Shown here in pieces: positions 1 through 64,000 of a stretch of DNA of 64,000 bases; the stretch's first letter is position 1, and each line of letters opens with the position of its first letter. Under the pieces are notes generated by a model. It was not told the origin of the DNA and ran no database searches. It saw nothing but the letters and a program-made list of their open reading frames with translations. Origin of the DNA: an uncultured Verrucomicrobiota bacterium (lineage in GTDB: Bacteria; Verrucomicrobiota; Verrucomicrobiia; Limisphaerales; UBA9464); assembly GCA_903821635.1 (NCBI GenBank), contig CAIJLV010000183.1, positions 97,542 to 161,541 on the forward strand. Reading direction: 5' to 3'. A program made the position numbers and the translations under genes.

Positions 1-1
1 G

Positions 2-121
2 ATGCAGATGCCGGCGCCCAAGGTCATCACCGTGGTGCGCGAGGAGCTCGGAGCCTTGCATTCGGACCGATCCGGGGAAGATGTCCCGGTGAAATTCGCC
101 GTCGTCGGTGGCGGCGCCTGA
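2..121 (+). CDS. 3' end of a gene truncated by the window edge (product unknown)
   Basis: Frame is open from the window edge to TGA at 119-121 (...VITVVREELGALHSDRSGEDVPVKFAVVGGGA*). No family recognised. Confidence 0.3.
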   Translation: MQMPAPKVITVVREELGALHSDRSGEDVPVKFAVVGGGA

Positions 122-238
122 TGTTTTTTCCTGCGCGAGGCGCGTTCCGTTTCAAACCGACAGGCAGGTGTGGGTCGGACCTTGAAGCGGCGGTTTGACA
201 CAATTCACTCAGGACTTCTTGCCCCCCGCTTCCCACCG

Positions 239-1222
239 ATGCAGCCCGCCGACATTTTTGCTCGTGGCTTGACCAAGGCGTTTCGCGATGGAGTCGTGGC
301 GGTCAACGGCTTCGACCTGCGGGTCGCGCGCGGGACGGTTTACGGACTCATCGGCCGCAACGGGGCAGGCAAGACGACTGCCCTCAAGCTGCTCATGGGC
401 TTGCTCAGGCCCGACAAAGGCGAGGCGCAGGTCCTCGGCTCCTCCCTGTGGGAAGCGCCCCCGGAACACCGGCAGAAAGTCGCTTACGTTTCCCAGTCCC
501 AACAGGTGCCCGAATGGATGTCGCTTGAAGAACTGGGGCGTTACGCGGCGCATTTTTACGCCGCGTGGGAGCCGGAAATCCTGAAACAACAGGCCCGGCG
601 CTGGGAACTGCCCCTGCGCATGCCGATCGCCAAGCTCTCCGGCGGCAACCAGCGGCTGGCGGCCCTCGCGGTGGCGCTCGCCACCCGGCCGGAAGTGCTG
701 CTGCTCGACGAGCCGGCGGCGGGTCTGGATCCGGTGGCCCGGCGGGAACTGAACGTCTGCCTCGTGGACGCGCTGTTGCGGGATGAAGGCTGCACAATCC
801 TGCTGTCCACCCATTTACTCGGTGACCTTGAACGCCTCGCGACTCAGGTCGGCATCATGGACCGGGGCCGCATTGTGACCGCCGGACCGGTCGAAGATTG
901 GCAGCGCACGATGCGCCGGGTGCAGGTTGTGTTTCCGGCCGACGCGCCCCCGGCCGACTTTGCGATTCCAGGGGCGATCCGTTCGCGGACGCTGGGGCCG
1001 GTGGTCACGGCGCTGACGCGGGTGGACGACGAGGCACAGCTCGCCGGCGTGCGGGCGCTACCCGGCGCACGGGTGCAGATCTTCCCGCTGACGCTGGAAG
1101 AGTTGTTCGTGGATTGGTTCAGCGGTTCGCCCGACAGTCCGCTTCCCAGTGACGAGCCGTCCGAGCCGTCCGGCCTGGCCGATGCCGAGCGTTCGATTCG
1201 CCCGCCGGATCGCGCGCTTTAG
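239..1222 (+). CDS. ABC transporter ATP-binding protein (ABC-2/CcmA-like) with C-terminal extension
   Basis: Walker A GRNGAGKTT, ABC signature LSGGNQR and Walker B LLLDEP are present. ATG at 239 (MQPADIFARGLTKAF) fits the family N-terminus better than the ORF-track start at 170. Confidence 0.9.
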   Translation: MQPADIFARGLTKAFRDGVVAVNGFDLRVARGTVYGLIGRNGAGKTTALKLLMGLLRPDKGEAQVLGSSLWEAPPEHRQKVAYVSQSQQVPEWMSLEELGRYAAHFYAAWEPEILKQQARRWELPLRMPIAKLSGGNQRLAALAVALATRPEVLLLDEPAAGLDPVARRELNVCLVDALLRDEGCTILLSTHLLGDLERLATQVGIMDRGRIVTAGPVEDWQRTMRRVQVVFPADAPPADFAIPGAIRSRTLGPVVTALTRVDDEAQLAGVRALPGARVQIFPLTLEELFVDWFSGSPDSPLPSDEPSEPSGLADAERSIRPPDRAL

Positions 1223-1256
1223 AATTCCGCGGGTCCCCGCAGCTCTAGACCCGGGT

Positions 1257-1646
1257 TCAACGCGGTGCCGCCAGCTTGAATTCCGGAATCCGCACGAACA
1301 CGCGGCGGCCATCTTGGTCCAAGCCGATGAAGGCCCCGGTCGCGACGCCCTTTGAAGTCGGCAGCGCGTGCCAGGAATTATAGCTGAACTTGTCCCCCGG
1401 CAGAATCGTGGGCGTTTTACCGACGACGCCGTCGCCTTCTAGCACCAACTGGGTGCCATCAGCGTGCGATACGACCCACTTGCGCCCCTTGATGGTCACG
1501 GCCACTTCGGCGTCGTTGTGGATGCTCAGGAAATAGACAAACGCATGTTCCTTCCCGTCGGATTCCTCCGGGTTGAGATGCCGATACACGAGCCGGTCCA
1601 GCGTCACACGCAGGCCGGGCATTTCCACGGGGGCAGAAGTTTTCAT
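1257..1646 (-). CDS. apaG: ApaG (DUF525) protein
   Basis: 129 aa with ApaG-like blocks FVYFLSIHN...KGRKWVV...GDGVVGKTPTILPGDKFSYNS...G.F.G. Confidence 0.85.
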   Translation of the reverse strand: MKTSAPVEMPGLRVTLDRLVYRHLNPEESDGKEHAFVYFLSIHNDAEVAVTIKGRKWVVSHADGTQLVLEGDGVVGKTPTILPGDKFSYNSWHALPTSKGVATGAFIGLDQDGRRVFVRIPEFKLAAPR

Positions 1647-1649
1647 CAG

Positions 1650-2267
1650 TCAGGAAAGGGGAACCGCCGGCGGTCGAGTCTGGGCGATGAGCTTGCGGAG
1701 CTGTGCTTCAACTTCCCGAACCCGCGGCAACCCGATGAAACCAACCGCGGTCGCACGGTGGTCACCGTGGCGGTCCCGCCACGAGCGCCGGGAAAAAATC
1801 AGGTCACCGGAACCGTCGGCCTGTTCGGTCCGTTCCAAGGTTTGCAGCTCTTCCGGCTCGAATGACTTCACGGCGCGGGCACCGCGCCAGCCCGGTTCAG
1901 AAATCAGGACCCGCCGGTCGGTGATCGCATAAAGCACGCCTGCGGCCTTGCGGCGGCCCCACCACGGGGAGGACAACAGGCCAAGACCGATCAGGATGAA
2001 CGGCACGCCGAACAGCGGGAAAAACCAGCGAAAACCCATGGCCATGGCGTGGTCGCCCGGGATCGCTCGCGTGCCGAAAAACGCCATGCAAGTCCAGAAC
2101 ACCGCGAACGCCGTCCACGGAATGCCGAAGAGCACCGCGGCCCAACTGCCGCGGGTATAACGCTTCGGCAACGGCTGGCCGGACCACAGCACCCGCTCGC
2201 CCGGGGCCAGCTCACGGTCCAGCTCCTGCTGGAGTTGGCGCGGGATGGGCAGTTCGCGGGCGATCAT
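1650..2267 (-). CDS. Hypothetical membrane protein (two TM helices plus PH-like C-terminal domain)
   Basis: Hydrophobic segments WAAVLFGIPWTAFAVFWTCMAFF and FFPLFGVPFILIGLGLLS. Only a 3-nt gap to apaG. ATG at 2267 is chosen so the gene does not overlap the upstream fumarase beta gene. Confidence 0.6.
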   Translation of the reverse strand: MIARELPIPRQLQQELDRELAPGERVLWSGQPLPKRYTRGSWAAVLFGIPWTAFAVFWTCMAFFGTRAIPGDHAMAMGFRWFFPLFGVPFILIGLGLLSSPWWGRRKAAGVLYAITDRRVLISEPGWRGARAVKSFEPEELQTLERTEQADGSGDLIFSRRSWRDRHGDHRATAVGFIGLPRVREVEAQLRKLIAQTRPPAVPLS

Positions 2268-2283
2268 GGGTTGGCTGGACTGC

Positions 2284-2859
2284 TTAAAGACGCTTTGCGA
2301 GTTCGGCCTGGCTGTGGGCAAAAACTTCGCGGTGCAGCGAATTGCCGTGGGCATCCATCGTCACCACGGCGGGGAAATTCACGACCTCCAGTTCCCAGAT
2401 CGCCTCGGGCGAACCGAACTGCTCCAACAAGTAAACGCCCTTCACGCGTGTCACGCATTCGGCGAGCACCTGCGCCGCGCCGCCGATGGCGTGGAGATAG
2501 ACGCAGCCGTGGGCCTGACAGCCGGCGAGCGTCTGGTCGCCCATGCCGCCCTTGCCGATCACGCCGCGCAGGCCGAAGTCGCCGATGATCTGGGCCTGAT
2601 ACGGCTCCTCCCGGATGGACGTCGTGGGGCCGGCCGCGGTGCATTTCCACGTGCCGTCGTCCTGCTTCATCATCACGGGGCCGCAATGGTAAAGGAGGCC
2701 GCCGGCGAGGTTCACCTCGGGGGGCAGTTGGCCGCCCTCATGCAAGTATTTGTGCACGGCGTCGCGCCCGGTGTAGAGCGTGCCGTTGATCTGGACCTCG
2801 TCGCCGACCTTCAGCGCGCGAATGGTGGCTTCGGAAATGGGAGTGGTGAGGGTGGTCAT
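2284..2859 (-). CDS. Fe-S hydro-lyase beta subunit (class I fumarate hydratase / tartrate dehydratase, C-terminal domain type)
   Basis: MTTLTTPISEATIRALKVGDEVQINGTLYTGRDAVHK...GKGGMG... matches the FumA_C / TtdB family. ATG at 2859 verified (cat at 2857-2859). Confidence 0.85.
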   Translation of the reverse strand: MTTLTTPISEATIRALKVGDEVQINGTLYTGRDAVHKYLHEGGQLPPEVNLAGGLLYHCGPVMMKQDDGTWKCTAAGPTTSIREEPYQAQIIGDFGLRGVIGKGGMGDQTLAGCQAHGCVYLHAIGGAAQVLAECVTRVKGVYLLEQFGSPEAIWELEVVNFPAVVTMDAHGNSLHREVFAHSQAELAKRL

Positions 2860-2879
2860 ATGCCTAAAGCGGGTGAAAA

Positions 2880-3758
2880 TTAGTAAAGCCACCCGGTGAT
2901 CTGGGAATCGGCACCCAGCGTCACGCCTTGCCGGCGGTAGGCCCAGCACATGTAGCTCACGCTGACAAAATACGACGCCGGCACGCGGTTGGCCGCGCAG
3001 ATTTTCACACCGAGCAACGTCGTCTTGCCACCGAAACCCATCGGGCCGATGCCGAGTTCGTTGGCCGTCTTGAGGATGTCCTGCTCCAGCGCGTCGAGCT
3101 TGGGCTCGGGGTTGCGGTCATCCAGCTTCCGCAGGAATTGCTGCTTGCTGAACTCATAGCCCGTCGCCCGGTCGCCGCCGATGCACACGCCGAGGATGCC
3201 CGGGCCGCAGCCTTTGCCCTGCGCTTGGAGCACGGCGTCGAGGATCACCTTGCGGCAGCCGTCGAGGTCGCGGTTGGCGTGGAGCTTCTCGGCGGGCAGC
3301 GAGTATTGCGCGCCGACGTTTTCGCATCCGCCGCCCTTAAGGATTAGGCGGATGTTGGTCTCGGGCGAGCGGTGCTGGTGGAAGTGCACCGCCGGCGCGC
3401 CGGGACCGGTGTTCGTGCCGTCGTTCTTGCCCGTGATGGAGTCCACGGAGTTCTGTCGCAGGTAGCCTTTCTTGGTGGCCTGCTGCACGGCTTCGCGCGC
3501 CGTTTCTTCAAAGGCGAGCTGGTCGAGCCCGAGTGGGCATTCCACGTAGAAAATCACGCTGCCGGTGTCTTGGCAGATGGGCTGCGACTTGCGCTTCGCC
3601 AGCTCGATGTTGCGCTCGATGAGCTTGAGCGCGCTCTCGGCGATGGTGCCTTTCTTCTCCGCCTCCAGCGACCGGACGAGGGCGGCGTTCACATCCTCGG
3701 GCAGTTCGGCGGAAGTGCGGCGAATCAGTTCAATCAGTGAATCCAACAGCGAAGCCAT
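2880..3758 (-). CDS. Fe-S hydro-lyase alpha subunit (class I fumarate hydratase N-terminal domain type)
   Basis: ...CQDTGSVIFYVE...KGGGCEN...GPGILGVCIGG... are the typical Fe-S ligand Cys blocks. It lies adjacent to the beta subunit gene. Confidence 0.85.
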   Translation of the reverse strand: MASLLDSLIELIRRTSAELPEDVNAALVRSLEAEKKGTIAESALKLIERNIELAKRKSQPICQDTGSVIFYVECPLGLDQLAFEETAREAVQQATKKGYLRQNSVDSITGKNDGTNTGPGAPAVHFHQHRSPETNIRLILKGGGCENVGAQYSLPAEKLHANRDLDGCRKVILDAVLQAQGKGCGPGILGVCIGGDRATGYEFSKQQFLRKLDDRNPEPKLDALEQDILKTANELGIGPMGFGGKTTLLGVKICAANRVPASYFVSVSYMCWAYRRQGVTLGADSQITGWLY

Positions 3759-3913
3759 AACGTGGCTAAACGTGCGACCGGCGGGCCGCTCCGTCAACGC
3801 AGCGACGGGACCGGCTGGGCTGTAAGTGTCCTCCTCGCCCTAGGGCCAACACCCACGGCCGCCGGGTCCCGTTTTCCGCTTCCGTGTGCTTGGTTTGGCT
3901 TCAGGCTCCCGCC

Positions 3914-5326
3914 ATGACTTCCCGTTCCTTGGCCTTCGTCCTTCCGCTGGTGACCGCAGTGACCGCCCTCACGGCGCCGCCGCCCCGCCTCAAGGTCAGC
4001 GAAAACCATCGCTTCCTCGTCACTGCGTCCGGACAGCCGTTTTTCTGGCAGGGCGACACGGCGTGGGAATTGTTCCATCGCCTCAACCGGGAAGAAGCCG
4101 ACCTTTACCTGAAGAATCGCGCCCAACTTCGCTTCACCGTGGTGCAGGCCGTGGCCCTCGCTGAACTGGAGGGTCTGAACACGCCCAACGCCTACGGGCA
4201 CACGCCGCTCCTTGAGCACGATCCCACCCGGCCGAACGAGGCCTATTTCCAGCACGTCGATTGGATCGTGCAGCGGGCCAATGCGCTCGGGCTTTACGTC
4301 GGCTTCCTGCCTACTTGGGGCGACAAATGGAATCAGGCGTGGGGTGCTGGACCGGAGATTTTTACGCCTCAAAACGCCGAAGTTTACGGCGAATGGCTTG
4401 GGCAACGCTACCGGGACGCCGGGCTGATCTGGATTCTGGGCGGGGACCGGCCGCTTGATCAGGCCCGCGCCGACGGGCAACGGGCGATCACCCGCGCCTT
4501 GGCCCGCGGCCTGCGTCGCGGCGACGGCGGCGCGCACCTCATGACGTGGCATCCGACGGGAGGCAGTGGTTCCAGCCAGCACTTCCATGCCGATGACTGG
4601 CTCGACTTCAACATGCGACAAAACGGCCACACCGCCGAGTTCACCGGCCGCTATGACCAGACCCGGGTGGACTACGACCGCACGCCGGTGAAGCCGGTGC
4701 TCGATGGCGAACCCCTCTACGAGGATCACCCGGTTTCCTTCGACGCGAAGAAGTTCGGCCACTCCCTCGCCAGCGACGTGCGCCGACCGCTTTACTGGAA
4801 TCTCTTCGGGGGAGCCTTTGGCCACACTTACGGCCACCACTCCGTCTGGCAGATGTGGTCGCCCGGCAAGAATCCCATCAACCAACCGCTCCTGCCGTGG
4901 ACCGAAGCCATCAACCAGCCCGGCGCAGCGCAGATGCAGCACGCGCGCGCGCTGCTGGAGTCGCGGCCGTTTCTCAGCCGCATCCCGGATGATTCAATCC
5001 TCGTTCCCGATCGCGTGCCGACGAGTGTGCCCGGCACCGGCCGCTATCACTTTGCGGCGACCCGAGATGCCGCTGGCACCTACGCGTTCGTGTATGCGCC
5101 CGCCGGCCGAAGTTTTAAGGTGCGCCTGAATGTGATCCAAGGCTCCCGGGTAAAGGCGTGGTGGTTCAACCCGCGCGACGGCAAGGCCAGCGCCATCGGC
5201 ACGTTTGCCAGCCCCGGCGAGCGCGAATTCACTCCGCCGAATCCCGGCGAACTGCTCGATTGGGTGCTCGTGCTGGATGACGCGGCAAAGCGATATCCGG
5301 CGCCCGGCAGCCGGAAGTTGGATTGA
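3914..5326 (+). CDS. Secreted glycoside hydrolase, GH140-like (DUF4038 plus collagenase-like C-terminal domain)
   Basis: Signal peptide followed by [45 protein letters not shown]...PTWGDKW. C-terminal DWVLVLDD block. Confidence 0.75.
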
Positions 5327-5359
5327 CCTGCACCCGGAATTCTCATCCTGCTGCTGCGC

Positions 5360-5821
5360 ATGACCGCTGAGGAAACGTTGCAGCAACTCGGACTCACCCT
5401 GCCATCCGCGCCCGCCGCCGTGGCCGCCTACGAACCTTGGGTGCGGACCGGCAACTTGGTCTTCACCTCCGGCCAGCTTCCTTGGCGCGACGGCCGGATG
5501 GCCTTCACCGGCCAGCTCGGCGCCGAGTTGACCGTGGAGCAGGGCTACCAAGCCGCCCGGCAGTGCGCCCTCAACGTGCTGGCCCAGCTCAAGGCCGCCA
5601 CCGGTGACTTGGAAAAGGTCCGCCGGCTGGTCCGCGTCGAGGGCTACGTTCACTGCGCGCCGGGCTTCCGTGGCCATCCGCAGGTGCTCAACGGCGCCTC
5701 GGACCTCTTCAATGCCGTTCTCGGTTCCCGCGGCGCCCACGCCCGGCTGGCCGTCGGCATCAGCGACATGCCGCTCGACGCCGCAGTCCAGCTCACGGTC
5801 ACGGCGGAAGTCGCCGACTGA
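5360..5821 (+). CDS. RidA/YjgF family protein
   Basis: 153 aa; ...GNLVFTSGQLP...VRVEGYV...ARLAVGISDMPLDAAVQLTV is typical of the RidA fold. Confidence 0.85.
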   Translation: MTAEETLQQLGLTLPSAPAAVAAYEPWVRTGNLVFTSGQLPWRDGRMAFTGQLGAELTVEQGYQAARQCALNVLAQLKAATGDLEKVRRLVRVEGYVHCAPGFRGHPQVLNGASDLFNAVLGSRGAHARLAVGISDMPLDAAVQLTVTAEVAD

Positions 5822-5829
5822 GCCGCGGC

Positions 5830-6559
5830 GTGGCCTGGAAGAAAACGCAGGGAACGCAGCCGGCCGCCGTCGTCCCGGTGCCCCGCACCGACCGCAATTC
5901 GCAGCTCGCGCACGAGCAGCTCCTCGCCAAGGCCCGGCAGGGCCGGATCGACCTCTACTTCGTTGGCGATTCCATCATCCGTCGCTGGGGCTGTTCCGCC
6001 GCCCAATACCGCGACCTGGACCACCAACTTCCACGGCTGGAACGCCGGCAACTTCGGCTGGGGCAGCGACACGGTGCAGAACATCCTCTGGCGGCTGGAG
6101 AACGGCGAACTCGCCGGTGTCCATCCCAAGGTCATCGTGCTCCTGGCCGGCACCAACAACCTCAAGCCCGACGACACCGGCGACCGCGCCGAGGCCAAGA
6201 TCGCCGAAGTCACCGCCGGCATCCGCGCGATTCTCAACTCCGTGCAACGCCAGGCGCCCGCCGCCACGGTGATCCTCACGGGTGTCCTGCCGCGGAACAG
6301 TCCCGGCGAAGACCTCACGCTGATGCCCACCATCCGCCGTCTCAATGCCCGCCTCGCCGGTTTCGCCGACGGCCAACGCATCCGCTACCTCGACCTCGAC
6401 GACCGCCTGGCCGACCGCGACGGCAAACTCCTCGCTGGCGAAGTGGGGAGACCGTCGCTGGATGAGCGATACTTTGAGGCGCAAACTCACCAGCCCATCA
6501 CAAAATTCGATGTTGCCGCTCTATTTTGGCAGGCTAGCTGGCGGAAAACTGTCTTGTGA
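5830..6559 (+). pseudogene. SGNH/GDSL hydrolase, frameshifted and 3'-truncated
   Basis: Block I (DLYFVGDSIIRRWG) is in the frame of ORF 5830. Blocks II-III (NFGWGSDTVQNILWRL, VIVLLAGTNNL) are in the frame of ORF 5963. The frames meet at a GGGG run at 5987-5990. No D-x-x-H block is found in any frame after about 6440. Confidence 0.6.
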
Positions 6560-6655
6560 GGCAAACCACGGCGAGTCTCGTGTGGTCAACTTCGGCCTAG
6601 GATGCTTTGAAGACATGACCGATTGATTTCGACGCGCTGGCAGCACAGAAGTTTG

Positions 6656-7090
6656 TCATTGGGTTGCAGGCTTCGGCGGTGTGTGGCCGAGCAGCTTATT
6701 CGCCCACTTGATGAAGTGCTTCATGTTGGTGCGGTCCTCATGGCCACCGTCGTGCTGGCGCCAGGCAAGTTCGCCGTCGAGCAGGCCGGTGTTCCCCGCG
6801 GGCTTCTGCGCGGTGCGACAGTCCTCGGTCACGCCCAAGTCCCGCGTGCCGGGCCGGGGCGACGGTCGCCATGCAGCTGCCCTGCTGGTCGAGCCAGTGG
6901 GCGTCGCCCTTCTCTGGTATGCCGTAGCTGATGAACGTGGGCCGCGACGCGCACAGCGCAATGAATTGGTGCGTGTCCACCGGGTAGGGGTATTCGCCGG
7001 AGCCGGTGAGGTTCTCCACCGCCTCGCCAAAGTCGCGCCGGTGTAGCTTCGCGCCGTCTTCGCCGGACGAAGGCCGTCCGCGCTCCGCTA
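6656..7090 (-). pseudogene. C-terminal remnant of an alpha/beta-hydrolase (glucuronoyl-esterase CE15-like), frameshifted
   Basis: Two minus-strand frames carry consecutive pieces: ...EYPYPVDTHQFIALCASRPTFISYGIPEKGDAHWLDQQGS, then ...LLDGELAWRQHDGGHEDRTNMKHFIKWANKLLG*. There is no N-terminal nucleophile region because the next gene starts at 7160. Confidence 0.4.
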
Positions 7091-7159
7091 GAGCCGTCCC
7101 GGCCCAGCAAGCCGGGCGTGACTCACGGGCTTCTTTTCCCGAAGCTTCTCCCGCTTTCC

Positions 7160-8485
7160 ATGAAGACACTCCTGCCTTCGTTCGCCGTTTCCCGGCTTGG
7201 CTTGTCGTTGATGCTGGGCTTCGCCCTGCTGGCCGCGCCCGCCATCGCCCAGACCAAGTCCACCCAGCGCTCGCCGCCGCTCAAGGAAACCGCGCCATCG
7301 CGAGCCGGCGTCTCCGCCGAACGCTTGGCTCGGATCGACGCGATGTGCGAAGACGCGATCCGCGAGAACCGCATTCCGGGCGTCGTGGCGCTCGTCGCGC
7401 GCCACGGCAAGATTGTTTACCACAAAGCGTTCGGGCTGGCCGACCACGAGGCCGGCCGCGCGCTGAAGCGCGACGACATCTTTCGCATCGCCTCGCAGTC
7501 CAAGGCCATCACCTCCACCGCCGTGATGCTGCTGTGGGAGGAAGGCCGCTTCCGGCTCGACGATCCGGTGTCGAACTGGATCCCCGAGTTCAAGGGCGCG
7601 CAGGTGCTCAAGGCCTACAACGAGGCCGATGGCACCTGGACCGGCGAACCGGTGAAGCGCGAGATCACCATCCGCCACCTGCTCACGCACACGTCCGGCA
7701 TCGGCTACGGCGTCATCGATGGCGATGAGCGCTTCAAAAAGCTCTACGCCAAGGCCGGCGTGACGGATCTGTTCACCACCGAGCCGGTCACCATCGGCGA
7801 CAGCGTGAAGCGCCTCGCCAAGCTCCCGCTGCACCATCATCCCGGCGACAAGTTTACCTACAGCGAAGGTCTCGACGTGCTGGGCTACTTCATCGAGGTC
7901 GTCTCGGGAATGCCCTTCGATAAGTTCCTGGAAACGCGCCTGTTCGCCCCGCTCGGGATGAAGGATACCGGCTTCTACCTGCCTGCGGAAAAGGCCGGCC
8001 GCCTCGTTGCCGTGCAGAAGCCTGACGGCGCCAAATGGGTCCGCTACCCGGTCACCTTTTACGATCCCGATTACCCGATCAAAGGCGCGAAGTCGTTCTT
8101 CTCCGGCGGCGCCGGCCTGTGTAGCACGGCGAAGGACTACGCGACCTTCCTCCAGATGTATCTCAATGGCGGCGAACTCGGCGGCGTGCGGATCCTCAGT
8201 CGCACCACCGTGGACACCATCCTGCGCGAGCAGGTAGCCAAAGATCTGTTCGGTGGCGGCGACAAGCACTACGGACTGGCGTTCGGCGTGGTCACGGAGC
8301 AGGGCCAGGGCAAGGGCGGCGAAGGCAGCGCCGGCACGTTCGACTGGGGCGGCTACTTCAACACGCAATACTTCGCCGACCCGAAGGAAGGTCTGCTCGG
8401 CGTGCTGATGAAGCAGACCCAAGGTGGCAACGACAACACCGGCTGGAAGTTCCGCCAACTCGTCGGCCAGACCGTGGATGATTGA
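7160..8485 (+). CDS. Serine hydrolase, beta-lactamase (class C / esterase EstB-like) family
   Basis: Signal peptide, S-x-x-K motif in FRIASQSKAITS, and the family-wide block HLLTHTSGIGYG. Confidence 0.85.
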   Translation: MKTLLPSFAVSRLGLSLMLGFALLAAPAIAQTKSTQRSPPLKETAPSRAGVSAERLARIDAMCEDAIRENRIPGVVALVARHGKIVYHKAFGLADHEAGRALKRDDIFRIASQSKAITSTAVMLLWEEGRFRLDDPVSNWIPEFKGAQVLKAYNEADGTWTGEPVKREITIRHLLTHTSGIGYGVIDGDERFKKLYAKAGVTDLFTTEPVTIGDSVKRLAKLPLHHHPGDKFTYSEGLDVLGYFIEVVSGMPFDKFLETRLFAPLGMKDTGFYLPAEKAGRLVAVQKPDGAKWVRYPVTFYDPDYPIKGAKSFFSGGAGLCSTAKDYATFLQMYLNGGELGGVRILSRTTVDTILREQVAKDLFGGGDKHYGLAFGVVTEQGQGKGGEGSAGTFDWGGYFNTQYFADPKEGLLGVLMKQTQGGNDNTGWKFRQLVGQTVDD

Positions 8486-8678
8486 GGCGTCTGGCGTGGG
8501 GAAATCCTCCAGGGCGGGGCGGGGCTGCTGACCGGTCGTTCGGGCTCCCCCCTGCCCCTGGCAAGTGCGCTTGGCCCGGCCCGGCCATTCATTCCTCGCG
8601 AAAAGCTCGGCCCGACGCCTGACCGCTGGCCTTCGGCCGAGGTTCCCGCCACGCTGGCGGCGTTCGCCGTTGAAAGCC

Positions 8679-9935
8679 ATGAACTCGAAGTCCTTTTCCG
8701 CCTTGCTGGCTGCCGCCGCCCTGTCACTTCACGCCGACCACTGGCCGCAGTTCCGCGGTCCCACGGCCCAGGGGCTTTCCGCCGAAACCAAGGTGTCGCT
8801 GAACTGGAGCGCGACCGAAAACCTCGCTTGGAAGACCGAACTGCCCGGCGAGTCCTGGTCGTCACCCATCGTCTGGGGCAACCACGTCTTCGTGACCACC
8901 GCGACGGAGAATGGCGAATCCTGCCGCGTGCTGGCGCTGAACCGGAAGTCCGGTGCCGTGCGCTGGAATCGGGAAGTGTTCCGTCAAGAACCGCGCCGCA
9001 AAGAAGGCCGCAACAGCTACGCCACCCCCACGCCCGCCACGGACGGCCAACGGGTCTATGCGTGTTTCGGCGACGGCAGTTTCGCCGCCCTGAACTTCGC
9101 CGGCGAAATTCAGTGGGTGAACCGCGACCACAAATTCTACAGCCAGCACGGCCTCGGCACCGCGCCGATCCTCCATGACGGCCTGCTCATCATGGCGCGC
9201 GACGGCAGCAGCGACGGCGAGGATAAGAAGGTCGGCTGGCAAACTCCGTGGGACCAATCCTACGTTGTCGCGCTCGACCCCAAGACCGGCAAGGAACGCT
9301 GGAAAACCAAGCGCGGCCCCTCGCGCATCGCCCACGGTGCGCCGGCGATTTGGCGCGGCCCCGGCGGCGAAACCCAAGTCATCAGCGAAGGCGGCGATGT
9401 GGTGCAGGGCTACGACCTGAAGACGGGCGAGCGCCGCTGGACCAGCCTCGTGGCGGGCGAAGGCAAGGTGCCCTCCATGGTGTTGGCCGGCGACTTGGCG
9501 ATCACGGCGGGCGGTTGGGGCGGCAAGGAAACGATCAAGGCCTTCAAGCTCGGTGCCTCGGGCGACCTGAAGGAATCGAACCTCGTGTGGGAACAGAAGA
9601 AGGGCATGCCCAAGGTGCCCTCGATGCTCTACGTGAAACCCTACCTCTTCGGCATCACCGACGGTGGCGTCGCCTCGTGCCTCAAGGCCGACACCGGTGA
9701 ACTCGTCTGGCAGGAACGCGTCGGCGGCAACTTCTCGGCCTCGCCCGTCGCTGCCGGCGGGCGCATTTATTTCGTCGGGGACAATGGTGACACGACCGTC
9801 ATTGCGGCCGGGCCCGAATTCAAAGTGCTGGCGAAGAACCCACTTGGCGAACGGGTCCAAGCGTCACCCGCGATTTCGCAGGGACAATTCTTCATCCGCA
9901 CGGAGCACCAACTCTTCTGTTTTGGCCTCCGGTGA
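8679..9935 (+). CDS. Secreted PQQ-like beta-propeller repeat protein
   Basis: MNSKSFSALLAAAALSLHADHWPQFRGP...SWSSPIVWGNHVFVTT... with repeated propeller blades. ATG at 8679 verified. Confidence 0.8.
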   Translation: MNSKSFSALLAAAALSLHADHWPQFRGPTAQGLSAETKVSLNWSATENLAWKTELPGESWSSPIVWGNHVFVTTATENGESCRVLALNRKSGAVRWNREVFRQEPRRKEGRNSYATPTPATDGQRVYACFGDGSFAALNFAGEIQWVNRDHKFYSQHGLGTAPILHDGLLIMARDGSSDGEDKKVGWQTPWDQSYVVALDPKTGKERWKTKRGPSRIAHGAPAIWRGPGGETQVISEGGDVVQGYDLKTGERRWTSLVAGEGKVPSMVLAGDLAITAGGWGGKETIKAFKLGASGDLKESNLVWEQKKGMPKVPSMLYVKPYLFGITDGGVASCLKADTGELVWQERVGGNFSASPVAAGGRIYFVGDNGDTTVIAAGPEFKVLAKNPLGERVQASPAISQGQFFIRTEHQLFCFGLR

Positions 9936-10017
9936 CCGCGCGCTGGGTTCGTGGGGCAGCGCTTGGTTTGATCAGCCCCGCGAGCGCTGTTGGTTCCAGC
10001 CGTGCCGGGAGCGTTGC

Positions 10018-10311
10018 TCAATTCTTGGTGAGCCACCGGAACCCCACCAGCAGTAGTGCGCTGAGCAGGATGAACAGGGCCGTCGGAGTTTTGAGCGGCC
10101 AAGTGAGCGCCACAATCCGCACGCACCGGTCACACCACGCGCCGGTGTAGGGAATGGGTCCCGGGAAATGCTGCGTGTGGCCGGGTTTGCCGCACCGCTC
10201 GCAGCGCCCGCAGTAGCCCGGGGGGAGCTCACGGTGGGGATTCGTTTCGGTCGCCTGCGTGGCGCAATAGCAATTCCGGACGCGCTTTGAGGGGACGCAG
10301 GAGGGTTTCAT
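10018..10311 (-). CDS. Small Cys-rich protein with C-terminal TM anchor (hypothetical)
   Basis: 97 aa with CYC, CGRCERCG and CDRC motifs plus the hydrophobic tail TALFILLSALLLVGF. No family recognised. Confidence 0.45.
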   Translation of the reverse strand: MKPSCVPSKRVRNCYCATQATETNPHRELPPGYCGRCERCGKPGHTQHFPGPIPYTGAWCDRCVRIVALTWPLKTPTALFILLSALLLVGFRWLTKN

Positions 10312-10353
10312 CGGCGGTCGGTCGGCGGGGGCTCAACGGCGAAGCGCTCGCCG

Positions 10354-10734
10354 CTAGCGGTTGAGCTGCCAGCCTTCGTCGGTCGGGTGAAACTGCAAGG
10401 TGAGGTTCACCGTCCGCCGGTCTCCCTTTTTGACGTTGGCCTGACCGCCGGGGGGTGTTTTTAGGACGAGCACCGAGGTCTCCAGTGGCCAATGACAGGC
10501 CTCCAAGAACTCCAGTTCGGCTTGGACCTCGACCAAGCGGACTCCGCCCAAGTCTTGCTCGGCATGACTGGTCTTGTGAAAAGCCACCAACTTGAGGCAG
10601 CCCTGCGACTGCGCCTGAATTTGCTGTTCGAGCGCCGCGCGTGCCGCCGCTTCCGAAACCGGGGGCGAACCGCTTGAACAAGCCGACAAACAAGCCGCCA
10701 GAAAAAGCGGGCTCAAAAGGTGAAGTGATTTCAC
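10354..10734 (-). CDS. Small lipoprotein (hypothetical)
   Basis: GTG at 10734 gives VKSLHLLSPLFLAACLSAC|SSG, which carries a lipobox. The upstream part of the ORF-track ORF is Pro/Arg-rich and unlikely to be coding. Confidence 0.55.
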   Translation of the reverse strand: MKSLHLLSPLFLAACLSACSSGSPPVSEAAARAALEQQIQAQSQGCLKLVAFHKTSHAEQDLGGVRLVEVQAELEFLEACHWPLETSVLVLKTPPGGQANVKKGDRRTVNLTLQFHPTDEGWQLNR

Positions 10735-10842
10735 GTGGGTTGGGTGGGCTGGGGTAAACGGTCGCCCGGTAGGTGGCAAGTCTGCGACGGAAGGTCGAAC
10801 TGTCAAGCGGAGCGGCGGTTGGCTTCCTCGCTGGCTTCGGCG

Positions 10843-11070
10843 TCATGGTTCGAGCGCGGCCGGCCGCGTCTCGAAAAACTCCACGTGAGTGCAGTCTGCG
10901 CAAACCAAGGTGTGCAGCCCGAGTAACCCCTGATAGGCGCCTAGCTTGAAGTGGTCATGGCCGCACAGCGGGCACGCGAACACTCGGTCGTGAACTCCGT
11001 AACGCTGTGGCTTCATCGCTTGTTTGGCCGCGTTGATGGCTCGGCTGAGTGGGCTGGTGGCGGTGGGCAT
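10843..11070 (-). CDS. Small zinc-ribbon protein (hypothetical)
   Basis: 75 aa with CPLC...CADC (4-Cys ribbon). Confidence 0.5.
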   Translation of the reverse strand: MPTATSPLSRAINAAKQAMKPQRYGVHDRVFACPLCGHDHFKLGAYQGLLGLHTLVCADCTHVEFFETRPAALEP

Positions 11071-11090
11071 GGTCGGCGGCGGGCGCGGTT

Positions 11091-11918
11091 TCAGTAGTAA
11101 TACCGGGTGTCAGCGGAGGGACCGCCCATCGCGCGGGGCCGCAGTTTCGCCTTGGTGCGGATGAGGACGCTTCCATCCGCCTGCCCCACGGGTTGATCGG
11201 GCGCCACGGACCAAGAGAGCAGGGGCTTGCTCGTCGCCCCGGCGTCGAATTTCCCCAAGTGGCCGACATCCCACAGTTTGGTTCCCGGCGAATCGCTGAT
11301 GCGGTGGGTAATGAAGGCCCGGCGGGAATCGCACTCGTCCGACCGTGTCGGCCAAGCGGGTTCGTTGGCTTCGGCATTCGCATTCACCTTACCCGTGTCG
11401 TCGAGGAACTTCATGCCCGCGCCGGCCTTGAAGTTCGCGAACCACATGTAGGGCGTGTAGACGTTGGCGGCCGTGGTGTCCCAGCCGCCATAGTCGCGGG
11501 TGCTCTTGTCCGCAAAATTGGTCATGCTCGCGTAGTTCAGCCACAGCCGGCCAAACGACTTAGCCGTGATCGGGCAGATGAGGATGTGGGTGTTCGGCAC
11601 GTAACGGCCGCGGAGCAGGTCCACGATACTGTCTTTGGCGCCGTTCAACCGGTGGTAATCGGGGCTGCCATCTTCGTGCCGGGGAAAGCGGCCCTTGAAA
11701 TCGTCCGCGTAGAGGATCTGCGAAAGATACTGCTGGCGGATGTTGTTCACGCACGGGGTCCGCATCCCGGCGTAGCGCGCACGGGCCAAGGCCGGAAGTA
11801 GCATCCCTGCCAAGATCGCGATGATGGCGATGACCACGAGCAACTCGATCAGCGTGAATCCGCGACCAAGAGCCGGGGGCCGTTTGATCCACCCGGTGGG
11901 ACAGAGGGAAATCGTCAT
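11091..11918 (-). CDS. Prepilin-type N-terminal cleavage/methylation domain protein (DUF1559-like)
   Basis: [25 protein letters not shown] is the canonical type IV pilin-like leader and helix. ATG at 11918 verified. Confidence 0.85.
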
Positions 11919-12038
11919 AACAGGAAGCCTTACTTCAGGAATTAGCAGAAGCGGCAAGCGGCCCACAACGCCCGAATTTGTCCGCCCGGCGTTCGGGGAC
12001 GCCGGGCAGGGAAAGCCGGCCCGACGTCGGCCCCGGCT

Positions 12039-13856
12039 TCACGGTCGGTTACGGGCCTGCCGCCGCTCGATGATCGCCCACGGTTCCAGCGGGGCGTCGG
12101 CCGGATCGACATACCGCTCCAAGTCGCGCACCGCGATCCCCCGGTAGCCGTTGGCTTTCAGCCAAGTGAGGTATTCCACGAACCGTTCCGGCGGGGTGTT
12201 CACCCACGGATGTTCGCGGTCGGGCACGCCGTGAAACTGGAGCACGGCGATCCGGCCGTCCCGCGCCGGGGCGACGGCACGCTTCAAGTTTTCCAAGGTC
12301 CAGTCCGGCCGTGCGTCCCCCGTGGTCGGCAGCAGCAGTGGATGATCTTCCAGCGGTTCGTAGGCAATGCCGCGGCCGGTTTCGTAGGGAAACTCGGGTT
12401 GGGCGCCGCGCCGCGCCCAGCGAAAGCCGAGTTCCCGCAGCAGCGGCAGCGCGCCGGGATGAAGCGCGTTGCCCGGATAGGCAAAACTCACCGGCCGCGG
12501 CACGCCGTGTTCCGCGCAGCGTTCGTTGATGAATTCGATTTCGCGCCGAAACCGGCCCAGCGTGGCCGCACTGACCCCGAGGTGGCTCATCGTGTGGTTG
12601 CCGATTTCGAAGCCGTCCCGGTGCAGTTCGGCGATCTGCCCCCACGTCAGGTAGTCGGTCTTGTTCGTGCGGAAGGAGAAGCCCTCGGTGATGAAGAACG
12701 TGGCGCCAAAGCCGAACTGTTTCAGCAGCGGCCGGACGTGGGCATGATGCGAGGCCACGGAATCATCGAAGGTCAGCACGACCAAGCGGTCGGGAATCGG
12801 TGCGCGCCGCGGCTCCGGGGCGGGCTCTGGGACGTCGAGGTAAGTCGACCGCAACCGGGCGAATTCGCCCCCCAGATCGGCGCCTTCATAAAACCACAAC
12901 CAGCCGCGGGCGGCGCGGGTTTCGCCGGGCGGACAGTCCGCCAACCGGGGATCGGAGTGGATGCACGGCACCGGGGGATTTTGCCACGCGCGGTCGAGGG
13001 CGGACCACGCCGTGATGACCCAGCGGCGACCCGACTCGTCGCCGGCGGCGGCAAAGGGCCCAGCCAACACCCGGTTCGTGGCGCTCGGCGCGGCCAGACC
13101 GGCGGATCGCCCCAAGAGCACGCAGACTTGGGCGCGCAGATTCGTCAGAGCCTGGGGCGTGCCGTTGTGCAGCCACCAACGCAACGCGACGTGATTGGAC
13201 GCGGGCTCTGCGTGGACGCCGAAGCGGATTCCGTTGGGCAACCGGCGCTCCATGGCCAGCGAACCGTCGGCTCGGCGGCACCACTCCAGCGGCGCCAGCG
13301 TGACGCCCTGCTGGGTCCAAACCGTGTCGATGTGCGTGTGCGCGAGGTAAGTCAGGCCGAGGTTTGACCAGATCGCTTCCGGCACATCCACCACCACGTA
13401 GCTCCGGGCGTCCCACGGCGTGAAGACGCTGAGCTTCGTTTCGCGCTGGGGATCCATCGCGCCATCGAAAAAGCCCAGCCGCGGGTGCCGGCCGCCGGGA
13501 TACGGCAGCACCTTCAACGGTTGCCCGACAGCGCGCTCCGCCCCAACAGGCCGCAAATCCAGCGGGCCTAGAGCCGCCGCCAAATCCGATTCCGCGAGCC
13601 CGGTGGCGGCCTGCACCTCGGCCGCGCTGAAGCCGTGGTGGATGACCATATTTTCCAGCCAGAAGCGCCGGTCCAAGGCACCCTCCAGCGGGCGGATTTC
13701 CGCGGTGGCGAGGAAGGCCAGCCCACCCCAGCACACGCCGGCAAGAAGTCTCAAAGGGAACACGGCGGGCTTTTTCGCCGGCCGGCGGTGAACCGACAAC
13801 CCTGATCTCGCGCCTCGGGCCGTCGGGGGCTTTGACTTCGCCCGGCCGGTCGCCAA
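12039..13856 (-). CDS. Polysaccharide deacetylase (NodB/CE4) family protein with large N-terminal domain
   Basis: The C-terminal half has LVVLTFDDSVASHHAHVRPLLKQFGFGATFFITEG...GNHTMSH (NodB motifs). The start is uncertain: the ORF-track start lies only 10 bp from the divergent gene. Confidence 0.8.
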   Translation of the reverse strand: MATGRAKSKPPTARGARSGLSVHRRPAKKPAVFPLRLLAGVCWGGLAFLATAEIRPLEGALDRRFWLENMVIHHGFSAAEVQAATGLAESDLAAALGPLDLRPVGAERAVGQPLKVLPYPGGRHPRLGFFDGAMDPQRETKLSVFTPWDARSYVVVDVPEAIWSNLGLTYLAHTHIDTVWTQQGVTLAPLEWCRRADGSLAMERRLPNGIRFGVHAEPASNHVALRWWLHNGTPQALTNLRAQVCVLLGRSAGLAAPSATNRVLAGPFAAAGDESGRRWVITAWSALDRAWQNPPVPCIHSDPRLADCPPGETRAARGWLWFYEGADLGGEFARLRSTYLDVPEPAPEPRRAPIPDRLVVLTFDDSVASHHAHVRPLLKQFGFGATFFITEGFSFRTNKTDYLTWGQIAELHRDGFEIGNHTMSHLGVSAATLGRFRREIEFINERCAEHGVPRPVSFAYPGNALHPGALPLLRELGFRWARRGAQPEFPYETGRGIAYEPLEDHPLLLPTTGDARPDWTLENLKRAVAPARDGRIAVLQFHGVPDREHPWVNTPPERFVEYLTWLKANGYRGIAVRDLERYVDPADAPLEPWAIIERRQARNRP

Positions 13857-13869
13857 GCCTGCCGGCGTG

Positions 13870-15516
13870 ATGCGGTGCCTCAGTTACCTTTTCGTCGGCG
13901 TTCTGGCTGGGCTGCTCGGGCAGGCCAACCCCGCGCTGGATCCCGCCCTCGGGCCGGCCGGATCCGCCCGCCTCCGCTTCGAAGTCGGCGCTCGCCCCGG
14001 CCTCTTGGCCGGCCCGGCCGACGGCCGCTTGATCCTCGTGCTTGGCCGAACCAATGCCCCGGAACCTCGCACCCGCATCGGCGACATCGCCCTCACCGCA
14101 GAACCGGTCCTCGGCACCGACGTCACCGGCTTCGACGGCCGCCGCCCCGCCCGGCTGGACGCCACCTCCGCCCTCTTTCCCCTGCGCCACCTCCGCGACT
14201 TGCCCGCCGGCGATTACTGGGTGCAGGCCGTGCTCGCCACCAACCGCGATTTCACCCTCCTCGCCGCCCCGGGCAATCTCTTCAGCGCCCCCCAACGCGT
14301 CCGGCTTGATCCCACGCAACGGCCGCCCATCCGGGTAAACCTCGACCAGCGCGAGCCGGACGAAGTGGTGCCGGCCGACACCGAATCCGTGAAGTTCCTG
14401 AAACTCCGCTCGGAAAAACTCAGCCAGTTTTGGGGCCGCCCCATGTTCCTCCGCGCCGGGATCGTGCTGCCCCGCGGTTGGGCCGATGAACCCACGCGGC
14501 GATATCCGCTCGTCATTCGGATCGGCGGTTTTGGCACCCGCTACACCACGGTGCAGAACGACCTGCGCGCGGGCGGCGAATTGCACGCCGCGTGGTCCGC
14601 CGCCGATTCCCCGCGCTTCGTCTTGCTCCAACTCGACGGCGCCGGCCCGCTCGGTGATCCCTACCAGATTGACTCCGCCAACCACGGCCCTTGGGGCAGC
14701 GCCCTGTTGGAGGAGCTCCTCCCCTACGTCGAAGCCACCTGGCGCTGCGTGGGCCAGCCGCATGCCCGCTTCACCACCGGCGGCTCCACCGGCGGCTGGG
14801 TCGCCCTCGCGTTGCAAGTGCTCTACCCCGACCACTTCGGCGGTTGCTGGAGCGGTTACCCCGATCCGCCCGACTTTCGCGCCCTACAACTCGTAAACCT
14901 CTACGCCGACCCCAACGCCTACGTGAACGCCGCCGGTTTCGACCGCGCCAGCGCCCGCGAAATCAACGGCGAAACCAAATTCACCATCCGCCTCGAAATT
15001 CAGCTCGAAAACGTCCTTGGCCGGCACGACAGCTTTACCTACTCCGGCGGCCAATGGGGCTCTTGGAATGCGACCTACAGCCCGCGCGATGCCGCCGGCC
15101 GGCCGGCCCACATCTGGGACCCGCGCACCGGCCAGATCGATCCCGCCGTGGCCGCCGCTTGGCGGCGCTACGATCTCCGCGACCACCTCGCCCAACGTTG
15201 GGCGGAAGTCGGCCCGAAACTGCGTGGGAAGATCCACCTGTGGATGGGTGACGCCGACACCTACTTCCTCGACACGGCGGCCCGGCATTTGGACGATTTT
15301 TTGAAGGCGGCACAGCCCCCGGCCGACGCCCGGCTCGAATTTGGTCCCCGGCAGCCGCACGGCTGGGAGCCGCGCCCGTGGGGCGAGTTGCTCCGAGAGA
15401 TGCAGGCCGAGGTAGACCGCCGGGCGCCGCGCTCCGCCGCCGCCAACCACGACTACCTCCGCGCCCGCTTTGGCCACGGTGCCGCCACCTGTCCCGTGTG
15501 CCGCGGCGGCCGCTGA
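13870..15516 (+). CDS. Secreted alpha/beta-hydrolase (putative esterase, enterochelin-esterase-like)
   Basis: Signal peptide MRCLSYLFVGVLAGLLGQA. Nucleophile elbow G-x-S-x-G in TTGGSTGGWVALALQVLYPDHF. Confidence 0.65.
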   Translation: MRCLSYLFVGVLAGLLGQANPALDPALGPAGSARLRFEVGARPGLLAGPADGRLILVLGRTNAPEPRTRIGDIALTAEPVLGTDVTGFDGRRPARLDATSALFPLRHLRDLPAGDYWVQAVLATNRDFTLLAAPGNLFSAPQRVRLDPTQRPPIRVNLDQREPDEVVPADTESVKFLKLRSEKLSQFWGRPMFLRAGIVLPRGWADEPTRRYPLVIRIGGFGTRYTTVQNDLRAGGELHAAWSAADSPRFVLLQLDGAGPLGDPYQIDSANHGPWGSALLEELLPYVEATWRCVGQPHARFTTGGSTGGWVALALQVLYPDHFGGCWSGYPDPPDFRALQLVNLYADPNAYVNAAGFDRASAREINGETKFTIRLEIQLENVLGRHDSFTYSGGQWGSWNATYSPRDAAGRPAHIWDPRTGQIDPAVAAAWRRYDLRDHLAQRWAEVGPKLRGKIHLWMGDADTYFLDTAARHLDDFLKAAQPPADARLEFGPRQPHGWEPRPWGELLREMQAEVDRRAPRSAAANHDYLRARFGHGAATCPVCRGGR

Positions 15517-15648
15517 GACAAGGCCGCTAAGAGCGGCGGACAGAATTGGCTTCGGGTGGGTGCGGGCGGGCGCCAACGGTGAACAAATTCGGTGGAGCTT
15601 CGCCCGGCTGGGGGCGAGAGTCTGCCCGCGGCGTTCACGACCCAGTTT

Positions 15649-17430
15649 ATGGCCCATCCCCTTACTCCCTTTGGTCTTCAATCCGTCTCCCATCCCGGTG
15701 TGCGCCGTTGGGTGGAGGAAGTCGCCGCGCTGACCCAGCCTGACCGCATCTTTTGGTGTGACGGCTCGGAGGCGGAACGGGTGGCGCTCTACGCGGCCGC
15801 CGTGGCGGAGGGCACCTTGAGGCCGCTGAATCAGGAGCGGTTGCCGGGGTGTTATTACCATCGCTCGAATCCGAACGACGTAGCGCGGGTGGAGCAGTGC
15901 ACGTTTATCTGCACGCCGACGGAGGAGGAGGCGGGGCCGACGAACAATTGGGCGGAGCCGGCGGCGATGCGGTCCAAGTTGCTGGCTTTGGCACGCGGTT
16001 CCATGCAAGGGCGGACGTTGTTTGTGGTGCCTTACTTGATGGGGCCGCCGGGTTCGCCGCTCATGCACATGGGGGTGGAGTTGACCGATTCGATCTACGT
16101 GGTGCTGAACATGCGGATCATGACGCGCATGGGGGCGGGGGCGTGGGCGGAGTTGGGTGAGTCCACACGCTTTAACCGGGGCTTGCACTGCTTGCTGGAT
16201 TGTCATCCAGACCGGCGGTTCATCGCCCATTTCCCGCAGGATGACGAAATCATCTCGGTGGGGTCGGGCTACGGAGGGAACGTGTTGTTGGGGAAGAAGT
16301 GTCTGGCGCTGCGGTTAGGCTCGTGGATGGGGCGCAACGAGGGGTGGATGGCGGAGCATATGTTGATCCTGGGGGTGGAGTCGCCGACGGGGGAACGGAC
16401 GTTTGTGGCGGCGGCGTTTCCGAGCGCGTGTGGGAAGACGAATTTCGCGATGATGGTGCCGCCGGACCGTTTCCGGGACTGGAAGATCTGGACGGTGGGT
16501 GACGACATCGCGTGGATGAAGCCGGGGGCCGACGGGCGGCTCTACGCGATCAATCCCGAGGCGGGCTATTTTGGGGTGGCGCCGGGGACGAACGCGAAGA
16601 CGAATCCGAACGCGATGGCGACGATCAGCCGCGACACGATCTTTACGAACGTGGCGTTGAAGCCCGACGGGACGGTGTGGTGGGAGGGGCATGATGATCC
16701 GCCGCCGGCGGAGTGTCTCGACTGGCGGGGGCAGCCGTGGACGCCGGCTTCGCCGGAGCGGGCGGCGCATGCCAATTCGCGGTTTACGGCGCCGATGGCG
16801 AACAATCCGGCGCTCGCGGCGGAAGTGCACGGGGCGCAGGGGGTGCCGATCGACGCGATCATTTTTGGCGGGCGGCGGGCTTCGACGGTGCCGTTGGTCT
16901 TCCAAGCGTTTAACTGGAGCCACGGGGTGTTTCTCGGGGCGACGATGGGCAGCGAGACGACGGCAGCCGCGGCTGGGGCGGTAGGCCAGGTGCGGCGCGA
17001 TCCGATGGCGATGCTGCCCTTTTGCGGATACAACATGGGGCGCTATTTCCGGCACTGGCTGGATATGCGGAAGCGGATGAAGTTTCCGCCGCGGGTGTTC
17101 CACGTGAACTGGTTTCGGAAGGGGGCGGACGGCCGGTTTCTCTGGCCCGGTTTCGGGGAGAATATGCGGGTGCTCAAGTGGATCACCGACCGGTGCCGGG
17201 GCCGGGCGGGTGGGCAGGAGACGGCGCTGGGTTGGGTGCCGTGTTTCGAGGATTTTGACACGGCGGGGTTGGATGGGTTTACCCGGGCGCAGTTTGACGA
17301 ATTGCAGGCGATGAACGCCGACGAATGGCGCCGCGAGATCCTCCAGCAGGACGAACTATTCATGAGGCTCTACCAGTTCCTGCCCAAGGAGATGATCTTC
17401 CAGCGCGAGTTGCTGGTGGCGCGGCTGTAA
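15649..17430 (+). CDS. pckG: Phosphoenolpyruvate carboxykinase (GTP)
   Basis: Kinase-1a motif FPSACGKTN, plus WMAEHMLILG and GDDIAWM blocks. ATG at 15649 verified. Confidence 0.95.
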   Translation: MAHPLTPFGLQSVSHPGVRRWVEEVAALTQPDRIFWCDGSEAERVALYAAAVAEGTLRPLNQERLPGCYYHRSNPNDVARVEQCTFICTPTEEEAGPTNNWAEPAAMRSKLLALARGSMQGRTLFVVPYLMGPPGSPLMHMGVELTDSIYVVLNMRIMTRMGAGAWAELGESTRFNRGLHCLLDCHPDRRFIAHFPQDDEIISVGSGYGGNVLLGKKCLALRLGSWMGRNEGWMAEHMLILGVESPTGERTFVAAAFPSACGKTNFAMMVPPDRFRDWKIWTVGDDIAWMKPGADGRLYAINPEAGYFGVAPGTNAKTNPNAMATISRDTIFTNVALKPDGTVWWEGHDDPPPAECLDWRGQPWTPASPERAAHANSRFTAPMANNPALAAEVHGAQGVPIDAIIFGGRRASTVPLVFQAFNWSHGVFLGATMGSETTAAAAGAVGQVRRDPMAMLPFCGYNMGRYFRHWLDMRKRMKFPPRVFHVNWFRKGADGRFLWPGFGENMRVLKWITDRCRGRAGGQETALGWVPCFEDFDTAGLDGFTRAQFDELQAMNADEWRREILQQDELFMRLYQFLPKEMIFQRELLVARL

Positions 17431-17582
17431 GCCGGTGGCAAACCCAGCCCGAGGTGGGGCGAGCGACGCCCGCGCCGGGCCACCGAAACAACGGTCTTTT
17501 GACAAAGCCGAGGTCCGTGACCACCGTGGCGCCACTTCCGGCGCCGGGCCGGATTCTCCGCCTCTCTTTCTCTGCCCTTGGA

Positions 17583-18176
17583 ATGAAAACGTCGAAGCTC
17601 CCCAGCCGCCGTCACGAAGCCGCGAATGTCGGCGTCATCATCCTCATCGTGCTCGCGCTCGGGTTGTGCGGGCTCGCGGCCTACCAGTGGACGCGGGAGA
17701 CGACCTTTCGCCAAGGGATTGAAGCGTTGCGCCAGACCAACGTGGTGTTGATGACGCTGCAGAACGAGGCGGAGAACAAGTCGACCCGCTACCAGCACGA
17801 ACTGGCCAACGTCGAAAAGCTCCGCGCCGAGCTCGTGGCCGAAAACCGGACCAACAAGGCGAAGGTGAGCAAGTTGGAGCTGGAGATTTCCAAACTGGGG
17901 GTCAACTACCTTCAGGCCACCAATCTCATTGCCGTCTTCAGCAATGCGGTTCAGCAGGCCAATCAGAACATCCTGATCCAGAACGAATCGATCAAGAAGC
18001 TGAACGAGGAATACAAGCGGTTGGCGGACGAACGGAACGACGTGATCAAAAAGTTCAACGCGCTGGCGACGGATTCGCAAAAAACCGTCGAAGAATACAA
18101 CAAACTGGCGAAGCAGTTTGAGGACTTCCAAAAGCAGGTGGAAGAGCAGCTCGGCGGCAAGAAGGACAAAAAGTAA
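17583..18176 (+). CDS. Membrane-anchored coiled-coil protein (hypothetical)
   Basis: N-terminal TM VGVIILIVLALGLCGLAAY followed by about 160 aa of K/E/N/Q-rich heptad-like sequence. AT-richer than its surroundings because of this composition. Confidence 0.6.
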   Translation: MKTSKLPSRRHEAANVGVIILIVLALGLCGLAAYQWTRETTFRQGIEALRQTNVVLMTLQNEAENKSTRYQHELANVEKLRAELVAENRTNKAKVSKLELEISKLGVNYLQATNLIAVFSNAVQQANQNILIQNESIKKLNEEYKRLADERNDVIKKFNALATDSQKTVEEYNKLAKQFEDFQKQVEEQLGGKKDKK

Positions 18177-18269
18177 CCGCGCCGCAGTTTACCCAGGCGA
18201 CTTTGAAGCGCGTTGCGCCGCAATGCGTCTTGACGGGAGCCGCCGCGTTTTCCGACAAACCCTCATTCC

Positions 18270-19112
18270 ATGATTCGACTGTTTTCCCGCGCCGCCGTCC
18301 TGCTGTTCCTGGGACTCGACCTTGCCCGCCTAGTGGCGGCCGACACCAATGCGGTCTCGGTTTTCGCCGATCGCCGGTTGGAAGACGCCGTGCGCCAGCA
18401 GGTGTTCGCCAAGCGTAACACCAATTCTCCGCTGACCGCGGCCGATGTGGCCAACGTCTCCACCTTCAACGCCAACGGTCGGGGCATTACCAACCTCGCC
18501 GGCCTCGAACACTGCAAAGCCCTCGCTGCGGCCGACCTCGCGGGGAACCAGCTCACCGACCTGACCCCGCTGAAGGGGCTGCGGCAGTTGCAATACCTGA
18601 ACTTGGCCACCAACCAGATTCGCGACTTGGCACCGCTCGCCACCATTCCGGCGCTCCAATACGTCGAATTGTCCTGGAACCGAGTGACCGACCTCGCCCC
18701 ACTGACCGGCCTGACGAACCTCGCGTCCCTTTACCTCGGTCACAATCAGCTCAAGTCCCTCGCTCCCATTACCGGCCTGCCCAAACTGGTGTCCCTCTAC
18801 GCCGAGGACAACCGACTGACCAGTCTCGCCGGTTTAGAACGGTTGCGCACCGTGTCCGGCTTGTCCCTGTCCCGGAATCGCATCGCCGACGTGACGCCGC
18901 TCACGGGGTTGCGGGCGCCCAGCTTCATTTTCTTGGAACAAAACCGCATCAAGGACCTCAGGCCCTTGGCGGCGTGGCTCACCAACGACTTGGCCGGGCC
19001 GAAGAATTTCGCGCCCTTCGCCAACTTCCACCTCCAGGGCAACCGGCTTTCCGCCTCCTCCAAGCGGCTGGTTGCCGAATGGAAAAAGGCGGGCGTCCGC
19101 ATCAATCCCTGA
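18270..19112 (+). CDS. Secreted leucine-rich repeat (internalin-like LRR) protein
   Basis: At least 9 tandem 22-aa LRRs (L..L..L.L..N.I.DL.PL). Confidence 0.85.
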   Translation: MIRLFSRAAVLLFLGLDLARLVAADTNAVSVFADRRLEDAVRQQVFAKRNTNSPLTAADVANVSTFNANGRGITNLAGLEHCKALAAADLAGNQLTDLTPLKGLRQLQYLNLATNQIRDLAPLATIPALQYVELSWNRVTDLAPLTGLTNLASLYLGHNQLKSLAPITGLPKLVSLYAEDNRLTSLAGLERLRTVSGLSLSRNRIADVTPLTGLRAPSFIFLEQNRIKDLRPLAAWLTNDLAGPKNFAPFANFHLQGNRLSASSKRLVAEWKKAGVRINP

Positions 19113-19204
19113 CGTCTCCGGGCTCGGAAGGGGGTGACGTTCGCCCACGGGTCCGGGCTTCCCGCCCAATCAAGGCGCGCTGCTTTACCCCAGAGGAAAC
19201 AATT

Positions 19205-19222
19205 GTTGACCAAACGGTCAAC
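19205..19222. promoter_or_regulatory. Perfect 7-4-7 inverted repeat GTTGACC-AAAC-GGTCAAC; putative TetR operator O1
   Basis: Read directly from the sequence. It lies 26 nt upstream of the tetR start at 19248. Confidence 0.5.
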
Positions 19223-19247
19223 TTTTCTATCATGACCGCCGAACGAT

Positions 19248-19862
19248 ATGGGGCGGGTCAGTGATGCCAAAGCACGGTTGCTGGAAGCGGTCCGAGAGTT
19301 GATCTGGACCGGTTCCTACGGTCGCACCACGATCGACCAGATCTGCGAGAAGGCCGGCGTCAAAAAGGGCAGCTTCTACTACTTCTTCGAATCCAAGGCC
19401 GAGCTCGCCGAAGCCTCCCTCAACTTGGAAGTCGAACAAGCCCGACCGCTCTGGGACGGCATGTTTTCCCCGGCGGTGCCGCCGCTGGAACGGTTGGCGC
19501 GGATGTGCGACCGGATTTGCGAAGAACAGGCGGAAAAAAGGGCTCAATTTGGCAAAGTGCTCGGGTGTCCGCTATTCGCGTTGGGCGCCGAAGTGTGCAC
19601 CCAGGAGACCCGCCTGCGGGAGAAGATTCAGGAGATCTGCGAGCTCTGGCGGAAGTATCTGGAATCCGCCGTGCGGGATGCGGTTGCAGCCGGACTCATT
19701 GCCCCGGTGGACGCGCCGGCCACGGCTCAGGTGTTGTTCGCCTACAGCGAGGGCCTCATGACGCATGCCCGCATTCAGAACAGTCTGGACGGGCTCACCA
19801 CGATGTATGCCGGTTGCCTCCAGATTCTGGGAGTGAAACCCCCGGCGGCACCGACGGTGTGA
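19248..19862 (+). CDS. TetR/AcrR family transcriptional regulator
   Basis: N-terminal HTH: AKARLLEAVRELIWTGSYGRTTIDQICEKAGVKKGSFYYFFESK. Confidence 0.9.
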   Translation: MGRVSDAKARLLEAVRELIWTGSYGRTTIDQICEKAGVKKGSFYYFFESKAELAEASLNLEVEQARPLWDGMFSPAVPPLERLARMCDRICEEQAEKRAQFGKVLGCPLFALGAEVCTQETRLREKIQEICELWRKYLESAVRDAVAAGLIAPVDAPATAQVLFAYSEGLMTHARIQNSLDGLTTMYAGCLQILGVKPPAAPTV

Positions 19863-19878
19863 TTTTTTCGAGCTGATT

Positions 19879-19896
19879 GTTGACTAGATGGATAAC
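19879..19896. promoter_or_regulatory. Imperfect 7-4-7 repeat GTTGACT-AGAT-GGATAAC; putative TetR operator O2
   Basis: Same architecture as O1, 11/14 arm positions identical, preceded by the same ATT. It lies between tetR and the efflux genes. Confidence 0.35.
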
Positions 19897-19915
19897 TACC
19901 CAAGCGGAAAGCGTA

Positions 19916-20196
19916 TGAACTGGAACCGAATCACTGGGCCGCGGCGCGGCCCCACCGCCGACCCGATTCAAACCCTGCGGCGGGCGCTCTTCCAACGCTA
20001 TGCCGGCGCGGTCGCCGCGGTGCGGCGCGAAGTGGGTCGCCTGTTGGCGGAGGCCGAGGCGGAGGCTCGGACCACGCCGTTTCCCGAGTTGATTTTCCCG
20101 CTGCTGGCGGAGGAGAAGCTGCTGGCCCTGTCCGCTGGGCGCGGGCGTCCGCTATGGCTCCGGCCCCAGTCAGAAGAAATCGCGTTTGGGGCCTGA
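19916..20196 (+). CDS. Small hypothetical protein (93 aa)
   Basis: Open frame between tetR and the adaptor gene. I prefer ATG at 19916 because the ATG at 19888 sits inside the O2 repeat. No family recognised. Confidence 0.35.
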
Positions 20197-20236
20197 CCCG
20201 CGGGGGGGCGGAATTTTTACAAACTCAAAGAACCTA

Positions 20237-21403
20237 ATGAACTGGAACCAAACTGTCTGGCCGTTGCTGCTCCTGAGCGTCTCGGCGTGGGGCTTGACCG
20301 GCTGCAATTCCCAATCCCCGCCGGCCGCCGCCGGATCGCCCCCGCCTCCCGCGGTCACGGTGGCTCCGGTCGAGGAGCGTGAATGGGTCGAGACCGAGGA
20401 ATTTGTCGGCCGCACGGAGGCGGTGGAACACGTCGAAATCCGGCCCCGGGTTTCCGGTTACCTGCAGGAAGTCCGCTTTCAATCCGGCCAGCGGGTGAAG
20501 CAGGGCGACGTGCTTTTCGTGATTGATCCCCGCACCCGCCAGGCGGCGTTGGCGCGGGCGGAGGCGGACGTGCTCCGGGCGCGCAGCACGCTGCAAAATG
20601 CGCAAGCCGAGGCGGCGCGAGTGGAGCGATTGCTCGGCACGAAGGCGATTTCCAAGGAAGAAGCCGACACCCGCCTTTGGAAGGTGGCGGACGCGCAATC
20701 GGTCCTGCTCTCTGCGGAGGCCGCCCGCGACTCCGCCCGGCTAGAGCTCGAATTCTGCGAGGTGAAATCACCGGTTAACGGCCAGGTAAGCCGGGCCCTG
20801 ATCACGCCGGGCAACAATGTCAGCGGCGTCGATGGCGCCACCAGCTTGCTGACGACGGTGGTGTCCTTGGACCCCGTTTACGTGCTGAGCGACGTGGCCG
20901 AGGCCACGATTCTGCGGTTTAAGCGCTTTACCCAAGCGGCCGGGCCCGCCACGAACGCATCGGCCCGGCTCGCGGTGCGGATGGCGTTGGCGGACGAGGT
21001 GGATTTTCCGCGCGCCGGCCACATTGAGTCGATGGATAACCGGCTGAACCCGGACACGGGCAGCCTCTTGGTGCGCTCGGTCTTTCCCAACCCGGATGGT
21101 CTGCTGCTGCCTGGCTTGTTTGTGCGGGTGAAAATCCCCGTCGGCCAACCGAGTCGGGCCTTATTCATCAATGACCGGGCCATCGGCACCGACCAGAGCC
21201 AGAAGTTTGTCCTCGTGCTGACCGCGTCTAACACCGTGGCTTATCGCCCGGTGAAACTCGGCCCGAGCAGCGGCGGCCAACGCGTCGTGCGCCAGGGCTT
21301 GCACGCGGGCGAGCAAGTGGTCGTCAACGGACTTCAACGGGTGCGTCCGGGCATGCCGGTGACGCCGGCGCCGGAGCCTCAGTTGACGGTGGCTCAGCCG
21401 TGA
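20237..21403 (+). CDS. Efflux RND periplasmic adaptor subunit (MFP/HlyD family), lipoprotein
   Basis: Lipobox LTGC, RVSGYLQEVRFQSGQRVKQGDVLFVIDP, coiled-coil hairpin and C-terminal beta-barrel blocks. Confidence 0.9.
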   Translation: MNWNQTVWPLLLLSVSAWGLTGCNSQSPPAAAGSPPPPAVTVAPVEEREWVETEEFVGRTEAVEHVEIRPRVSGYLQEVRFQSGQRVKQGDVLFVIDPRTRQAALARAEADVLRARSTLQNAQAEAARVERLLGTKAISKEEADTRLWKVADAQSVLLSAEAARDSARLELEFCEVKSPVNGQVSRALITPGNNVSGVDGATSLLTTVVSLDPVYVLSDVAEATILRFKRFTQAAGPATNASARLAVRMALADEVDFPRAGHIESMDNRLNPDTGSLLVRSVFPNPDGLLLPGLFVRVKIPVGQPSRALFINDRAIGTDQSQKFVLVLTASNTVAYRPVKLGPSSGGQRVVRQGLHAGEQVVVNGLQRVRPGMPVTPAPEPQLTVAQP

Positions 21404-21491
21404 ACCTGTCCCGGCCCGAGGGTCTGCGCACCGTCGGGCCGGCTTCCCTCAATCCTGATTCTGTCTCGTCTCCCCTGCGGCTGCCGTGCCC

Positions 21492-24400
21492 ATGAACTTT
21501 TCCCATTTTTTCATCCAACGCCCGATTTTCGCCGGCGTGCTGTCCATCGTGACGTTCCTCGTCGGCGCGCTGGCGATGTTTCGCCTGCCGATCAGTGAAT
21601 ACCCGGAGGTCGTGCCGCCCACCATTGTGGTCATGGCCGCGTATCCGGGTGCGAACCCCAAGACCATCGCCGAAACGGTCGCCGCGCCGCTCGAACAGGC
21701 CATCAATGGCGTCGAGAAGTCGCTCTACATGTTTTCTCAGGCGACGAGTGACGGGGTGATGACGCTGACGGTGACCTTTCAGCTCGGCGCCAACATCGAC
21801 GACGCCCAAGTCCAAGTGCAGAACCGGGTGGCCCAAGCGCTGCCCAAATTGCCCGAGGAAGTCCGCCGCCTCGGGGTCACCACGACGAAGCAATCACCCG
21901 ACCTGACGATGGTGGTGCACCTCACTTCACCGGGCGGGCGCTACGACGAAATCTACCTCCGCAACTACGCCTCGCTCCAGGTGAAGGACGTGTTGGCCCG
22001 CATTCCCGGTGCGGGTTCGGTGCAGCTTTTCGGTTCCGGCGATTACGCCATGCGCGTGTGGCTCGATCCCGACAAGGCCGCCGCGCGGGGACTGACCGCG
22101 AGTGAAATTGTGGCCGCCATCCGGGAGCAAAACGTGCAGGTCGCCGCCGGGGGCATCGGCCAGCAGCCGGTAAGCCGCCGCGTGGACACCGAACTGCTCA
22201 TTAACGCCAAGGGGCGCCTGCTCGACGTGGAGGAGTTTGGCAACATCATCGTCAAGACCGGGGCCCACGGCGAACGCACCCGGCTGAAGGATCTGGCGCG
22301 CTTGGAATTGGGTGCGTCCGGTTATGCCCTGCGCGCCCAGCTCAACAACCAATCGGCGGTCGCCATTCCCATTTTTCAAGCGCCCGGCGCAAACGCACTC
22401 CAGCTCTCCAGCGACGTGCGCAAGGCGATGGAGGAGTTGAAGCAGACCTTCCCGGACGGCGTGGAGTATTCCGTCGTCTATGACCCGACGGTGTTCGTGC
22501 GCGATTCCATCAAGGCCGTCGTCGTCACGTTGTTCGAAGCCATCGTGCTGGTGGTGATCGTGGTCATCCTCTTCCTCCAGACTTGGCGGGCCTCGATCAT
22601 TCCGCTGGCCGCCGTGCCGGTGTCGTTGGTGGGCACTTTTGCGGTCATGCTCGCGCTCGGGTTCAGCATCAACAACCTCACCCTCTTCGGCCTCGTGCTG
22701 GCGATCGGTATCGTGGTGGATGACGCCATCGTCGTGGTGGAAAACGTGGAACGAAACATCGCGCTCGGCCGGTCTCCGATCGAGGCGACGAAACGGGCGA
22801 TGGCGGAAGTCACCGGCCCAATCATCGCGATCGCCCTCGTGCTGTGTGCGGTGTTTGTCCCGACGGCGTTCATCACCGGCTTGACCGGTCAGTTCTACAA
22901 GCAGTTCGCCATCACCATCGCGATCTCGACCGTCATCTCGGCCTTCAATTCGCTGACGCTTTCACCTGCCCTCTGCGCCGTGCTGCTCCAGGGCCATCAC
23001 GAACCCAAGGACGGCTTGTCGCGGTTCATGAACCGGGCTTTGGGTTGGTTGTTCCGCCCGTTCAACCGCTTCTTTGAATGGTCCGGCCAAAAGTATGGCG
23101 CGAGCGTCGGGGGTATCCTCCGCAAAAGCTCCATCGTCCTCGTGCTCTACGCCGGCCTCGTCGGGCTGACCGGCTGGAGTTTCCTGAAGGTGCCCACCGG
23201 CTTTGTGCCGACGCAGGACAAACAATACCTGGTCGCCTTTGCGCAATTGCCCGACGCGGCCTCCCTCGACCGCTCCGACGCGGTGCTCAAGCGGATGACG
23301 GAACTCGCGCTCAAAGTGCCCGGCGTCCAGGACTCCATCGCCTTTCCCGGCCTCAGCATCAGCGGTTTCAGCGTCGCCCCGAATGCCGGCATCGTCTTTG
23401 TCGGCCTCCAGCCCTTCCACGAACGCCGGTCGAAGGAGTTGAGCGGCCCGGCGATTGCGGCGCGGTTGAACCAGGAATTCACCGCCATCCAAGACGCCTT
23501 CGTCCTCGCGGTGATGCCGCCCGCAGTGAACGGCATGGGCACGGTCGGCGGCTTCAAACTCTACGTCGAAGACCGCGCCGGGCTCGGTTACGACACGCTC
23601 TACCAAAACACCCAGGCGCTCGTGGGCCAGAGCTACCAGACGCCTGGGCTCGCCGGCGTCTTCTCCGGCTTCACGGTCAACGTGCCCCAGCTCGACGCGG
23701 AGATCGACCGCGAGAAGGCCAAGGCGCAGGGCGTGCCGCTGCAAAATCTCTTCGAGACGATGCAGGTGTATCTCGGCTCCCTCTACGTGAATGACTTCAA
23801 CCTCTTCGGCCGCACCTACCAAGTCGTCGCCCAAGCGGATGCCCCCTTCCGCGATGAACCCGCCGACCTCACTCGGCTCAAGACCCGCAACGCCCGGGGC
23901 GAAATGGTCCCACTCGGCACCCTGATTAAGGTGCAGGAATCCTACGGCCCTGACCGCGCCATGCGTTACAACGGCTATCCCGCCGCCGAGATCATGGGCA
24001 ATCCCGCCCCCGGGTTCAGCTCTGGGCAGGCGGAAAACGCCATGGCCCGGCTGGTCGCGGCAAACCTGCCCAAGGGCATGGCCTTCGAGTGGACCGACCT
24101 GACCTATCAGCGGATTCTCTCCGGCAATTCGGCGATCTTCATCTACCCGCTGTGCCTGCTCCTCGTGTTCCTTGTGCTCGCGGCGCAATACGAGAGCTTC
24201 CGCCTGCCGCTGGCCATCATCCTAGTCGTCCCACTGTGCCTGCTCTTCGCCATCGCCGGGGTTTACCTGAGCAAGGGCGACAACAACATCTTCACCCAGA
24301 TCGGCCTGATTGTGCTCATCGGTCTGGCCTGCAAGAACGCGATCCTGATCGTCGAATTTGCCAAAGCCCGGCAGGACGAAGGCGCGTCCGCCTTTGACGC

Positions 24401-26126
24401 CGCCGTCGAAGCCTGCCGGCTGCGGTTGCGCCCGATCCTGATGACTTCGATCGCGTTCATCGCCGGGGTCTTCCCGCTCGTCATCGCCCACGGCGCCGGG
24501 GCTGAAATGCGCCAAGCCATGGGCGTGGCCGTCTTTGCCGGCATGATCGGGGTGACGCTCTTCGGCCTCCTCCTGACCCCCGTGTTCTACGTGGTGCTCA
24601 TGAAATCATGGCGCCCGAAGCCGGCTCCCACTACGCCGGCGGCGGGCCTGAAAGCCGGCCCCGGAACCCTCGTCGCCGGCGCGATCCTCCTCGGCGGACT
24701 CGGCCTCCTCCTGACGCCGGCGGCGCAGGCCGGCCCGCTCACCGTCGGCCCGGATTACGTCCGGCCGACCAACACCCCGCCCGCCCACTACAAGGCCACC
24801 GAACTCGGCGCTTGGAAGGAAGGGCGGCCGCTCGACACGCAGTCGAAGGGCGCTTGGTGGACCGTCTTTGGCGACGCCCCGCTGGACGAACTCGAACAGC
24901 AGGCGGGCGTCGCGAACCAAGCCCTCAAGGCAGCACTGGCCCGGGTGGAACAAGCCCGGGCCACCGCCCGCGTCAGCCGCAGCGAATTTATGCCGAGCCT
25001 CGACTTCAACCCGAGCGGCCGGCGCGAACGCTACTCGCCGAACCAAGTGCCGGCCTTCGGCAACATGACCGCTAACACCCTGCGGGTGCCGTTGGACCTG
25101 AGCTACGAAATCGATCTTTGGGGTCGGGTTCGCCGCGGGTTCGAGGGCGCGCGGGCCGACGCCCAAGCCTCGCTGGCGGCGTTCCACAGCGGGCTGCTCA
25201 CGTTGCAGGCCGACCTCGCGCAAAATTACTTCCGCCTGCGGGCCTTGGATGCCGAGCTGGCGGCCGTGGCGGGCACGCTGCGCTTCCGGCGCGAGCAGGT
25301 GGACTTGGTGCGCAGCCGGCTCGAAGGCGGCATCGGCAACGAACTCGACGTCGCCCGAGCCACGACCGAACTCGCGACCGCCGAAGCCGATGCCGCCGGG
25401 CTCGAACGGAACCGTGCCGAACTGGAAAACGCCTTGGCCATCCTCGTCGGGGCTAATCCGGCGACGTTCAGGCTGGCGGCGTTGGCCGCCCCGGGGCCGA
25501 ACTGGAATCCCACCCCGCCGAGCGTGCCGGCCGGCTTGCCCGCCGACCTGCTGGAGCGGCGGCCCGACGTGGCGGAGGCGGAACGGCAGCTCGCGGCGGC
25601 CAACGCCCGCATCGGTTTGGCCAAGGCAGCGTTTTTCCCCGTGGTCCGCCTCACGGGTTCGGCGGGTTACCTCAGCGGGGACATCGATAGCCTGTTCAAT
25701 TGGGACAGTCGCGTGTGGTCCGTCGGCCCGAGCGTTTCCCTGCCGATCTTCGCCGTAGCTCGCAATCAGGCGAAACTCCGGCGCAGCCGGGCGGAATTCG
25801 AGGAATCGGTAGCCAACTACCGGCAGCGCGTGCTGGTCGCCTTTGGAGAAGTAGAGACCAGTCTCGCCAGCCTGCATTTCCTGGCCCGGCAGGCCGAGGC
25901 GCAGGCGCGGGCCTTGGCGGGCGCTCGCCAAGCTTCGGAGTTGGCGGACGAGCGTTACCGCGCCGGCCTCGTCAATTACCACGAGGTCGTGGACGCCAAC
26001 CGCATCGCCTTCCAAGTCGAGCGCGGCACCGCCCAACTCGCGGGCCAGCGGCTGCTGGCCACGGTGCAACTGGTGAAGGCGCTCGGCGGCGGTTGGCACG
26101 AGCAGACGCTCGCCCCCGGGCGGTGA
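21492..26126 (+). CDS. RND efflux permease (HAE1/AcrB-type, about 1036 aa) fused in frame to a NodT-type outer-membrane factor (about 508 aa)
   Basis: MNFSHFFIQRPIFAGV... through ...LLLTPVFYVVL is a full 12-TM AcrB-like module. It continues without a stop into MKSWRPK...LLTPAAQAGPLTVGPDY... and a full OMF (two TolC-like repeats) ending ...QLVKALGGGW. Confidence 0.85.
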   Translation: MNFSHFFIQRPIFAGVLSIVTFLVGALAMFRLPISEYPEVVPPTIVVMAAYPGANPKTIAETVAAPLEQAINGVEKSLYMFSQATSDGVMTLTVTFQLGANIDDAQVQVQNRVAQALPKLPEEVRRLGVTTTKQSPDLTMVVHLTSPGGRYDEIYLRNYASLQVKDVLARIPGAGSVQLFGSGDYAMRVWLDPDKAAARGLTASEIVAAIREQNVQVAAGGIGQQPVSRRVDTELLINAKGRLLDVEEFGNIIVKTGAHGERTRLKDLARLELGASGYALRAQLNNQSAVAIPIFQAPGANALQLSSDVRKAMEELKQTFPDGVEYSVVYDPTVFVRDSIKAVVVTLFEAIVLVVIVVILFLQTWRASIIPLAAVPVSLVGTFAVMLALGFSINNLTLFGLVLAIGIVVDDAIVVVENVERNIALGRSPIEATKRAMAEVTGPIIAIALVLCAVFVPTAFITGLTGQFYKQFAITIAISTVISAFNSLTLSPALCAVLLQGHHEPKDGLSRFMNRALGWLFRPFNRFFEWSGQKYGASVGGILRKSSIVLVLYAGLVGLTGWSFLKVPTGFVPTQDKQYLVAFAQLPDAASLDRSDAVLKRMTELALKVPGVQDSIAFPGLSISGFSVAPNAGIVFVGLQPFHERRSKELSGPAIAARLNQEFTAIQDAFVLAVMPPAVNGMGTVGGFKLYVEDRAGLGYDTLYQNTQALVGQSYQTPGLAGVFSGFTVNVPQLDAEIDREKAKAQGVPLQNLFETMQVYLGSLYVNDFNLFGRTYQVVAQADAPFRDEPADLTRLKTRNARGEMVPLGTLIKVQESYGPDRAMRYNGYPAAEIMGNPAPGFSSGQAENAMARLVAANLPKGMAFEWTDLTYQRILSGNSAIFIYPLCLLLVFLVLAAQYESFRLPLAIILVVPLCLLFAIAGVYLSKGDNNIFTQIGLIVLIGLACKNAILIVEFAKARQDEGASAFDAAVEACRLRLRPILMTSIAFIAGVFPLVIAHGAGAEMRQAMGVAVFAGMIGVTLFGLLLTPVFYVVLMKSWRPKPAPTTPAAGLKAGPGTLVAGAILLGGLGLLLTPAAQAGPLTVGPDYVRPTNTPPAHYKATELGAWKEGRPLDTQSKGAWWTVFGDAPLDELEQQAGVANQALKAALARVEQARATARVSRSEFMPSLDFNPSGRRERYSPNQVPAFGNMTANTLRVPLDLSYEIDLWGRVRRGFEGARADAQASLAAFHSGLLTLQADLAQNYFRLRALDAELAAVAGTLRFRREQVDLVRSRLEGGIGNELDVARATTELATAEADAAGLERNRAELENALAILVGANPATFRLAALAAPGPNWNPTPPSVPAGLPADLLERRPDVAEAERQLAAANARIGLAKAAFFPVVRLTGSAGYLSGDIDSLFNWDSRVWSVGPSVSLPIFAVARNQAKLRRSRAEFEESVANYRQRVLVAFGEVETSLASLHFLARQAEAQARALAGARQASELADERYRAGLVNYHEVVDANRIAFQVERGTAQLAGQRLLATVQLVKALGGGWHEQTLAPGR

Positions 26127-26145
26127 GCCGCGGGGCGCGGGCGGA

Positions 26146-27033
26146 TTACTTGTGCAAGTCGGATACGCCGCGGGGGAGATTCCGCAGGGCGTTGACCTCG
26201 CGCAGGGTCAGCGCCCCGTCAAAGACCGCGAGGTCGTCCAGCCAGCCGGTGTAGTTGAAGCCCAGCATCATGAGCGCTTCGTCGGGCTTCCAGGTCCACG
26301 TCTGTTCGCGCGGGCTGAGTTCGCCTTTCAGGCCGCCGTCGAGGTAGAGCCGGGCGACGCCGTCGGCCTTGCCCGTGTTGAACTTTTCCCAAGTGAACAC
26401 GACGTGCGTCCAGCGATCGCGGGAGAACGGCGGATTCCACACGGGCACCAGCGGTTTTTCCGCCATCGGAATGTCCTCCCATTTCCGGTTGTCGGGATTC
26501 CAGACCGGGAAATCGGCGTAGGCGCCGAGGCGGAATTCGCGGGGTTTTTCGTCTTTGGTAAATTCGGTGAAGAAGGCCGCGTTGTTCCAATCCTTGGATG
26601 TGATCTGGATCGGGTCGCAGAAGCCGGGTTCCAGGTCTTCGTCCGGATTCAGCCGGAGCCAGAAGGAGACGGAGCCACTCCAATTCCGGTCGTTATACGG
26701 CAGGTTGCCGGCGGCTTTGAAGGCGACGAGTTCCTTGATCCGCCGGTCGAACCGCAGCGCGCTGCCATACCGGCCCTGCTGGAAGGCGAGGCTCACCGAG
26801 GCGGGCGGCAGGCCGGGCTGCATGACCCGCGGATGGCTCCATTGCGGGGCCCAGTGGAGGCGCTTGTCCCCCTTGGCAAACCGGGCATCCGCCGAGTCGT
26901 CAAACGGGGCGTGGAACCGGAGCGAAAGCCCGAGGGTGCGCCGGGCGGCGTAAGGCACGGGATCGCTGGCCACCGCGGTCACGGTGCTGGCGACCAAGAG
27001 GGCACAGAGCAGGGAGGTGGAGGGGGAATTCAT
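26146..27033 (-). CDS. Secreted LamG/concanavalin-A-like lectin domain protein
   Basis: Signal peptide and C-terminal LDDLAVFDGALTLREV, a typical LamG-fold ending. Confidence 0.65.
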   Translation of the reverse strand: MNSPSTSLLCALLVASTVTAVASDPVPYAARRTLGLSLRFHAPFDDSADARFAKGDKRLHWAPQWSHPRVMQPGLPPASVSLAFQQGRYGSALRFDRRIKELVAFKAAGNLPYNDRNWSGSVSFWLRLNPDEDLEPGFCDPIQITSKDWNNAAFFTEFTKDEKPREFRLGAYADFPVWNPDNRKWEDIPMAEKPLVPVWNPPFSRDRWTHVVFTWEKFNTGKADGVARLYLDGGLKGELSPREQTWTWKPDEALMMLGFNYTGWLDDLAVFDGALTLREVNALRNLPRGVSDLHK

Positions 27034-27050
27034 GGCGGTTGGGGCTGACG

Positions 27051-28121
27051 TTAGGGGAGGAGGTCGGATTCGGAAAACACGGCCTGTTGGACCACCGTGC
27101 GTTCGTGCGACGTGAACATGACGTGGATCTTGCCGTCCCGCGTCTGGATCGCCGTCGGGTAACCGTAGTCTCCCTTGGACTCCGCGATCAGATCACGCCG
27201 GTGGGGAAACGTCTTCGCACCATCGGTCGAAAGTGCCACCGATAAGGGCGTGCGATCCGAGAAACTACGGTTGTAAACCAATAGGTGGTGGCCGCTTTGC
27301 AAACGCAGGAAGTCCACGGCGGCATTCGGATTCGGGAATTCGGAATCTTGGCCCGGGCTCCACGTCTTGCCGGCGTCGCGCGATTCGGTGCGCACCAGCC
27401 AGCCATCGGGTTGGCCGTCGTAATTGCCCCCGCGGCGGCAGAATGCGACCAAGTGGTCACCGGCAATCCAAGCCGGGGCTGGCTGAATGTTGCCCAAGCG
27501 GGAGCGGACCCGGTTGGATTCGGTCCATTGGCCGGTCGCCGGGTGGTAGCGGAGGAAGTAGGACGTGCAGTCCGGGCCGACGGATTCGGGATCGTTGCCG
27601 ACCTCGTGATAGACCGGGAGCAGGTAGTCGCCGTCCGGCAGGACGAGGGGCCGGTTCCGGACCATCGTGCCGGCTTCAAACGTGAGCTGAAACGGCTCCG
27701 ACCACGTCCGGGCGCCGTCGCGGGAGATCTTCGCGGTGATGCGTGAACTGTCCCACAGCTCCCCGTAGCGGGTGACGTAGAAGAGCCAGACGACCCCGTC
27801 CGGCGCCTGCCACGGAATGGCGTTGCCGAGCGCGTAAAACGGGTTGGCGGCGATCTTGACCGGTTTGGACCACCGTTTGGAGCCGCGCTTTTGCCGCGCC
27901 CCAAACACCGCGGCGGCGTTGTCCTTGTATTCGCCGTGCCCGCTGAAAAAGGCGACGAAGAGATCGCCATTGGCCAATTCCGTGAGGCTGGCGGGGTGTT
28001 TGTAATCGCCGGTCGGAATCTCGGGTCCGAACAAGCGCTCCAAGCGCAGGCTGTCCGCCACGACGGGGGCGAGGGTGACCCACCACAGGAAGGCCAGCGT
28101 GAGCCAGCGCAGGGATTTCAT
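27051..28121 (-). CDS. Exo-alpha-sialidase / BNR-repeat glycosyl hydrolase
   Basis: Three Asp-box motifs (SRDGARTWS, SRDAGKTWS, STDGAKTF). Signal peptide from ATG at 28121. Confidence 0.8.
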   Translation of the reverse strand: MKSLRWLTLAFLWWVTLAPVVADSLRLERLFGPEIPTGDYKHPASLTELANGDLFVAFFSGHGEYKDNAAAVFGARQKRGSKRWSKPVKIAANPFYALGNAIPWQAPDGVVWLFYVTRYGELWDSSRITAKISRDGARTWSEPFQLTFEAGTMVRNRPLVLPDGDYLLPVYHEVGNDPESVGPDCTSYFLRYHPATGQWTESNRVRSRLGNIQPAPAWIAGDHLVAFCRRGGNYDGQPDGWLVRTESRDAGKTWSPGQDSEFPNPNAAVDFLRLQSGHHLLVYNRSFSDRTPLSVALSTDGAKTFPHRRDLIAESKGDYGYPTAIQTRDGKIHVMFTSHERTVVQQAVFSESDLLP

Positions 28122-28191
28122 GGGGCGAGCGTAACCAGAACCCTCCGGTTGAAAAGACACCATCCGCCCCGCGGCGGTGCCGGGTCGCCGA

Positions 28192-28422
28192 CTACGGGCC
28201 CACTTCCGGGCGGTCGAGGTGCGGGCCGGAGTCGAGTTCGTCAAAGCCCTCGAAATCACCGGGGCGAAGTTCGCGGCTGATCTTGTGCTCCTCGCCAAAC
28301 CACTGGCCGAGGTCGATGAGCCGGCAGCGGGGGCTGCAAAAGGGGCCCGTGGGGGTCGCCAACCACGCGCCGCGTTCGCGGCAGCGGGGGCACTTGACCA
28401 GCAGGGTGGTGAGCTCGCTCAT
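28192..28422 (-). CDS. yacG: DNA gyrase inhibitor YacG (zinc-binding)
   Basis: CPRC...PFCSPRCRLIDLGQW is the YacG signature. Confidence 0.8.
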   Translation of the reverse strand: MSELTTLLVKCPRCRERGAWLATPTGPFCSPRCRLIDLGQWFGEEHKISRELRPGDFEGFDELDSGPHLDRPEVGP

Positions 28423-28616
28423 GAGGTCAACGCTGGCGGCCACCGGAGTTCCGGCCCGCGGTAAATTCCCACATCGTTTTCACGGCGTGAAGTTAAGCCC
28501 GCCGCGGCTGCGGTCCATTCCTAGCTTGAGCCCGGGCCGAAAGTTTCCCGGGAGCAATCCGCTGCGGGCATTTCGCCGCGGGCCGCCGGGTGCCCCGGCA
28601 AACACGGCGGGCCGTT

Positions 28617-29432
28617 TCATGGCTGCCACACGCGGACCAACGGAGTGGGACGGCGCTCCCAACCCGGCGGCACCGGCTCGTCGGCGCGCAGATAACGCCG
28701 GCTTCGTGCCTCGCCCGGTTGGTGGCATTCGTAGAGGGCCACCGGCTGCGCCGTCGGCGGGGCACTGAAGTTGGGGCGGCGTGTCAGTTCCAGGGCGCCG
28801 CCCTCCGTTTCGTCCGTGCGCTGCCAGCGACCGGTCCAGCCAGTCGCCGTGTCGGTCAGCCGGAGTTGGTAGGTGTCGCTGAGGTAGCGGACTTCCAGCG
28901 TGAGTTGCCGGGCTTGCACCCAACCCGACTCAACGAAGGCAAAGCGGTAGTCGGTATTCTGGTCGAAGCGGGCCGCCACCCGTTCGCCGTCCACGGCCAG
29001 CTCCAGCGCCAGTCGATGGGTCGCCCCATCGGCGCGGGTGGCGGCGGCGGCCCAATGGCCGGCAAGCCGTAGGGCGTTGGTTTCGCCCTCGGCGGGCAAC
29101 CCGAAGAAGAGCGGTTCCGAAAAATTCTCCTGGCCCCGCCCCGGCAGGCGGCGCAATTCGGTGAACCCCGTTTTCTCCACCGCAAACACGGGCACCAAGC
29201 CGGGCGGCCACGCTGCCGAAACCACGGCTTGAAACGTCGCGGTCGTCCCCGGCTCCAAGCCTACCTTGAACGGCCCGCCCGCGGGGTCCGCAGTGGCGCG
29301 GTGAAAGGGTGTGAGCGCCGGGGCCGTTGACTCGGCCGCCAGCGGATGGGCAACCCATCCGCCCACGAGTGCGACCCAAAGAAGGACCACCCGCCGACGC
29401 AGGGCGGGGCGGGGATTTCCAGGGCTGGTCAT
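28617..29432 (-). CDS. Secreted hypothetical protein
   Basis: ATG at 29432 gives a signal-like N-terminus (RRRVVLLWVALVGGWVAHPLAA). The longer ORF-track N-terminus is Arg/Pro-rich and looks non-coding. Confidence 0.5.
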   Translation of the reverse strand: MTSPGNPRPALRRRVVLLWVALVGGWVAHPLAAESTAPALTPFHRATADPAGGPFKVGLEPGTTATFQAVVSAAWPPGLVPVFAVEKTGFTELRRLPGRGQENFSEPLFFGLPAEGETNALRLAGHWAAAATRADGATHRLALELAVDGERVAARFDQNTDYRFAFVESGWVQARQLTLEVRYLSDTYQLRLTDTATGWTGRWQRTDETEGGALELTRRPNFSAPPTAQPVALYECHQPGEARSRRYLRADEPVPPGWERRPTPLVRVWQP

Positions 29433-29629
29433 CGCTTGAGCGAGTTCGCGGGCTTCCGGTTCGCAGGGCTGGGGGACGGCCACCGCGGGAGGCTGAGCGT
29501 CAATCCGGCCGACGCGACCCTTTTCCAATCCAGCCAGAGCGGGGCACGCCGCGCCGCAACTGTTTCCGGGCTGAGTCACCGGGGGCGAGGGCACGGGGCG
29601 GTGGCCGGGAAGAGCTTTGCCGGCAATGG

Positions 29630-30379
29630 TTACGGTTCGGCGGACTGGAAAGTCCGCCCTCCAGAGGTTACGGCCATTTGTTCCAGTTGACCGCCAGCGC
29701 ACAGGGGGGCGTTGCGGTGCCGCATCATTACTTCCGCGGCGCCGACTTCCACCTCGGTGTAGCTGACGGTCGCCGCGTCGTCGCGGTGCATGCAGGTGGA
29801 AAAGGGCCCGCATTCCGGTGCATGCGAGCCGTGAAGACGCCGGAGCCATTCCGTGGAACCGGCGTCGGGTTCCCGTCGTCGCCGTTGGTATTCCGCCGCG
29901 CGGAGGCGTTGGGCGTTGGGCTCGTCGAGACCGGACGAAAGCCACTGGCCGGCAGACCACGGATGGTGGTTGACCGACAGTTCATGCAGGTTCCAGCGCC
30001 ATTCGAGAACCCGCTGTTCCGGCTCGATGAAGCCGACTAGCCGAAACGGATTCATCCGCGACAAGGGCAGGCCCGCCACCTGCGGTTCTGCTTCGGAACC
30101 GGAACCGCAGGCCCGCACAGCCAGCACCACCTCGCCCCGCGAAACGGTTGGCAACGGTGCGCGGTCGGAGATCGCATACCAGTTGATCAGCGCGAAGCAG
30201 ACCCCGCGGTCGTTGACCGAGATCCACGTTCCACCACCCGGTTCCCGCGGATGCATGACGGTCCGTTCCCCAAGGACGAACTGCGCCGGCGGCAGGCCGG
30301 TGACCCGGGACCGTTGTTCGTCGCGGTTCATACCCAGCACGAATCCGCGGCGACGGGGCCAGAAGGTGACGGAACACAT
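29630..30379 (-). CDS. NRDE family protein (TANGO2 homologue)
   Basis: MCSVTFWPRRRGFVLGMNRDE... has the N-terminal Cys2 and NRDE motif of PF05742. Confidence 0.85.
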   Translation of the reverse strand: MCSVTFWPRRRGFVLGMNRDEQRSRVTGLPPAQFVLGERTVMHPREPGGGTWISVNDRGVCFALINWYAISDRAPLPTVSRGEVVLAVRACGSGSEAEPQVAGLPLSRMNPFRLVGFIEPEQRVLEWRWNLHELSVNHHPWSAGQWLSSGLDEPNAQRLRAAEYQRRRREPDAGSTEWLRRLHGSHAPECGPFSTCMHRDDAATVSYTEVEVGAAEVMMRHRNAPLCAGGQLEQMAVTSGGRTFQSAEP

Positions 30380-30421
30380 GTTGGCGGCAGGATTGGAGGC
30401 CGGTGGACCGCGGTCGAGCGG

Positions 30422-30667
30422 TCAGTCGGCGGGCGGATAGGTGGCGAACTGCCGGTTCGCAGCGCGCCAGATGCGGAGCAGTTGGCGCAGGGGCGTGGGC
30501 ACGGCGCCCAGAGCCCGGTTGGCGGCGCCGATGGCGAAGACGAGCTCCCACTGGCGGAAGAGGGTTCGATAAGCGGACCCTAGGGAATTGCGCGCATCGT
30601 AGATGCTTGTGGCTTCGGCGCTGGCGCCATTGAGTTCGAGGATCTGGAAATTGCGCCCGGCCCGCAG
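30422..30667 (-). other. Out-of-frame continuation encoding the missing ATP-grasp C-terminus (frameshift at about 30666-30668)
   Basis: My own translation of the adjacent minus frame gives LRAGRNFQILELNGASAEATSIYDARNSLGSAYRTLFRQWELVFAIGAANRALGAVPTPLRQLLRIWRAANRQFATYPPAD*, with TGA at 30422-30424. It contains the ATP-grasp E-x-N (ELN) Mg-binding motif. Restoring one C (GACGAC-C-TGCGG) joins the frames. Confidence 0.7.
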
Positions 30668-32079
30668 TCGTCCTCCGAGCTGAAGCGCACGTCGTAGCGG
30701 CCGATGAAAAAGCCAGGCAGGCGTCGGGAAATCGCGTCAATCTGCGCTTCCAGTTCTGGGGTTCGCAGCCGGGCCCCGTCGCGGAAGATACAGCCTTGGG
30801 CGTGGTTGCCCGCTTCGACCAACCGCAACGTGGCGCCGGCTGGGAGCACTTCTTGGCGGCGCGAGGCAAAGCGGGCGAGGTAGCGGTCAGCCACGAACCG
30901 GGCGCGCTCATCGCGCCAGATGAGTTGTTCGACCGTGTGGACGCCGTCGCCGGTAAGGACCGGGAAAATCTTCTCCGTGAGCGCAAAGATCTGGCCACGG
31001 GCCTCGTGGGGAAAGCGGTAGTAGAAGATGCCCACTTCGAACGGCCCGGGCACATACCGCTGCACGACGATGGGCGCGGAACTGCCGCGTAGGTAGTCGG
31101 CTGCGTCGGCCTCTGATCGTATCAATTTCACGCCGAGCCCGCGTTGTCCAAGGTCGGGCTTGAGGATGAAGGGGTAGGCGATGGCGTGGGTCACCGACAG
31201 GCGCCGCAGTTCCGACAGGCGGTCGGCGCTTTCCGTCGCCAGGAGCCAGGCTTCCGCCGTGAATTCAGGGCTGGTCCGCGACAGCTCCTTCAGGGTTTCG
31301 AACTTGGATTCCCCGACCAGTCCGCCCGTGGTGATACCGGGATTGGCGGTCGTCGGGACCGTGAAGCCGCGATAGCGAATGGCGAGCTGAAGGTAACGGA
31401 ACGCTACCGGGAGATAAAAAATCGTCGCGGGCCAGAATTCCCAGCGCCGCCAACGTCCCAAGGCAGCCCGGAAGCGTTGGCGTCCGCCGGGTGAAAACCA
31501 GCGCGGAAGGAAGCGCAGCAGGCCCAAGCCGACTGCCAGCGCGACCAGCAGCCACCACGCGCTGTGGTTCCAGCGTTGCAAAGCCTCGGCGAGCGCGGTC
31601 CCCAACCCTCGGGCGAGGCCGAAGATTCCGAGCGTCCAGACCGCGACTGCGAGCCCCGTGATCAGGGCGAAACGTCCAAATGGCAGGCGCAGGAACCCGG
31701 CGGCGAGGTAAGTGGGCAGGCGGGTGCCGGGAAGCAGTCGGCTCGTGACCAGCAGCCAGCCGCCTTGATTCGCGAACCAAGCTTCGCTGCGGGCCACGGC
31801 TTCGGCGGATACGAATCGTTGAACCCAGGTCAGCTTGAGCGCCCGGCGTCCGCCGCTGCGGGCCGCGAGGTAAAGGAGCAGGTCGCCGGTCCAGATGCCG
31901 AGGAAACAGCCGAGGAAACCCGCGGTCCACGACAGTTTGCCGGCCGCCGCCAACAGCGCGGCCGACACGGTGGGAACGTCTTCTTGGATGAAGGTCGCCA
32001 AACCCAGCGCGACGGCCTGCCCGGCTGGGGGCAGGCCGAGCAACGTGGCGCTGAGGTCGCTGCCAGACAGGGCCATCAT
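30580..32079 (-). CDS. DedA/VTT membrane domain fused to an ATP-grasp domain (reading frame as encoded; premature end, see next feature)
   Basis: The N-terminal about 200 aa is multi-TM DedA-like (FIQEDVPTV...GIWTGDLLLYLAARSGG). The C-terminal part is ATP-grasp-like (YPFILKPDLGQRGLGVKLI..., VVQRYVPG..EVGIFYY). Confidence 0.75.
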   Translation of the reverse strand: MMALSGSDLSATLLGLPPAGQAVALGLATFIQEDVPTVSAALLAAAGKLSWTAGFLGCFLGIWTGDLLLYLAARSGGRRALKLTWVQRFVSAEAVARSEAWFANQGGWLLVTSRLLPGTRLPTYLAAGFLRLPFGRFALITGLAVAVWTLGIFGLARGLGTALAEALQRWNHSAWWLLVALAVGLGLLRFLPRWFSPGGRQRFRAALGRWRRWEFWPATIFYLPVAFRYLQLAIRYRGFTVPTTANPGITTGGLVGESKFETLKELSRTSPEFTAEAWLLATESADRLSELRRLSVTHAIAYPFILKPDLGQRGLGVKLIRSEADAADYLRGSSAPIVVQRYVPGPFEVGIFYYRFPHEARGQIFALTEKIFPVLTGDGVHTVEQLIWRDERARFVADRYLARFASRRQEVLPAGATLRLVEAGNHAQGCIFRDGARLRTPELEAQIDAISRRLPGFFIGRYDVRFSSEDDCGPGAISRSSNSMAPAPKPQASTMRAIP

Positions 32080-32663
32080 GCGGCGAAGGAGAGGGACTGG
32101 GCCGCCAACGCCTGCTGGTGGGCGAGCGTGGCCGGCGCGAGCCCGAAGTTCGCGGGCAGTTGGGCATTCAGGAACCGCCCAATCACCGCGATCAAAGCGA
32201 AATGGTGGATGCCATGCGCGGCGGCATAGACCAGTTCCCGCCCCAGCGTGGACAGGGTTGCCGGCGAGTCGCCGCCGTAGCCGATTTGGCAGCGGACCAG
32301 AACGGGCTGCGCCAACTGGTCGGCGGTTAGTTGCCCGAGCCGATGGCGCAGCGCGCGGGTGAGTTCCCGCGCCAGTTGCGGTGACTGTTCGAGGCGGGGG
32401 TCGCGGTCGCGGTTGTCATAGTCAATGAAGCCGGCTTCGAGCCCGCGCAGGAGGCTGGAGAAGTGGTCGAGGAAGTGGCGATAGTGGCCGCCCATTGACG
32501 CGTTGAAGGCGAGGGCGACCGGTTGCCGGTAGGTTTCGGCGTCGAGCTGGAGCAGGAGGTTTTCGCCTTGTTCCAGCAGTTCCGTCACGGCGGTCACGAG
32601 CCGGGCGGAGGCGGTGGTGGGTTCGTAAAGCCCTTCGGTGTCGGCGATGGAATCAGCAGTCAT
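32076..32663 (-). CDS. DinB-like (DinB_2 superfamily) metal-dependent protein
   Basis: His triad context HYRHFLDH ... HGIHHFALI. Its stop overlaps the downstream start (ATGA at 32076-32079). Confidence 0.7.
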   Translation of the reverse strand: MTADSIADTEGLYEPTTASARLVTAVTELLEQGENLLLQLDAETYRQPVALAFNASMGGHYRHFLDHFSSLLRGLEAGFIDYDNRDRDPRLEQSPQLARELTRALRHRLGQLTADQLAQPVLVRCQIGYGGDSPATLSTLGRELVYAAAHGIHHFALIAVIGRFLNAQLPANFGLAPATLAHQQALAAQSLSFAA

Positions 32664-32680
32664 GGGGCGCGATTGCGGGT

Positions 32681-33097
32681 TCAGCGGTCACATGGGTTGG
32701 CGAACCGGCTGCCGATGAGCGGCAGTTCGGTGCGGCGCAGCCACACCACGAGGGCGGCGGCGGCGAATACGGTCACTGCGAGTGCGAACAGTAGGCCGCC
32801 GTCGTCCTGCACCACAAGGCCCAGCTTGGTCAGGTGCCCCAGCAGGGCGCCGCCCATAAGCCCTAGCGAAAGTAGGCCGCCGCCGCCGGCCCAACGGGGA
32901 GTCAGCAGCAGGCCGACGGCGACAAGTTCGAGCAAGCCGGTTAGGAGGCGTCCCCAGGGCTCCAGGCCGAGGGTGGAGAAGATGAACTTGGATTCCGGCG
33001 CGCCGGTGAACTTGAAGAACAAGGTCTGGGCGAGAATGGACGCCGCCAAGATCTGGGCGATCCAACTGACGGTCCGGTGGGTTTTGCAGGGGTGCAT
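32681..33097 (-). CDS. DoxX family membrane protein
   Basis: 138 aa with four hydrophobic helices; ...AQTLFFKFTGAPESKFIF..LLELVAVGLLL... ATG at 33097 verified. Confidence 0.8.
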   Translation of the reverse strand: MHPCKTHRTVSWIAQILAASILAQTLFFKFTGAPESKFIFSTLGLEPWGRLLTGLLELVAVGLLLTPRWAGGGGLLSLGLMGGALLGHLTKLGLVVQDDGGLLFALAVTVFAAAALVVWLRRTELPLIGSRFANPCDR

Positions 33098-33117
33098 GGC
33101 GCGGGTTGGGACGGGGA

Positions 33118-34080
33118 TTATTCGTTGCTGAGCTGCTTCCAGTGCGCGTCGGCTTTGGCTGTCTGGGCCGGTTCGTCTTGGTCCCAGTCCTTGCGGGCAT
33201 TGCCCCACAGCCCCTTGTAAAAGAGCAATAGCCGGCCGTTGGTTAGCTTGAAATTACCGGGGTCGATTTCGACCTTCTCCCCCTTGGCCATCGCGGTGGC
33301 GCACCAACCTCCGTAGGTTGGGACGTATTTGTCCGGTGAAGCGAGGAACTGCTTCCGGTTCGCGGCCGAGGCAAACCGATAATTTACGCCGCGGTGTGCG
33401 GCGGTGAACTCGGCTTGGCCTTGGTTCGGTTGGCCGGCGGTGAAGTAGGCCACGGGATCGTAGCCCTGCAGCGCGAGTTGGCCGGCGGCTAGGTTGTAGT
33501 GAGCCAGCGGGGCGGGAGTGCGCTTCGCCGCGGTCGCCTTGAGTTCGGCAAGTTTGGCGACGAGCAGGTCGAAGCCGAATCGGTCGCCGTTGTTTTTGCC
33601 CACATGGCGGAAGACCTCCTGGCCGGCTGGGTCCAACAGCACGAGGGCGGGGAAGTGGACCGACTGACCGTGGAATGGGTAGCCGTCGGGAATCGCGAAT
33701 GCCTTCGCCAAGGTCGCGTCGGCGTCGCGGTAGAGGGTGACTTCCTTCGCGGCCGGTTTGCCCAACTTGTCCGCCCACGACTTGATTTCGTCGGCGCTGT
33801 CCGGCTTGAGGAAGACGGACACGACCTCCGGCAGAGTTTCGCCGCGTTGGGCATAGTCGCGGGTATGGCGCAGGCAGAGGGGGCATTCCGTCTTCAGCAG
33901 GAAGTGGAGCGCGACGTATTTCCCCTTCGCCTCGGCCAAGCGGAATTTCCGGCCGTCGGCCGGCGCTTCGACCGTGAAGTCAGTCGGGGCCGCGAAAAGA
34001 TTCCACGCGCCGGCAAGAGCGCACAGGAAGGGGAGCGGCGAGCGGCGAAAGGGCATGGGCTTGGGCGAAAGAGTCGTCAT
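33118..34080 (-). CDS. Secreted thioredoxin-fold (redoxin/AhpC-TSA-like, CPLC) protein fused to a YHS domain
   Basis: GKYVALHFLLKTECPLCLRH is the redoxin part. The C-terminal GYDPVAYF...YRFASAANRKQFLASPDKYVPTYGGWCA is the YHS part. An alternative start exists at 34056. Confidence 0.8.
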   Translation of the reverse strand: MTTLSPKPMPFRRSPLPFLCALAGAWNLFAAPTDFTVEAPADGRKFRLAEAKGKYVALHFLLKTECPLCLRHTRDYAQRGETLPEVVSVFLKPDSADEIKSWADKLGKPAAKEVTLYRDADATLAKAFAIPDGYPFHGQSVHFPALVLLDPAGQEVFRHVGKNNGDRFGFDLLVAKLAELKATAAKRTPAPLAHYNLAAGQLALQGYDPVAYFTAGQPNQGQAEFTAAHRGVNYRFASAANRKQFLASPDKYVPTYGGWCATAMAKGEKVEIDPGNFKLTNGRLLLFYKGLWGNARKDWDQDEPAQTAKADAHWKQLSNE

Positions 34081-34200
34081 TCACGCTGGCCGTTCCGAAG
34101 TCCGGTTCGGGGCCAGCACCCGTGAGAGGACGGAGCGGGGCGAGCTATTCCCGGAATCCTGAAAAATCGGTTGGGAATAATTTTAGCCCCCCGGACTCTC

Positions 34201-34746
34201 ATGAGCGTGCCGATGTCGGATTCAGCCGCGATGGTGGACGAGCTCTACGGGCCGCTTTACCGCTTTGCACTGAGCCTGGCCGGGACGCCGGCGGTGGCGA
34301 GCGATCTCACGCAGGAGGCCTTCTTCCGCTGGTTCAAGCAGGGCGGTGAGTTGCGGGACCCGGCCAAGGTCAAGAGCTGGCTGTTCACGACGCTCTACCG
34401 CGAGTTCCTCCGCACGAGCCGCCAGTCCGCCCGCTTCCCGCACCACGAATTGGACGAGGTGGAATCCGAACTGCCGGCCGTGGCCCCGGAGGAGTTGGAC
34501 CAACTCGACGGGGCGCTGGTGATGGCCGCGTTGCAGCAGGTTGAGGAAACCTACCGCGCGCCGCTGAGCCTGTTTTATCTCGAAGGATTTTCCTACGCCC
34601 AGATTGCCGAGGCGCTTGATCTTCCCGCCGGCACCGTCATGTCGCGGCTGTCGCGGGGCCGCGACCAATTACGACGACACCTGCGGAACCGACTCACGGC
34701 GGAGGAGCAGAAGCTGATTCCTTTTGCCGCGGCGAAGGCCCGTTAA
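34201..34746 (+). CDS. ECF (sigma-70 family) RNA polymerase sigma factor
   Basis: Region 2 (LYRFALSLAG..DLTQEAFFRW) and region 4 (YREFL...LFYLEGFSYAQIAEALDLPAGTVMSRLSRGR). Confidence 0.85.
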   Translation: MSVPMSDSAAMVDELYGPLYRFALSLAGTPAVASDLTQEAFFRWFKQGGELRDPAKVKSWLFTTLYREFLRTSRQSARFPHHELDEVESELPAVAPEELDQLDGALVMAALQQVEETYRAPLSLFYLEGFSYAQIAEALDLPAGTVMSRLSRGRDQLRRHLRNRLTAEEQKLIPFAAAKAR

Positions 34747-34765
34747 CCCCATTCCCATTCCTCCC

Positions 34766-35539
34766 ATGAACCAAAACCAAGCCCAGTTGATCCTCGGCGC
34801 CTGCCCGCCGGGGCCGTGGCCGCACGACGATCCGCAGGTGGCGGAGGCGCTCCGGTTGGCCGAGTCGGATCCTGCGTTGGCCCGGTGGCTCGTGGAGACT
34901 CGCGGCTTTGACACCGCGGTCGCGGCGAAACTGCGCGTGGTGGCGCCGCCGGCCGACTTGCGCGATGCGATTTTCGCGGGTCGCCGGGTCACTGCCGCAG
35001 CCGGTCCGCGGGCCTTCTGGCGGCGGCCTGCGCTGCTGGCCTGGGCGGCGCTGCTGGTCCTGCTGGTGGGGATTTCCACTGTCTGGCTGGGTTCGCCACG
35101 AACCGGCGCGGCGGCCTTCCGGCAGGACGTGGCGCGGTTCCTCACGGAGGATTGGCAGCACGATTTCGATTTTCCGGAAGCCAGTTTCCCCAAAATCTGC
35201 GAGTGGGCGGGCCGGCAGCCCGGGAGCATCGAGTTGCGGGCCCCCGCGCAACTGGCGGGCAGTGCAACCTACGGCTGCAAAATCTTCGAGTGGCGTGGGC
35301 AGAAAGCGACGCTGGTGTGTTTCGTTACCAAGGCGGAGGGCGAAGTGATTCATGTCGTCAGTGTGGACCGCTCCAATCTTCCCGCGGCGGATCGTTCAGT
35401 GCCGTCGGACGCGCCGCAGTTTGCCCGGGCCGGCGAGTGGAACACCGCCCTGTGGTCACAAGGCCCGCGAATGTATGTCGCCTTGACCACGATGAACACC
35501 GAGGGGCTGGCCCGCTACGTAAAGCCGGCCGCGCTCTGA
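34766..35539 (+). CDS. Putative anti-sigma factor (single-pass membrane protein)
   Basis: Immediately downstream of the ECF sigma gene. One TM (ALLAWAALLVLLVGISTVWL). No zinc-finger HxxxCxxC motif. Confidence 0.6.
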   Translation: MNQNQAQLILGACPPGPWPHDDPQVAEALRLAESDPALARWLVETRGFDTAVAAKLRVVAPPADLRDAIFAGRRVTAAAGPRAFWRRPALLAWAALLVLLVGISTVWLGSPRTGAAAFRQDVARFLTEDWQHDFDFPEASFPKICEWAGRQPGSIELRAPAQLAGSATYGCKIFEWRGQKATLVCFVTKAEGEVIHVVSVDRSNLPAADRSVPSDAPQFARAGEWNTALWSQGPRMYVALTTMNTEGLARYVKPAAL

Positions 35540-35580
35540 GCCGCCTCGAACCGAACCCCAAACTCCCCAACCGCCTGCCT

Positions 35581-35835
35581 ATGAGACCGAGTGAAAAGTC
35601 CCCCGGAAAAGCCGTCCCGAATCCCGCCTTCTTGGCCGCCCTGACCGTGGGTTTGGCGGCCGTGGGGGCGGGCTGCACCGTGCCCGTTCACGCGCAACGC
35701 CTGCTGGCCAAGCCCGGCATGCAGTTTTCCGGTTCCGCGGCGTTGGGCGCCCCGTCGAAGCTGCTTCCCCAAGTGGAGTCCGGCGCCGCGACGTCGGGCG
35801 GGGGCCAAGCGGCCGGTTGTTCGTCCTGCCGCTGA
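35581..35835 (+). CDS. DUF4266-like small lipoprotein
   Basis: Lipobox GAGC, followed by ...QRLLAKPGMQF...SGGGQAAGCSSCR, the Gly-rich Cys-containing tail typical of DUF4266. The ORF track hides it inside a longer frame. Confidence 0.6.
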   Translation: MRPSEKSPGKAVPNPAFLAALTVGLAAVGAGCTVPVHAQRLLAKPGMQFSGSAALGAPSKLLPQVESGAATSGGGQAAGCSSCR

Positions 35836-35853
35836 ATTCCAGGACATGCGACG

Positions 35854-36969
35854 ATGAAAACCCGGGCAATCATGTTGGCGCTGCTGGGCCTGACGGCGGG
35901 ATCCGTTCAGGGCAAGGACGCGTCCCAAGCGGTCGTGGAGCCGCGGGTCAGCACGCTCGTTTCACAGCAGTTCGAGGCCGACTTTGAGGCCCTCGTTGCG
36001 GACGACATCCAACTGCTCCAAGGCGGCCTCGCCTACGGCCAGAAGCACGGCCGGTTCGAGTGGACCGCCAGCCTCGCCTACCAAACCTTCGGGCTCGATT
36101 ACCGGCCGGCGCCCTTCGATTTCCTAGGCGTTGACCGCGCGCTAAACGAAGGCCGCATCGCCGCGCAAGCGAATGGCCGGTTTCGTTGGGGTCAGTCGGT
36201 CTCCCTGCTCGGCAGTGCGGGCGTTTACGATGGGTTCGCCAACTACCGCAGCGTCTGGCTGAACGAATACTTCCGGCAGCAATTCTCCACGCTGCCCGAA
36301 TACGTGCCGGCCAGTCCCCGCGGCGAAAACGTGGCCGCCGGAGTGCGTTGGGAATACCTGCCGGCCTCGGCCTTCGTCGAGGGCACGGTCAGCTATCTGC
36401 ACGACGAGATCGCGCCGGGCTACGAGATCGACTTCGCGGGGCTCCGGCGTGACCGGCATCACCTGGACACGCTGGCCTACCAGCTCGCGTTCGAGAACGT
36501 GCTGTCGCGGCGGGTCCGCGTGCGGAACGAATTTCGCCTGACCGACACCACCGAGCGTGAATTGCGTTACGCCTATCAGGGTTCGCTCAACATCGCCCTC
36601 GGGGAACGGTGGGTGGCCCGGCTGTTCGGCGGCTACACCGGGGAGGCGCCCACGTTTGCGGCGCACTACTACGGCGGCGCCCTCGACTTTGAACCGGCCG
36701 AGGGTTGGATCCTGGGCGTCTTCGGCCGGCGTTACGTGGATTCCGGCGAGATTGAGAATTCGCTCTTCTCGTCCGCCGCGCCGGGACTGTCGTCGTGGCA
36801 GGCCGGGCTGAGCCTGCGGCGCTCGTGGGGCGTGCATTCGTTCCGCCTTTCCGCCGCCCCTTACCGGACCCGCTTCGAGCCGGCCGGCCTTGGCACCGCG
36901 TTCTTCCAGAATCTTTATCGGGGCCGCGATTGGGCCCTGGTGCAGTTGGCCTATGCGGCCGATTTCTGA
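35854..36969 (+). CDS. DUF3570-like outer-membrane beta-barrel protein
   Basis: Signal peptide, alternating beta-strand pattern and a terminal aromatic residue (..LAYAADF). DUF4266 is its usual neighbour. Confidence 0.65.
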   Translation: MKTRAIMLALLGLTAGSVQGKDASQAVVEPRVSTLVSQQFEADFEALVADDIQLLQGGLAYGQKHGRFEWTASLAYQTFGLDYRPAPFDFLGVDRALNEGRIAAQANGRFRWGQSVSLLGSAGVYDGFANYRSVWLNEYFRQQFSTLPEYVPASPRGENVAAGVRWEYLPASAFVEGTVSYLHDEIAPGYEIDFAGLRRDRHHLDTLAYQLAFENVLSRRVRVRNEFRLTDTTERELRYAYQGSLNIALGERWVARLFGGYTGEAPTFAAHYYGGALDFEPAEGWILGVFGRRYVDSGEIENSLFSSAAPGLSSWQAGLSLRRSWGVHSFRLSAAPYRTRFEPAGLGTAFFQNLYRGRDWALVQLAYAADF

Positions 36970-36975
36970 GAACCC

Positions 36976-37755
36976 ATGAAACCCCTGCTTCAACTCTCCC
37001 TCGCCGGGCTGCTGTTCCTGCTGCGTGCCCAAGGCGCCACCTACCGGGTCGGTGACACGGTGGAAAACTTCTCGCTGGTCAACCGGGCTACCGGCCAGCC
37101 GATGGCGCTCACGGATTTCGCGGGCAAGATCGTATTGCTCGACTGGTTCGCGTGGTGGTGCCCGTTCTGCCAGGCCGCCGCGCCGCAGTTGCTGGATGGG
37201 GTGCATGAACACTACTCAGCCCGCGGCGGCAATCCGGCCGGCATCCCCGTGGTCAGCGTCGGCGTGAATTTGCAGGCCAACCAGGAGGCGCAGACGCAGA
37301 ACTTCGTCAACCGGGCGGAATACGAGTTCGTCTGGCAGGACTTCAACCGTGCGGTGGCGAACCGGTTTTTTCCGACCGGCGGCCAGCCGCTGTTCGCCAT
37401 CATCAATGGCATCACCAACTCACCCAGCCACCGGCCGTGGGAGCTGATCTATGCCCGTCAGGGTTACGGCCAGACTACTTTTCCCGTCGCCGATTTCCGG
37501 GCGGCGATCGACGCCGTGCAGGCGTCCGTGGTGCCGGCGGTGCCACCGACGCTGACCCTGGGCTCCGGGCCGGCGGCCAACGGCGTGACGCTTTCCGTTC
37601 GGGGCCGGGCCGGCGTGGCCTATCGGGTGGAATCGTCTCCGGACCTCTTTGGTTGGAAGCTGGAACAGGAAGTGACCCTGAGTTCCGAGACGGAGTCGGT
37701 GCCGGTTCAACTGCCGTCGCAGGAGACGCGATTTTTCCGGGTCGTGGCGCCGTGA
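36976..37755 (+). CDS. TlpA-like thioredoxin-fold disulfide reductase with C-terminal beta-sandwich
   Basis: GKIVLLDWFAWWCPFCQAAAP carries the CxxC motif. A signal peptide is present. Confidence 0.8.
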   Translation: MKPLLQLSLAGLLFLLRAQGATYRVGDTVENFSLVNRATGQPMALTDFAGKIVLLDWFAWWCPFCQAAAPQLLDGVHEHYSARGGNPAGIPVVSVGVNLQANQEAQTQNFVNRAEYEFVWQDFNRAVANRFFPTGGQPLFAIINGITNSPSHRPWELIYARQGYGQTTFPVADFRAAIDAVQASVVPAVPPTLTLGSGPAANGVTLSVRGRAGVAYRVESSPDLFGWKLEQEVTLSSETESVPVQLPSQETRFFRVVAP

Positions 37756-37949
37756 ACTGGGCATGCCCGTGTTTGCCGGTTGGTGAAACGGCCGGTTTCC
37801 GCGAGCCGCTCTTTCGGGTCGAAAATCGGATGCGCTCGGTGGCCCCCGTGCGGTTTAACCGGTCGCCCGCGTCGGATTCTTCGCCGCAATCAAGACCTCG
37901 CCGTCACCGTGGGGAAGCCGGTGGCGGAGGCTGAGCGCCAAGACTAGTT

Positions 37950-38882
37950 TCAGACGTCACACACCTTCGCCGCGTGGCGCAGGGCGAGCGCCTTGTCCGG
38001 CCAGGTGGGAATGAATTCCTGCGCGACGAAGCCGGTGTAACCAAGCTCCAGCAACGTCCGCATCACCGCCGGATAGTTCACTTCCTGGGTGTCATCCAAT
38101 TCTCCGCGGCCGGGCACTCCGGCCGTGTGGACATGGCCGATCACGTCTTGGTGCTGGCGCAGTCGGCGGATCACGTCGCCGTCCATGATCGCGACGTGGT
38201 AAATGTCGAACAACAATTTAAAGTGAGGCGAGCCGACCCGTCTCACAAGTTCGACGCAGAAATCCACATGGTCGCCGAAGTAGCCCGGATGCCCCTTCAT
38301 CGGATGCGTGCCATCGCGGCTGTTCAGGTGCTCCAAACAGAGTGTCACCCGCTGTTGCTCCGCGTAGCCGATGACTTCCTTCCACGCCGTCACACAGTTG
38401 TCGGCCATCGCGGCGTCACTCAAGCCGGGCACGCGCATGCCGGTGAAGGTGATCACGCGTTGGCAGCCGAACTTCACCGCCACGTCGATGCCCTCGCGCA
38501 ACGCGGCGATGACTGCGGCATGCTGGGCGCGGTCGCACGGGCCCTTGGCAAAGCCGTGGCTGCCCACCAGCGAGATTTCCAAACCCAATTCCCGGATCAG
38601 CGGATAGTGTTCCCGGCCGATGCCTTCCATCGCCACGAGCCCAATGTCCCGGCTCAGTCGGGCCAGTTCCGGTGTGGGCAGGGGATTAAACGTCCACCCC
38701 ATGATTGATTGCCGGATGCGCCGATTGCGGATTTTGAAATCGGGTTCGACCGCCAACTGCGGCACTTGGGCGCACGCCGGCAGCACGCTGGCCGAAACTC
38801 CGGCCACCGCCACGGTGGCGGCCTTGAGGGCTTCGCGACGCGAAAGTTCGCCGGCAGGAAAGACGGGCTGGTTCATGGGCAA
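37950..38882 (-). CDS. Sugar phosphate isomerase/epimerase (xylose-isomerase-like TIM barrel) with Tat signal
   Basis: SRREALKAATVAVAG is a twin-arginine-type leader. TIM-barrel blocks are LCLEHLN and DIYHV. Confidence 0.8.
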   Translation of the reverse strand: MPMNQPVFPAGELSRREALKAATVAVAGVSASVLPACAQVPQLAVEPDFKIRNRRIRQSIMGWTFNPLPTPELARLSRDIGLVAMEGIGREHYPLIRELGLEISLVGSHGFAKGPCDRAQHAAVIAALREGIDVAVKFGCQRVITFTGMRVPGLSDAAMADNCVTAWKEVIGYAEQQRVTLCLEHLNSRDGTHPMKGHPGYFGDHVDFCVELVRRVGSPHFKLLFDIYHVAIMDGDVIRRLRQHQDVIGHVHTAGVPGRGELDDTQEVNYPAVMRTLLELGYTGFVAQEFIPTWPDKALALRHAAKVCDV

Positions 38883-38939
38883 ACGCTCCGGCGAAGCCGG
38901 GCGTCGGTCAACGCTCGGTTCCGGGGCGGTTCGGCCCGG

Positions 38940-41609
38940 TTAGTCCGCCCGCGGGTTCGCCGCCAACGCCGCGAGCAGAGTTTGGAGCGGGGCCTCGCCG
39001 GAGATGACTTCCGCGCCGGGCGGCAACGTGCCGGCCGGCGGAACGTCCCGCGCCAGCACCAGCAGGCGGAGCGCAGCCGAGCCGGCCTCGGCCAAGGGTA
39101 GGGCGCGGGCGAGGGTGCCCAGTTCACCCAAGGGCGTGGCCACGATGACCGCTGCCAATTCGGAGCGCTGCCGTTGCAGAATCCGCAGCGCTGCGGCCGC
39201 GGAACCCGCCACCTCGACGCGGTGGCCCTGCGCGACCAATTCCTGCCGGAGCAGTTCACCCACCGCCAAGTCTTCGCTCGCGAGCAGCAGCAGTTTGCCG
39301 TCGAGGCCGGACCCGGAAACGGGTGCCGGCGGGGTGGTGGCGAGGGCTCCGGGCGGCGCGGCGGGCAGGTAAACTTCGAACTCGGTTCCGACCCCGGGTT
39401 CGCTCTTTACCACCATGAAGCCCCCCTGCTGGCGCACGAGCAACGCCGAGGTCGCCAAACCGAGGCCGGTGCCACGGCCGGCGGGCTTGGTGGTGAAAAA
39501 GGGTTCAAACAACCGGGCTCGCACCGCCGGGGTCATGCCCGTGCCGGTGTCGGCCACCAGCACCATGACTTGGCGGCCTGGGCGGGCTTCGGGGCTGAGG
39601 CGCGCGGCTTCGTCGTCGGCGAGTTCCACGTTGTCGGCGGCGACGCTGAGTTCGCCCCCGCCGGGCATCGCGTCGCGGGCGTTGACGCATAGGTTCAGCA
39701 ACACCTGATGCAACTGCGTGGCTTGCCCCAGCACCGGCCAGAGGTCGGTCGGCAGCAGCACGCTGAGGCGGATGTTTTCAGGCAGGGTTTCCCGCAGGGC
39801 CCGCTCCAATTCGCCGATGAGTCCCCCGATGGCGAGCACCTGCCGGTCGCCGGCTTGGCCGCGGGAAAAGAGCAGGACCTGCTGCACCATGTCGGCGCCG
39901 CGGCGCGCGTGGGTTTCCATCACGTCGAGCATCCGCCGCAGGTCGTCGGCTTCGGTGCGCCGCCGCAACAACTGGACGCCCATGAGCACGGGGGCGAGAG
40001 CGTTGTTCAAGTCGTGCGCCATGCCGCTGGCGAGGGCGCCGGCGGCTTCGAGTCGTTGGGCGCGCGCCACTTGCTCTTGGAGCCGTTTCGTCTCGGTGAT
40101 GTCGGTGTCGATCTGGAGAATCTCCCGCGGCTCGCCGCGGTCATCCCGGATCAGCGTCCACCGGCTGGCCACCGTCAGCGGTTGCCCCTCGCAGGACCGT
40201 TGGGGAAGTTCCCCGGACCACTCGCCGCGGGCGAGGACCCAGCGGCGTGCCGCGGCGATCGCGAGGCCGTCCGGGGTCGAGTCTGGGGTCGGCCCGGACG
40301 CGCCGTAAAGCTGGCGGGCGCGGGGGTTCAGGTAAGTGATCCGGCCGGTGAGATCGGTCACGAGGATGGCGTCCTGCGCTTTGTCGATGAGGGCGGCCTG
40401 CTCTCGGATCGTGGCGAGCATTCGGCGGCGTTGGCGAAACCAACCGACCGACTGGACCAACACCGACGCGAACAGGGCGCCCGGCAACTGGAGGAGCGCG
40501 ATGATGAGCCACGGGAACCACAGCCGCTGGCCCATCCCCGCGAGGACCAGCCCGGCCACGCCGACTTCCAGGCCCACGGTGGCCGCCGCCGCGGGCAATG
40601 GGCGCAGGCGCAACAAAACGAAGGTGCACCCCAACGCCGTGGCCGCGAGCACGGCCAGTTCGCCGCCCCGCGGCCAGCGGCGCAGCCAGTCGCCGCGGAC
40701 GAGGTTGAGCATCTCCGTGGCGTGGGTCTCGACGCCGGGCATGAAGGGCAGTCCCGGGCTCCAGGCGGAAAACGGGCTGCGCCACTCGTCGCGGCGTTCG
40801 TCGAACTGCCCCGCGGCCGGGCGGGCGCCGACGATCACGATGCGATCGCGGAAGAAATCGGCCGGCACCGTGGCCGGTTCGAGCGCGTCGCTGAAGCTGA
40901 CGTTGGGAATCGTGAAGGGCGGCCCGTAGTAGTTCAGCCAGCGTTCTTCGGCCTTGCCCCCGCGGGTCGCCTCTAGGTCCAACCACTGCGCAGCGGCCCA
41001 CGTGAGGCTCGGGAGGTTGCGGCCGGCAAACCCCGGAAAATGTTCCCGCACCACGAGGTCGGGATCGATCTTCGCGAAGACGAACCCGTGGCCGGCCGCG
41101 GCGGCGAGCAGATTCGTGGCCGGCAGGATTTCGCTGCGCTGCCAAACCGTGGCGACATCGCCGCGGTCGTGTTCTGAGCGGTGCCATTCTGCGCCGAGGA
41201 TGACGCGGCCATTGGCGCGCAGGGCCGCGGCCAGTTCGATGTCGGCGGTCGCGTCGGCGGACGGCGCTTCAAACAGGATGTCGAAGATCACCGCCCGCGC
41301 CCCGGCGGCCGTCAGGCGGCGGACCAATTGGGCGTGCAGCCGACGGTCGAGCGGGGCGGACGGATCCTGGCCTGTCTGCATGAACGTCCGCAGGTCGAGG
41401 TAAACCAACGCTACCGGCCAATGCGGCGAATCCACCGCGGGAGCCGCGACCGGGCCGCGCAGCGCGAGGGCGGCATCGTAACTTTGGCGGACCAACCCCG
41501 TGCCCCGTCCGTCCGGTCCCAGCAGCGCGAGCCAGGAGAGTAACGTCAACGCGGCGGCCGTCAGGACGACGGGCAGCAGGGGCCGGAGCTGGAACTGGCG
41601 GGCGGGCAC
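38940..41609 (-). CDS. CHASE2-PAS hybrid sensor histidine kinase with degenerate C-terminal receiver
   Basis: N-terminal periplasmic CHASE2-like region followed by 3 TM helices, a PAS domain, the H-box GMAHDLNNAL, HATPase N/G boxes and a receiver-like tail in which I cannot find the phospho-acceptor Asp (...AAVIVATPLGE). Confidence 0.85.
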   Translation of the reverse strand: MPARQFQLRPLLPVVLTAAALTLLSWLALLGPDGRGTGLVRQSYDAALALRGPVAAPAVDSPHWPVALVYLDLRTFMQTGQDPSAPLDRRLHAQLVRRLTAAGARAVIFDILFEAPSADATADIELAAALRANGRVILGAEWHRSEHDRGDVATVWQRSEILPATNLLAAAAGHGFVFAKIDPDLVVREHFPGFAGRNLPSLTWAAAQWLDLEATRGGKAEERWLNYYGPPFTIPNVSFSDALEPATVPADFFRDRIVIVGARPAAGQFDERRDEWRSPFSAWSPGLPFMPGVETHATEMLNLVRGDWLRRWPRGGELAVLAATALGCTFVLLRLRPLPAAAATVGLEVGVAGLVLAGMGQRLWFPWLIIALLQLPGALFASVLVQSVGWFRQRRRMLATIREQAALIDKAQDAILVTDLTGRITYLNPRARQLYGASGPTPDSTPDGLAIAAARRWVLARGEWSGELPQRSCEGQPLTVASRWTLIRDDRGEPREILQIDTDITETKRLQEQVARAQRLEAAGALASGMAHDLNNALAPVLMGVQLLRRRTEADDLRRMLDVMETHARRGADMVQQVLLFSRGQAGDRQVLAIGGLIGELERALRETLPENIRLSVLLPTDLWPVLGQATQLHQVLLNLCVNARDAMPGGGELSVAADNVELADDEAARLSPEARPGRQVMVLVADTGTGMTPAVRARLFEPFFTTKPAGRGTGLGLATSALLVRQQGGFMVVKSEPGVGTEFEVYLPAAPPGALATTPPAPVSGSGLDGKLLLLASEDLAVGELLRQELVAQGHRVEVAGSAAAALRILQRQRSELAAVIVATPLGELGTLARALPLAEAGSAALRLLVLARDVPPAGTLPPGAEVISGEAPLQTLLAALAANPRAD

Positions 41610-41670
41610 GCGGGCAGGACGTTAGGCTGGCCCCCGGTCCGGCGGCGAGCGTCGAACCCGCTGCCCCGGT

Positions 41671-44600
41671 TCAGAAGTTCAGCCGGATGCTGGCGACGAA
41701 GGTGCGTTCGCGGGGGAGCGGTGTGAGGAGATTGAGTGGATTCAGCCGGTAGTCCTCGTCGGCCAAGTTGAGGATGCCCACCCGGAGTTCGGCCGCCCGG
41801 CGGGTGAAGCGGTAGCCGGCGAACACGTTGTGCTGCCAGAATTCGTCGCCGAGTCGGGCCGGCGCATAACCGCCGTTGGCCTGCTGGAACCAGTCGCTTT
41901 CCCACTGCGCAAAGAAGCCGCTGGCGTGATTGAAGCGCGCGAAGAGCCCGACCTGGTGCAGCGTGGCGGCCTCGTTTTGTTCCAGCGCCGCGAGCCCGTT
42001 CGCGCCGGCGGGCAAGCCGGGGAAGCGGCCGGTCAATTCGGCTTCGCTGACGCGGTAACGCGCGCCCACCGACCAGTCGTCCCCGAGCAACTGGGTCGCG
42101 TAGAGGCCGACGGAACGTTCCTGGAAGGCGAGCGTCTGGGTCGCGAAATCCACCGTGTCGGCCAGCGGCACGGGCAGCGAATTGGACACCGCGCCAACCT
42201 CGCGGGTGCCGTCGGACCGCAGTTGTTCGACCTCGACTCCAAAGTAGGTGCCGGCGCCGAAGGATTGGTCGAGGCCGACGCCGAGGGTCTCGAACTCGGT
42301 TCCCGGCACGAGGCCGGCGACACCCTCGGGAATCAGGCTGCGCAACGCCTGGTTGAAGCCGGCGACCTGCGCCGGTTCGAGCCGGACGCTTTGGTCGAAG
42401 TAGAGGCCGCCGAGAGAACGGGTCCACGCGGCGCGCAGGTGGGTGTGTTCCAGCGGCGACCAGGTGAAGCCCAGTTTCGGGGCCACGAGGTCGCGGTCGG
42501 TCTCGCCAGCGGACACCGGCGCCACGTCGGCGTTGCGGGGGAAATCGAGCCGGTCGTAGCTGAGGCCGGCGGTGAGCCGGAGCGCCTTCACCGGACGCCA
42601 ATGGTGATAGACATAGCCGTTAAGGCGCGCGAAGCCGGGTTCGATCTGCTGCTCGGCGAGCGCCGGCGGCAGCGGGTTTTCGAGGCGGGCCGCGGTCGCG
42701 ACCGTGCCGTCCTGGAAACGTCCGCCCAGCACCCACGCGTGGTGCTCCGTCTCGAAGATCTGCTGCAACTCGGCGGAATAGAGCGTGAAGTCGCTGGCGA
42801 GCACCAACGGCCGACGGACGCTACCGAAGTCCACGTCGGTCACCGTGCCGACCGGGTTGCGGCGGAGGAACAGCAAGGCGTGATCGGCGTCGGTGAGCGT
42901 GAAGTCATCCGTGAGGCGCGAGGCGAGGAACAGCGTGTGGCTGCCGGGCGCCCATTCGTGGTGCCAGCCGAGGTAGAGCGACGGTTCCTGGCGTTCGGTC
43001 ACGCGGAATGTCGGGCTCGCGGTCGCGGGATCGTAGTAAGCCGCCGTGTCGCCGGCGTCGGAATCCATCCAGCCCGCTTGCACGTAAAGGCTGTCGGCGT
43101 CGCCGAACTGCTGCTTGGCCTGGGCCGAAAATTCCAGGCGCTCGAAGTCGCCGTTCGGGTGGTCGCCATTCTGCGTGCGGAACTGCGAATCCAGCGCGTA
43201 GCCGAGCCCGTCCACCTGGCCGAAGACTGAGGCCGCGGAATCCCAGTCGCCGCCGCTGCGGTATTCGGCGTAACCGCTGGCGGCCACCGGCGCGGGACCA
43301 AACCAGCGGAGGCGGTCCTGCTGGGAGAGCTGCTGCGACAAGTTCCCGGCGCCCGGCGGCGCGAGTAGGTTGGCGACGAGCAGTTCGCTCTGGCGCGCGG
43401 CCTCGTGGCGGAGGTTCACGCCGGTGGGATCTTCCTGCCGTTGCAGGCTGCGGGCGCGGAACAGGTGCGCGGAGAAGTTCGCGTAGTCGTCGGCCAAGGC
43501 CCGGGCGGCGGTGCGCTCGGCGACCTCGGTCAGGCCCACAGCCTCGTAGGCGACAGCCAGGTTGGCGCTGCGGACCGCGCGGTCTTGGTCGAGCAACTGG
43601 CGCGCGCGGAAGACGCTGCGGCGGTCGTTCAGCGCGACCGACTGTTCGAGGTCGTGGACGGCTTCGTTGAAACGATTGAACTGGGCGTAATGCAGCCCCT
43701 CATAGAGCCACGGCGTGGGGTCACCGCCATCGAGGCTCTTCGCTAGGCGGAAGTCCTTCTCGGCCCGCAATGCGTCGCCGGATTCGCTCCAGCCCTTGGC
43801 GAGTTGGTTGCGGAACGCCGCGCGCTGCGGTTCCATGGCAGCGGCCAGTTGCAGCGCCTGCCGAGCTTCTTCCGGACGGCCGAGTTCGCCGAGCGTGAGA
43901 GCGCGGCCGAGCCAGGCGTTCCCCAACGCTCCATCGAGCGCGAGCGCCTGATCGAAGTCGGCGAGGGCGGCGGCGAAGTTGCGTTGCCGTAGGTGGAGGA
44001 AACCGCGGACCGAATGGGCGGCCGGATACCGCGGTGCCGCCGCGATCGCCCGGTCAACGGCGAGCTGGGCGGAACGACGGTCATCAAAGGCGAGGTCGAG
44101 TTCCGCGACGCGGGTCCACGCGAAGCCGGATTCACCCGCGCGCCGGGCGGCGTTGCGGGCGCCCGGCAGGTCGGAGCGTGATTGGAGATAGTAGGAGCGG
44201 GCCAGCCAACCGGTTCGGGAAACGGGTTCCGGCAGTTCGGCGACGGCTTGGAACTTCACCGCGGCGATCACTTCGCGGAATGCCCGGGCCATTTCGGAAT
44301 CCGGGGCCAAGGCGCCGAGTTGCGTCTCGGCGGTCTCCACGTCGCCGCTGGCCAGCCGCACCGCGAGACGAAATTCGCGGACGGCTGCGGACTCAGCCGC
44401 GGCCGGTCCGGGCAGTGCGGCCAAGGCGGCGTTCACGTCGCCGTCCCGGTAGGCGGCGAGGGCTTTGGAAAACGTCGCCTGTTCGGCGGCTGTGAGGGTG
44501 AGGTCCGCCGGGTCGAGCACGGCCGGATAATTGAGGCACCACTGCACCCGGTTAGCGGCGAGCACGGTGCGCGATTTGGCGATGGTGCGGTCCGGCGTGA

Positions 44601-45138
44601 CGACCGCCTGTTCGCCAGCGACGAGTTCGGCGGTGCCTTGCGTCGTGGTCAGGGTTACGGCGCCGTCGAGCAGCGCGAGTTCGGTGAGACCGCTGTCGCC
44701 TTCGGCGCGCAGGACAAACTCAGTTCCCCGGATCGCGCCCGTGGCGAGCGGCGTCTCGAACTCGATGTCGGACGGCCGTTCACGGTTGAGGAAAAACAGG
44801 CGGCCGGAGTTCAGCCGGAACTTCTTCTGCGCGGGTGCCTGGCTGGGTGGCTGGAGCTGGAGCAGCGAGGACTTGTCGATGCGGATGACGCTGCGGTCGG
44901 AGAGTTGCAACGTGGCCCGGGCCGCGCTGCCGGTGCGCAGGCGGTCGCCGGCTTGCAGGACGAGGTTGGTCTGCGCCGGCTGCCATTGCTCGGCGCCGGC
45001 GCGCAGGATTTCCACCGGCCCGCTGAACTCGACGATCCGGCTGAGGAACGCTTCCGCGGCTCGGCCCGGCGCGAGCAACCAGAGGGTGCCTAGGAGACAG
45101 GCCCAGGATCGGCGGAGCAGGTGGCGGCGTGCGTTCAA
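41671..45138 (-). CDS. Secreted FecR-domain / TPR / C-terminal beta-barrel protein (1155 aa)
   Basis: Signal peptide, a FecR-like N-terminal beta domain, about 8 TPR-like helical repeats (aa about 300-560), then about 550 aa with a beta-strand pattern ending in ...TFVASIRLNF (OMP-type C-terminal Phe). Confidence 0.75.
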   Translation of the reverse strand: MNARRHLLRRSWACLLGTLWLLAPGRAAEAFLSRIVEFSGPVEILRAGAEQWQPAQTNLVLQAGDRLRTGSAARATLQLSDRSVIRIDKSSLLQLQPPSQAPAQKKFRLNSGRLFFLNRERPSDIEFETPLATGAIRGTEFVLRAEGDSGLTELALLDGAVTLTTTQGTAELVAGEQAVVTPDRTIAKSRTVLAANRVQWCLNYPAVLDPADLTLTAAEQATFSKALAAYRDGDVNAALAALPGPAAAESAAVREFRLAVRLASGDVETAETQLGALAPDSEMARAFREVIAAVKFQAVAELPEPVSRTGWLARSYYLQSRSDLPGARNAARRAGESGFAWTRVAELDLAFDDRRSAQLAVDRAIAAAPRYPAAHSVRGFLHLRQRNFAAALADFDQALALDGALGNAWLGRALTLGELGRPEEARQALQLAAAMEPQRAAFRNQLAKGWSESGDALRAEKDFRLAKSLDGGDPTPWLYEGLHYAQFNRFNEAVHDLEQSVALNDRRSVFRARQLLDQDRAVRSANLAVAYEAVGLTEVAERTAARALADDYANFSAHLFRARSLQRQEDPTGVNLRHEAARQSELLVANLLAPPGAGNLSQQLSQQDRLRWFGPAPVAASGYAEYRSGGDWDSAASVFGQVDGLGYALDSQFRTQNGDHPNGDFERLEFSAQAKQQFGDADSLYVQAGWMDSDAGDTAAYYDPATASPTFRVTERQEPSLYLGWHHEWAPGSHTLFLASRLTDDFTLTDADHALLFLRRNPVGTVTDVDFGSVRRPLVLASDFTLYSAELQQIFETEHHAWVLGGRFQDGTVATAARLENPLPPALAEQQIEPGFARLNGYVYHHWRPVKALRLTAGLSYDRLDFPRNADVAPVSAGETDRDLVAPKLGFTWSPLEHTHLRAAWTRSLGGLYFDQSVRLEPAQVAGFNQALRSLIPEGVAGLVPGTEFETLGVGLDQSFGAGTYFGVEVEQLRSDGTREVGAVSNSLPVPLADTVDFATQTLAFQERSVGLYATQLLGDDWSVGARYRVSEAELTGRFPGLPAGANGLAALEQNEAATLHQVGLFARFNHASGFFAQWESDWFQQANGGYAPARLGDEFWQHNVFAGYRFTRRAAELRVGILNLADEDYRLNPLNLLTPLPRERTFVASIRLNF

Positions 45139-45207
45139 GGTGGGGACACGAAACTACCGGACACGCGGTCCCGAGGGAATCCGCATGTCCGGCGGGTTAG
45201 GTGGCGG

Positions 45208-46581
45208 TCAGTTGCCGGTGTCGCGGACGAAGGAGCCGGTGTCCGTGTCGGTCACCACGTCGTCGCGGACTTCGCGGCGCACGAAGGTGCCAGTGCCGTC
45301 CAGGTTGAAGGTGAGGTCGTATTCATCGCGCTGGCCGGGCTTGAAGGTCACGACGAGCGTAGCGGCCGAGCCTTCCTTGACGGTGTAAACGTAGGTGAAG
45401 GCGTTCGCATCATCGTCTTCCTCAGTGCTCTGTTCGCTGCCGCTGGTCGCGGTGGTGAAGGTCAGCCGGTCGGGCGTGGCGCCGCTGCGGAAGAGGTAGC
45501 GGGTGCCGGTCAGTTCGGGGACGGGCGAGCCGTTGCCATCGGGGGGCGTGCCGCCGCCACCGCCATTGGGGCCGCCCGAGGTGGCGTTGCCCGCCGGACT
45601 GAAGGCGCCGTTGTCGGTGTCGGTCAGCAGGTCACCGCGGAACTCGCGGCGGACGAAGGAGCCTTGGGCGCCCTGCGTGAACGTGAGGTCGTATTCGTCG
45701 CGGCGATTGTCGGGCAGGTTCACGACGAGCGTGGCGTTAGTGGGCGTGGTGAAGGCGTAGGTGTAGCTGAACGGCTTGTTTGGCTCGTCTTCGTCGGGCC
45801 GCGGCTTGTCCTCGATTTCGATCCCGGTGGTCTCGCTCAGGAATTCCAGCCGCTCCGGCGTGGCACCGCTGAGGAACGAGTAGGCGAGCCCCTTCAGCGA
45901 CGCGGGTGGCGCCACCGGCACGGAGTTCGTGTCGCCGGGATTGCCGCCGGGCGGCTGCGTGCCGTCGAGCACGGTGAAGGTGCCGAGGTCGCGGTCTTTC
46001 AGGCGGGCGCCGCGGAATTCCTCGCGGACGAACGTGCCAAGCTTCGCGGCGGTGAAGGTGAAGGTGTAGAGGTCGCGCCGGTCCTTATCGCCGGCCGAGC
46101 TGCCCTTCACGAGCTTGACCTGGGCCTCGTTGTCGCCGGTGCGGGTGAAGGTGTAGGTGAAGGGATCCGTGCCGGTGGGCGAAACCTTCACGCCGTTGGT
46201 CTCGGAAAGGAAATCGTAGTGCTCGTGCGCACCGTCGTCGCCGAGGCCGAGGGATAATCCCTGGAACGACCACGGGGCGAGTCCAGGCACTGTGATCGGG
46301 GTGACGTTGAGGCGGTAGTTGCCGAAGGTGACCGCGCCGCCGTCCTTGGCGGAGAAGATCTGGTTCACCGGGTTGCCGTTGCCGAAGACGGGTTCGCCGA
46401 TGTTGCTCCACGCGCCGAGGTCGGTGGAGCCTTGGAGCTGGTAGGACTGGCCGCGTTCGGTCGCGAACTCGACCTCGATGGCGGTGAAGATCTTGAGCTC
46501 GCTCTGGGCTTGGACCCAGGAGCTGGCGGACAGGAGCCCGGCGAAGACGCCGAGGCGGCAGTGAGACAGGATTCGATGCAT
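45208..46581 (-). CDS. Secreted protein with three tandem ~105-aa repeats (hypothetical)
   Basis: Signal peptide from ATG at 46581, which is consistent with the sigma-54 promoter position. Each repeat ends (R)DEYDLTF...G(T/S)FVRREFRG...TDTD.G.F. Confidence 0.7.
   Translation of the reverse strand: MHRILSHCRLGVFAGLLSASSWVQAQSELKIFTAIEVEFATERGQSYQLQGSTDLGAWSNIGEPVFGNGNPVNQIFSAKDGGAVTFGNYRLNVTPITVPGLAPWSFQGLSLGLGDDGAHEHYDFLSETNGVKVSPTGTDPFTYTFTRTGDNEAQVKLVKGSSAGDKDRRDLYTFTFTAAKLGTFVREEFRGARLKDRDLGTFTVLDGTQPPGGNPGDTNSVPVAPPASLKGLAYSFLSGATPERLEFLSETTGIEIEDKPRPDEDEPNKPFSYTYAFTTPTNATLVVNLPDNRRDEYDLTFTQGAQGSFVRREFRGDLLTDTDNGAFSPAGNATSGGPNGGGGGTPPDGNGSPVPELTGTRYLFRSGATPDRLTFTTATSGSEQSTEEDDDANAFTYVYTVKEGSAATLVVTFKPGQRDEYDLTFNLDGTGTFVRREVRDDVVTDTDTGSFVRDTGN
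45211..46281 (-). repeat. Three tandem intragenic repeats (about 46281-45961, 45897-45586, 45513-45211)
   Basis: The repeat is visible at DNA level, e.g. gaaggtgaggtcgtattcatc at 45307-45327 versus gaacgtgaggtcgtattcgtc at 45679-45699. Confidence 0.7.
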
Positions 46582-46663
46582 GGTGTGAACTGTGTTGTGG
46601 CCGCGGTTGAGCCCGATTGCGCTAGTGAACTTCACCAGCCCGTCGAGCGGCTGGGACACCTAA

Positions 46664-46679
46664 TGCAACGGGCGTGCCA
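46664..46679 (-). promoter_or_regulatory. Sigma-54 (-24/-12) promoter TGGCACGCCCGTTGCA
   Basis: The reverse complement of 46664-46679 reads TGGCAC-GCCCG-TTGCA, matching the consensus TGGCAC-N5-TTGCW. It lies about 80 nt upstream of ATG 46581, and an EBP gene is nearby. Confidence 0.65.
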
Positions 46680-47080
46680 AGGCCGTTGAACCGCTCAAAC
46701 ACGCGCGGAAAGGCGGGGCATAGACCGGTTTCCAGCCGCATGGACGCCCTTTCGATCCGACCGTGGACCACCGGCGAACCGGAAGCGGACCGTGAGGCCG
46801 TGAAGACCACCCACCGGAGCGCCGCAGTGGCCGTCGCTGGCAGCGAGGCCGGTGGCGCCGCCACGAGCAGGGTCAGGTTGCCGTCCGCGTCGTAGCTGAA
46901 GTTATGGGTGGCCCAAGCCCAGGACTTCCACGGAGCCGTGAATGGTGCGGCTGGAATACACTGGTTGAGCCGGTTGGGGGGTAGGCGGCGAAGCGAACGG
47001 GGCCGCGACGGTTGCCGCTGGGCGGGCGTTTCCGGCGGCAGTTGCGAAGCTGGATTGTTAGGTTACTTCCCAAGTCACCA

Positions 47081-48214
47081 ATGATTTCACGCGTGGTTCA
47101 GGCAATCGTGCTCACCGCCTTTGTCGCCTCGGCGGAAGATTCGTCGTTCGCCGAGCGGATTTCACAGCGGGATTTTCCGTCTGTGTTTCAAGCGTGGCAT
47201 GGCGCGACTCCCAGGGCCGGCGCGGACGCCACGACCATGCAGGCATTGCATGATTTGGTGTTCCTGCACCCTTCCATGATTCACCTCCAATCCGAGGCCG
47301 CTTGGGAGGGCACGGCGTTTGACTTTACGCCAGCAAGTATTGCCCAAGCCAAGGCCAAGCGGGCCGCCCTCCGGGCCAAGAATCCACGGCTTATCCTGCT
47401 CGCTGAGATTCGTTACCGGGATGCCCCCAAGGGATTCATCCCGGAAGAGGCTCCGTGGTGGAAGCGGGAGGCCGACAACCAGTTTGTCATCGGATGGGCC
47501 GAGGGTGGATATCGCCTCCTCGACGTGGCGCACCCCGCTTGGCAAGCCCAAGTCGCCAAGCGCGCCAAAGCCGTCATGGATACCGGTGTTTTTGACGGCG
47601 TAATGCTCGATTGGTGGACCGACGACGAGCCCCGGCTACAGCTCATCCGCCAGCTCCGGGCCGCCCTGGGCAACACTGCGCTCGTGCTGGTGAACGCGAA
47701 CGACCGATCGATTCCCCTGACCGCCGAGTATGTGAACGGCCTCTACATGGAATGCTATCGCACCCAGTCGCCGGCCGACTGGCAGCGCATTTCCGAAACC
47801 CTCCGGTGGGCCGAGACTCAGCTTCGCCCGCCGCACATCAATTGCCTCGAAACTTGGTCGCATCAGTCGCGGCGTGACCTGCACCTGATGCGTGCGGTGA
47901 CGACGCTTTCGCTGACTCAATCGGATGGTTATTGCCTCTTTGCCGACCCGAATGAGCTCCCCACTTCAGACCATCTGCATGACTGGTATGCGTTTTGGGA
48001 CAAGGGACTTGGCCGCCCTACGAAGCCAGGTGTCCTGCGCCCCGATGGAGCTTGGGAGCGGGCGTTCTCGGGCGGCACCGTCATCTACAATCCCGCCGGA
48101 GGTTCCAGCGTTACGGTGCGCTTCAATGCACCCTGCCGGAGCCGGGCTTCGGGGCTCACCCGCACCGAACACAGCGTTAACAGCAACGATGGGGACATTT
48201 TCCTCCACCACTAG
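47081..48214 (+). CDS. Secreted putative glycosyl-hydrolase-like TIM-barrel protein (GHL15-like)
   Basis: Signal peptide and ...FDGVMLDWW... blocks. The family assignment is from memory and tentative. The gene is visibly less GC-rich than its neighbours. Confidence 0.55.
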   Translation: MISRVVQAIVLTAFVASAEDSSFAERISQRDFPSVFQAWHGATPRAGADATTMQALHDLVFLHPSMIHLQSEAAWEGTAFDFTPASIAQAKAKRAALRAKNPRLILLAEIRYRDAPKGFIPEEAPWWKREADNQFVIGWAEGGYRLLDVAHPAWQAQVAKRAKAVMDTGVFDGVMLDWWTDDEPRLQLIRQLRAALGNTALVLVNANDRSIPLTAEYVNGLYMECYRTQSPADWQRISETLRWAETQLRPPHINCLETWSHQSRRDLHLMRAVTTLSLTQSDGYCLFADPNELPTSDHLHDWYAFWDKGLGRPTKPGVLRPDGAWERAFSGGTVIYNPAGGSSVTVRFNAPCRSRASGLTRTEHSVNSNDGDIFLHH

Positions 48215-48419
48215 ACGAACCCGGCCGCTTGGAAAACCAGACCCGCAAGTGGCTGAGCTAACGGTGACTACTACGGCGTGGGTGGTCGAAAGTGCTTTAG
48301 CTAGGGTTGGATGGATCCCCGGGGAGGCGCATGAGTAAGGGGATTGATCGCCGAGGGCGCAGAGGAAACCGCCCGCAGCTCAGGCAGGGGGCGGCACCAG
48401 CACTTTGGGTGCCCTCAAC

Positions 48420-49844
48420 TCACGCTCCGCCGGGGCGCAATTCCGGCCACTTTTGAAGCCGGCGGAGCAGGGCTTGGTGGGAGATGCCGAGCTTGGCGGC
48501 GGCGCGGCGGATGCCCCCGTGGGTCTCCGCCAACGCGCGCCGGACGAGTTCGTATTCTTGGGCTTCTAGCGGGGGCAGGTCGCGGCCCGGTAGGGTGACC
48601 GCAGGAGCTGGTTCGGCCGGCGGCGCTTCGGTGGACGAGGGGCTGGGGGCCGGGACGGAGCGGGCTAGTCTGAGCCAAGCGGCGTCGAGGGCGAGCCAGG
48701 CGACGTCGGGCGGGGTGCGGAGCAGGGAGCGTTCGAGCAGGTTACGGAGTTCGCGCGCGTTGCCCGGGTAATCGTAGTGGGCCAGGTCGGGGGCGTCTTC
48801 GGGCCGGAGTTTGGGGGCTTTGCGGCCGTATTTTACCGCCAGTTGATTGAGCAACCGTTCCGCCAGCGCGGGGATTTCTTCCCGGCGTTCGCGCAGGGGC
48901 GGCAGGTGGATGGTGAAGGCGTCGAGGCGGTAGAGCAGGTCTTGGCGGAAGCGGCCGGCGGCGACTTCGGCAAGCAACGGCCGGTTGGTGGCGGCGACGA
49001 CTCGGCCGTTGAACTTCTTGGTGACGGTGCTGCCGAGTGAACGGTATTCGTGGGCTTCCAAAAAACGGAGCAACTTGGCCTGCAGCGGCAGCGGGACTTC
49101 GCCAATCTCGTCGAGGAATAGGGTGCCGTCCTTGGTGGCGCCGACGAGGCCTTCGCGGGTTTTTTCCGCGCCCGTGTAGGCACCGCGTTCGCTGCCGAAG
49201 AGTTCGGCTTCGAACATCTCCGCGGGCATGGAGGCACAGTTCACGGCCACATAGGGCGTGGCCTCGGCCTGGCTGGCGAACGTCCAGCGATGCAAGGCTT
49301 GGGCGGCGACGTCCTTGCCCACGCCCGTCTCGCCGGTGAGCAGGACAGTGGCGGTGGGATGCCGGGCAGCCTGTTGCAGGGCTTGGGCCACTTCGCGCAT
49401 GGCGGCGCTGGCCACGACCATTTCCCCGGCGGGCAGTTGGGTTTTTAGATGGGCAAGGCGGGTCCGCGCCCGGCGGAGGCAGGCGGCGAAGGCGACGGCC
49501 TCAATGGGTTTCGAGAGGTAGTCGAAGAGGCCGTGCCGGGTGAGTTCGACGGCGTGGGCGAGTTCGGGCAGGCCGGTGAGCAGGATGGCGGTTTGAGCTG
49601 GGTTGCGCTTGGCCAGTTCGAAGTAGAAGTCGAAGCCCTTGCCGTCCGGCAGATGATTATCGAGCACCACCACGTCGAAACTGCGTCGCCCGAGGGCGGC
49701 CCGCGCATCGCGCAGGGTGCCGCAGGGCAGCGCCTCGCCGCCGGTTTCGCGCACTACGGCGGCCAGCATCTGGGCGAAGCCGGCGTCGTCTTCGACCAAG
49801 AGGCAAGAATAGTCGCGGGGTGGCGGGGTGGTGGTGGGGCTCAT
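48420..49844 (-). CDS. Sigma-54-dependent response regulator (NtrC family enhancer-binding protein)
   Basis: Receiver with DD...D (VVVLDNHLPDG), AAA+ Walker A GETGVGKD, sigma-54 contact loop E(R)GAYTGA (GAFTGA variant), Walker B LFLDEIGE and a C-terminal Fis-type HTH. Confidence 0.9.
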   Translation of the reverse strand: MSPTTTPPPRDYSCLLVEDDAGFAQMLAAVVRETGGEALPCGTLRDARAALGRRSFDVVVLDNHLPDGKGFDFYFELAKRNPAQTAILLTGLPELAHAVELTRHGLFDYLSKPIEAVAFAACLRRARTRLAHLKTQLPAGEMVVASAAMREVAQALQQAARHPTATVLLTGETGVGKDVAAQALHRWTFASQAEATPYVAVNCASMPAEMFEAELFGSERGAYTGAEKTREGLVGATKDGTLFLDEIGEVPLPLQAKLLRFLEAHEYRSLGSTVTKKFNGRVVAATNRPLLAEVAAGRFRQDLLYRLDAFTIHLPPLRERREEIPALAERLLNQLAVKYGRKAPKLRPEDAPDLAHYDYPGNARELRNLLERSLLRTPPDVAWLALDAAWLRLARSVPAPSPSSTEAPPAEPAPAVTLPGRDLPPLEAQEYELVRRALAETHGGIRRAAAKLGISHQALLRRLQKWPELRPGGA

Positions 49845-49913
49845 GCGGCTGGCGGGAGGGGGCGGAAGCTTGGGGCAACAGGATTTGGCGGCGGTGGGTT
49901 GGGGCGGGGTTGC

Positions 49914-51425
49914 TCATTCGACCCGGACCCGAAAAAAGGCGGCCGTGCTGGCGGGGGGCAAATTGGTAAAACTCAGCGGTGCGCCGGTGCCCTCGAGCAC
50001 GGTGAGCGAGGTCCAATTCGTGCCTCCGAGGGCGGGCGTTGATTCCAGCCGGTAGCGGGCCCCGAGGACCGAGGGGAACGTCAACACGGGCTGTTCGCTG
50101 AGGAAACGGGCGGCGACAGGTGGCGGCTGGGTGTCGGTGAGGAGTCGGTAGTTGAGGTGAGCGACGCCGCGGGTTTGGTTGGCGCCGTCCACCACCACGA
50201 GGTAGGTCCGGGTTTTCGAGGCGGCGAATTCCAGCCGACTGGTCAGGCCGTTGGGGCCGGAATTGTGGTCACATGTGACGGGAATGAGCCCGGCGTAGCC
50301 GATCAAAGGGGGATCAAAGGTGTAAACCGCGAGGACCGTATCGAAATTGCTGCCGTCGGTGTCGAGTCGGGCCGTGCCGTCGGCGGGCGGCTGGTAGGCA
50401 AACCAGTAGGAAGCGGAGCCGACGAGGCCGCAGTGAGGGGGTTCGTCCGGATCGCGGCGGGCGAACACCGTATTGAAAATCTGCGAGCCGCTGAACCCGC
50501 GCGTCACGCCCAAGCCGGCGTTCCGGGCGAGCGCGGCCCGGGCCACCCGCGAGCTGGGGGCGGCTTCCTCGGCCAGCGCGGCGTCAAGGGCGTCGAGCGG
50601 TTTGTCTCGGGCCAGCGCGGTGGCGTCACCCTCGGAGTTGATCTGAATTTCGATGGGAGCGCTGTAGAGTTCACCCTCCTTGAACTTCACTTCGAGTTGG
50701 TATTCACCGACGTGCGCTTGGCTGAAGTTGGGGATGACCAACTGGTAGTTGTCCGCCCCATCAATGTCCTCGCCGTTAAAATACCATTCCAGTTCAACCG
50801 CCTCCGACCCTTGGATGTCCACGGACAGCACCAAGGTGTCGCCGGCCCGCACCGAGCGGTCGGCCTCGCTGCTCAGGATCAGGGGCACCTGCTGGGAGAG
50901 CTCGCTGAAGGTCCAGCCCAAGGTCACTGGTCCGGTGGCCCCGGCAAAACCGTCCACTGCCACCTCGTAGCGCACGCCCGCCCGGACCCCGAAGGTGACC
51001 TGACTGGTGGCGTCGGGCGTGGGGTAATCGTCGTCCTGCTCGGCCACTTGCTTCAAATCAGCGAAGGGTTTCAAGGGATCCGCCGGTCCCGGCAGACCGC
51101 CCTTCAATTCCCGTTCGTAAGCGTAGACGGACAGCAGGGTGTCGAACGTGGTGCCGGCGGTGGTAAACGTGGCGACCCCGTTGGCCGGCGCGACCCACGA
51201 AAGCCAAATCGAAGCGCTGCCGCGTTTGCCGCCATGTTTGGGTTCCCCATATTCGCGGGTCGCGCCCCGGGTGCTGCCGGTGCCGGTGCCGCTGGGCCCG
51301 ACGGCAAAGCCCCGCGCGGCGAACGCGTCCGCAAACGGCAGTTCGGCCGCCTGAGCCCGTCCTCCGGCGAGGAGGACGGCACTCAGACAACTCCAACGAA
51401 CGATGGCTTGGGCAGGGCGCAGCAT
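49914..51425 (-). CDS. Secreted protein with two copies of a beta-sandwich module flanking an Ig-like domain (hypothetical)
   Basis: Signal peptide. Duplicated blocks are EYGEPKHGG..SASIWLSWVAPANG..FDTLLSVYAY and DEPPHCG..SASYWFAYQPPADG..FDTVLAVYTF. The central region LEWYFNGEDI..VGEYQLEV is Ig I-set-like. Confidence 0.65.
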   Translation of the reverse strand: MLRPAQAIVRWSCLSAVLLAGGRAQAAELPFADAFAARGFAVGPSGTGTGSTRGATREYGEPKHGGKRGSASIWLSWVAPANGVATFTTAGTTFDTLLSVYAYERELKGGLPGPADPLKPFADLKQVAEQDDDYPTPDATSQVTFGVRAGVRYEVAVDGFAGATGPVTLGWTFSELSQQVPLILSSEADRSVRAGDTLVLSVDIQGSEAVELEWYFNGEDIDGADNYQLVIPNFSQAHVGEYQLEVKFKEGELYSAPIEIQINSEGDATALARDKPLDALDAALAEEAAPSSRVARAALARNAGLGVTRGFSGSQIFNTVFARRDPDEPPHCGLVGSASYWFAYQPPADGTARLDTDGSNFDTVLAVYTFDPPLIGYAGLIPVTCDHNSGPNGLTSRLEFAASKTRTYLVVVDGANQTRGVAHLNYRLLTDTQPPPVAARFLSEQPVLTFPSVLGARYRLESTPALGGTNWTSLTVLEGTGAPLSFTNLPPASTAAFFRVRVE

Positions 51426-51762
51426 GGAAACGACCCGGAAGGATTGCTCAATTTCGACGGTAACGGTAGCCCGCAGACAACCTGGCGCCCGAACAATCCA
51501 TCTCCCACGGGAGGTCGCAGTATGAATGCCAGCCTCCGCTCCCGCCAGAAGTTGGGTGAAATGGCCTCAAAAATGGGGCGACGGACGGGGCCACGTGCCG
51601 CCAATGGACCGGCGGTGGTGCGATTTCGGACCACCGTCGGCAGGGATGCGCCGGCCACTGCGTGGTGACCTCCCGGGGTTGGCCTTTTGAATTCCTTGTC
51701 GGCGGGCGTGAAATTCCTAGTGTCCCGTCACCGAATCGGTCCGGCATCCGCCGGCAATCTTG

Positions 51763-54102
51763 ATGAACGAACCTGCCATCACTCCGGAACTCGTCGCGAA
51801 GCACAATCTGACTCCTGACGAGTATCAGAAGGTCCTCGAAATCTTGGGCCGCACTCCCACCTACACCGAACTGGGCATCTTTTCGGTCATGTGGTCGGAG
51901 CACTGCTCCTACAAGAACACCCGGCCCGTGCTGAAGACCTTCCCGACCAAGGGCGACAAGATCCTGGTTGGCGCGGGCGAGGAGAACGCCGGCATCATCG
52001 ACGTGGGCGACGGCGTGGCGATCGCGTTCAAGATCGAATCGCACAACCATCCCAGCGCCGTGGAACCGTTCCAAGGCGCCGCGACCGGCGTGGGTGGCAT
52101 CATTCGCGACATCTTCACCATGGGCGCCCGGCCGGTGGCCGCGCTGAATTCACTCCGCTTCGGTGAACTCTCCAATCCCGAGGTGCGCCGCCTGTTTACC
52201 GGAGTGGTCAGCGGCATCGCGCATTACGGCAACTGCTTCGGCATCCCCACGATCGCCGGCGAGGTCTATTTCGACAAAAGCTACGAGGGCAATCCGCTGG
52301 TCAACGCCTTCGCGCTCGGCGTGTTGCGCCACGACCAGATCACGCGGGGCGCGGCCAAAGGCGTCGGTAATCCCGTCTTCTACGTCGGCCCCGCTACGGG
52401 GCGTGACGGGCTCGCGGGCGCCGCGTTTGCGTCGCAGGATTTGACCGAAGAATCCGCCGAACAACAGCGCGGCGCGGTGCAGGTGGGCGATCCCTTCATG
52501 GAGAAGCTCGTCTGCGAAGCCTGCCTCGAACTGCTCGCCACCGGTTGCGTGGCCGGCATGCAGGACATGGGCGCCGCCGGGTTGACCTGCTCGACCTGCG
52601 AAACCGCCGCCCGCGCCGGCACGGGGATCGAGATCGAATTGGACAAGGTGCCGCAACGGGCGCCGAACATGTCCAGCTACGAGATCATGCTCAGCGAGTC
52701 GCAGGAGCGTATGCTCATCGTGGTCCACAAGGGCCAGGAAGAGGCCGTGAAACGCATCTTTGACAAGTGGGACCTGCCTTGGTCCGAGATTGGGATCGTG
52801 ACCAATACCGGCCGGATGGTCGTGCGCCACGGCGGCCAGATTGTGGTCGATGTGCCCGCCGCGAAGTTGGCTGACGAAGCCCCCGTCTATCAGCGCGAAG
52901 CCAAGGAAGCCGCCTACATGGCTGGCGTCCGCGCCTTCCGTCTCGACGGGTTGGCCGACACCCAAGACGCCGCGGGCGACCTGAAGAAGCTGCTCGCCAA
53001 CCACTCCATCGCCTCGAAGAACTGGGTCTATCGCCAATACGATCACATGGTCCGCGATGGCTCGGTAGTGTGCCCCGGCAGCGATGCCGCCGTCATTCGC
53101 ATCAAAGGCGACAGCCTCCCGATCACCAAGGCTGAATACGCTGCGAAACAGGCCGGCCAACCCGCGCCCGTGACCTCAGTGCCCGACAAGTTCGTGGCCT
53201 TCACCTGCGACTGCAACGGCGCCTATGTTTACCTCGATCCCTATGAAGGCGGCAAAGCGGCCATCACCGAAGCCTGCCGCAACCTCGCCTGCACGGGCGC
53301 GGTGCCTGTGGGTTCGACCGACAACCTGAACTTTGGCAACCCGCACTATCCGGAGATCTTCTGGCAGTTGAAGGAATCCGTGCGTGGGCTCGCCGAAGGC
53401 TGCCGCGCCTTCGATGCGCCCGTCACCGGGGGCAATGTGTCGCTCTACAACCAGCGCGGCGCGCTCGGCGCGATTGATCCGACCCCCACCGTCGCGGTGG
53501 TCGGCATTATCGACGACCCGAAGCACATCACCACCCAGTGGTTCAAAGACGACGGCGACGCCATCATCCTGCTCGGCGCCCCGGTGGATACCATTGATCC
53601 GTTGCAAGGGTTGGGCGGCAGCGCCTGCCTGAAGACCCTGCACGGGCAGAAGACCGGCCTGCCCCCGCGCGTGGATTTGGCCGCGGCGAAGACGTTGCAC
53701 ACCACCGTGCTCGGCCTGATTCACGAAGGCGTCGTGAAGAGCGCCCATGATTGCAGCGAAGGCGGCCTAGCCGTGACCTTGGCGGAAAGCTGTTTCAGCC
53801 ACCAGATCGCGAAGGAGACGTTCCAGTTCCTTGGCGCGACCGTGGATCTTTCCGCCTTCACCGGCAGCCGCTTGGACGCCCTGCTCTTTGGTGAGACCCA
53901 GAACCGCGTGGTGATTTCGGTTGCGGCCACTGATGCCGGTCGCGTCGTAAAGCAGGCCCAGATCATGGGCGTGCCCGCAGTCGTCATCGGCAAGGTCAAC
54001 GGGGACACCCTAGCGGTGAAAACTGCCGCGGGTGAATTCAGCGCCCCGGTCGCCGAGTTGCACGACGCCTGGTGGCACAGCATCGCCCGGGCGATGGCCT
54101 AG
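51763..54102 (+). CDS. purL: Phosphoribosylformylglycinamidine synthase subunit PurL
   Basis: ...[15 protein letters not shown]..., ESHNHPS and GGNVSLYN blocks. ATG at 51763 (TTG at 51760 in the ORF track). Confidence 0.95.
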
Positions 54103-54980
54103 TTCAGGTGCGCTTTGGGGCTGGGTTTGACCGGGACCCTCCGGGGCCCCGGGGAGGCGACCGCGCCGCGGCGGTAAATCACGTAGTAAACGAGGCCCAC
54201 GAGGCCGGCGCCGCCCACCAAGTTGCCCAAGGTCACCGGGAGCAGATTGCGCCCGAGGCCGAGCCAAGACAGCGACTCCCAGTGGGCGATGCCGTCGGCG
54301 GGCACGCCGGGGGCCAGAAAAATCCCCAATGGGATGACATACATGTTCGCGATGCTGTGCTCAAAGCCGCCCGCGACGAACGCCGTGACGGGTAGGATGA
54401 CGGCGAGCAACTTGTCCGTCACGGAACGCCCGGCCAGCGCCAACCACACCGCGAGGCAGACCAGCAGGTTGGCCAGCACCCCCTTAAAAAACGCCTCAGC
54501 AAACGGCAGAGCGCATTTCGCCGCGGCTAGGCGGACGGCCTGCTGCGCCACAGCGCCCTGATTTAAATCGCCGTGCCCGGAAAGCGCGACCAACCCGGCC
54601 AAGCCGACGGCGCCGACGAAGTTGGCGCCATAAACTAGGGCCAAGTGCTGGCAAAACTTCGCCGGCCGGATTCGGCCCGCGACGGCAGCCATCACGAGCA
54701 GGTTGTTCCCGGTAAACAGTTCTGCGCCCGCCACCACGACGAGCAGCAAGCCGAGCGAAAAGACGGCTCCGCTCAGCACCCGCGTGGCGGCAAAACCCAG
54801 CAGGGAATCACTGGCGACCAACGTGGAGAACATCGCGCCCAACCCGATGAAGCCGCCGGCGAGCACGCCGAGCGCGAGGAGTGAAACCAACGGCAGGTTG
54901 GCCTTGGTGACACCGACATTCTCCACGCGCTCGGCGATTTCCCGCGGGGAATAAGCATCGGAGCCAAAGATTTCGGGCAT
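54099..54980 (-). CDS. focA: Formate/nitrite transporter (FNT) family channel, probable formate channel
   Basis: ATG at 54980 gives a 293-aa six-TM protein with FNT blocks ([19 protein letters not shown]). The long ORF-track N-terminus is Arg-rich and non-coding. It sits 2 nt after the fdh gene. Confidence 0.8.
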
Positions 54981-54982
54981 GG

Positions 54983-57676
54983 TCAGACTTTCTCCACGTT
55001 CACGGCCACGACCTTGTATTCCGGCGTCCCGGTGACGGCATCGCGGCCGGGTCCGGTGACCCGGTTTAAAAATGATTCCACCGTGTGGAACGTGGCGAAC
55101 AATTCGCCCGGCTTGATCCGTGGATCCGGGCGCACCGGTAGGGTGGTGACGCCGTGGCGGCTGCGCAGGCGCACGCGGTCGCCGGCCCGCAGGCCGAGAC
55201 GTTCGGCGTCGCCGGGCGCGCAGTCGAGCGTGTCGGTGGCGCGGAGCAGCGAGTTGGGCGTGCGGCCGGTCATGGTGCCGGCGTTGAATTGATAGAGCGA
55301 ACGCCCCGTGGTGAGGAGGAATGGAAATTCGCCGGTGACCACCTCCGGACTGGCCGCGTAAGGCAGGCACTTGAGTGCCGCGCGCGGGCCGTGCGGAAAA
55401 CTCTGCACGTGTAAGATGGGGGTGCCGGGGTGAGCTTCTGTGGGGCAGGGCCATTGCCGCCCGCCTGCTTCCAGCCGGGCGTAGCTAAGCCCCGCCCCCG
55501 CGGGCCAGACGCGCCGGACTTCGTCCCAAATCGCCTCGGCGGAGGTGAAGTTGAACTGCTCGCCGTGGCCCATCGCCCGCGCGACCGCGCACATGATTTC
55601 CCAATCCGGTTTGGCTTCCCCGGGGGCGGCGACCGCTGGGCGCACCCGTTGCACCCGGCGCTCCGAGTTCATGAAGGTGCCGTCCTTTTCAAACGAGGAA
55701 CTTGCGGGCAGGAAGACGTGGGCAAACTCCCGCGCGAGTTCGTTCTCGAACAAGTCTTGCACGATGACGAGGTCGAGTTGTCCCAACGCCGCCCGGGTCG
55801 CGGCCGCATGGGGGTTGGTCAGGGCCACGTCGTATCCGATGGCCCACAGCGCCTTGAGTTTCCCGGCGCCGGCGGCCTCGATCATCGCCATCAAGTTCAG
55901 CCCCGGGGTGCGCGGCAACGGCGCCTGCCACGCGGCTTCGAAGCGGTCGCGGGCCAGTTCAGTCGGGACGTAGCCGGTCAGGTTGTTCGGTTCGCAGCCC
56001 ATGTGGGCGGCGCCCTGCACGTTGTTCTGGCCGCGCAGGGGATTCACGCCGGAGCCCGGCCGACCGAAGTTGCCGGTGAGCAGGGCCAAGTTGACGAGCC
56101 CCATCACGCCGTCGGTGCCCTGAATGTGTTCGGTCGTCCCGAGCCCGTGAAAACACATCGCCGGCCGCTCGGTCGCGTAGAGGCGCGCGGCGTGGCGGAT
56201 GCGCTCGGCGGCGACGCCGGTGAGCGGGGCCACGCGCTCCGGCGTCCAGGTGGCGATGAACTCGCGGAAGGTGTCGAAGTCCGCCACGCGATCACGGAGC
56301 GCGGTCGGGTCCACGAGATCCTCCGTCACCAGCACGTGGGCGAGGGCGTTGAGCAGCGGCACGTTGGTGCCCGGGCGCAGCGCGAGGTGGCAGTCGGCGA
56401 GGCGGGCCAATTCGGTGGTGCGGGGATCCAGCACGATAAGTTTCGCGCCGTGCCGGGCGGCCTGCTTGATGCGTGCGCCTACGATCGGATGACTTTCCGT
56501 GGGGTTGCAGCCGCAGAGCAGCAGGGCGCGGGCGTGTTCGATGTCGGCGAAGGAATTGGTGGCCGCACCGGTGCCCAGGGTGGTCTTCATGCCGGCGGCG
56601 GAGGGCGCGTGGCAGACGCGGGCGCAGCAGTCCACGTTGTTCGTGCCGAGCACGACCCGGGCAAATTTCTGGGCGAGGTAATTCTCCTCGTTGGTCCCGC
56701 GCGCGGAGCCCAAGACTCCCACGCTGTCTGGGCCAAATTCCCGCACCAAATGGCCCAACCGCTCGGCGACCCACTGGATGGCCTCGGTCCAGCTCACCGT
56801 TTGCCAAGCTCCGTTTCGGCGCCACCGCGGTTGGGTGGCGCGGTCGGCGGCGTGGGTGAAGTCGAAGGCATAGCGGCCTTTGACGCAGAGATGGCCGCGA
56901 TTCACGGGTGCTTCGGGAACTGGTTTCACCTGCACGATGCGCCCGGCGCGCGTGCCGACGTGGAGTTCGCAGCCGACGCCGCAGTAGGGGCAGGTCGTGC
57001 GGGTCCAGTGGGTGGGGGCGCCGTGTTGCCAGACCGATTGGTCGCTGATCGCACCGGTGGGGCAGGTGTCGGCACAGGCGCCGCAACTCACGCAAGAACT
57101 GGTCAGCAGACTGGTTCCGTAATCAGGCACGATCCGGGTGGTGGCACCGCGGCCCACCGCGTGCCAGACCGACTGGCCCTGCACTTCGTCACAGATCCGG
57201 ACACAGCGGAAACACGTAATGCACCGGGACATGTCGATCCGCAGATATGGGTGGGTGAAATCCACCAAGCGGGGCCCGGGATTGCCCCCGGTTGCGCCCC
57301 GCATATTACCGGCGGCGGCGGCGAAACCCAAGCCGTAATGCTGCCGCCAACGGGTGAATGGCGTCCCGGCGTTGTCCGCCGTCGTGGCCGCGGGATGTGA
57401 CTCGCCCAACAGACGGAGAATTTCGGTCCGGCCGGCTTCGAGTTCCGGAGAATGGGTCGTGACGCGGAGCTCCGCCGTGACCGGGGTGCAACAGGCGGGC
57501 ACTGGATGGGGGCTGCCGGTGACTTCTACGAGGCAAAGGCGGCAGGCGCCGGCGGGCTTCAACCGGTCGTCGTGACACAGCGTGGGCAACTCGACGCCGG
57601 CGAGGTGACACGCCGTCAGCAGCGTGGCCCCGGCCGGGACTTCGAGCGCCCGTTCATTGATGAAAACTTGGGGCAT
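54983..57676 (-). CDS. fdhA: Formate dehydrogenase alpha subunit (molybdopterin, with N-terminal 2Fe-2S and 4Fe-4S domains); Cys-type, no in-frame TGA
   Basis: N-terminal CRLCLVEV (2Fe-2S) and CxxCxxCxxxC clusters. The MopB domain has ...CARVCHAPS..., with Cys where Sec-type enzymes have U. ATG at 57676 verified. Confidence 0.88.
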   Translation of the reverse strand: MPQVFINERALEVPAGATLLTACHLAGVELPTLCHDDRLKPAGACRLCLVEVTGSPHPVPACCTPVTAELRVTTHSPELEAGRTEILRLLGESHPAATTADNAGTPFTRWRQHYGLGFAAAAGNMRGATGGNPGPRLVDFTHPYLRIDMSRCITCFRCVRICDEVQGQSVWHAVGRGATTRIVPDYGTSLLTSSCVSCGACADTCPTGAISDQSVWQHGAPTHWTRTTCPYCGVGCELHVGTRAGRIVQVKPVPEAPVNRGHLCVKGRYAFDFTHAADRATQPRWRRNGAWQTVSWTEAIQWVAERLGHLVREFGPDSVGVLGSARGTNEENYLAQKFARVVLGTNNVDCCARVCHAPSAAGMKTTLGTGAATNSFADIEHARALLLCGCNPTESHPIVGARIKQAARHGAKLIVLDPRTTELARLADCHLALRPGTNVPLLNALAHVLVTEDLVDPTALRDRVADFDTFREFIATWTPERVAPLTGVAAERIRHAARLYATERPAMCFHGLGTTEHIQGTDGVMGLVNLALLTGNFGRPGSGVNPLRGQNNVQGAAHMGCEPNNLTGYVPTELARDRFEAAWQAPLPRTPGLNLMAMIEAAGAGKLKALWAIGYDVALTNPHAAATRAALGQLDLVIVQDLFENELAREFAHVFLPASSSFEKDGTFMNSERRVQRVRPAVAAPGEAKPDWEIMCAVARAMGHGEQFNFTSAEAIWDEVRRVWPAGAGLSYARLEAGGRQWPCPTEAHPGTPILHVQSFPHGPRAALKCLPYAASPEVVTGEFPFLLTTGRSLYQFNAGTMTGRTPNSLLRATDTLDCAPGDAERLGLRAGDRVRLRSRHGVTTLPVRPDPRIKPGELFATFHTVESFLNRVTGPGRDAVTGTPEYKVVAVNVEKV

Positions 57677-60125
57677 GGCGGGCGGATCGATCGAGGGCTT
57701 GTTCCTGTTCGAGGATGGCGACGGTGGTCTTGAGCACGGTGTCGGGATTGAGCGAAATGCTGTCGATGCCTTGCTCGACGAGGAACTGGGCGAACTCGGG
57801 GTAGTCGCTGGGCGCTTGGCCGCAGATGCCAATCTTGCGTCCGCGCCGCCGACAGACGGCAATGACTTGAGCGATCATCGCCTTCACGGCGGCGTTCCGT
57901 TCGTCGAAGATCGGCGCCACGATTTCACTGTCGCGGTCCACGCCGAGGATGAGTTGGGTCAGGTCGTTGGAACCGATGCTGAAGCCGTCGAACAGATCGC
58001 AGAACTCGTCGGCGAGGATCACGTTGCTCGGGATTTCGCACATGACGTAAAGCTCCAACCCGTGTTCGCCGCGCCGGAGTCCGTGTTTGGCCAGTTCGGC
58101 TTGGACGCGGCGGCCTTCCTCCGGGGTGCGGCAGAAGGGAATCATCACCTTGAGATTGGTCAGGCCCATGGTCTCGCGGACCTTTTTGACCGCCTGACAT
58201 TCCAGGGCGAAGCCCGCTTGGTAGCGCGGGTGGTAATACCGGCTGGCACCGCGGAACCCGAGCATCGGATTTTCCTCCGTCGGTTCGTAGGCCGCCCCGC
58301 CGATGAGGTGGGCGTATTCGTTGGTCTTGAAGTCGCTGAGCCGGAGGATGACCTCCTTCGGGTAAAACGCGGCGGCCAGCATCGCGACGCCCTGCGCCAG
58401 CTTGTCGACGAAGAACCGCGGTTTGTCCGGCTCGCCCACGGTGAGGGCCTCGATCTGGGACCGCACTGCGGCGTCGGTCAGCGTGGCGAAGCCGAGCAGG
58501 GCGAGCGGATGCACCTTGATGAAGGTGTTGATGATGAATTCTTCGCGGGCCAGGCCGACGCCGTCGTTGGGGATGAAGCTGAGGGAGAAGGCTTCATCCG
58601 GATTCCCGACGTTCAACATCACCTTGGTGCGGGGGCGGACGAAATCCCGCAGGTTTGACCGCTGCACAGACCACGGCAGTTGGCCGCTGTAAACGAAGCC
58701 CGTGTCGCCCTCGGCGCAGCTCACCGTCACCACGTCGCCGTCCTTCAACCGGGCGGTGCCGTGCTCGGTGCCGACCAAGGCGGGCACGCCCAACTCCCGG
58801 CTGACGATGGCCGCGTGGCAGGTGCGGCCGCCGCGGTTGGTCACGATCGCCGCGGCCCGCTTCATGATGGGTTCCCAATCGGGATCCGTCTTATCCGTGA
58901 CCAGCACTTCACCCGCTTGAAACTGATCCAGATACTGCGCGCTCGAAATCACGCGTATCGGGCCGCTGGCAATCTTCTCACCCACGCTCCGGCCGGTCAG
59001 CAAAACCGGGCCGCGGTGTTGGAGGCGGTAGACTTCGATTTCTTCGGGTGCCCGGCGGGACTGCACCGTTTCCGGCCGCGCCTGCACGATGAAAAGTGCC
59101 CCGGTGTGTCCGTCCTTGGCCCATTCCAAATCCATGGGCTGGGGGTGGCCGTGTTTCGCGGAATAGTGGTCCTCGATCACGCAGGCCCAACGGGCGAGTT
59201 GCAGGATGTCGTCCTCGGCGAGCGCAAACCGGGCGCGATCCCCGGGCGGCACGGGCACATTGTTCACCCGGCGGTCGCCGCCCACGTCATAGACGAGCTT
59301 GAATTCCTTGGTGCCGAGAATCTTTTGGAGGATCGGCCGGTGGCCGGTCTTCAGCGTCGGTTTGAACACGTAGTATTCGTCGGGGTTGACGCTGCCCAGC
59401 ACGACGTTTTCGCCGAGTCCGTAGGCGGCGTTAATGAGCACCACGTCGCGAAAACCGGTCTCGGTATCGAGCGTGAACATGACGCCGCTCGTCGCAAGGT
59501 CAGAGCGCACCATGCGCTGCACCCCGATGCTGAGGGCGACCTTGAAATGTTCAAACCCCCGGTCGACGCGGTAGCTGAGGGCGCGATCGGTGAACAGCGA
59601 GGCAAACGAACGGCGGCAGCAATCCAGCAGGGCCGATTGGCCCTGCACGTTGAGATAGGTCTCCTGTTGGCCCGCGAAACTGGCGTCCGGCAAATCCTCC
59701 GCCGTGGCGCTGGAGCGCACCGCCACATCTGGCGGCAGGGCGGCGGGGCCCTGAAAGCTGCGGTAAGCCGAGGCCAGCTCCGCCTCCAAGTCGGCCGGCA
59801 GCGGCGTGGCCAAGATGGCGCCGCGAATCTCGCGGCCGCGGGTTTGCAGGTTCGCGATGTCCCGGGTGTCCAGTCCGCCCAGCAAAGCCCGGATGCGGGG
59901 TTCGAGCCCGGTGGATTTCAGGAAGTGCCAATACCCCTCGGCGGTCACGGCAAAGCCGTCCGGCACGGCGATGCCCCGCGGCGTCAGTTCGCGGAACATT
60001 TCCCCGAGGGATGCATTTTTACCCCCGACCAACGGCACATCTTCAATGCCGATTTCGGCGAACCAGCGGATGTAGCGGCCGCGCGGCGCGACCGGCGGGA
60101 AAACAGGCTTGGGTGCACCATTCAT
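57654..60125 (-). CDS. ppsA: Phosphoenolpyruvate synthase (water dikinase)
   Basis: VPLVGGKNASLGEM at the N-terminus, swivel domain GGRTCHAAIVSRELGVPA (catalytic His) and a C-terminal PEP-utilizer TIM barrel. Confidence 0.92.
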   Translation of the reverse strand: MNGAPKPVFPPVAPRGRYIRWFAEIGIEDVPLVGGKNASLGEMFRELTPRGIAVPDGFAVTAEGYWHFLKSTGLEPRIRALLGGLDTRDIANLQTRGREIRGAILATPLPADLEAELASAYRSFQGPAALPPDVAVRSSATAEDLPDASFAGQQETYLNVQGQSALLDCCRRSFASLFTDRALSYRVDRGFEHFKVALSIGVQRMVRSDLATSGVMFTLDTETGFRDVVLINAAYGLGENVVLGSVNPDEYYVFKPTLKTGHRPILQKILGTKEFKLVYDVGGDRRVNNVPVPPGDRARFALAEDDILQLARWACVIEDHYSAKHGHPQPMDLEWAKDGHTGALFIVQARPETVQSRRAPEEIEVYRLQHRGPVLLTGRSVGEKIASGPIRVISSAQYLDQFQAGEVLVTDKTDPDWEPIMKRAAAIVTNRGGRTCHAAIVSRELGVPALVGTEHGTARLKDGDVVTVSCAEGDTGFVYSGQLPWSVQRSNLRDFVRPRTKVMLNVGNPDEAFSLSFIPNDGVGLAREEFIINTFIKVHPLALLGFATLTDAAVRSQIEALTVGEPDKPRFFVDKLAQGVAMLAAAFYPKEVILRLSDFKTNEYAHLIGGAAYEPTEENPMLGFRGASRYYHPRYQAGFALECQAVKKVRETMGLTNLKVMIPFCRTPEEGRRVQAELAKHGLRRGEHGLELYVMCEIPSNVILADEFCDLFDGFSIGSNDLTQLILGVDRDSEIVAPIFDERNAAVKAMIAQVIAVCRRRGRKIGICGQAPSDYPEFAQFLVEQGIDSISLNPDTVLKTTVAILEQEQALDRSARHAPSFHQ

Positions 60126-60271
60126 GGGATCCTCCATTCAACCGCTGCAACGTGGGCGAAGCGTTCCCGGTGTCACCCTCCCGGCCTTGGCAAAGTCCAC
60201 CCGATTCTTGGATCGATCCGGCCGCCGCGAAACACTTGGCGACCGGGGCCGGCTTCGGCCAGTCTGGCGCC

Positions 60272-61138
60272 ATGCCGATTTCCGAAGCTCCCAAGTTGAG
60301 CAAATGGCCGTTCCTAATGGGCGATCTCCTGTTGGTGGGGCTGGGCGCCTTGGTCCTGCAAACCAGCCGTTGGCCGCTGGAGCCGCTGGCGCTGGGTCTG
60401 GTCGCCGCCTGCTTTGCCTTGGGGGCGTGGCTCGCCATCCTGCCCTTTCTCCGCGAACACGCCGCTGCGGTAAAACTCTGGGAACAGACCAACCTCGCCG
60501 AAGCCGCCCAGCAGATCGACCGCCTCGCGACGTTGGCCAACCACATCGCCGCCGCCACCGGGCAATGGCAGGCCGTGCAGGAAGTTTCCGGCAAGACCGT
60601 CGCCAGCGCCACCGAACTGGCCACCAAGATGAACCAGGAGGCGCGGGTCTTCGCCGAGTTCATCCAGCGCACCCACGATCAGGAAAAGCAGACGCTGCGG
60701 CTCGAAGTCGAAAAATTGCGCCGGAACGAAGGTGATTTCCTGCAAGTGCTAGTGCACCTGCTCGACCACATTTACGCCCTCTTCTGCGCCGCCGCGCGCA
60801 CCGGCCAGCAGCCGATCATCGCCCAACTCAGCCAGTTTCGGGCCGCGTGTCTCGATACTGTCCGCCGCCTCGGCGTGGGCACCCATGAAGCCCGGGCCGG
60901 CGACGAATTCGACACCCGGCTCCACCAGACGCCCGACGGCAAGGATCCCGCACCCGGTGCGAAGATCGTCGGCACCATCGCGTGCGGCTATTCGTATCAG
61001 GGCCAGCCGGTGCGCCGCATTCTTGTGGCGCTACAAAAGGATGAAGTCGCGCCCGCCCCGACGCCGAACGAACCGGCCGCCGCGCCGGCCGATGCCGAGG
61101 ACCCGGAACTGCCGCTTGCCCCGGAGCCGACCGCCTGA
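60272..61138 (+). CDS. Membrane-anchored coiled-coil protein with GrpE-like C-terminal domain
   Basis: Two N-terminal TM helices, a coiled coil, then ...ARAGDEFDTRLHQ....KIVGTIACGYSYQGQPVRRILVAL, which resembles the GrpE beta-domain. Confidence 0.55.
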   Translation: MPISEAPKLSKWPFLMGDLLLVGLGALVLQTSRWPLEPLALGLVAACFALGAWLAILPFLREHAAAVKLWEQTNLAEAAQQIDRLATLANHIAAATGQWQAVQEVSGKTVASATELATKMNQEARVFAEFIQRTHDQEKQTLRLEVEKLRRNEGDFLQVLVHLLDHIYALFCAAARTGQQPIIAQLSQFRAACLDTVRRLGVGTHEARAGDEFDTRLHQTPDGKDPAPGAKIVGTIACGYSYQGQPVRRILVALQKDEVAPAPTPNEPAAAPADAEDPELPLAPEPTA

Positions 61139-61256
61139 GCGCGCCGGCCCCACGAGTCGTGGGTGGCTCGGCCAGCCTGAGGCTGGCGCGATGACGGGGT
61201 GACTTACCACGGGTTAGTCATTGGCAGTTGCGCCCGGGTGGGTTGTTTTTAGCGCC

Positions 61257-62648
61257 ATGAGTTTGTCGTTTAAAGCGATCTGGTTGGTGATCGCCGGCGG
61301 GTTGGTTGCTGGTTTCGTCGGCTGCCGGACCATGCCCTCGCCCGTCGTTGGCCCCGTGCCGCCGGCGGTTCGAACCGAATTCGCCCTCGCTCCCCATTAT
61401 CAGAAAATGCTCCGCGTCGGGTCGTTTCCGATCGTGGGCTCCACGAACGTCTCGGATTCCGCCCTGAGTGAAGCCGCGTGGATCGTGTCGCACCTGCTTG
61501 CGGCCCGTCCCGAGCTCTTGGCGACGTTGGCCACCAACCGGGCTCGGCTCGCGGTGATGGCTTACAACGAATTCACCACCGACGTGCCGGAACATGCCGG
61601 CCTGAAACCACGGGTGTTCTGGGATCGCCGGGCGCGCGGTTTGGGTGCCACCCCCAGCGCGCCGGCGGTCAGTTGCGGCGAGGAAAACTTGCTGTCCTTC
61701 CCCGGCGATATCTACCCGCAGGAGAATATCCTCGTGCACGAATTTGCCCACGCCGTCCACGAAATGGGCCTGCGAACCGTGGATCCGACGTTTGACACCC
61801 GCCTGTTGGCCGCCTACCGCGGCGCCACCAACCGCGGACTTTGGAAGGGCACCTACGCGGCCGTGAGCCACTCCGAATACTGGGCGGAAAGCGTCCAGAG
61901 CTGGTTCGATGACAACCGAGAAAACGACTCCCTCCACAACCACGTCAACACCCGCGCCGAACTGAAGGCCTACGATCCCGCGGTGGCCCAACTGTGCGCG
62001 GAAGCCTTCGGCGACGGCCCGTGGCGCTACGTCCGACCCGCAAAACGCCCCGCCGCCGAACGCACCCATCTGCTTGGCTATGATCCGGCGCAAGCTCCCA
62101 CCTTCCGCTGGCGCGACGAGCCCGTGCCGGCCCGTCCCCGGGTGCGACTTTACACCGCCGCGGGCGAGCTCGAGCTGGAACTCGACACCCGCGCCGCGCC
62201 GCAGACGGTGACCAACTTCCTCCGCTATGTGCATGCGGGGCACTACGCCGACGGGCAGTTTTACCGCGCCGTCACCGCCCAGAACCAACCGACCAACGCG
62301 GTGAAAATCGCCGTGCTCCAAGCCCGAGCCAACCAAGCGAAAACGAATCAGTTCTTCCCCGCCATTCCGCTCGAACGCACCCGCGACAGCGGCCTGCGCC
62401 ATCTTGACGGCACCCTCTCCATGGCCCGCTCCGGCCCTGACACGGCGCAGGATCAATTCTTCATCTGCATCGGCGATCAGCCTGAACTCGACTTCGGCGG
62501 CCGGCGCCATTCCGACGGTCAGGGCTTCGCCGCCTTTGGTCGGGTGGTGCAAGGGTTGGAGCTCATCCGCCAATTTCATGGCCAAGCGGTCGAGGGCCAG
62601 CAACTCCGGGAGCCCGTGCCGGTGCAGCGGGCGATTCGTCTGAATTGA
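61257..62648 (+). CDS. Lipoprotein fusing an HExxH metallopeptidase-like domain to a cyclophilin-type peptidyl-prolyl isomerase
   Basis: Lipobox FVGC and the zinc motif VHEFAHAVHE. C-terminal cyclophilin blocks are TVTNFLRYV..G.Y....FYR and LSMARSGPDTAQDQFFI. Confidence 0.75.
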   Translation: MSLSFKAIWLVIAGGLVAGFVGCRTMPSPVVGPVPPAVRTEFALAPHYQKMLRVGSFPIVGSTNVSDSALSEAAWIVSHLLAARPELLATLATNRARLAVMAYNEFTTDVPEHAGLKPRVFWDRRARGLGATPSAPAVSCGEENLLSFPGDIYPQENILVHEFAHAVHEMGLRTVDPTFDTRLLAAYRGATNRGLWKGTYAAVSHSEYWAESVQSWFDDNRENDSLHNHVNTRAELKAYDPAVAQLCAEAFGDGPWRYVRPAKRPAAERTHLLGYDPAQAPTFRWRDEPVPARPRVRLYTAAGELELELDTRAAPQTVTNFLRYVHAGHYADGQFYRAVTAQNQPTNAVKIAVLQARANQAKTNQFFPAIPLERTRDSGLRHLDGTLSMARSGPDTAQDQFFICIGDQPELDFGGRRHSDGQGFAAFGRVVQGLELIRQFHGQAVEGQQLREPVPVQRAIRLN

Positions 62649-62690
62649 CCCCCCGAAGTCCGCGGGGATCGCGGGTGGGCCGAGACCGGA

Positions 62691-64000
62691 TTAGGCCCCG
62701 GCGGCCAACGCAAAACGCACCCGCTGCCCACTGCGAAATTGGGCGAGCCGGGCCAGTTCCGCCGGCGCGAGCAGCCCGAGCTTGGGGTAACCGCCCAGAG
62801 TCGGACCGTCCGGTTGGGTGACGATTGGTTGGCCGTTGGCGGGCACTTGGATCGACCCCGGCAGCACTGGCTCCGAGAGGATCTGGGCTGGCTCCGGATG
62901 CAACGGCACCCCGGTGAGCCGATACCCCACCCGGTCGCACTGGCTGGAAACCGTCCATGCTTCCGCAAAGAAACGTGTGCGGTCGGCGGGTGAAAAGGCC
63001 GCCCACTGCGGGCCGGGCCAAATCTGGAGCGGTGCCGGGTGCTTCCAGTCGGGGAGCTCGCGCTCTACAACCCGGCGGCTGGCGACGGCCGAGGGCGGCT
63101 GGAATGGGGCGGCCGAGGCCCCGGTGAGGATTTCGCCCACGCCGAGGGCTTGGCCTAAGCCAGCGCGGGGATTGGCACTGAGTGAACCCAGCACCGGCTC
63201 GCCGCCGAAGCCGCCGGGCACGGCCAGATAGGTCCAAACCCCAGCCGGCCCGGGCGGAAATTCCAGCACTTCGCCGGCGCTCACGCGAAAGGCGGAATTG
63301 CGTTCTCGTCCCCGCGGCGCGGTGCTGCCGGCCACCGCGAGCCAGCCCGCGGTGAGCACTTCGAGGCGCTGACCTTGGAGACACAATTCCAACCCGGCGG
63401 CGGCCGCGGGGTTGTCGAGCAAGCGATTTGCCCACGCGGCGGCGGCCGGATCCATCGCCCCACCCGGCGGCACCCCGAAACGGCTGAAACCCGGGCGCCC
63501 CAAGTCTTGCCGGCTCGCCCCGATGCCCGGTGAAAGGATTCGCAGCCGGACAGCGGACGAAGTGGGGCGGGCCAGCCGCTCGGGGGTGGATTCGGTGAGT
63601 CTGGTTGCGGGGCTGGTTTCGCCGGCGGGGAGCGCGCGCCAGCGAACGTGATCGCCCACCCGCAGCCGAAACATCGTTTCGACGGCACCGGCGTGCGGGT
63701 CAAAAAGCGTCTCCGCAGTGTGCCCGATCAGGTTCCACCCTCCCGGACTGGCGATACTATAAACACCCGTGTGCTCGCCTCCGATGGCGACACTGCCGGC
63801 CGGCACCCGCGGCCGCGGGGACGCTAAGCGCGGCGTGTGGAGGCGCGGATCCAATCCGCCCAAATAGGGGAAACCCGGCGCGAAGCCGAGGCAATGAACC
63901 CGGTAGGTCGGCGCGGTGTGTCGGGCTATGACTTCGTCCCGCGGCAGTCGGGCATGGGCGGCCACCCGGTCGAGGTCCAGCCCGGCGTAGTGGACGGGAA
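62691..64000 (-). CDS. 5-oxoprolinase subunits PxpB-PxpC fused (KipI/KipA, allophanate-hydrolase subunit 1/2 family); 5' end beyond the window
   Basis: The PxpB part is YRVHCLGFAPGFPYLGGLDPRL..PR.RVPAGSVAIGG..TGVY. The PxpC part is LRILSPGIGASRQDLGRPG..FGVPPGGAMD. The frame stays open to position 64000. Confidence 0.8.
   Translation of the reverse strand, partial: PVHYAGLDLDRVAAHARLPRDEVIARHTAPTYRVHCLGFAPGFPYLGGLDPRLHTPRLASPRPRVPAGSVAIGGEHTGVYSIASPGGWNLIGHTAETLFDPHAGAVETMFRLRVGDHVRWRALPAGETSPATRLTESTPERLARPTSSAVRLRILSPGIGASRQDLGRPGFSRFGVPPGGAMDPAAAAWANRLLDNPAAAAGLELCLQGQRLEVLTAGWLAVAGSTAPRGRERNSAFRVSAGEVLEFPPGPAGVWTYLAVPGGFGGEPVLGSLSANPRAGLGQALGVGEILTGASAAPFQPPSAVASRRVVERELPDWKHPAPLQIWPGPQWAAFSPADRTRFFAEAWTVSSQCDRVGYRLTGVPLHPEPAQILSEPVLPGSIQVPANGQPIVTQPDGPTLGGYPKLGLLAPAELARLAQFRSGQRVRFALAAGA

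Follow-up and report, generated by a model that had tools for sequence, protein, structure and literature searches.

An uninterrupted reading frame joins an RND permease to a NodT-type outer-membrane factor through a putative internal signal peptide in Verrucomicrobiota

To our knowledge, every characterised tripartite efflux pump has been described as three separate polypeptides, and the supply of the outer-membrane factor (OMF) and the matching of pump components are usually viewed in terms of separate genes. In viruses polyprotein processing is well known; in bacteria it is rare. The cytochrome b-c1 polyprotein FbcH of Bradyrhizobium japonicum is reportedly a polytopic protein with an internal signal peptide at which it is cleaved: its polytopic part is said to have a cytoplasmic C-terminus, to be followed by a periplasmically exposed partner and to be split from it at a signal-peptidase site. 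In the RND world, the sections concerned of a 2021 Chem Rev review name SecDF of Thermus thermophilus and MacB with a fused NBD as fusions whose subunits are separate in some organisms and joined in others (PMC8277102). The passages of that review returned by a term search mention no permease-OMF fusion, and our literature search found no report on natural RND-OMF fusions or internal lipoboxes.

The window analysed here, a stretch of 64,000 nucleotides from an uncultured Verrucomicrobiota bacterium, contains the same three components as OqxAB, MexAB-OprM and AcrAB-TolC, in the order regulator-adaptor-permease-OMF. The operon is headed by a TetR-family regulator (19248..19862, + strand; Pfam TetR_N and TetR_C_13), followed by the periplasmic adaptor (MFP; 20237..21403, + strand; Pfam HlyD_D23 and Biotin_lipoyl_2), a separate gene with a lipoprotein signal of its own, MNWNQTVWPLLLLSVSAWGLTG before Cys, whose lipobox LTGC can be read straight off the sequence. 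In contrast to the canonical tripartite operons, permease and OMF then share one frame that lacks the stop, the spacer and the OMF start codon, the putative signal of the OMF lies inside this frame, and the lipoprotein Cys typical of NodT/OprM is missing. The ORF listing gives a single ORF from a GTG at 21486 to 26126 (1546 aa) across both modules, and translation from ATG 21492 yields 1544 aa, stop-free up to TGA 26124-26126, which bears out the single stop-less frame described in the initial annotation. We therefore list 21492..26126 (+ strand) as one 1544-codon ORF encoding RND permease, putative internal signal and OMF, on the basis of translation, profile matches, the conserved frame and metagenome contigs. 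No stop codon lies between permease and OMF in the frame read over 21492..26126. The gene order TetR-MFP-fusion recurs in locus L001 and in the Kiritimatiellota chromosome L081, and in L001, L030, L081, L082 and L083 the fused gene is preceded by an MFP gene.

The permease module, an OqxB-like RND protein of the HAE1 type (aa 1-1036; 21492..24599, + strand; ACR_tran, NF000282 and OqxB models), ends with TM12 (...TPVFYVVL). Pfam ACR_tran covers aa 3-1036 with model positions 1-1020 of 1021, NCBIfam RND_permease_1 (NF000282) reaches 1445 bits over aa 4-1037, above its cut-off of 1250, and the permease model TIGR00915 scores 1180 bits against a cut-off of 940. The OqxB equivalog NF000037, an 'exception' model, gives 1415 bits and stays under its 2200-bit cut-off; the permease is OqxB-like, yet it is not OqxB. 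Alignment to the OqxB structures in the PDB covers the TM10-TM12 region and reaches the end of TM12. The proton-relay motifs GIVVDDAIVVVEN, GLACKNAILIVEFA and RLRLRPILMTS are intact in the translation; we take them to hold the AcrB TM4/TM10/TM11 relay residues D407/D408, K940, R971 and T978. HAE1 permeases end in the cytoplasm shortly after TM12, whereas 508 further codons follow the permease end in the window.

These codons include a NodT-type OMF with a predicted mature length of 464 aa (24732..26123, + strand; TIGR01845, OEP repeats, OprM match) that starts with GPLTVGPDYVRP and has no lipidation Cys. TIGR01845 (outer_NodT) aligns aa 1084-1534 with model positions 11-460 of 460 at 387 bits against a cut-off of 210, and Pfam OEP matches two stretches, or repeats, in the OMF part. 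Among the PDB, the top matches are OprM, OprJ, CusC and OprN, the best being OprM 1wp1 (E = 1.6e-62), whose residues 4-7 (IPDY) align with GPDY of the window. An AF2 monomer of the OMF part has a mean pLDDT of 65 and shows the long helices expected for an OMF protomer. With near-full-length coverage of the Pfam, NCBIfam and TIGRFAM models, the earlier statement that a complete RND permease and a complete NodT-type OMF lie in one frame holds. It holds likewise for the absence of a lipobox Cys: in NodT proteins that Cys is the first mature residue, the window has AQA/G instead, and the translation contains no Cys near the fusion junction.

An error in sequencing or assembly, or the decay of a pseudogene, could have erased a stop between two ordinary genes, and the uncultured source, the low depth in the public runs (about 3-5x) and a frame break inside the RND of a related long-read MAG, L006, might be taken to speak for it. 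Contigs of four independent metagenome runs from two studies, sampled from lake water and groundwater, lie on the stretch; those of three runs, representing both studies, cross the junction and match the window with 0 differences and 0 gaps. Moreover, more than 120 protein clusters at 73-81% identity share the fused frame; the best 120 database clusters are all fused, with 1535-1610 aa and 99-100% query coverage. Both modules also score full-length. The fusion goes far beyond what chance would produce, and misassembly is not its cause; its authenticity, which the initial annotation had left to a check across the junction and to the frames of homologues, is established on both counts. The artefact reading, to which we assign next to no probability, is refuted by the contigs, by this conservation and by the fused frame in a closed Kiritimatiellota chromosome.

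No stop intervenes in the more than 120 fused clusters. In close unfused relatives the permease ends at a stop, and after a short spacer the OMF begins at a start codon of its own and with a separate signal peptide. In L004, whose RND is 76-78% identical, the RND tail ...AAPAQI is followed by TAA and a GGACT spacer, preceded by a Shine-Dalgarno-like AAGGA, and then by an OMF that begins ATG-KKRGFFEAK... with an ordinary N-terminal signal. The stand-alone Verrucomicrobia OMFs L005, L007, L008, L027 and L038 belong to the same OMF group as that of the window (49-65% identity in the four measured), share its (x)GPDY start and carry signals of the signal-peptidase-I type with a Cys-less motif such as MRFLLPFLLAATSAVAQ before LGPDY; those of L007 and L008 read ...SAVAQ/LGPDY. 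Unlike the window, they have their own start codon, a short n-region, and a stop and spacer after the transporter.

At the junction, direct translation reads ...GVTLFGLLLTPVFYVVL-MKSWRPKPAPTTPAAGLKAGPGTLVAGAILLGGLGLLLTPAAQA-GPLTVGPDYVRP..., and the segment behind TM12 is built like an export signal, as the initial annotation had proposed. A basic tail with linker, MKSWRPKPAPTTPAAGLKAGPG (24600..24665, + strand), would serve as n-region. By homology it is the C-terminal tail of a stand-alone RND: it aligns with the OqxB tail RKLVTRRKPV in the PDB alignment, and its unfused counterparts, each ended by a stop, are MKIGLKKKPTAKTDSTASA in L008 and MRMGFKKKERAPSVGGAAPAQI in L004. In 119 of 121 homologues this tail carries a net charge between +2 and +6. 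Next comes the h-region TLVAGAILLGGLGLLL (aa 1059-1074; 24666..24713, + strand), which corresponds to the putative '13th TM'; the top 15-residue Kyte-Doolittle mean at the junction of the window is 2.49, and this value spans 1.65-2.89 across the 121 homologues. Its residues are variable but Leu-rich at -8 to -12. The AF2 model places a short, low-confidence helix there, with pLDDT <50 in the signal region. The c-region TPAAQA (24714..24731, + strand) leads to a signal-peptidase-I site predicted from motif conservation between A1080 (24729-24731) and G1081 (24732-24734). Basic tail, h-region and A-Q-A/G thus correspond, by motif and conservation, to the n-, h- and c-regions of a Sec/signal-peptidase-I signal, which starts at ORF residue 1037 instead of the polypeptide N-terminus unless translation begins at ATG 24600.

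Among the 121 close homologues, 105 have a cleavage motif of the signal-peptidase-I type and 16 a lipobox Cys. Scoring of 104 AxA-type homologues gave the following pattern: A stands at -1 in 99 of them (0.37 bit), -2 varies among Q, K, R and H (2.99 bit), -3 is A, V, T, S, L or G (1.56 bit), -4 is S or P, and +1 is G in 99. With a near-invariant A at -1, a small residue at -3, a free -2, S/P at -4 and a Leu-rich core, the junction reads as a textbook signal-peptidase-I pattern. The 16 other homologues carry the lipobox [LVSF][TAS]GC at the homologous place, its Cys lying 2-3 residues ahead of GPDY (8 in three of the 16); OprM, which starts C-S-L-IPDY, has the same usual Cys-to-PDY spacing. 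Because the lipobox Cys replaces AxA at the homologous place in these 16 of 121, the site appears to switch between two cleavage chemistries, yet judged by motif it is always cleavable. The junction segments of close homologues measure 42-63 residues, so that length varies and the frame is kept.

Fused proteins also occur far outside this group. Fifteen distant cluster representatives, at 30-52% identity over the query, are fused as well, and named examples come from Kiritimatiellota (the 4.43-Mb chromosome L081) and Acidobacteriota; L030, a fused Planctomycetota locus that came to light separately, has a lipobox. The Kiritimatiellota gene WFB35000.1 is another fused homologue of the lipobox type. 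The view on which the initial annotation relied, that permease and OMF are always separate polypeptides, thus stands for the characterised systems and fails for the databases, which hold many fusions. A PROSITE-type lipobox lies 23-40 residues past TM12 in 13 of the 15, and the same pattern has 9 matches elsewhere in those proteins, in 22,332 residues; one representative, P0168, has no recognisable cleavage motif. In a neighbour-joining tree the 15 are scattered among unfused RNDs, although the tree is rough and the number of independent fusions accordingly uncertain. Since the fused proteins are interspersed with unfused RNDs and come from several phyla, this distribution points to a recurrent origin.

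We infer that the gene encodes a precursor polyprotein in which the apparent TM13 acts as an internal signal peptide whose cleavage at AQA/G releases the OMF, and we put the probability of this reading at about 0.7. The C-terminus of RND permeases is cytoplasmic in the known AcrB and OqxB structures. The 12-TM permease would be inserted co-translationally, with its basic C-terminal tail remaining in the cytoplasm, and the hydrophobic segment aa 1059-1074 would enter the Sec translocon N-in/C-out in the manner of a signal peptide. It would then drive export of the 464-residue OMF, as happens for the permease's own two large periplasmic loops. Signal peptidase I would cut after A-Q-A (aa 1078-1080), and the freed, non-lipidated OMF would proceed to the outer membrane, while tail and h-region would be left as a C-terminal appendage of the permease unless trimmed later. 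The adaptor would be made from its own upstream gene. In the lipobox-type homologues, Lgt and signal peptidase II may perform the same step and yield a lipidated OMF. We know of no described polytopic membrane protein that undergoes lipoprotein maturation at an internal site, and our literature search returned none.

The layout proposed here parallels that of FbcH: a polytopic module with a cytoplasmic C-terminus, as judged from the AcrB and OqxB structures, precedes an in-frame n-h-c signal and an exported module. The proteins are unrelated, however, and the FbcH partner stays anchored in the inner membrane, whereas the OMF of the window would have to travel to the outer membrane and would in many lineages be lipidated at an internal lipobox. 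SecDF and MacB differ from the proposed precursor in that their joined parts share one membrane and are uncleaved.

The initial annotation had suggested that the signal-like helix exports the OMF moiety, which is then either cleaved or tethered. We favour export followed by cleavage because of the -3/-1 signature, its replacement by a lipobox and the recurrence of the same design in independent lineages. In an uncleaved pump, the hydrophobic segment would be a permanent 13th TM and the OMF would stay attached to it while reaching the outer membrane; the continuous frame agrees with this, and the h-region is hydrophobic enough for a membrane. Such a tether would have no need of an invariant A at -1, a small residue at -3 or, elsewhere, a lipobox Cys, and the h-region is poorly conserved in comparison with TM12. 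OprM is held in the outer membrane by its N-terminal residue, Cys1, and the alpha-barrel of an OMF by itself measures about 100 Angstrom. From the end of the c-region, where the mature N-terminus is predicted, it is only 5 residues to GPDY, the counterpart of residues 4-7 of mature OprM, so an inner-membrane helix could not be linked to that point. We regard the tethered variant as very improbable.

Alternatively, the OMF might be produced mainly or only as a separate precursor from ATG 24600, with MKSWRPKP...AQA/G as its signal peptide, long but otherwise normal and N-terminal, and the read-through fusion as a by-product. Such a product would carry a plausible n-h-c signal, and a Met follows TM12 in 119 of the 121 close homologues, at a position occupied by Arg in OqxB. 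The retention of this Met among variable neighbouring tail residues goes against the polyprotein reading and would also fit an internal start. A search for RNA evidence of an internal transcript start turned up no RNA run that contains the stretch, and no proteome data for this organism were found.

As proof of an internal start, the conserved Met is weakened by its position. Its counterpart in OqxB lies in the cytoplasmic tail, and the unfused RNDs of L004 and L008 have this Met too, which marks it as a residue of the RND tail; the earlier suggestion that it is the OMF start was therefore not upheld. Seven of the 15 distant fusions lack any Met from TM12 up to the cleavage motif. Neither L030 nor L082 offers a start codon from which a full signal peptide could be made: L030 has CTG at the junction, and its sole in-frame codon of the start type, a GTG, falls within the h-region, as do the two TTG that are the sole start-type codons past TM12 in L082. 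Unfused L004 has its Shine-Dalgarno-like AAGGA, whereas no such motif is found at the fused junctions (TAC GTG GTG CTC ATG and synonymous variants), including the region before ATG 24600 in the window and its counterparts in L001-L003; this is weak evidence, and uninformative alone, given that no obvious Shine-Dalgarno sequence was seen at the MFP or RND start of the window either. With no stop in between, every ribosome that translates the permease continues into the OMF and the fusion is made regardless; holding the frame open in over 120 diverged clusters and across many independent lineages requires selection for the fusion. Internal initiation appears unlikely as the main source of the OMF, though it may contribute as an additional route.

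The junction nucleotides 24597-24605, ctc ATG aaa, include an ATGA at 24600-24603, in which the initial annotation had seen a likeness to a stop/start overlap with the TGA out of frame. That ATGA is real, and a +1 shift at ctc-ATG-A could in principle let this TGA end the permease, with the OMF made separately. The TGA, however, is an automatic by-product of Met-Lys (ATG AAR) and is absent from L030 (CTG CGC); no slippery motif or downstream structure suggests a shift, and recoding would not account for the conserved cleavage motifs. Nor does the overlap-relic interpretation stand, since the RND of unfused relatives ends 19-28 codons past the ATGA position and the OMF start lies further downstream. 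Both uses of the ATGA were set aside, and recoding seems barely credible.

Beyond the window, we think it rather probable that RND-OMF polyproteins represent a recurrent, undescribed route of pump building in at least four phyla (Verrucomicrobiota, Planctomycetota, Kiritimatiellota and Acidobacteriota). The OMF would be exported like a third periplasmic domain of the permease. Its release would fall to signal peptidase I or, in the majority of lineages, to Lgt and signal peptidase II at an internal lipobox, and the permease would keep a 13th helix. A fused gene implies 1:1 synthesis of two subunits that are each trimeric in the assembled pump, and the OMF would be delivered to the translocon on the nascent chain of the permease. 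If this is true, an internal site behind twelve TM helices is processed by the general signal peptidases and, in the majority of lineages, by the lipoprotein pathway. The system would also lend itself to a clean test, as one point mutation at -1, -3 or the lipobox Cys should turn two proteins into one. Cleavage at AQA/G would yield the semi-tryptic peptide GPLTVGPDYVRPTNTPPAHYK, and an uncleaved chain a peptide spanning ...TPAAQAGPLTVGPDYVR. Fused proteins of this kind carry the NCBI label "RND transporter permease subunit", under which the OMF part is hidden, a point that calls for caution in annotation.

One stop-less frame runs from GTG 21486 or ATG 21492 to TGA 26124-26126 in the ORF listing of the window, and translation from ATG 21492 yields 1544 residues with zero stops, as the initial annotation had stated; the junction sequence reported there (...GVTLFGLLLTPVFYVVL / MKSWRPKPAPTTPAAGLKAGPGTLVAGAILLGGLGLLLTPAAQA / GPLTVGPDYVRP...) agrees exactly with our translation. 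The two full-length modules that it had placed in this frame were recovered as well. Pfam ACR_tran matches residues 3-1036 from end to end, the permease module scores 1445 bits with NCBIfam RND_permease_1 (cut-off 1250) and 1415 bits with the OqxB model, and residues 1084-1534 match positions 11-460 of 460 of the NodT outer-membrane factor (OMF) model TIGR01845 with 387 bits (cut-off 210). Since these matches are full-length and the proton-relay motifs of TM4, TM10 and TM11 are found in the permease translation, both modules look complete and functional. By sequence, the permease is an OqxB-like HAE1 protein and the OMF resembles OprM and NodT; however, textbook RND permeases end after TM12, which this one does not, and textbook NodT/OprM proteins have a lipoprotein Cys, which is absent from the OMF of the window.

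The explanation that an artefact or a pseudogene removed the stop between two genes is refuted. Independent Logan contigs from four runs (three on lake water, all of one study; the fourth on groundwater, of another) match the window with 0 differences and 0 gaps where they lie on 24300-24900, individual contigs covering 24300-24669, 24358-24900 and 24533-24900. In a search of 5.8 billion proteins, the best 120 clusters (sources JGI, ENA, NCBI and Logan; named members Verrucomicrobia or Pedosphaera MAGs) all have 1535-1610 aa, with query coverage of 99-100% and identity of 73-81%. The same fused frame is present in three GTDB species representatives of Verrucomicrobia subdivision 3 (L001-L003), and unfused relatives with a stop (L004, L008) also exist. 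In the long-read MAG L006 the junction is fused and the RND frame is broken upstream (about 4858-5700), which is probably an assembly indel error rather than a pseudogene. Automatic names at JGI reveal the double architecture ("HAE1 family protein/NodT family..."), and the NCBI name for such fusions is only "RND transporter permease subunit".

In the window and 120 homologues (n=121), TM12 (TPVFYVxL) is followed by a Met (present in 119 sequences), a basic tail with a net charge of +2 to +6, a linker rich in Pro/Ala/Gly/Ser, a Leu-rich hydrophobic core (best 15-residue Kyte-Doolittle mean 1.65-2.89) and one of two endings; the distance from TM12 to GPDY varies from 42 to 63 residues and is in frame in every sequence. 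The AxA ending occurs in 105 sequences, 104 of them scored; P0113, a homologue with a stray Cys in the h-region, was scored with the lipobox group instead. Position -4 is S or P (1.47 bit), position -3 is A in 72, V in 10, T in 8, S in 7, L in 5 and G in 2 (1.56 bit), position -2 is free (Q, K, R, H, S and others; 2.99 bit), and positions -1 and +1 are A and G, respectively, in 99 sequences each (0.37 bit each). This conserved pattern is the classical signal-peptidase-I signature at -3 and -1 and bears out the basic, hydrophobic, A-x-A-containing and Cys-less signal-like segment described earlier. The other ending, in 16 of the 121, is a lipobox [LVSF]-[TAS]-G-C whose Cys mostly lies 2-3 residues before GPDY, a spacing that agrees with OprM (mature C-S-L-IPDY). 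Since the Cys form is found in two close relatives, P0001 and P0018, and the AxA form in the window, the site has switched chemistry within the clade while staying a cleavage motif throughout.

Fusions recur in distant lineages. With the last 1000 residues as input, an exhaustive HMMER search gave 15 fused proteins (1372-1541 aa, 30-52% identity to the query) among its best 150 representatives of 50%-identity clusters, the named ones coming from Bryobacteraceae/Acidobacteriota and Kiritimatiellota bacterium B12222 (WFB35000.1, 4.43-Mb record); the Planctomycetota MAG L030 is fused, too. A PROSITE-type lipobox lies 23-40 residues past TM12 in 13 of the 15, and elsewhere in these proteins the pattern matches only 9 times in a total of 22,332 residues; P0233 ends in a signal-peptidase-I-like manner and the motif of P0168 is unclear. 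The layout (regulator)-adaptor-fusion is common to L001, L030, L081 (a Kiritimatiellota chromosome), L082 and L083. In a neighbour-joining tree of the permease C-terminal half, which is a rough guide, fused proteins are scattered among unfused ones, which argues for several independent fusions or repeated fission.

Internal initiation at ATG 24600, proposed before as an alternative, is unlikely to be the main route to the OMF, although it may contribute additional protein. The fusion is translated regardless because no stop codon intervenes, so that an internal start is not the whole story, and the open frame is under selection. Moreover, the Met is a residue of the permease cytoplasmic tail, since VFYVVL-MKSWRPKPA of the fusion aligns with VFYVTL-RKLVTRRKPV of OqxB in the PDB alignment, and unfused RNDs, which also have it, confirm this. 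A usable start codon is absent from some fused lineages: 7 of the 15 distant fusions have no Met from TM12 to the motif and, in the junction DNA read for three distant loci, L030 has CTG in place of the ATG and a GTG within the h-region as the sole in-frame start-type codon past TM12, L082 has only two TTG, both within the h-region, and L083 has one TTG that could yield a plausible precursor. Recoding at the ATGA is without support and its probability is close to negligible.

The unfused RND of L008 terminates in ...FYVLMMKIGLKKKPTAKTDSTASA. That of L004, 76-78% identical to the RND of the window and thereby as close as the fused L001, ends in ...VFYVVLMRMGFKKKERAPSVGGAAPAQI and a TAA that is overlapped by an SD-like AAGGA; a 5-nt spacer and the ATG of a separate OMF follow, whose precursor begins MKKRGFFEAKLGMLVGCVAAVAAIAPFTAAG/SPKVGPDY (region at about 5857-6030). 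L004 has either kept the ancestral state or split secondarily next to the fused clade. Its RND contains a 10-N scaffold gap. The OMF precursors of L007 (Prosthecobacter) and L008 read MRFLLPFLLAATSAVAQ/LGPDY and MRFLIFLTFIATSASAQ/IGPDF. These gene pairs show that signal-peptidase-I signals without Cys are often used by OMFs of this group, and that the fused junction corresponds to the "RND tail + h-region + c-region" of a pair, minus stop, spacer, SD, start codon and short n-region. In another Verrucomicrobia MAG (L005, 3071-7434), a stand-alone OMF 65% identical to the OMF module of the window follows an adaptor and an MFS transporter and has its own signal-peptidase-I-type signal (...LVLGQPLAQG/GALTIGPDY); the same OMF lineage thus serves an MFS pump when unfused.

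The best explanation, with a probability of roughly 0.7, is that the fusion is a polyprotein precursor split at its internal signal. In AcrB and OqxB the permease C-terminus is cytoplasmic; likewise, the permease module would insert with its C-terminus left in the cytoplasm, the basic tail satisfying the positive-inside rule, the h-region would span the membrane N-in/C-out, and the 464-residue OMF would be translocated like the two large periplasmic loops of the permease itself. Signal peptidase I would cleave after A1080 (nt 24729-24731), a final step that would fall to Lgt and signal peptidase II in lineages with a lipobox; the helix would presumably be retained on the permease, and the freed OMF would trimerise in the outer membrane, with the adaptor supplied from its own gene (20237-21403, + strand). 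The initial annotation had suggested that the signal-like helix could export the OMF, which would then be either cleaved or tethered. Export and cleavage are favoured by the conserved motifs, but a permanent tether through the hydrophobic helix is highly improbable: it gives no account of these motifs and is sterically implausible, because the c-region lies only five residues away from the point at which OprM is anchored in the outer membrane. The closest mechanistic precedent known to us is FbcH, the cytochrome b-c1 polyprotein of Bradyrhizobium japonicum, which is reportedly cut at an internal signal peptide. Full-text literature searches for this arrangement, like a search for its terms in a large 2021 review of tripartite pumps, turned up no account of either a natural permease-OMF fusion or an internal lipobox.

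The locus is chromosomal, with neighbours that include PEP carboxykinase, PurL, pyruvate phosphate dikinase and a molybdopterin oxidoreductase, and no signs of mobile DNA were seen beside the operon. A 102-aa ORF between the TetR and adaptor genes (19888-20196, + strand) has no Pfam match and is a candidate gene. A leucine-rich-repeat protein upstream (18270-19112) and the Laminin_G_3 (concanavalin-like) and BNR-repeat (sialidase-like) proteins directly downstream (26146-28298, - strand) have no relation to the pump. Another unusual-looking single-frame protein, a 1154-aa ORF at 41671-45138 (- strand), joins an outer-membrane barrel to a domain of sensor type: FecR (aa 64-160), TPR repeats (352-437) and a TonB-dependent-receptor beta-barrel (719-1124).

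Follow-up and report, generated by a model that had tools for sequence, protein, structure and literature searches.

Lipid head-group-modifying enzymes can be fused to polytopic lipid-translocating domains, as in MprF, the aminoacyl-phosphatidylglycerol synthase-flippase of envelope stress adaptation, whose modifying part is cytoplasmic and which often has an alpha/beta-hydrolase as a partner. Aminolipids of the ornithine-lipid type are made by OlsB/OlsA (and OlsF). Among the enzymes known to tailor these lipids, OlsC, OlsD, OlsE and OlsG are hydroxylases and methyltransferases, and ATP-grasp, DedA, TANGO2-type or DinB-type proteins have not been described there. The cyanophycin synthetase G domain, the GshAB ATP-grasp domain and D-Ala-D-Ala ligase (Ddl) each couple an amino acid to another amino acid or a peptide whose alpha-carboxylate they have activated, and none of the three is membrane-anchored or fused to a transporter domain. 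DinB-fold enzymes include the bacillithiol and mycothiol S-transferases and the N-terminal domain of EgtB. Control of envelope remodelling by ECF sigma factors is common; in Bacillus subtilis, sigma-X recognizes the promoter TGTAAC-N17-CGAC and controls dlt and pssA-psd. The function of human TANGO2 (crystal structures 8sv7 and 9bwa) is disputed, and the protein binds acyl-CoA via its NRDE pocket (PMC11867700).

The locus described here lies in a 64,000-nucleotide stretch of DNA from an uncultured Verrucomicrobiota bacterium (the window). An ORF scan of the window recovered five ORFs, all on the minus strand and spanning 29630-34080, and their coordinates give intergenic gaps of 20, 17, -4 (an ATGA overlap) and 42 nt; the 42-nt gap between genes 4 and 5 is valid only when the fusion gene is read across a frameshift. 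These ORFs and gaps reproduce the five-gene operon proposed in an initial annotation, and the gene order recurs in dozens of independent loci, so that the arrangement is beyond chance and the five genes are confirmed as one real operon. At least four named phyla share the conserved module, of which this operon is the Verrucomicrobial version. The initial annotation knew of no described system of this composition, and no paper describing it was found in the literature searched. Like MprF, the module fuses a putative head-group-modifying enzyme to a polytopic, presumably lipid-translocating domain and is proposed to act in envelope stress adaptation, and in many relatives an alpha/beta-hydrolase is part of the fusion. 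However, the two share no homology: the membrane part of the module is a DedA/VTT domain and not the MprF flippase, its catalyst is an ATP-grasp enzyme (ATP, acyl-phosphate) instead of an aminoacyl-tRNA-dependent transferase, and its likely substrate is an aminolipid instead of phosphatidylglycerol.

Table 1. Features of the five-gene operon and the divergent sigma factor operon (positions in the window).
Feature	Position	Strand	Remarks
Gene 5, NRDE/TANGO2-family protein	29630..30379	-	N-terminal Met-Cys, NRDE motif; predicted Cys-Ntn hydrolase fold
Gene 4, DedA/VTT membrane domain fused to ATP-grasp ligase	30422..32079	-	552 aa when read through the frameshift
Gene 3, cytoplasmic DinB-fold protein	32076..32663	-	Conserved His, Arg and Asp: GxHxRH, DYDxRxR, HxxHH
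Gene 2, DoxX-like small polytopic membrane protein	32681..33097	-	138 aa from internal ATG at 33097
Gene 1, secreted thiol protein (redoxin+YHS)	33118..34080	-	320 aa; signal peptide, AhpC/TSA-type redoxin with CPLC, YHS-like domain with GGWC cysteine
ECF-type promoter-like site toward the five-gene operon	34124..34152	-	GGGAATA-N12-CCGTCCTCTC; 44 nt upstream of gene 1 ATG
Mirror ECF-type promoter-like site toward the sigma/anti-sigma operon	34173..34200	+	GGGAATA-N11-CCGGACTCTC
Divergent ECF sigma factor	34231..34746	+	Start inferred; Sigma70_r2 E 6e-11, Sigma70_r4_2 E 3e-15, Sigma70_ECF E 6.5e-5
Putative single-pass anti-sigma factor	34724..35539	+	Weak DUF3379, E 2.6e-4, below cut-off; true start may be slightly downstream

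Gene 4 matched VTT_dom (E 4e-14), and its DedA motifs, the ATP-grasp Lys and the E-x-N motif were all invariant (alignment A1). Among named NCBIfam entries, the DedA domain scored best against UptA, an undecaprenyl-phosphate transporter, but the score (42 bits, E 8e-11) is far below the cut-off of 250 and therefore indicates only general DedA membership. The ligase domain joins no characterized family, a point on which the initial annotation had asked for a check: it has no family of its own in Pfam or NCBIfam, and its best PDB sequence match had an E of ~0.1. In a Foldseek search with the AF2 model of an orthologue (pLDDT 87.9), the best matches of the ligase fold were the cyanophycin synthetase G domain (E 1.6e-8), GshAB and Ddl, at 12-19% identity, with VanA also a strong match, and in predicted structure the domain is thus closest to peptide-bond-forming ligases. 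By sequence these enzymes were reached only at an E of ~0.1. The data are compatible with the earlier suggestion that the substrate of a DedA-fused ligase is embedded in the membrane.

Gene 5 matched Pfam TANGO2 (E 1.5e-6, 29 bits against a cut-off of 22.6), and M1, C2 and N18-R19-D20-E21 were invariant in its relatives (alignment A3). Its AF2 model (pLDDT 86.7, pTM 0.86) retrieved human TANGO2 (8sv7/9bwa) first in Foldseek; next came acyl-CoA:isopenicillin-N acyltransferase, bile salt hydrolases, penicillin V acylase and NAAA, enzymes that all target acyl-amide bonds. At only 17-18% identity, human TANGO2 belongs to the same Pfam family as the gene 5 product and has the same Met-Cys N-terminus and NRDE motif. 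This bacterial relative of a human disease protein differs in having a membrane ligase as its genetic partner, to which it is sometimes fused. Gene 3 scored 24.8 bits against DinB_2, equal to the cut-off, and the orthologue in a related locus (L001) scored 29.7 bits; its invariant residues (Table 1) were read from a 12-sequence alignment (A2). Only the DinB domain was found in gene 3 by Pfam, without the FGE-type domain that EgtB needs.

The redoxin domain of gene 1 matched Pfam AhpC-TSA (E 6e-11), and the protein matched NCBIfam NF041384, 'YHS domain-containing (seleno)protein', at 126 bits against a cut-off of 70. The GGWC cysteine of the YHS domain was invariant in 39/39 relatives. The redoxin-YHS fusion reported for gene 1 by the initial annotation holds in the window but is unusual among relatives, where DoxX is most often preceded by a secreted YHS-like Cys protein alone (35 loci); the redoxin domain stands alone in 6 loci and is fused to YHS in 4, the window included, and is the least conserved part of the module. 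For gene 2, the window copy gave no match in the Pfam search; 11 of 12 orthologues matched DoxX_2 (best E 6.5e-8), 4 matched DoxX, and the motifs QTLFFKF and EPWGR are strongly conserved.

Conservation of the neighborhood, which the initial annotation had proposed to examine, was strong. The gene order was the same at 88%, 70%, 64% and 63% identity. Among the 37 Verrucomicrobial loci with enough flanking sequence, a DinB-like gene lay directly upstream of the fusion gene in all 37 and NRDE/TANGO2 beside it in 35, while the secreted YHS/redoxin gene and the DoxX-like gene were each present in 28. We compared 80 genome loci from Verrucomicrobiota, Acidobacteriota, Planctomycetota, Proteobacteria-labelled and other metagenome-assembled genomes; DinB adjoins the fusion gene almost everywhere, NRDE lies immediately before or after it, and accessory gene content differs between lineages. 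One representative protein from another organism combines TANGO2, alpha/beta-hydrolase, VTT and ATP-grasp in a single chain, and hydrolase, VTT and ATP-grasp are joined in many other proteins. Of 301 genomes of the phylum, 39 carry the fusion and 262 do not; NRDE occurred in 26 of the former and in none of the latter (p 4e-28).

The genes that track this core across phyla, by adjacency and by genome-wide co-occurrence, are OlsB/OlsA-type aminolipid synthases. An OlsB-like gene lay no more than 6 kb from the fusion gene in 23 loci, and an OlsA-like gene in 18; most of these neighbors shared its strand, and their best NCBIfam matches were OlsB and OlsA. In Acidobacteriota, PF13444 (OlsB/OlsF type) was present in 24/25 fusion-positive and 22/176 fusion-negative genomes (odds ratio 168, p 2e-17), and in the phylum of the window in 36/39 and 146/262 (p 5e-6). 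Because such genes are common in the window's phylum (60%), co-occurrence there is weak evidence, and genomes that are related do not count as independent in any of these comparisons. OlsB is nearby in only 6 of the 37 Verrucomicrobial loci, and in the window's organism the OlsB/OlsA pair is not adjacent and lies on another contig of the same genome. In many loci the module has OlsB/OlsA-like genes as neighbors; it is nearly limited to genomes with an OlsB/OlsF-type gene and would tailor the same lipid class.

From the operon structure, conservation, domain fusions, folds, genome-wide co-occurrence and promoter motifs established here, we infer a substrate, a reaction and an inducing stress for the module. 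Our favored explanation, which we hold to be somewhat better than an even chance, is an ECF-controlled envelope response in which one operon supplies both a thiol-redox unit in the periplasm and an aminolipid-tailoring unit at the cytoplasmic face. The operon would be transcribed from an ECF-sigma-type promoter placed back-to-back with that of the sigma/anti-sigma genes. The core unit across phyla, comprising the DinB-fold metalloprotein, DedA/VTT::ATP-grasp and NRDE/TANGO2, usually with a DoxX-like protein, most likely acts on the cytoplasmic side of the membrane to tailor N-acyl-amino-acid lipids of the OlsB/OlsA type. Its ATP-grasp domain may convert a carboxylate, most likely the free alpha-carboxylate of the lipid's amino-acid head group, to an acyl-phosphate onto which an amine or amino acid is then ligated. 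By analogy with the MprF synthase-flippase fusion, the DedA domain could hold or translocate the lipid, and the predicted fold of the NRDE protein suggests a Cys-Ntn amidase or transacylase working on the N-acyl amide in editing or turnover. The second unit would be a periplasmic/membrane thiol-redox partner, made up of the secreted redoxin-YHS Cys protein and perhaps DoxX, co-regulated with the core unit and probably outside its chemical pathway.

The initial annotation had read the operon as a thiol-lipid stress module. Its operon and sigma link are supported and its membrane-ligase idea is compatible with the data, but the thiol-lipid part finds no specific support. In a thiol-lipid or low-molecular-weight-thiol pathway the ATP-grasp domain would ligate cysteine or a gamma-Glu-Cys-like unit to a membrane acceptor, DinB would be a thiol S-transferase or C-S bond enzyme, NRDE would trim the product, as in ergothioneine synthesis by EgtA/EgtB/EgtC, and redoxin-YHS with DoxX would recycle the thiol. 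Several observations point that way: known thiol S-transferases have a DinB fold, the GshAB ATP-grasp domain is one of the ligase's closest structural matches, genes for secreted Cys proteins, DUF1223, MsrAB and TlpA-like proteins share the locus and its promoters, and in ~5 loci the module contains a CoaB-like phosphopantothenate-cysteine-ligase-type gene. Such a pathway is nevertheless improbable: no thiol-making, cysteine- or sulfur-specific enzyme is among the conserved members, the redoxin domain is present in only ~10 loci, the periplasmic redox proteins and the cytoplasmic trio are on opposite sides of the membrane, gene 3 lacks the domain required by EgtB, and OlsB/OlsA, not thiol enzymes, travel with the core. 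We give still less credence to a role in cell-wall precursor modification, where DedA would bind undecaprenyl-phosphate-linked intermediates, the Ddl-like ATP-grasp domain would add an amino acid to the lipid II stem or another lipid-linked glycan, and NRDE would be an amidase on the same stem. The UptA match, the resemblance to Ddl and VanA and the frequency of ECF-controlled envelope remodelling are in line with it; but the UptA score conveys general DedA membership, murein and glycosyltransferase genes are absent from the conserved neighbors, adjacency and genome-wide association point to OlsB/OlsA, and the NRDE fold resembles fatty-acyl/steroid-acyl amidases and acyl-CoA binders, not peptidoglycan amidases.

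Equally doubtful is the view that the five genes are co-regulated but biochemically unrelated, with the trio acting on different substrates. Inside the cluster, a separate copy of the ECF-type promoter often precedes the YHS/redoxin and DoxX genes, and the accessory content varies by lineage, but for the core trio this is countered by the single-chain TANGO2-hydrolase-VTT-ATP-grasp fusions, overlapping stop/start codons and the strict nesting of NRDE in fusion-bearing genomes; it is plausible only for the link between the YHS-redoxin unit and the core. A less remote concern, though still the minority expectation, is that the ligase gene is a true pseudogene and the module inactive in the window's organism. 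As assembled, gene 4 is open only over 30580-32079 owing to a one-base frameshift near 30667, and the adjacent frame continues via E-x-N to a stop at 30422. DNA alignment with the close orthologues L001 and L008 showed one base absent at this point, with the tail past it still conserved; the frameshift costs the open frame the E-x-N Mg-binding motif and the C-terminal 84 residues, while orthologues at 86-88% identity are intact at 552 aa. Against a pseudogene, the out-of-frame tail is otherwise undamaged and agrees with the 88%-identical orthologue at 76/81 residues, the four neighboring genes are all intact, and the genome is a draft of 237 contigs with 87% completeness, so that an assembly error is at least as likely as a true deletion. 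If it is not such an error, the frameshift reflects a very recent inactivation.

The regulatory side of the aminolipid-tailoring proposal is found in the divergent gap. Sigma70_r2 and Sigma70_r4_2 domains bear out the divergent ECF sigma operon noted earlier, the sigma gene is followed by the same anti-sigma gene in L001 and L002, and the link to the five-gene operon is reinforced by matched promoters. The promoter-like pattern has two matches in the window, both in the divergent gap, with 0 expected in shuffles, and a looser pattern matched only these two mirrored sites in the whole 4.66-Mb genome. Both hexamer-like elements are kept in L001, where the spacer differs. Judged from sequence, these candidate back-to-back ECF-type promoters filling the gap to the sigma gene are new here. 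Given the position of the mirror site, the sigma start lies downstream of the ORF-track TTG at 34171 and is probably the ATG at 34231, which would give 171 aa, the length annotated in L001. In relatives, the motif TGTAAGGA-N14-CGAC occurred 101 times in 1.11 Mb (~4 expected), directly preceding YHS/redoxin, DoxX, DinB and OlsB genes; in two near-complete genomes hardly any copies lie outside the module locus, and one of the two genomes also has the motif before the sigma gene. We take this motif to resemble the sigma-X promoter class. As in ECF envelope regulons such as that of B. subtilis sigma-X, a dedicated ECF sigma factor and a -35/-10-type motif before envelope-composition genes are proposed here, but the module's target genes differ from those of sigma-X, as does the motif of the window's lineage. 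That motif (GGGAATA ... CCGKMCTCTC) also differs from the one in the relatives.

The initial annotation described the five minus-strand genes at 29630-34080 as an operon with gaps of 20, 17, -4 and 42 nt. Five head-to-tail ORFs on the same strand were recovered, and the first three spacings follow from their coordinates; the 42-nt gap before gene 5 is obtained if gene 4 is read through a frameshift, but not in the assembled frame, which ends at 30580.

Positions of the five genes and of the two promoter-like sites between gene 1 and the divergent sigma operon
Feature	Position	Strand	Description
Gene 1	33118-34080	-	320 aa; signal peptide, AhpC/TSA redoxin and C-terminal YHS-like domain
Gene 2	32681-33097	-	138 aa from internal ATG; small polytopic membrane protein (DoxX-like)
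Gene 3	32076-32663	-	195 aa; DinB_2
Gene 4	30580-32079 as open frame	-	499 aa; VTT/DedA, then ATP-grasp-like region
Gene 5	29630-30379	-	249 aa; TANGO2/NRDE, N-terminus Met-Cys
GGGAATA-N12-CCGTCCTCTC	34152-34124	-	promoter-like site facing the five-gene operon
GGGAATA-N11-CCGGACTCTC	34173-34200	+	promoter-like site facing the sigma operon

Alignment of the DNA with two close orthologues showed that gene 4 lacks one base near window position 30667, and the adjacent frame runs via "...FQILELNGASAE..." until it stops at 30422. Apart from being out of frame, the tail is intact, with 76 of 81 residues identical to the 88% orthologue, the orthologues (86-88% identity) are unbroken proteins of 552 aa, and the window genome is a draft in 237 contigs; the frameshift may therefore be an assembly error or a very recent mutation. 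We consider it rather doubtful that the ligase gene is truly broken in the organism itself, a question separate from the function of the module.

Genes on either side of the operon were also considered. A 277-aa secreted ORF (28617-29450, minus strand), about 180 nt past the NRDE gene, matched no Pfam family, and since the locus of a close relative (L001) has no equivalent gene after NRDE, this ORF is probably not a sixth member of the operon. DUF4266/DUF3570 labels for the genes following the anti-sigma gene were rejected for want of Pfam support in the window's proteins: neither 35581-35835 nor 35854-36969 had a Pfam match at E 0.01, and the longer gene had no NCBIfam match either. A weak DUF4266 hint was seen solely in the counterpart of these genes in the related locus L005. 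The next gene in the window (36976-37755) encodes a TlpA/ResA-like thioredoxin-fold protein.

The gene neighbourhood, on whose conservation the initial annotation made its proposal depend, proved to be conserved, with the order redoxin/YHS, DoxX, DinB, fusion and NRDE recurring in contigs that carry relatives of 88%, 70%, 64% and 63% identity. A search with the read-through gene 4 protein gave over 2,000 full-length relatives, about 553 aa long, and a sensitive search with the intact orthologue returned 1,230 cluster representatives at E <= 1e-30. These relatives fall into two forms of about 540 and about 870 aa, the longer of which has an extra N-terminal alpha/beta-hydrolase, and a single chain of 1,130 aa joins TANGO2, hydrolase, VTT and ATP-grasp. 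For a count of partners, 80 loci were taken from species-representative genomes and their ORFs scored with HMMs derived from the genes of the window and from their orthologues.

Partners of the fusion gene, counted only in loci with sufficient flank (37 Verrucomicrobiota, 11 Acidobacteriota)
Partner	Verrucomicrobiota	Acidobacteriota
DinB	37/37	10/11
NRDE	35/37	6/11
DoxX-like	28/37	7/11
YHS/redoxin	28/37	1/11
ECF sigma	19/37	4/11
OlsB-like	6/37	9/11
OlsA-like	4/37	7/11
DUF1223	14/37	0/11
MsrQ-like ferric-reductase/Rieske	10/37	6/11
MsrAB	8/37	1/11
SDR	6/37	6/11

Planctomycetota, Blastocatellia and some other MAGs show the gene order OlsB, OlsA, DinB, NRDE and long fusion. Based on the partner counts and gene orders across loci, the invariant core of the module is the trio of DinB, NRDE and DedA::ATP-grasp, with DoxX as a frequent fourth member (here referred to together as unit A), and the secreted thiol protein (unit B) is mainly a Verrucomicrobial addition. 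The usual secreted partner is the YHS-like cysteine protein alone (35 loci); the redoxin domain stands alone in 6 loci and is fused in 4, the window included.

The membrane part of gene 4 matched VTT_dom (PF09335) over residues 39-153 with 53.5 bits (cut-off 33.9; E 4e-14). Residues E33, D34, G61, G65, D66, R114 and R120, which we take to be the counterparts of essential residues in YqjA, were invariant in 18 diverse members of the family, as were the ATP-grasp residues K307, E348, R461, D463, R465, E482 and N484. K307 is the catalytic lysine. In the window, the Mg-binding E-x-N pair (E482, N484) lies beyond the frameshift in the other frame; it is intact in the orthologues. The 88%-identical orthologue was modelled with AF2 (pLDDT 87.9, pTM 0.69) as a helical membrane domain at the N-terminus followed by an ATP-grasp fold at the C-terminus. 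The ATP-grasp domain belongs to no characterised family: no Pfam or NCBIfam model scored above its curated cut-off, the sub-threshold matches being to TTL, RimK, ATP-grasp_3 and cyanophycin synthetase only. A search of the fusion sequence against the PDB gave a best E of about 0.1, and the informative result came from the fold search only, where Foldseek placed the G domain of cyanophycin synthetase at the top (E 1.6e-8), followed by the ATP-grasp domain of bifunctional GshAB and many D-Ala-D-Ala/D-Ala-D-Lac ligases (E 1.6e-8 to 1e-5 across the cyanophycin synthetase, GshAB, Ddl and CPS matches). Cyanophycin synthetase, GshAB and Ddl-type ligases activate the alpha-carboxylate of an amino acid or peptide and then add an amino acid.

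Gene 5 matched TANGO2 (PF05742) with 29 bits (cut-off 22.6), and alignment of the NRDE proteins showed M1, C2 and N18-R19-D20-E21 to be invariant. With an AF2 model of the window's protein (pLDDT 86.7, pTM 0.86), the best Foldseek matches were the crystal structures of human TANGO2, 9bwa and 8sv7 (E 1e-9, TM 0.55-0.61), followed by acyl-CoA:isopenicillin-N acyltransferase, bile salt hydrolases, penicillin V acylase and N-acylethanolamine acid amidase, all of them Cys-Ntn enzymes acting on acyl-amide bonds, by cleavage or by transfer. Human TANGO2 binds acyl-CoA via a pocket that holds the NRDE motif (PMC11867700). The DinB_2 match of gene 3 (PF12867) lies at the cut-off (24.8 bits; 29.7 bits for the L001 orthologue). 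The DinB proteins form a subfamily of their own with invariant GxHxRH, DYDxRxR and HxxHH motifs, and the invariant histidines H60, H63, H150, H153 and H154 are a candidate metal site; a profile search against PDB sequences gave no functional lead, with a DinB-like protein of unknown function as best match (E 0.66).

Among 12 orthologues of the DoxX-like protein, 11 matched DoxX_2 (PF13564; best E 6.5e-8) and 4 matched DoxX (PF07681), and the window copy matched neither at E 0.01. A DoxX thiol relay through N- and C-terminal cysteines was considered and rejected, as these residues are present in close relatives but are not kept across phyla. Gene 1 scored 42.7 bits as an AhpC/TSA redoxin (cut-off 26, E 6e-11), with CPLC present in the translation, and 126.2 bits with NF041384, 'YHS domain-containing (seleno)protein' (cut-off 70). 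The cysteine of the GG[WY]C motif in the YHS-like domain is invariant (39/39 sequences) and presumably corresponds, judging from the family name, to the Sec position of the selenoprotein members. The gene 1 protein is secreted, with a signal peptide. The trio, by contrast, would work on the cytoplasmic side, since the DinB and NRDE proteins carry no signal peptides and an ATP-grasp enzyme needs ATP.

The fusion was present in 39 of the 301 genomes sampled from the window's phylum. In co-occurrence tests whose p-values are optimistic because phylogenetic relatedness is ignored, NRDE homologues (E <= 1e-10) were found in 26/39 fusion-positive vs 0/262 fusion-negative genomes (p 4e-28); PF13444, the OlsB/OlsF-type N-acyltransferase family, was found in 36/39 vs 146/262 genomes of the same phylum (p 5e-6); and in Acidobacteriota (n=201), where OlsB-type genes are rarer and the contrast is much sharper, OlsB-type genes occurred in 24/25 fusion-positive vs 22/176 fusion-negative genomes (odds ratio 168, p 2e-17). 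NRDE is clearly nested within the fusion-bearing genomes of the sampled phylum, usually on the contig of the fusion and a few kb from it, and the Acidobacteriota fusion and OlsB-type genes mostly share a contig within about 4 kb. No OlsB/OlsA-type acyltransferase genes (ornithine-lipid-type aminolipid synthases) were found within the 64-kb window; the only OlsB-like/OlsA-like pair of its genome, adjacent and overlapping, lies far from the module (contig C166:58050-59802, minus strand). In related loci, an OlsB-type gene was adjacent in 23 and an OlsA-type gene in 18. These clustered acyltransferases best matched the OlsB and OlsA equivalog models (E 1e-35 to 1e-41) with scores below the cut-offs, too low to assign the head group's amino acid.

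The divergent sigma gene upstream of gene 1 matched Sigma70_r2, Sigma70_r4_2 and Sigma70_ECF, with regions 2 and 4 and without region 3. Two mirrored promoter-like sites occupy the 150 bp between it and gene 1. The GGGAATA-type pattern occurred at these two sites only in the window (0 in 100 shuffles), and a looser version at the same two sites only in the 4.66-Mb genome, a uniqueness that is not an independent test, as the pattern was derived from the sites themselves. Both the -35-like and the -10-like elements are kept in L001 with different spacers, and the mirrored sites can reasonably be read as a phylogenetic footprint. The sigma gene more likely starts at the ATG near 34231 than at the TTG at 34171 of the ORF track, since the latter overlaps the predicted promoter and the former gives 171 aa, the annotated length in L001. 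A scan of 28400-34400 for sigma-70 promoters and intrinsic terminators was uninformative: no site resembled a promoter, and terminator-like sites were scarcer than in shuffled sequence.

In Verrucomicrobial loci that are more distantly related, both the ECF sigma genes and the motif differ; the latter is TGTAAGGA-N14-CGAC, with 101 sites in 1.11 Mb of loci vs about 4 expected and identical spacing in 94 of the 101. The genes directly 3' of it most often encode YHS/redoxin (25), DoxX (16), DinB (9), SDR (5), a small membrane protein (4), sigma (3), OlsB (3) and MsrAB (3). The motif is nearly confined to the module locus in two Limisphaerales genomes that are near-complete: of the 5 sites in the first genome, 3 cluster within 2.4 kb, and of the 7 in the second, 6 cluster within 18 kb; in the second genome the motif also precedes the sigma gene itself. 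This near-restriction and the identity of the downstream genes suggest that, in the organisms concerned, a dedicated ECF sigma acts mainly on the module and its redox neighbours. The relatives' TGTAAGG motif is absent from the window and its genome, and the window's lineage is predicted to use a different one. TGTAAGG-N15-CGAC also precedes two other operons in two Limisphaerales genomes (L088:7460-7530, L088:14234 and L089:3507 in genome G506; L090:4198-6538 in G504), one with an SDR, a glycogen-debranching-like enzyme, an MGH1/GH63-like hydrolase and an MIP channel, the other with a GMC oxidoreductase, DUF1622, a small membrane protein and a ferric-reductase/Rieske protein; this sigma may thus extend its reach to the metabolism of compatible solutes or sugars.

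The five genes very probably belong to a real, conserved and ECF-controlled module. We lean slightly towards aminolipid tailoring as its function, and with less confidence towards the following chemistry. The lipids tailored by unit A would be N-acyl-amino-acid lipids of the OlsBA type, modified in the inner leaflet. If the ATP-grasp domain acts as its structural relatives do, it would activate the head group's free carboxylate by phosphorylation and then join an amino acid or an amine to it. The DedA domain would serve to present the lipid or to flip it, and NRDE would hydrolyse or transfer an acyl-amide bond, whether for editing, turnover or maturation. The additional hydrolase of the long forms would fit a make-and-trim logic, as for MprF and its hydrolases, and unit B is read as a co-regulated periplasmic thiol-redox component. 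The confinement of NRDE to fusion-bearing genomes in the sampled phylum and the tracking of OlsB-type synthases make this a concrete, testable hypothesis. A bolder version, put forward only tentatively, is that bacterial TANGO2/NRDE proteins are obligate partners of DedA::ATP-grasp and, with the DinB-type metalloprotein, both build and edit previously unseen aminolipids. These would have extended head groups, in which the carboxylate of an OlsBA-type lipid forms an amide with an amino acid or amine, and a dedicated ECF sigma would deploy them in the envelope.

The initial annotation had favoured a thiol-lipid module, and a thiol-lipid or low-molecular-weight thiol pathway does agree with the DinB precedents, the GshAB-like fold of the ligase, the redox genes nearby and, in about five loci, a CoaB-like gene; it is nevertheless unlikely, as no sulfur-specific enzyme is conserved and the pathway must bridge the membrane. 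Modification of a polyprenyl-phosphate-linked precursor, based mainly on a UptA-like DedA score, which is generic, and on the Ddl-like fold, appears quite improbable. There is a similarly small chance that the genes are co-regulated yet biochemically unrelated: the fusions and the NRDE nesting fit poorly with this for the trio, although it could still apply to the link between unit B and unit A.

The fusion resembles MprF in architecture only, as a synthase joined to a flippase. None of the five proteins has an MprF-type flippase or aminoacyl-tRNA-dependent synthase domain (Pfam, NCBIfam), and with no domain in common the fusion is not an MprF member. The module is linked to OlsBA pathways by association, and we know of no tailoring enzyme of these pathways that resembles the DedA::ATP-grasp fusion. 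A full-text literature search turned up neither a described DedA::ATP-grasp protein nor any connection of TANGO2 with aminolipids. As predicted from sequence, the system would be a stress-controlled modification of membrane-lipid head groups by a synthase-transporter fusion, bringing together enzyme families previously unconnected. Three families with large open questions are united in this tight module: DedA/VTT, where the question is which lipids are moved; TANGO2, a human disease protein whose biochemical role is disputed; and stand-alone DinB proteins, most of which have, to our knowledge, no known function. If correct, the proposal would assign the TANGO2 family its first enzymatic function and a class of substrates, the N-acyl amide lipids; it would also provide a defined lipid cargo for DedA/VTT, a new lipid head-group chemistry using ATP-grasp rather than tRNA, and a new stress-regulated route of membrane remodelling in Verrucomicrobiota, Acidobacteriota and Planctomycetota, which are abundant phyla of soil and water. 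Experimentally, the module could be switched on through its dedicated ECF promoter. New here are the strict NRDE nesting, the Acidobacteriota co-occurrence contrast, the fold match to TANGO2 crystal structures, the YHS-like protein (rather than the redoxin domain) as the usual partner, and two classes of ECF-type promoter.

Several features of individual loci were also observed. Five MAG contigs labelled Heliomicrobium/Heliobacteriaceae (L059, L062, L063, L082, L083) carry the long hydrolase-DedA-ATP-grasp form with OlsB, OlsA, DinB and NRDE in the gene order of the Blastocatellia loci, and the taxonomic labels of these bins may be doubtful. The CoaB-like gene (PF04127 DFP, phosphopantothenate-cysteine ligase type) is a stand-alone gene within the module in about five Verrucomicrobial loci (L003:5129-5806, also L009, L012, L013 and L042), twice directly behind an ECF-type motif, and is of interest as TANGO2 has been linked to acyl-CoA/CoA metabolism. 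The conserved MsrQ-like neighbour (L086:2935-4941 and 18 other loci) combines a ferric-reductase membrane domain with a Rieske 2Fe-2S domain; its C-terminal 270 aa or so belong to no family and have a Cys-rich motif, and the gene is preceded by one for a conserved small membrane protein.
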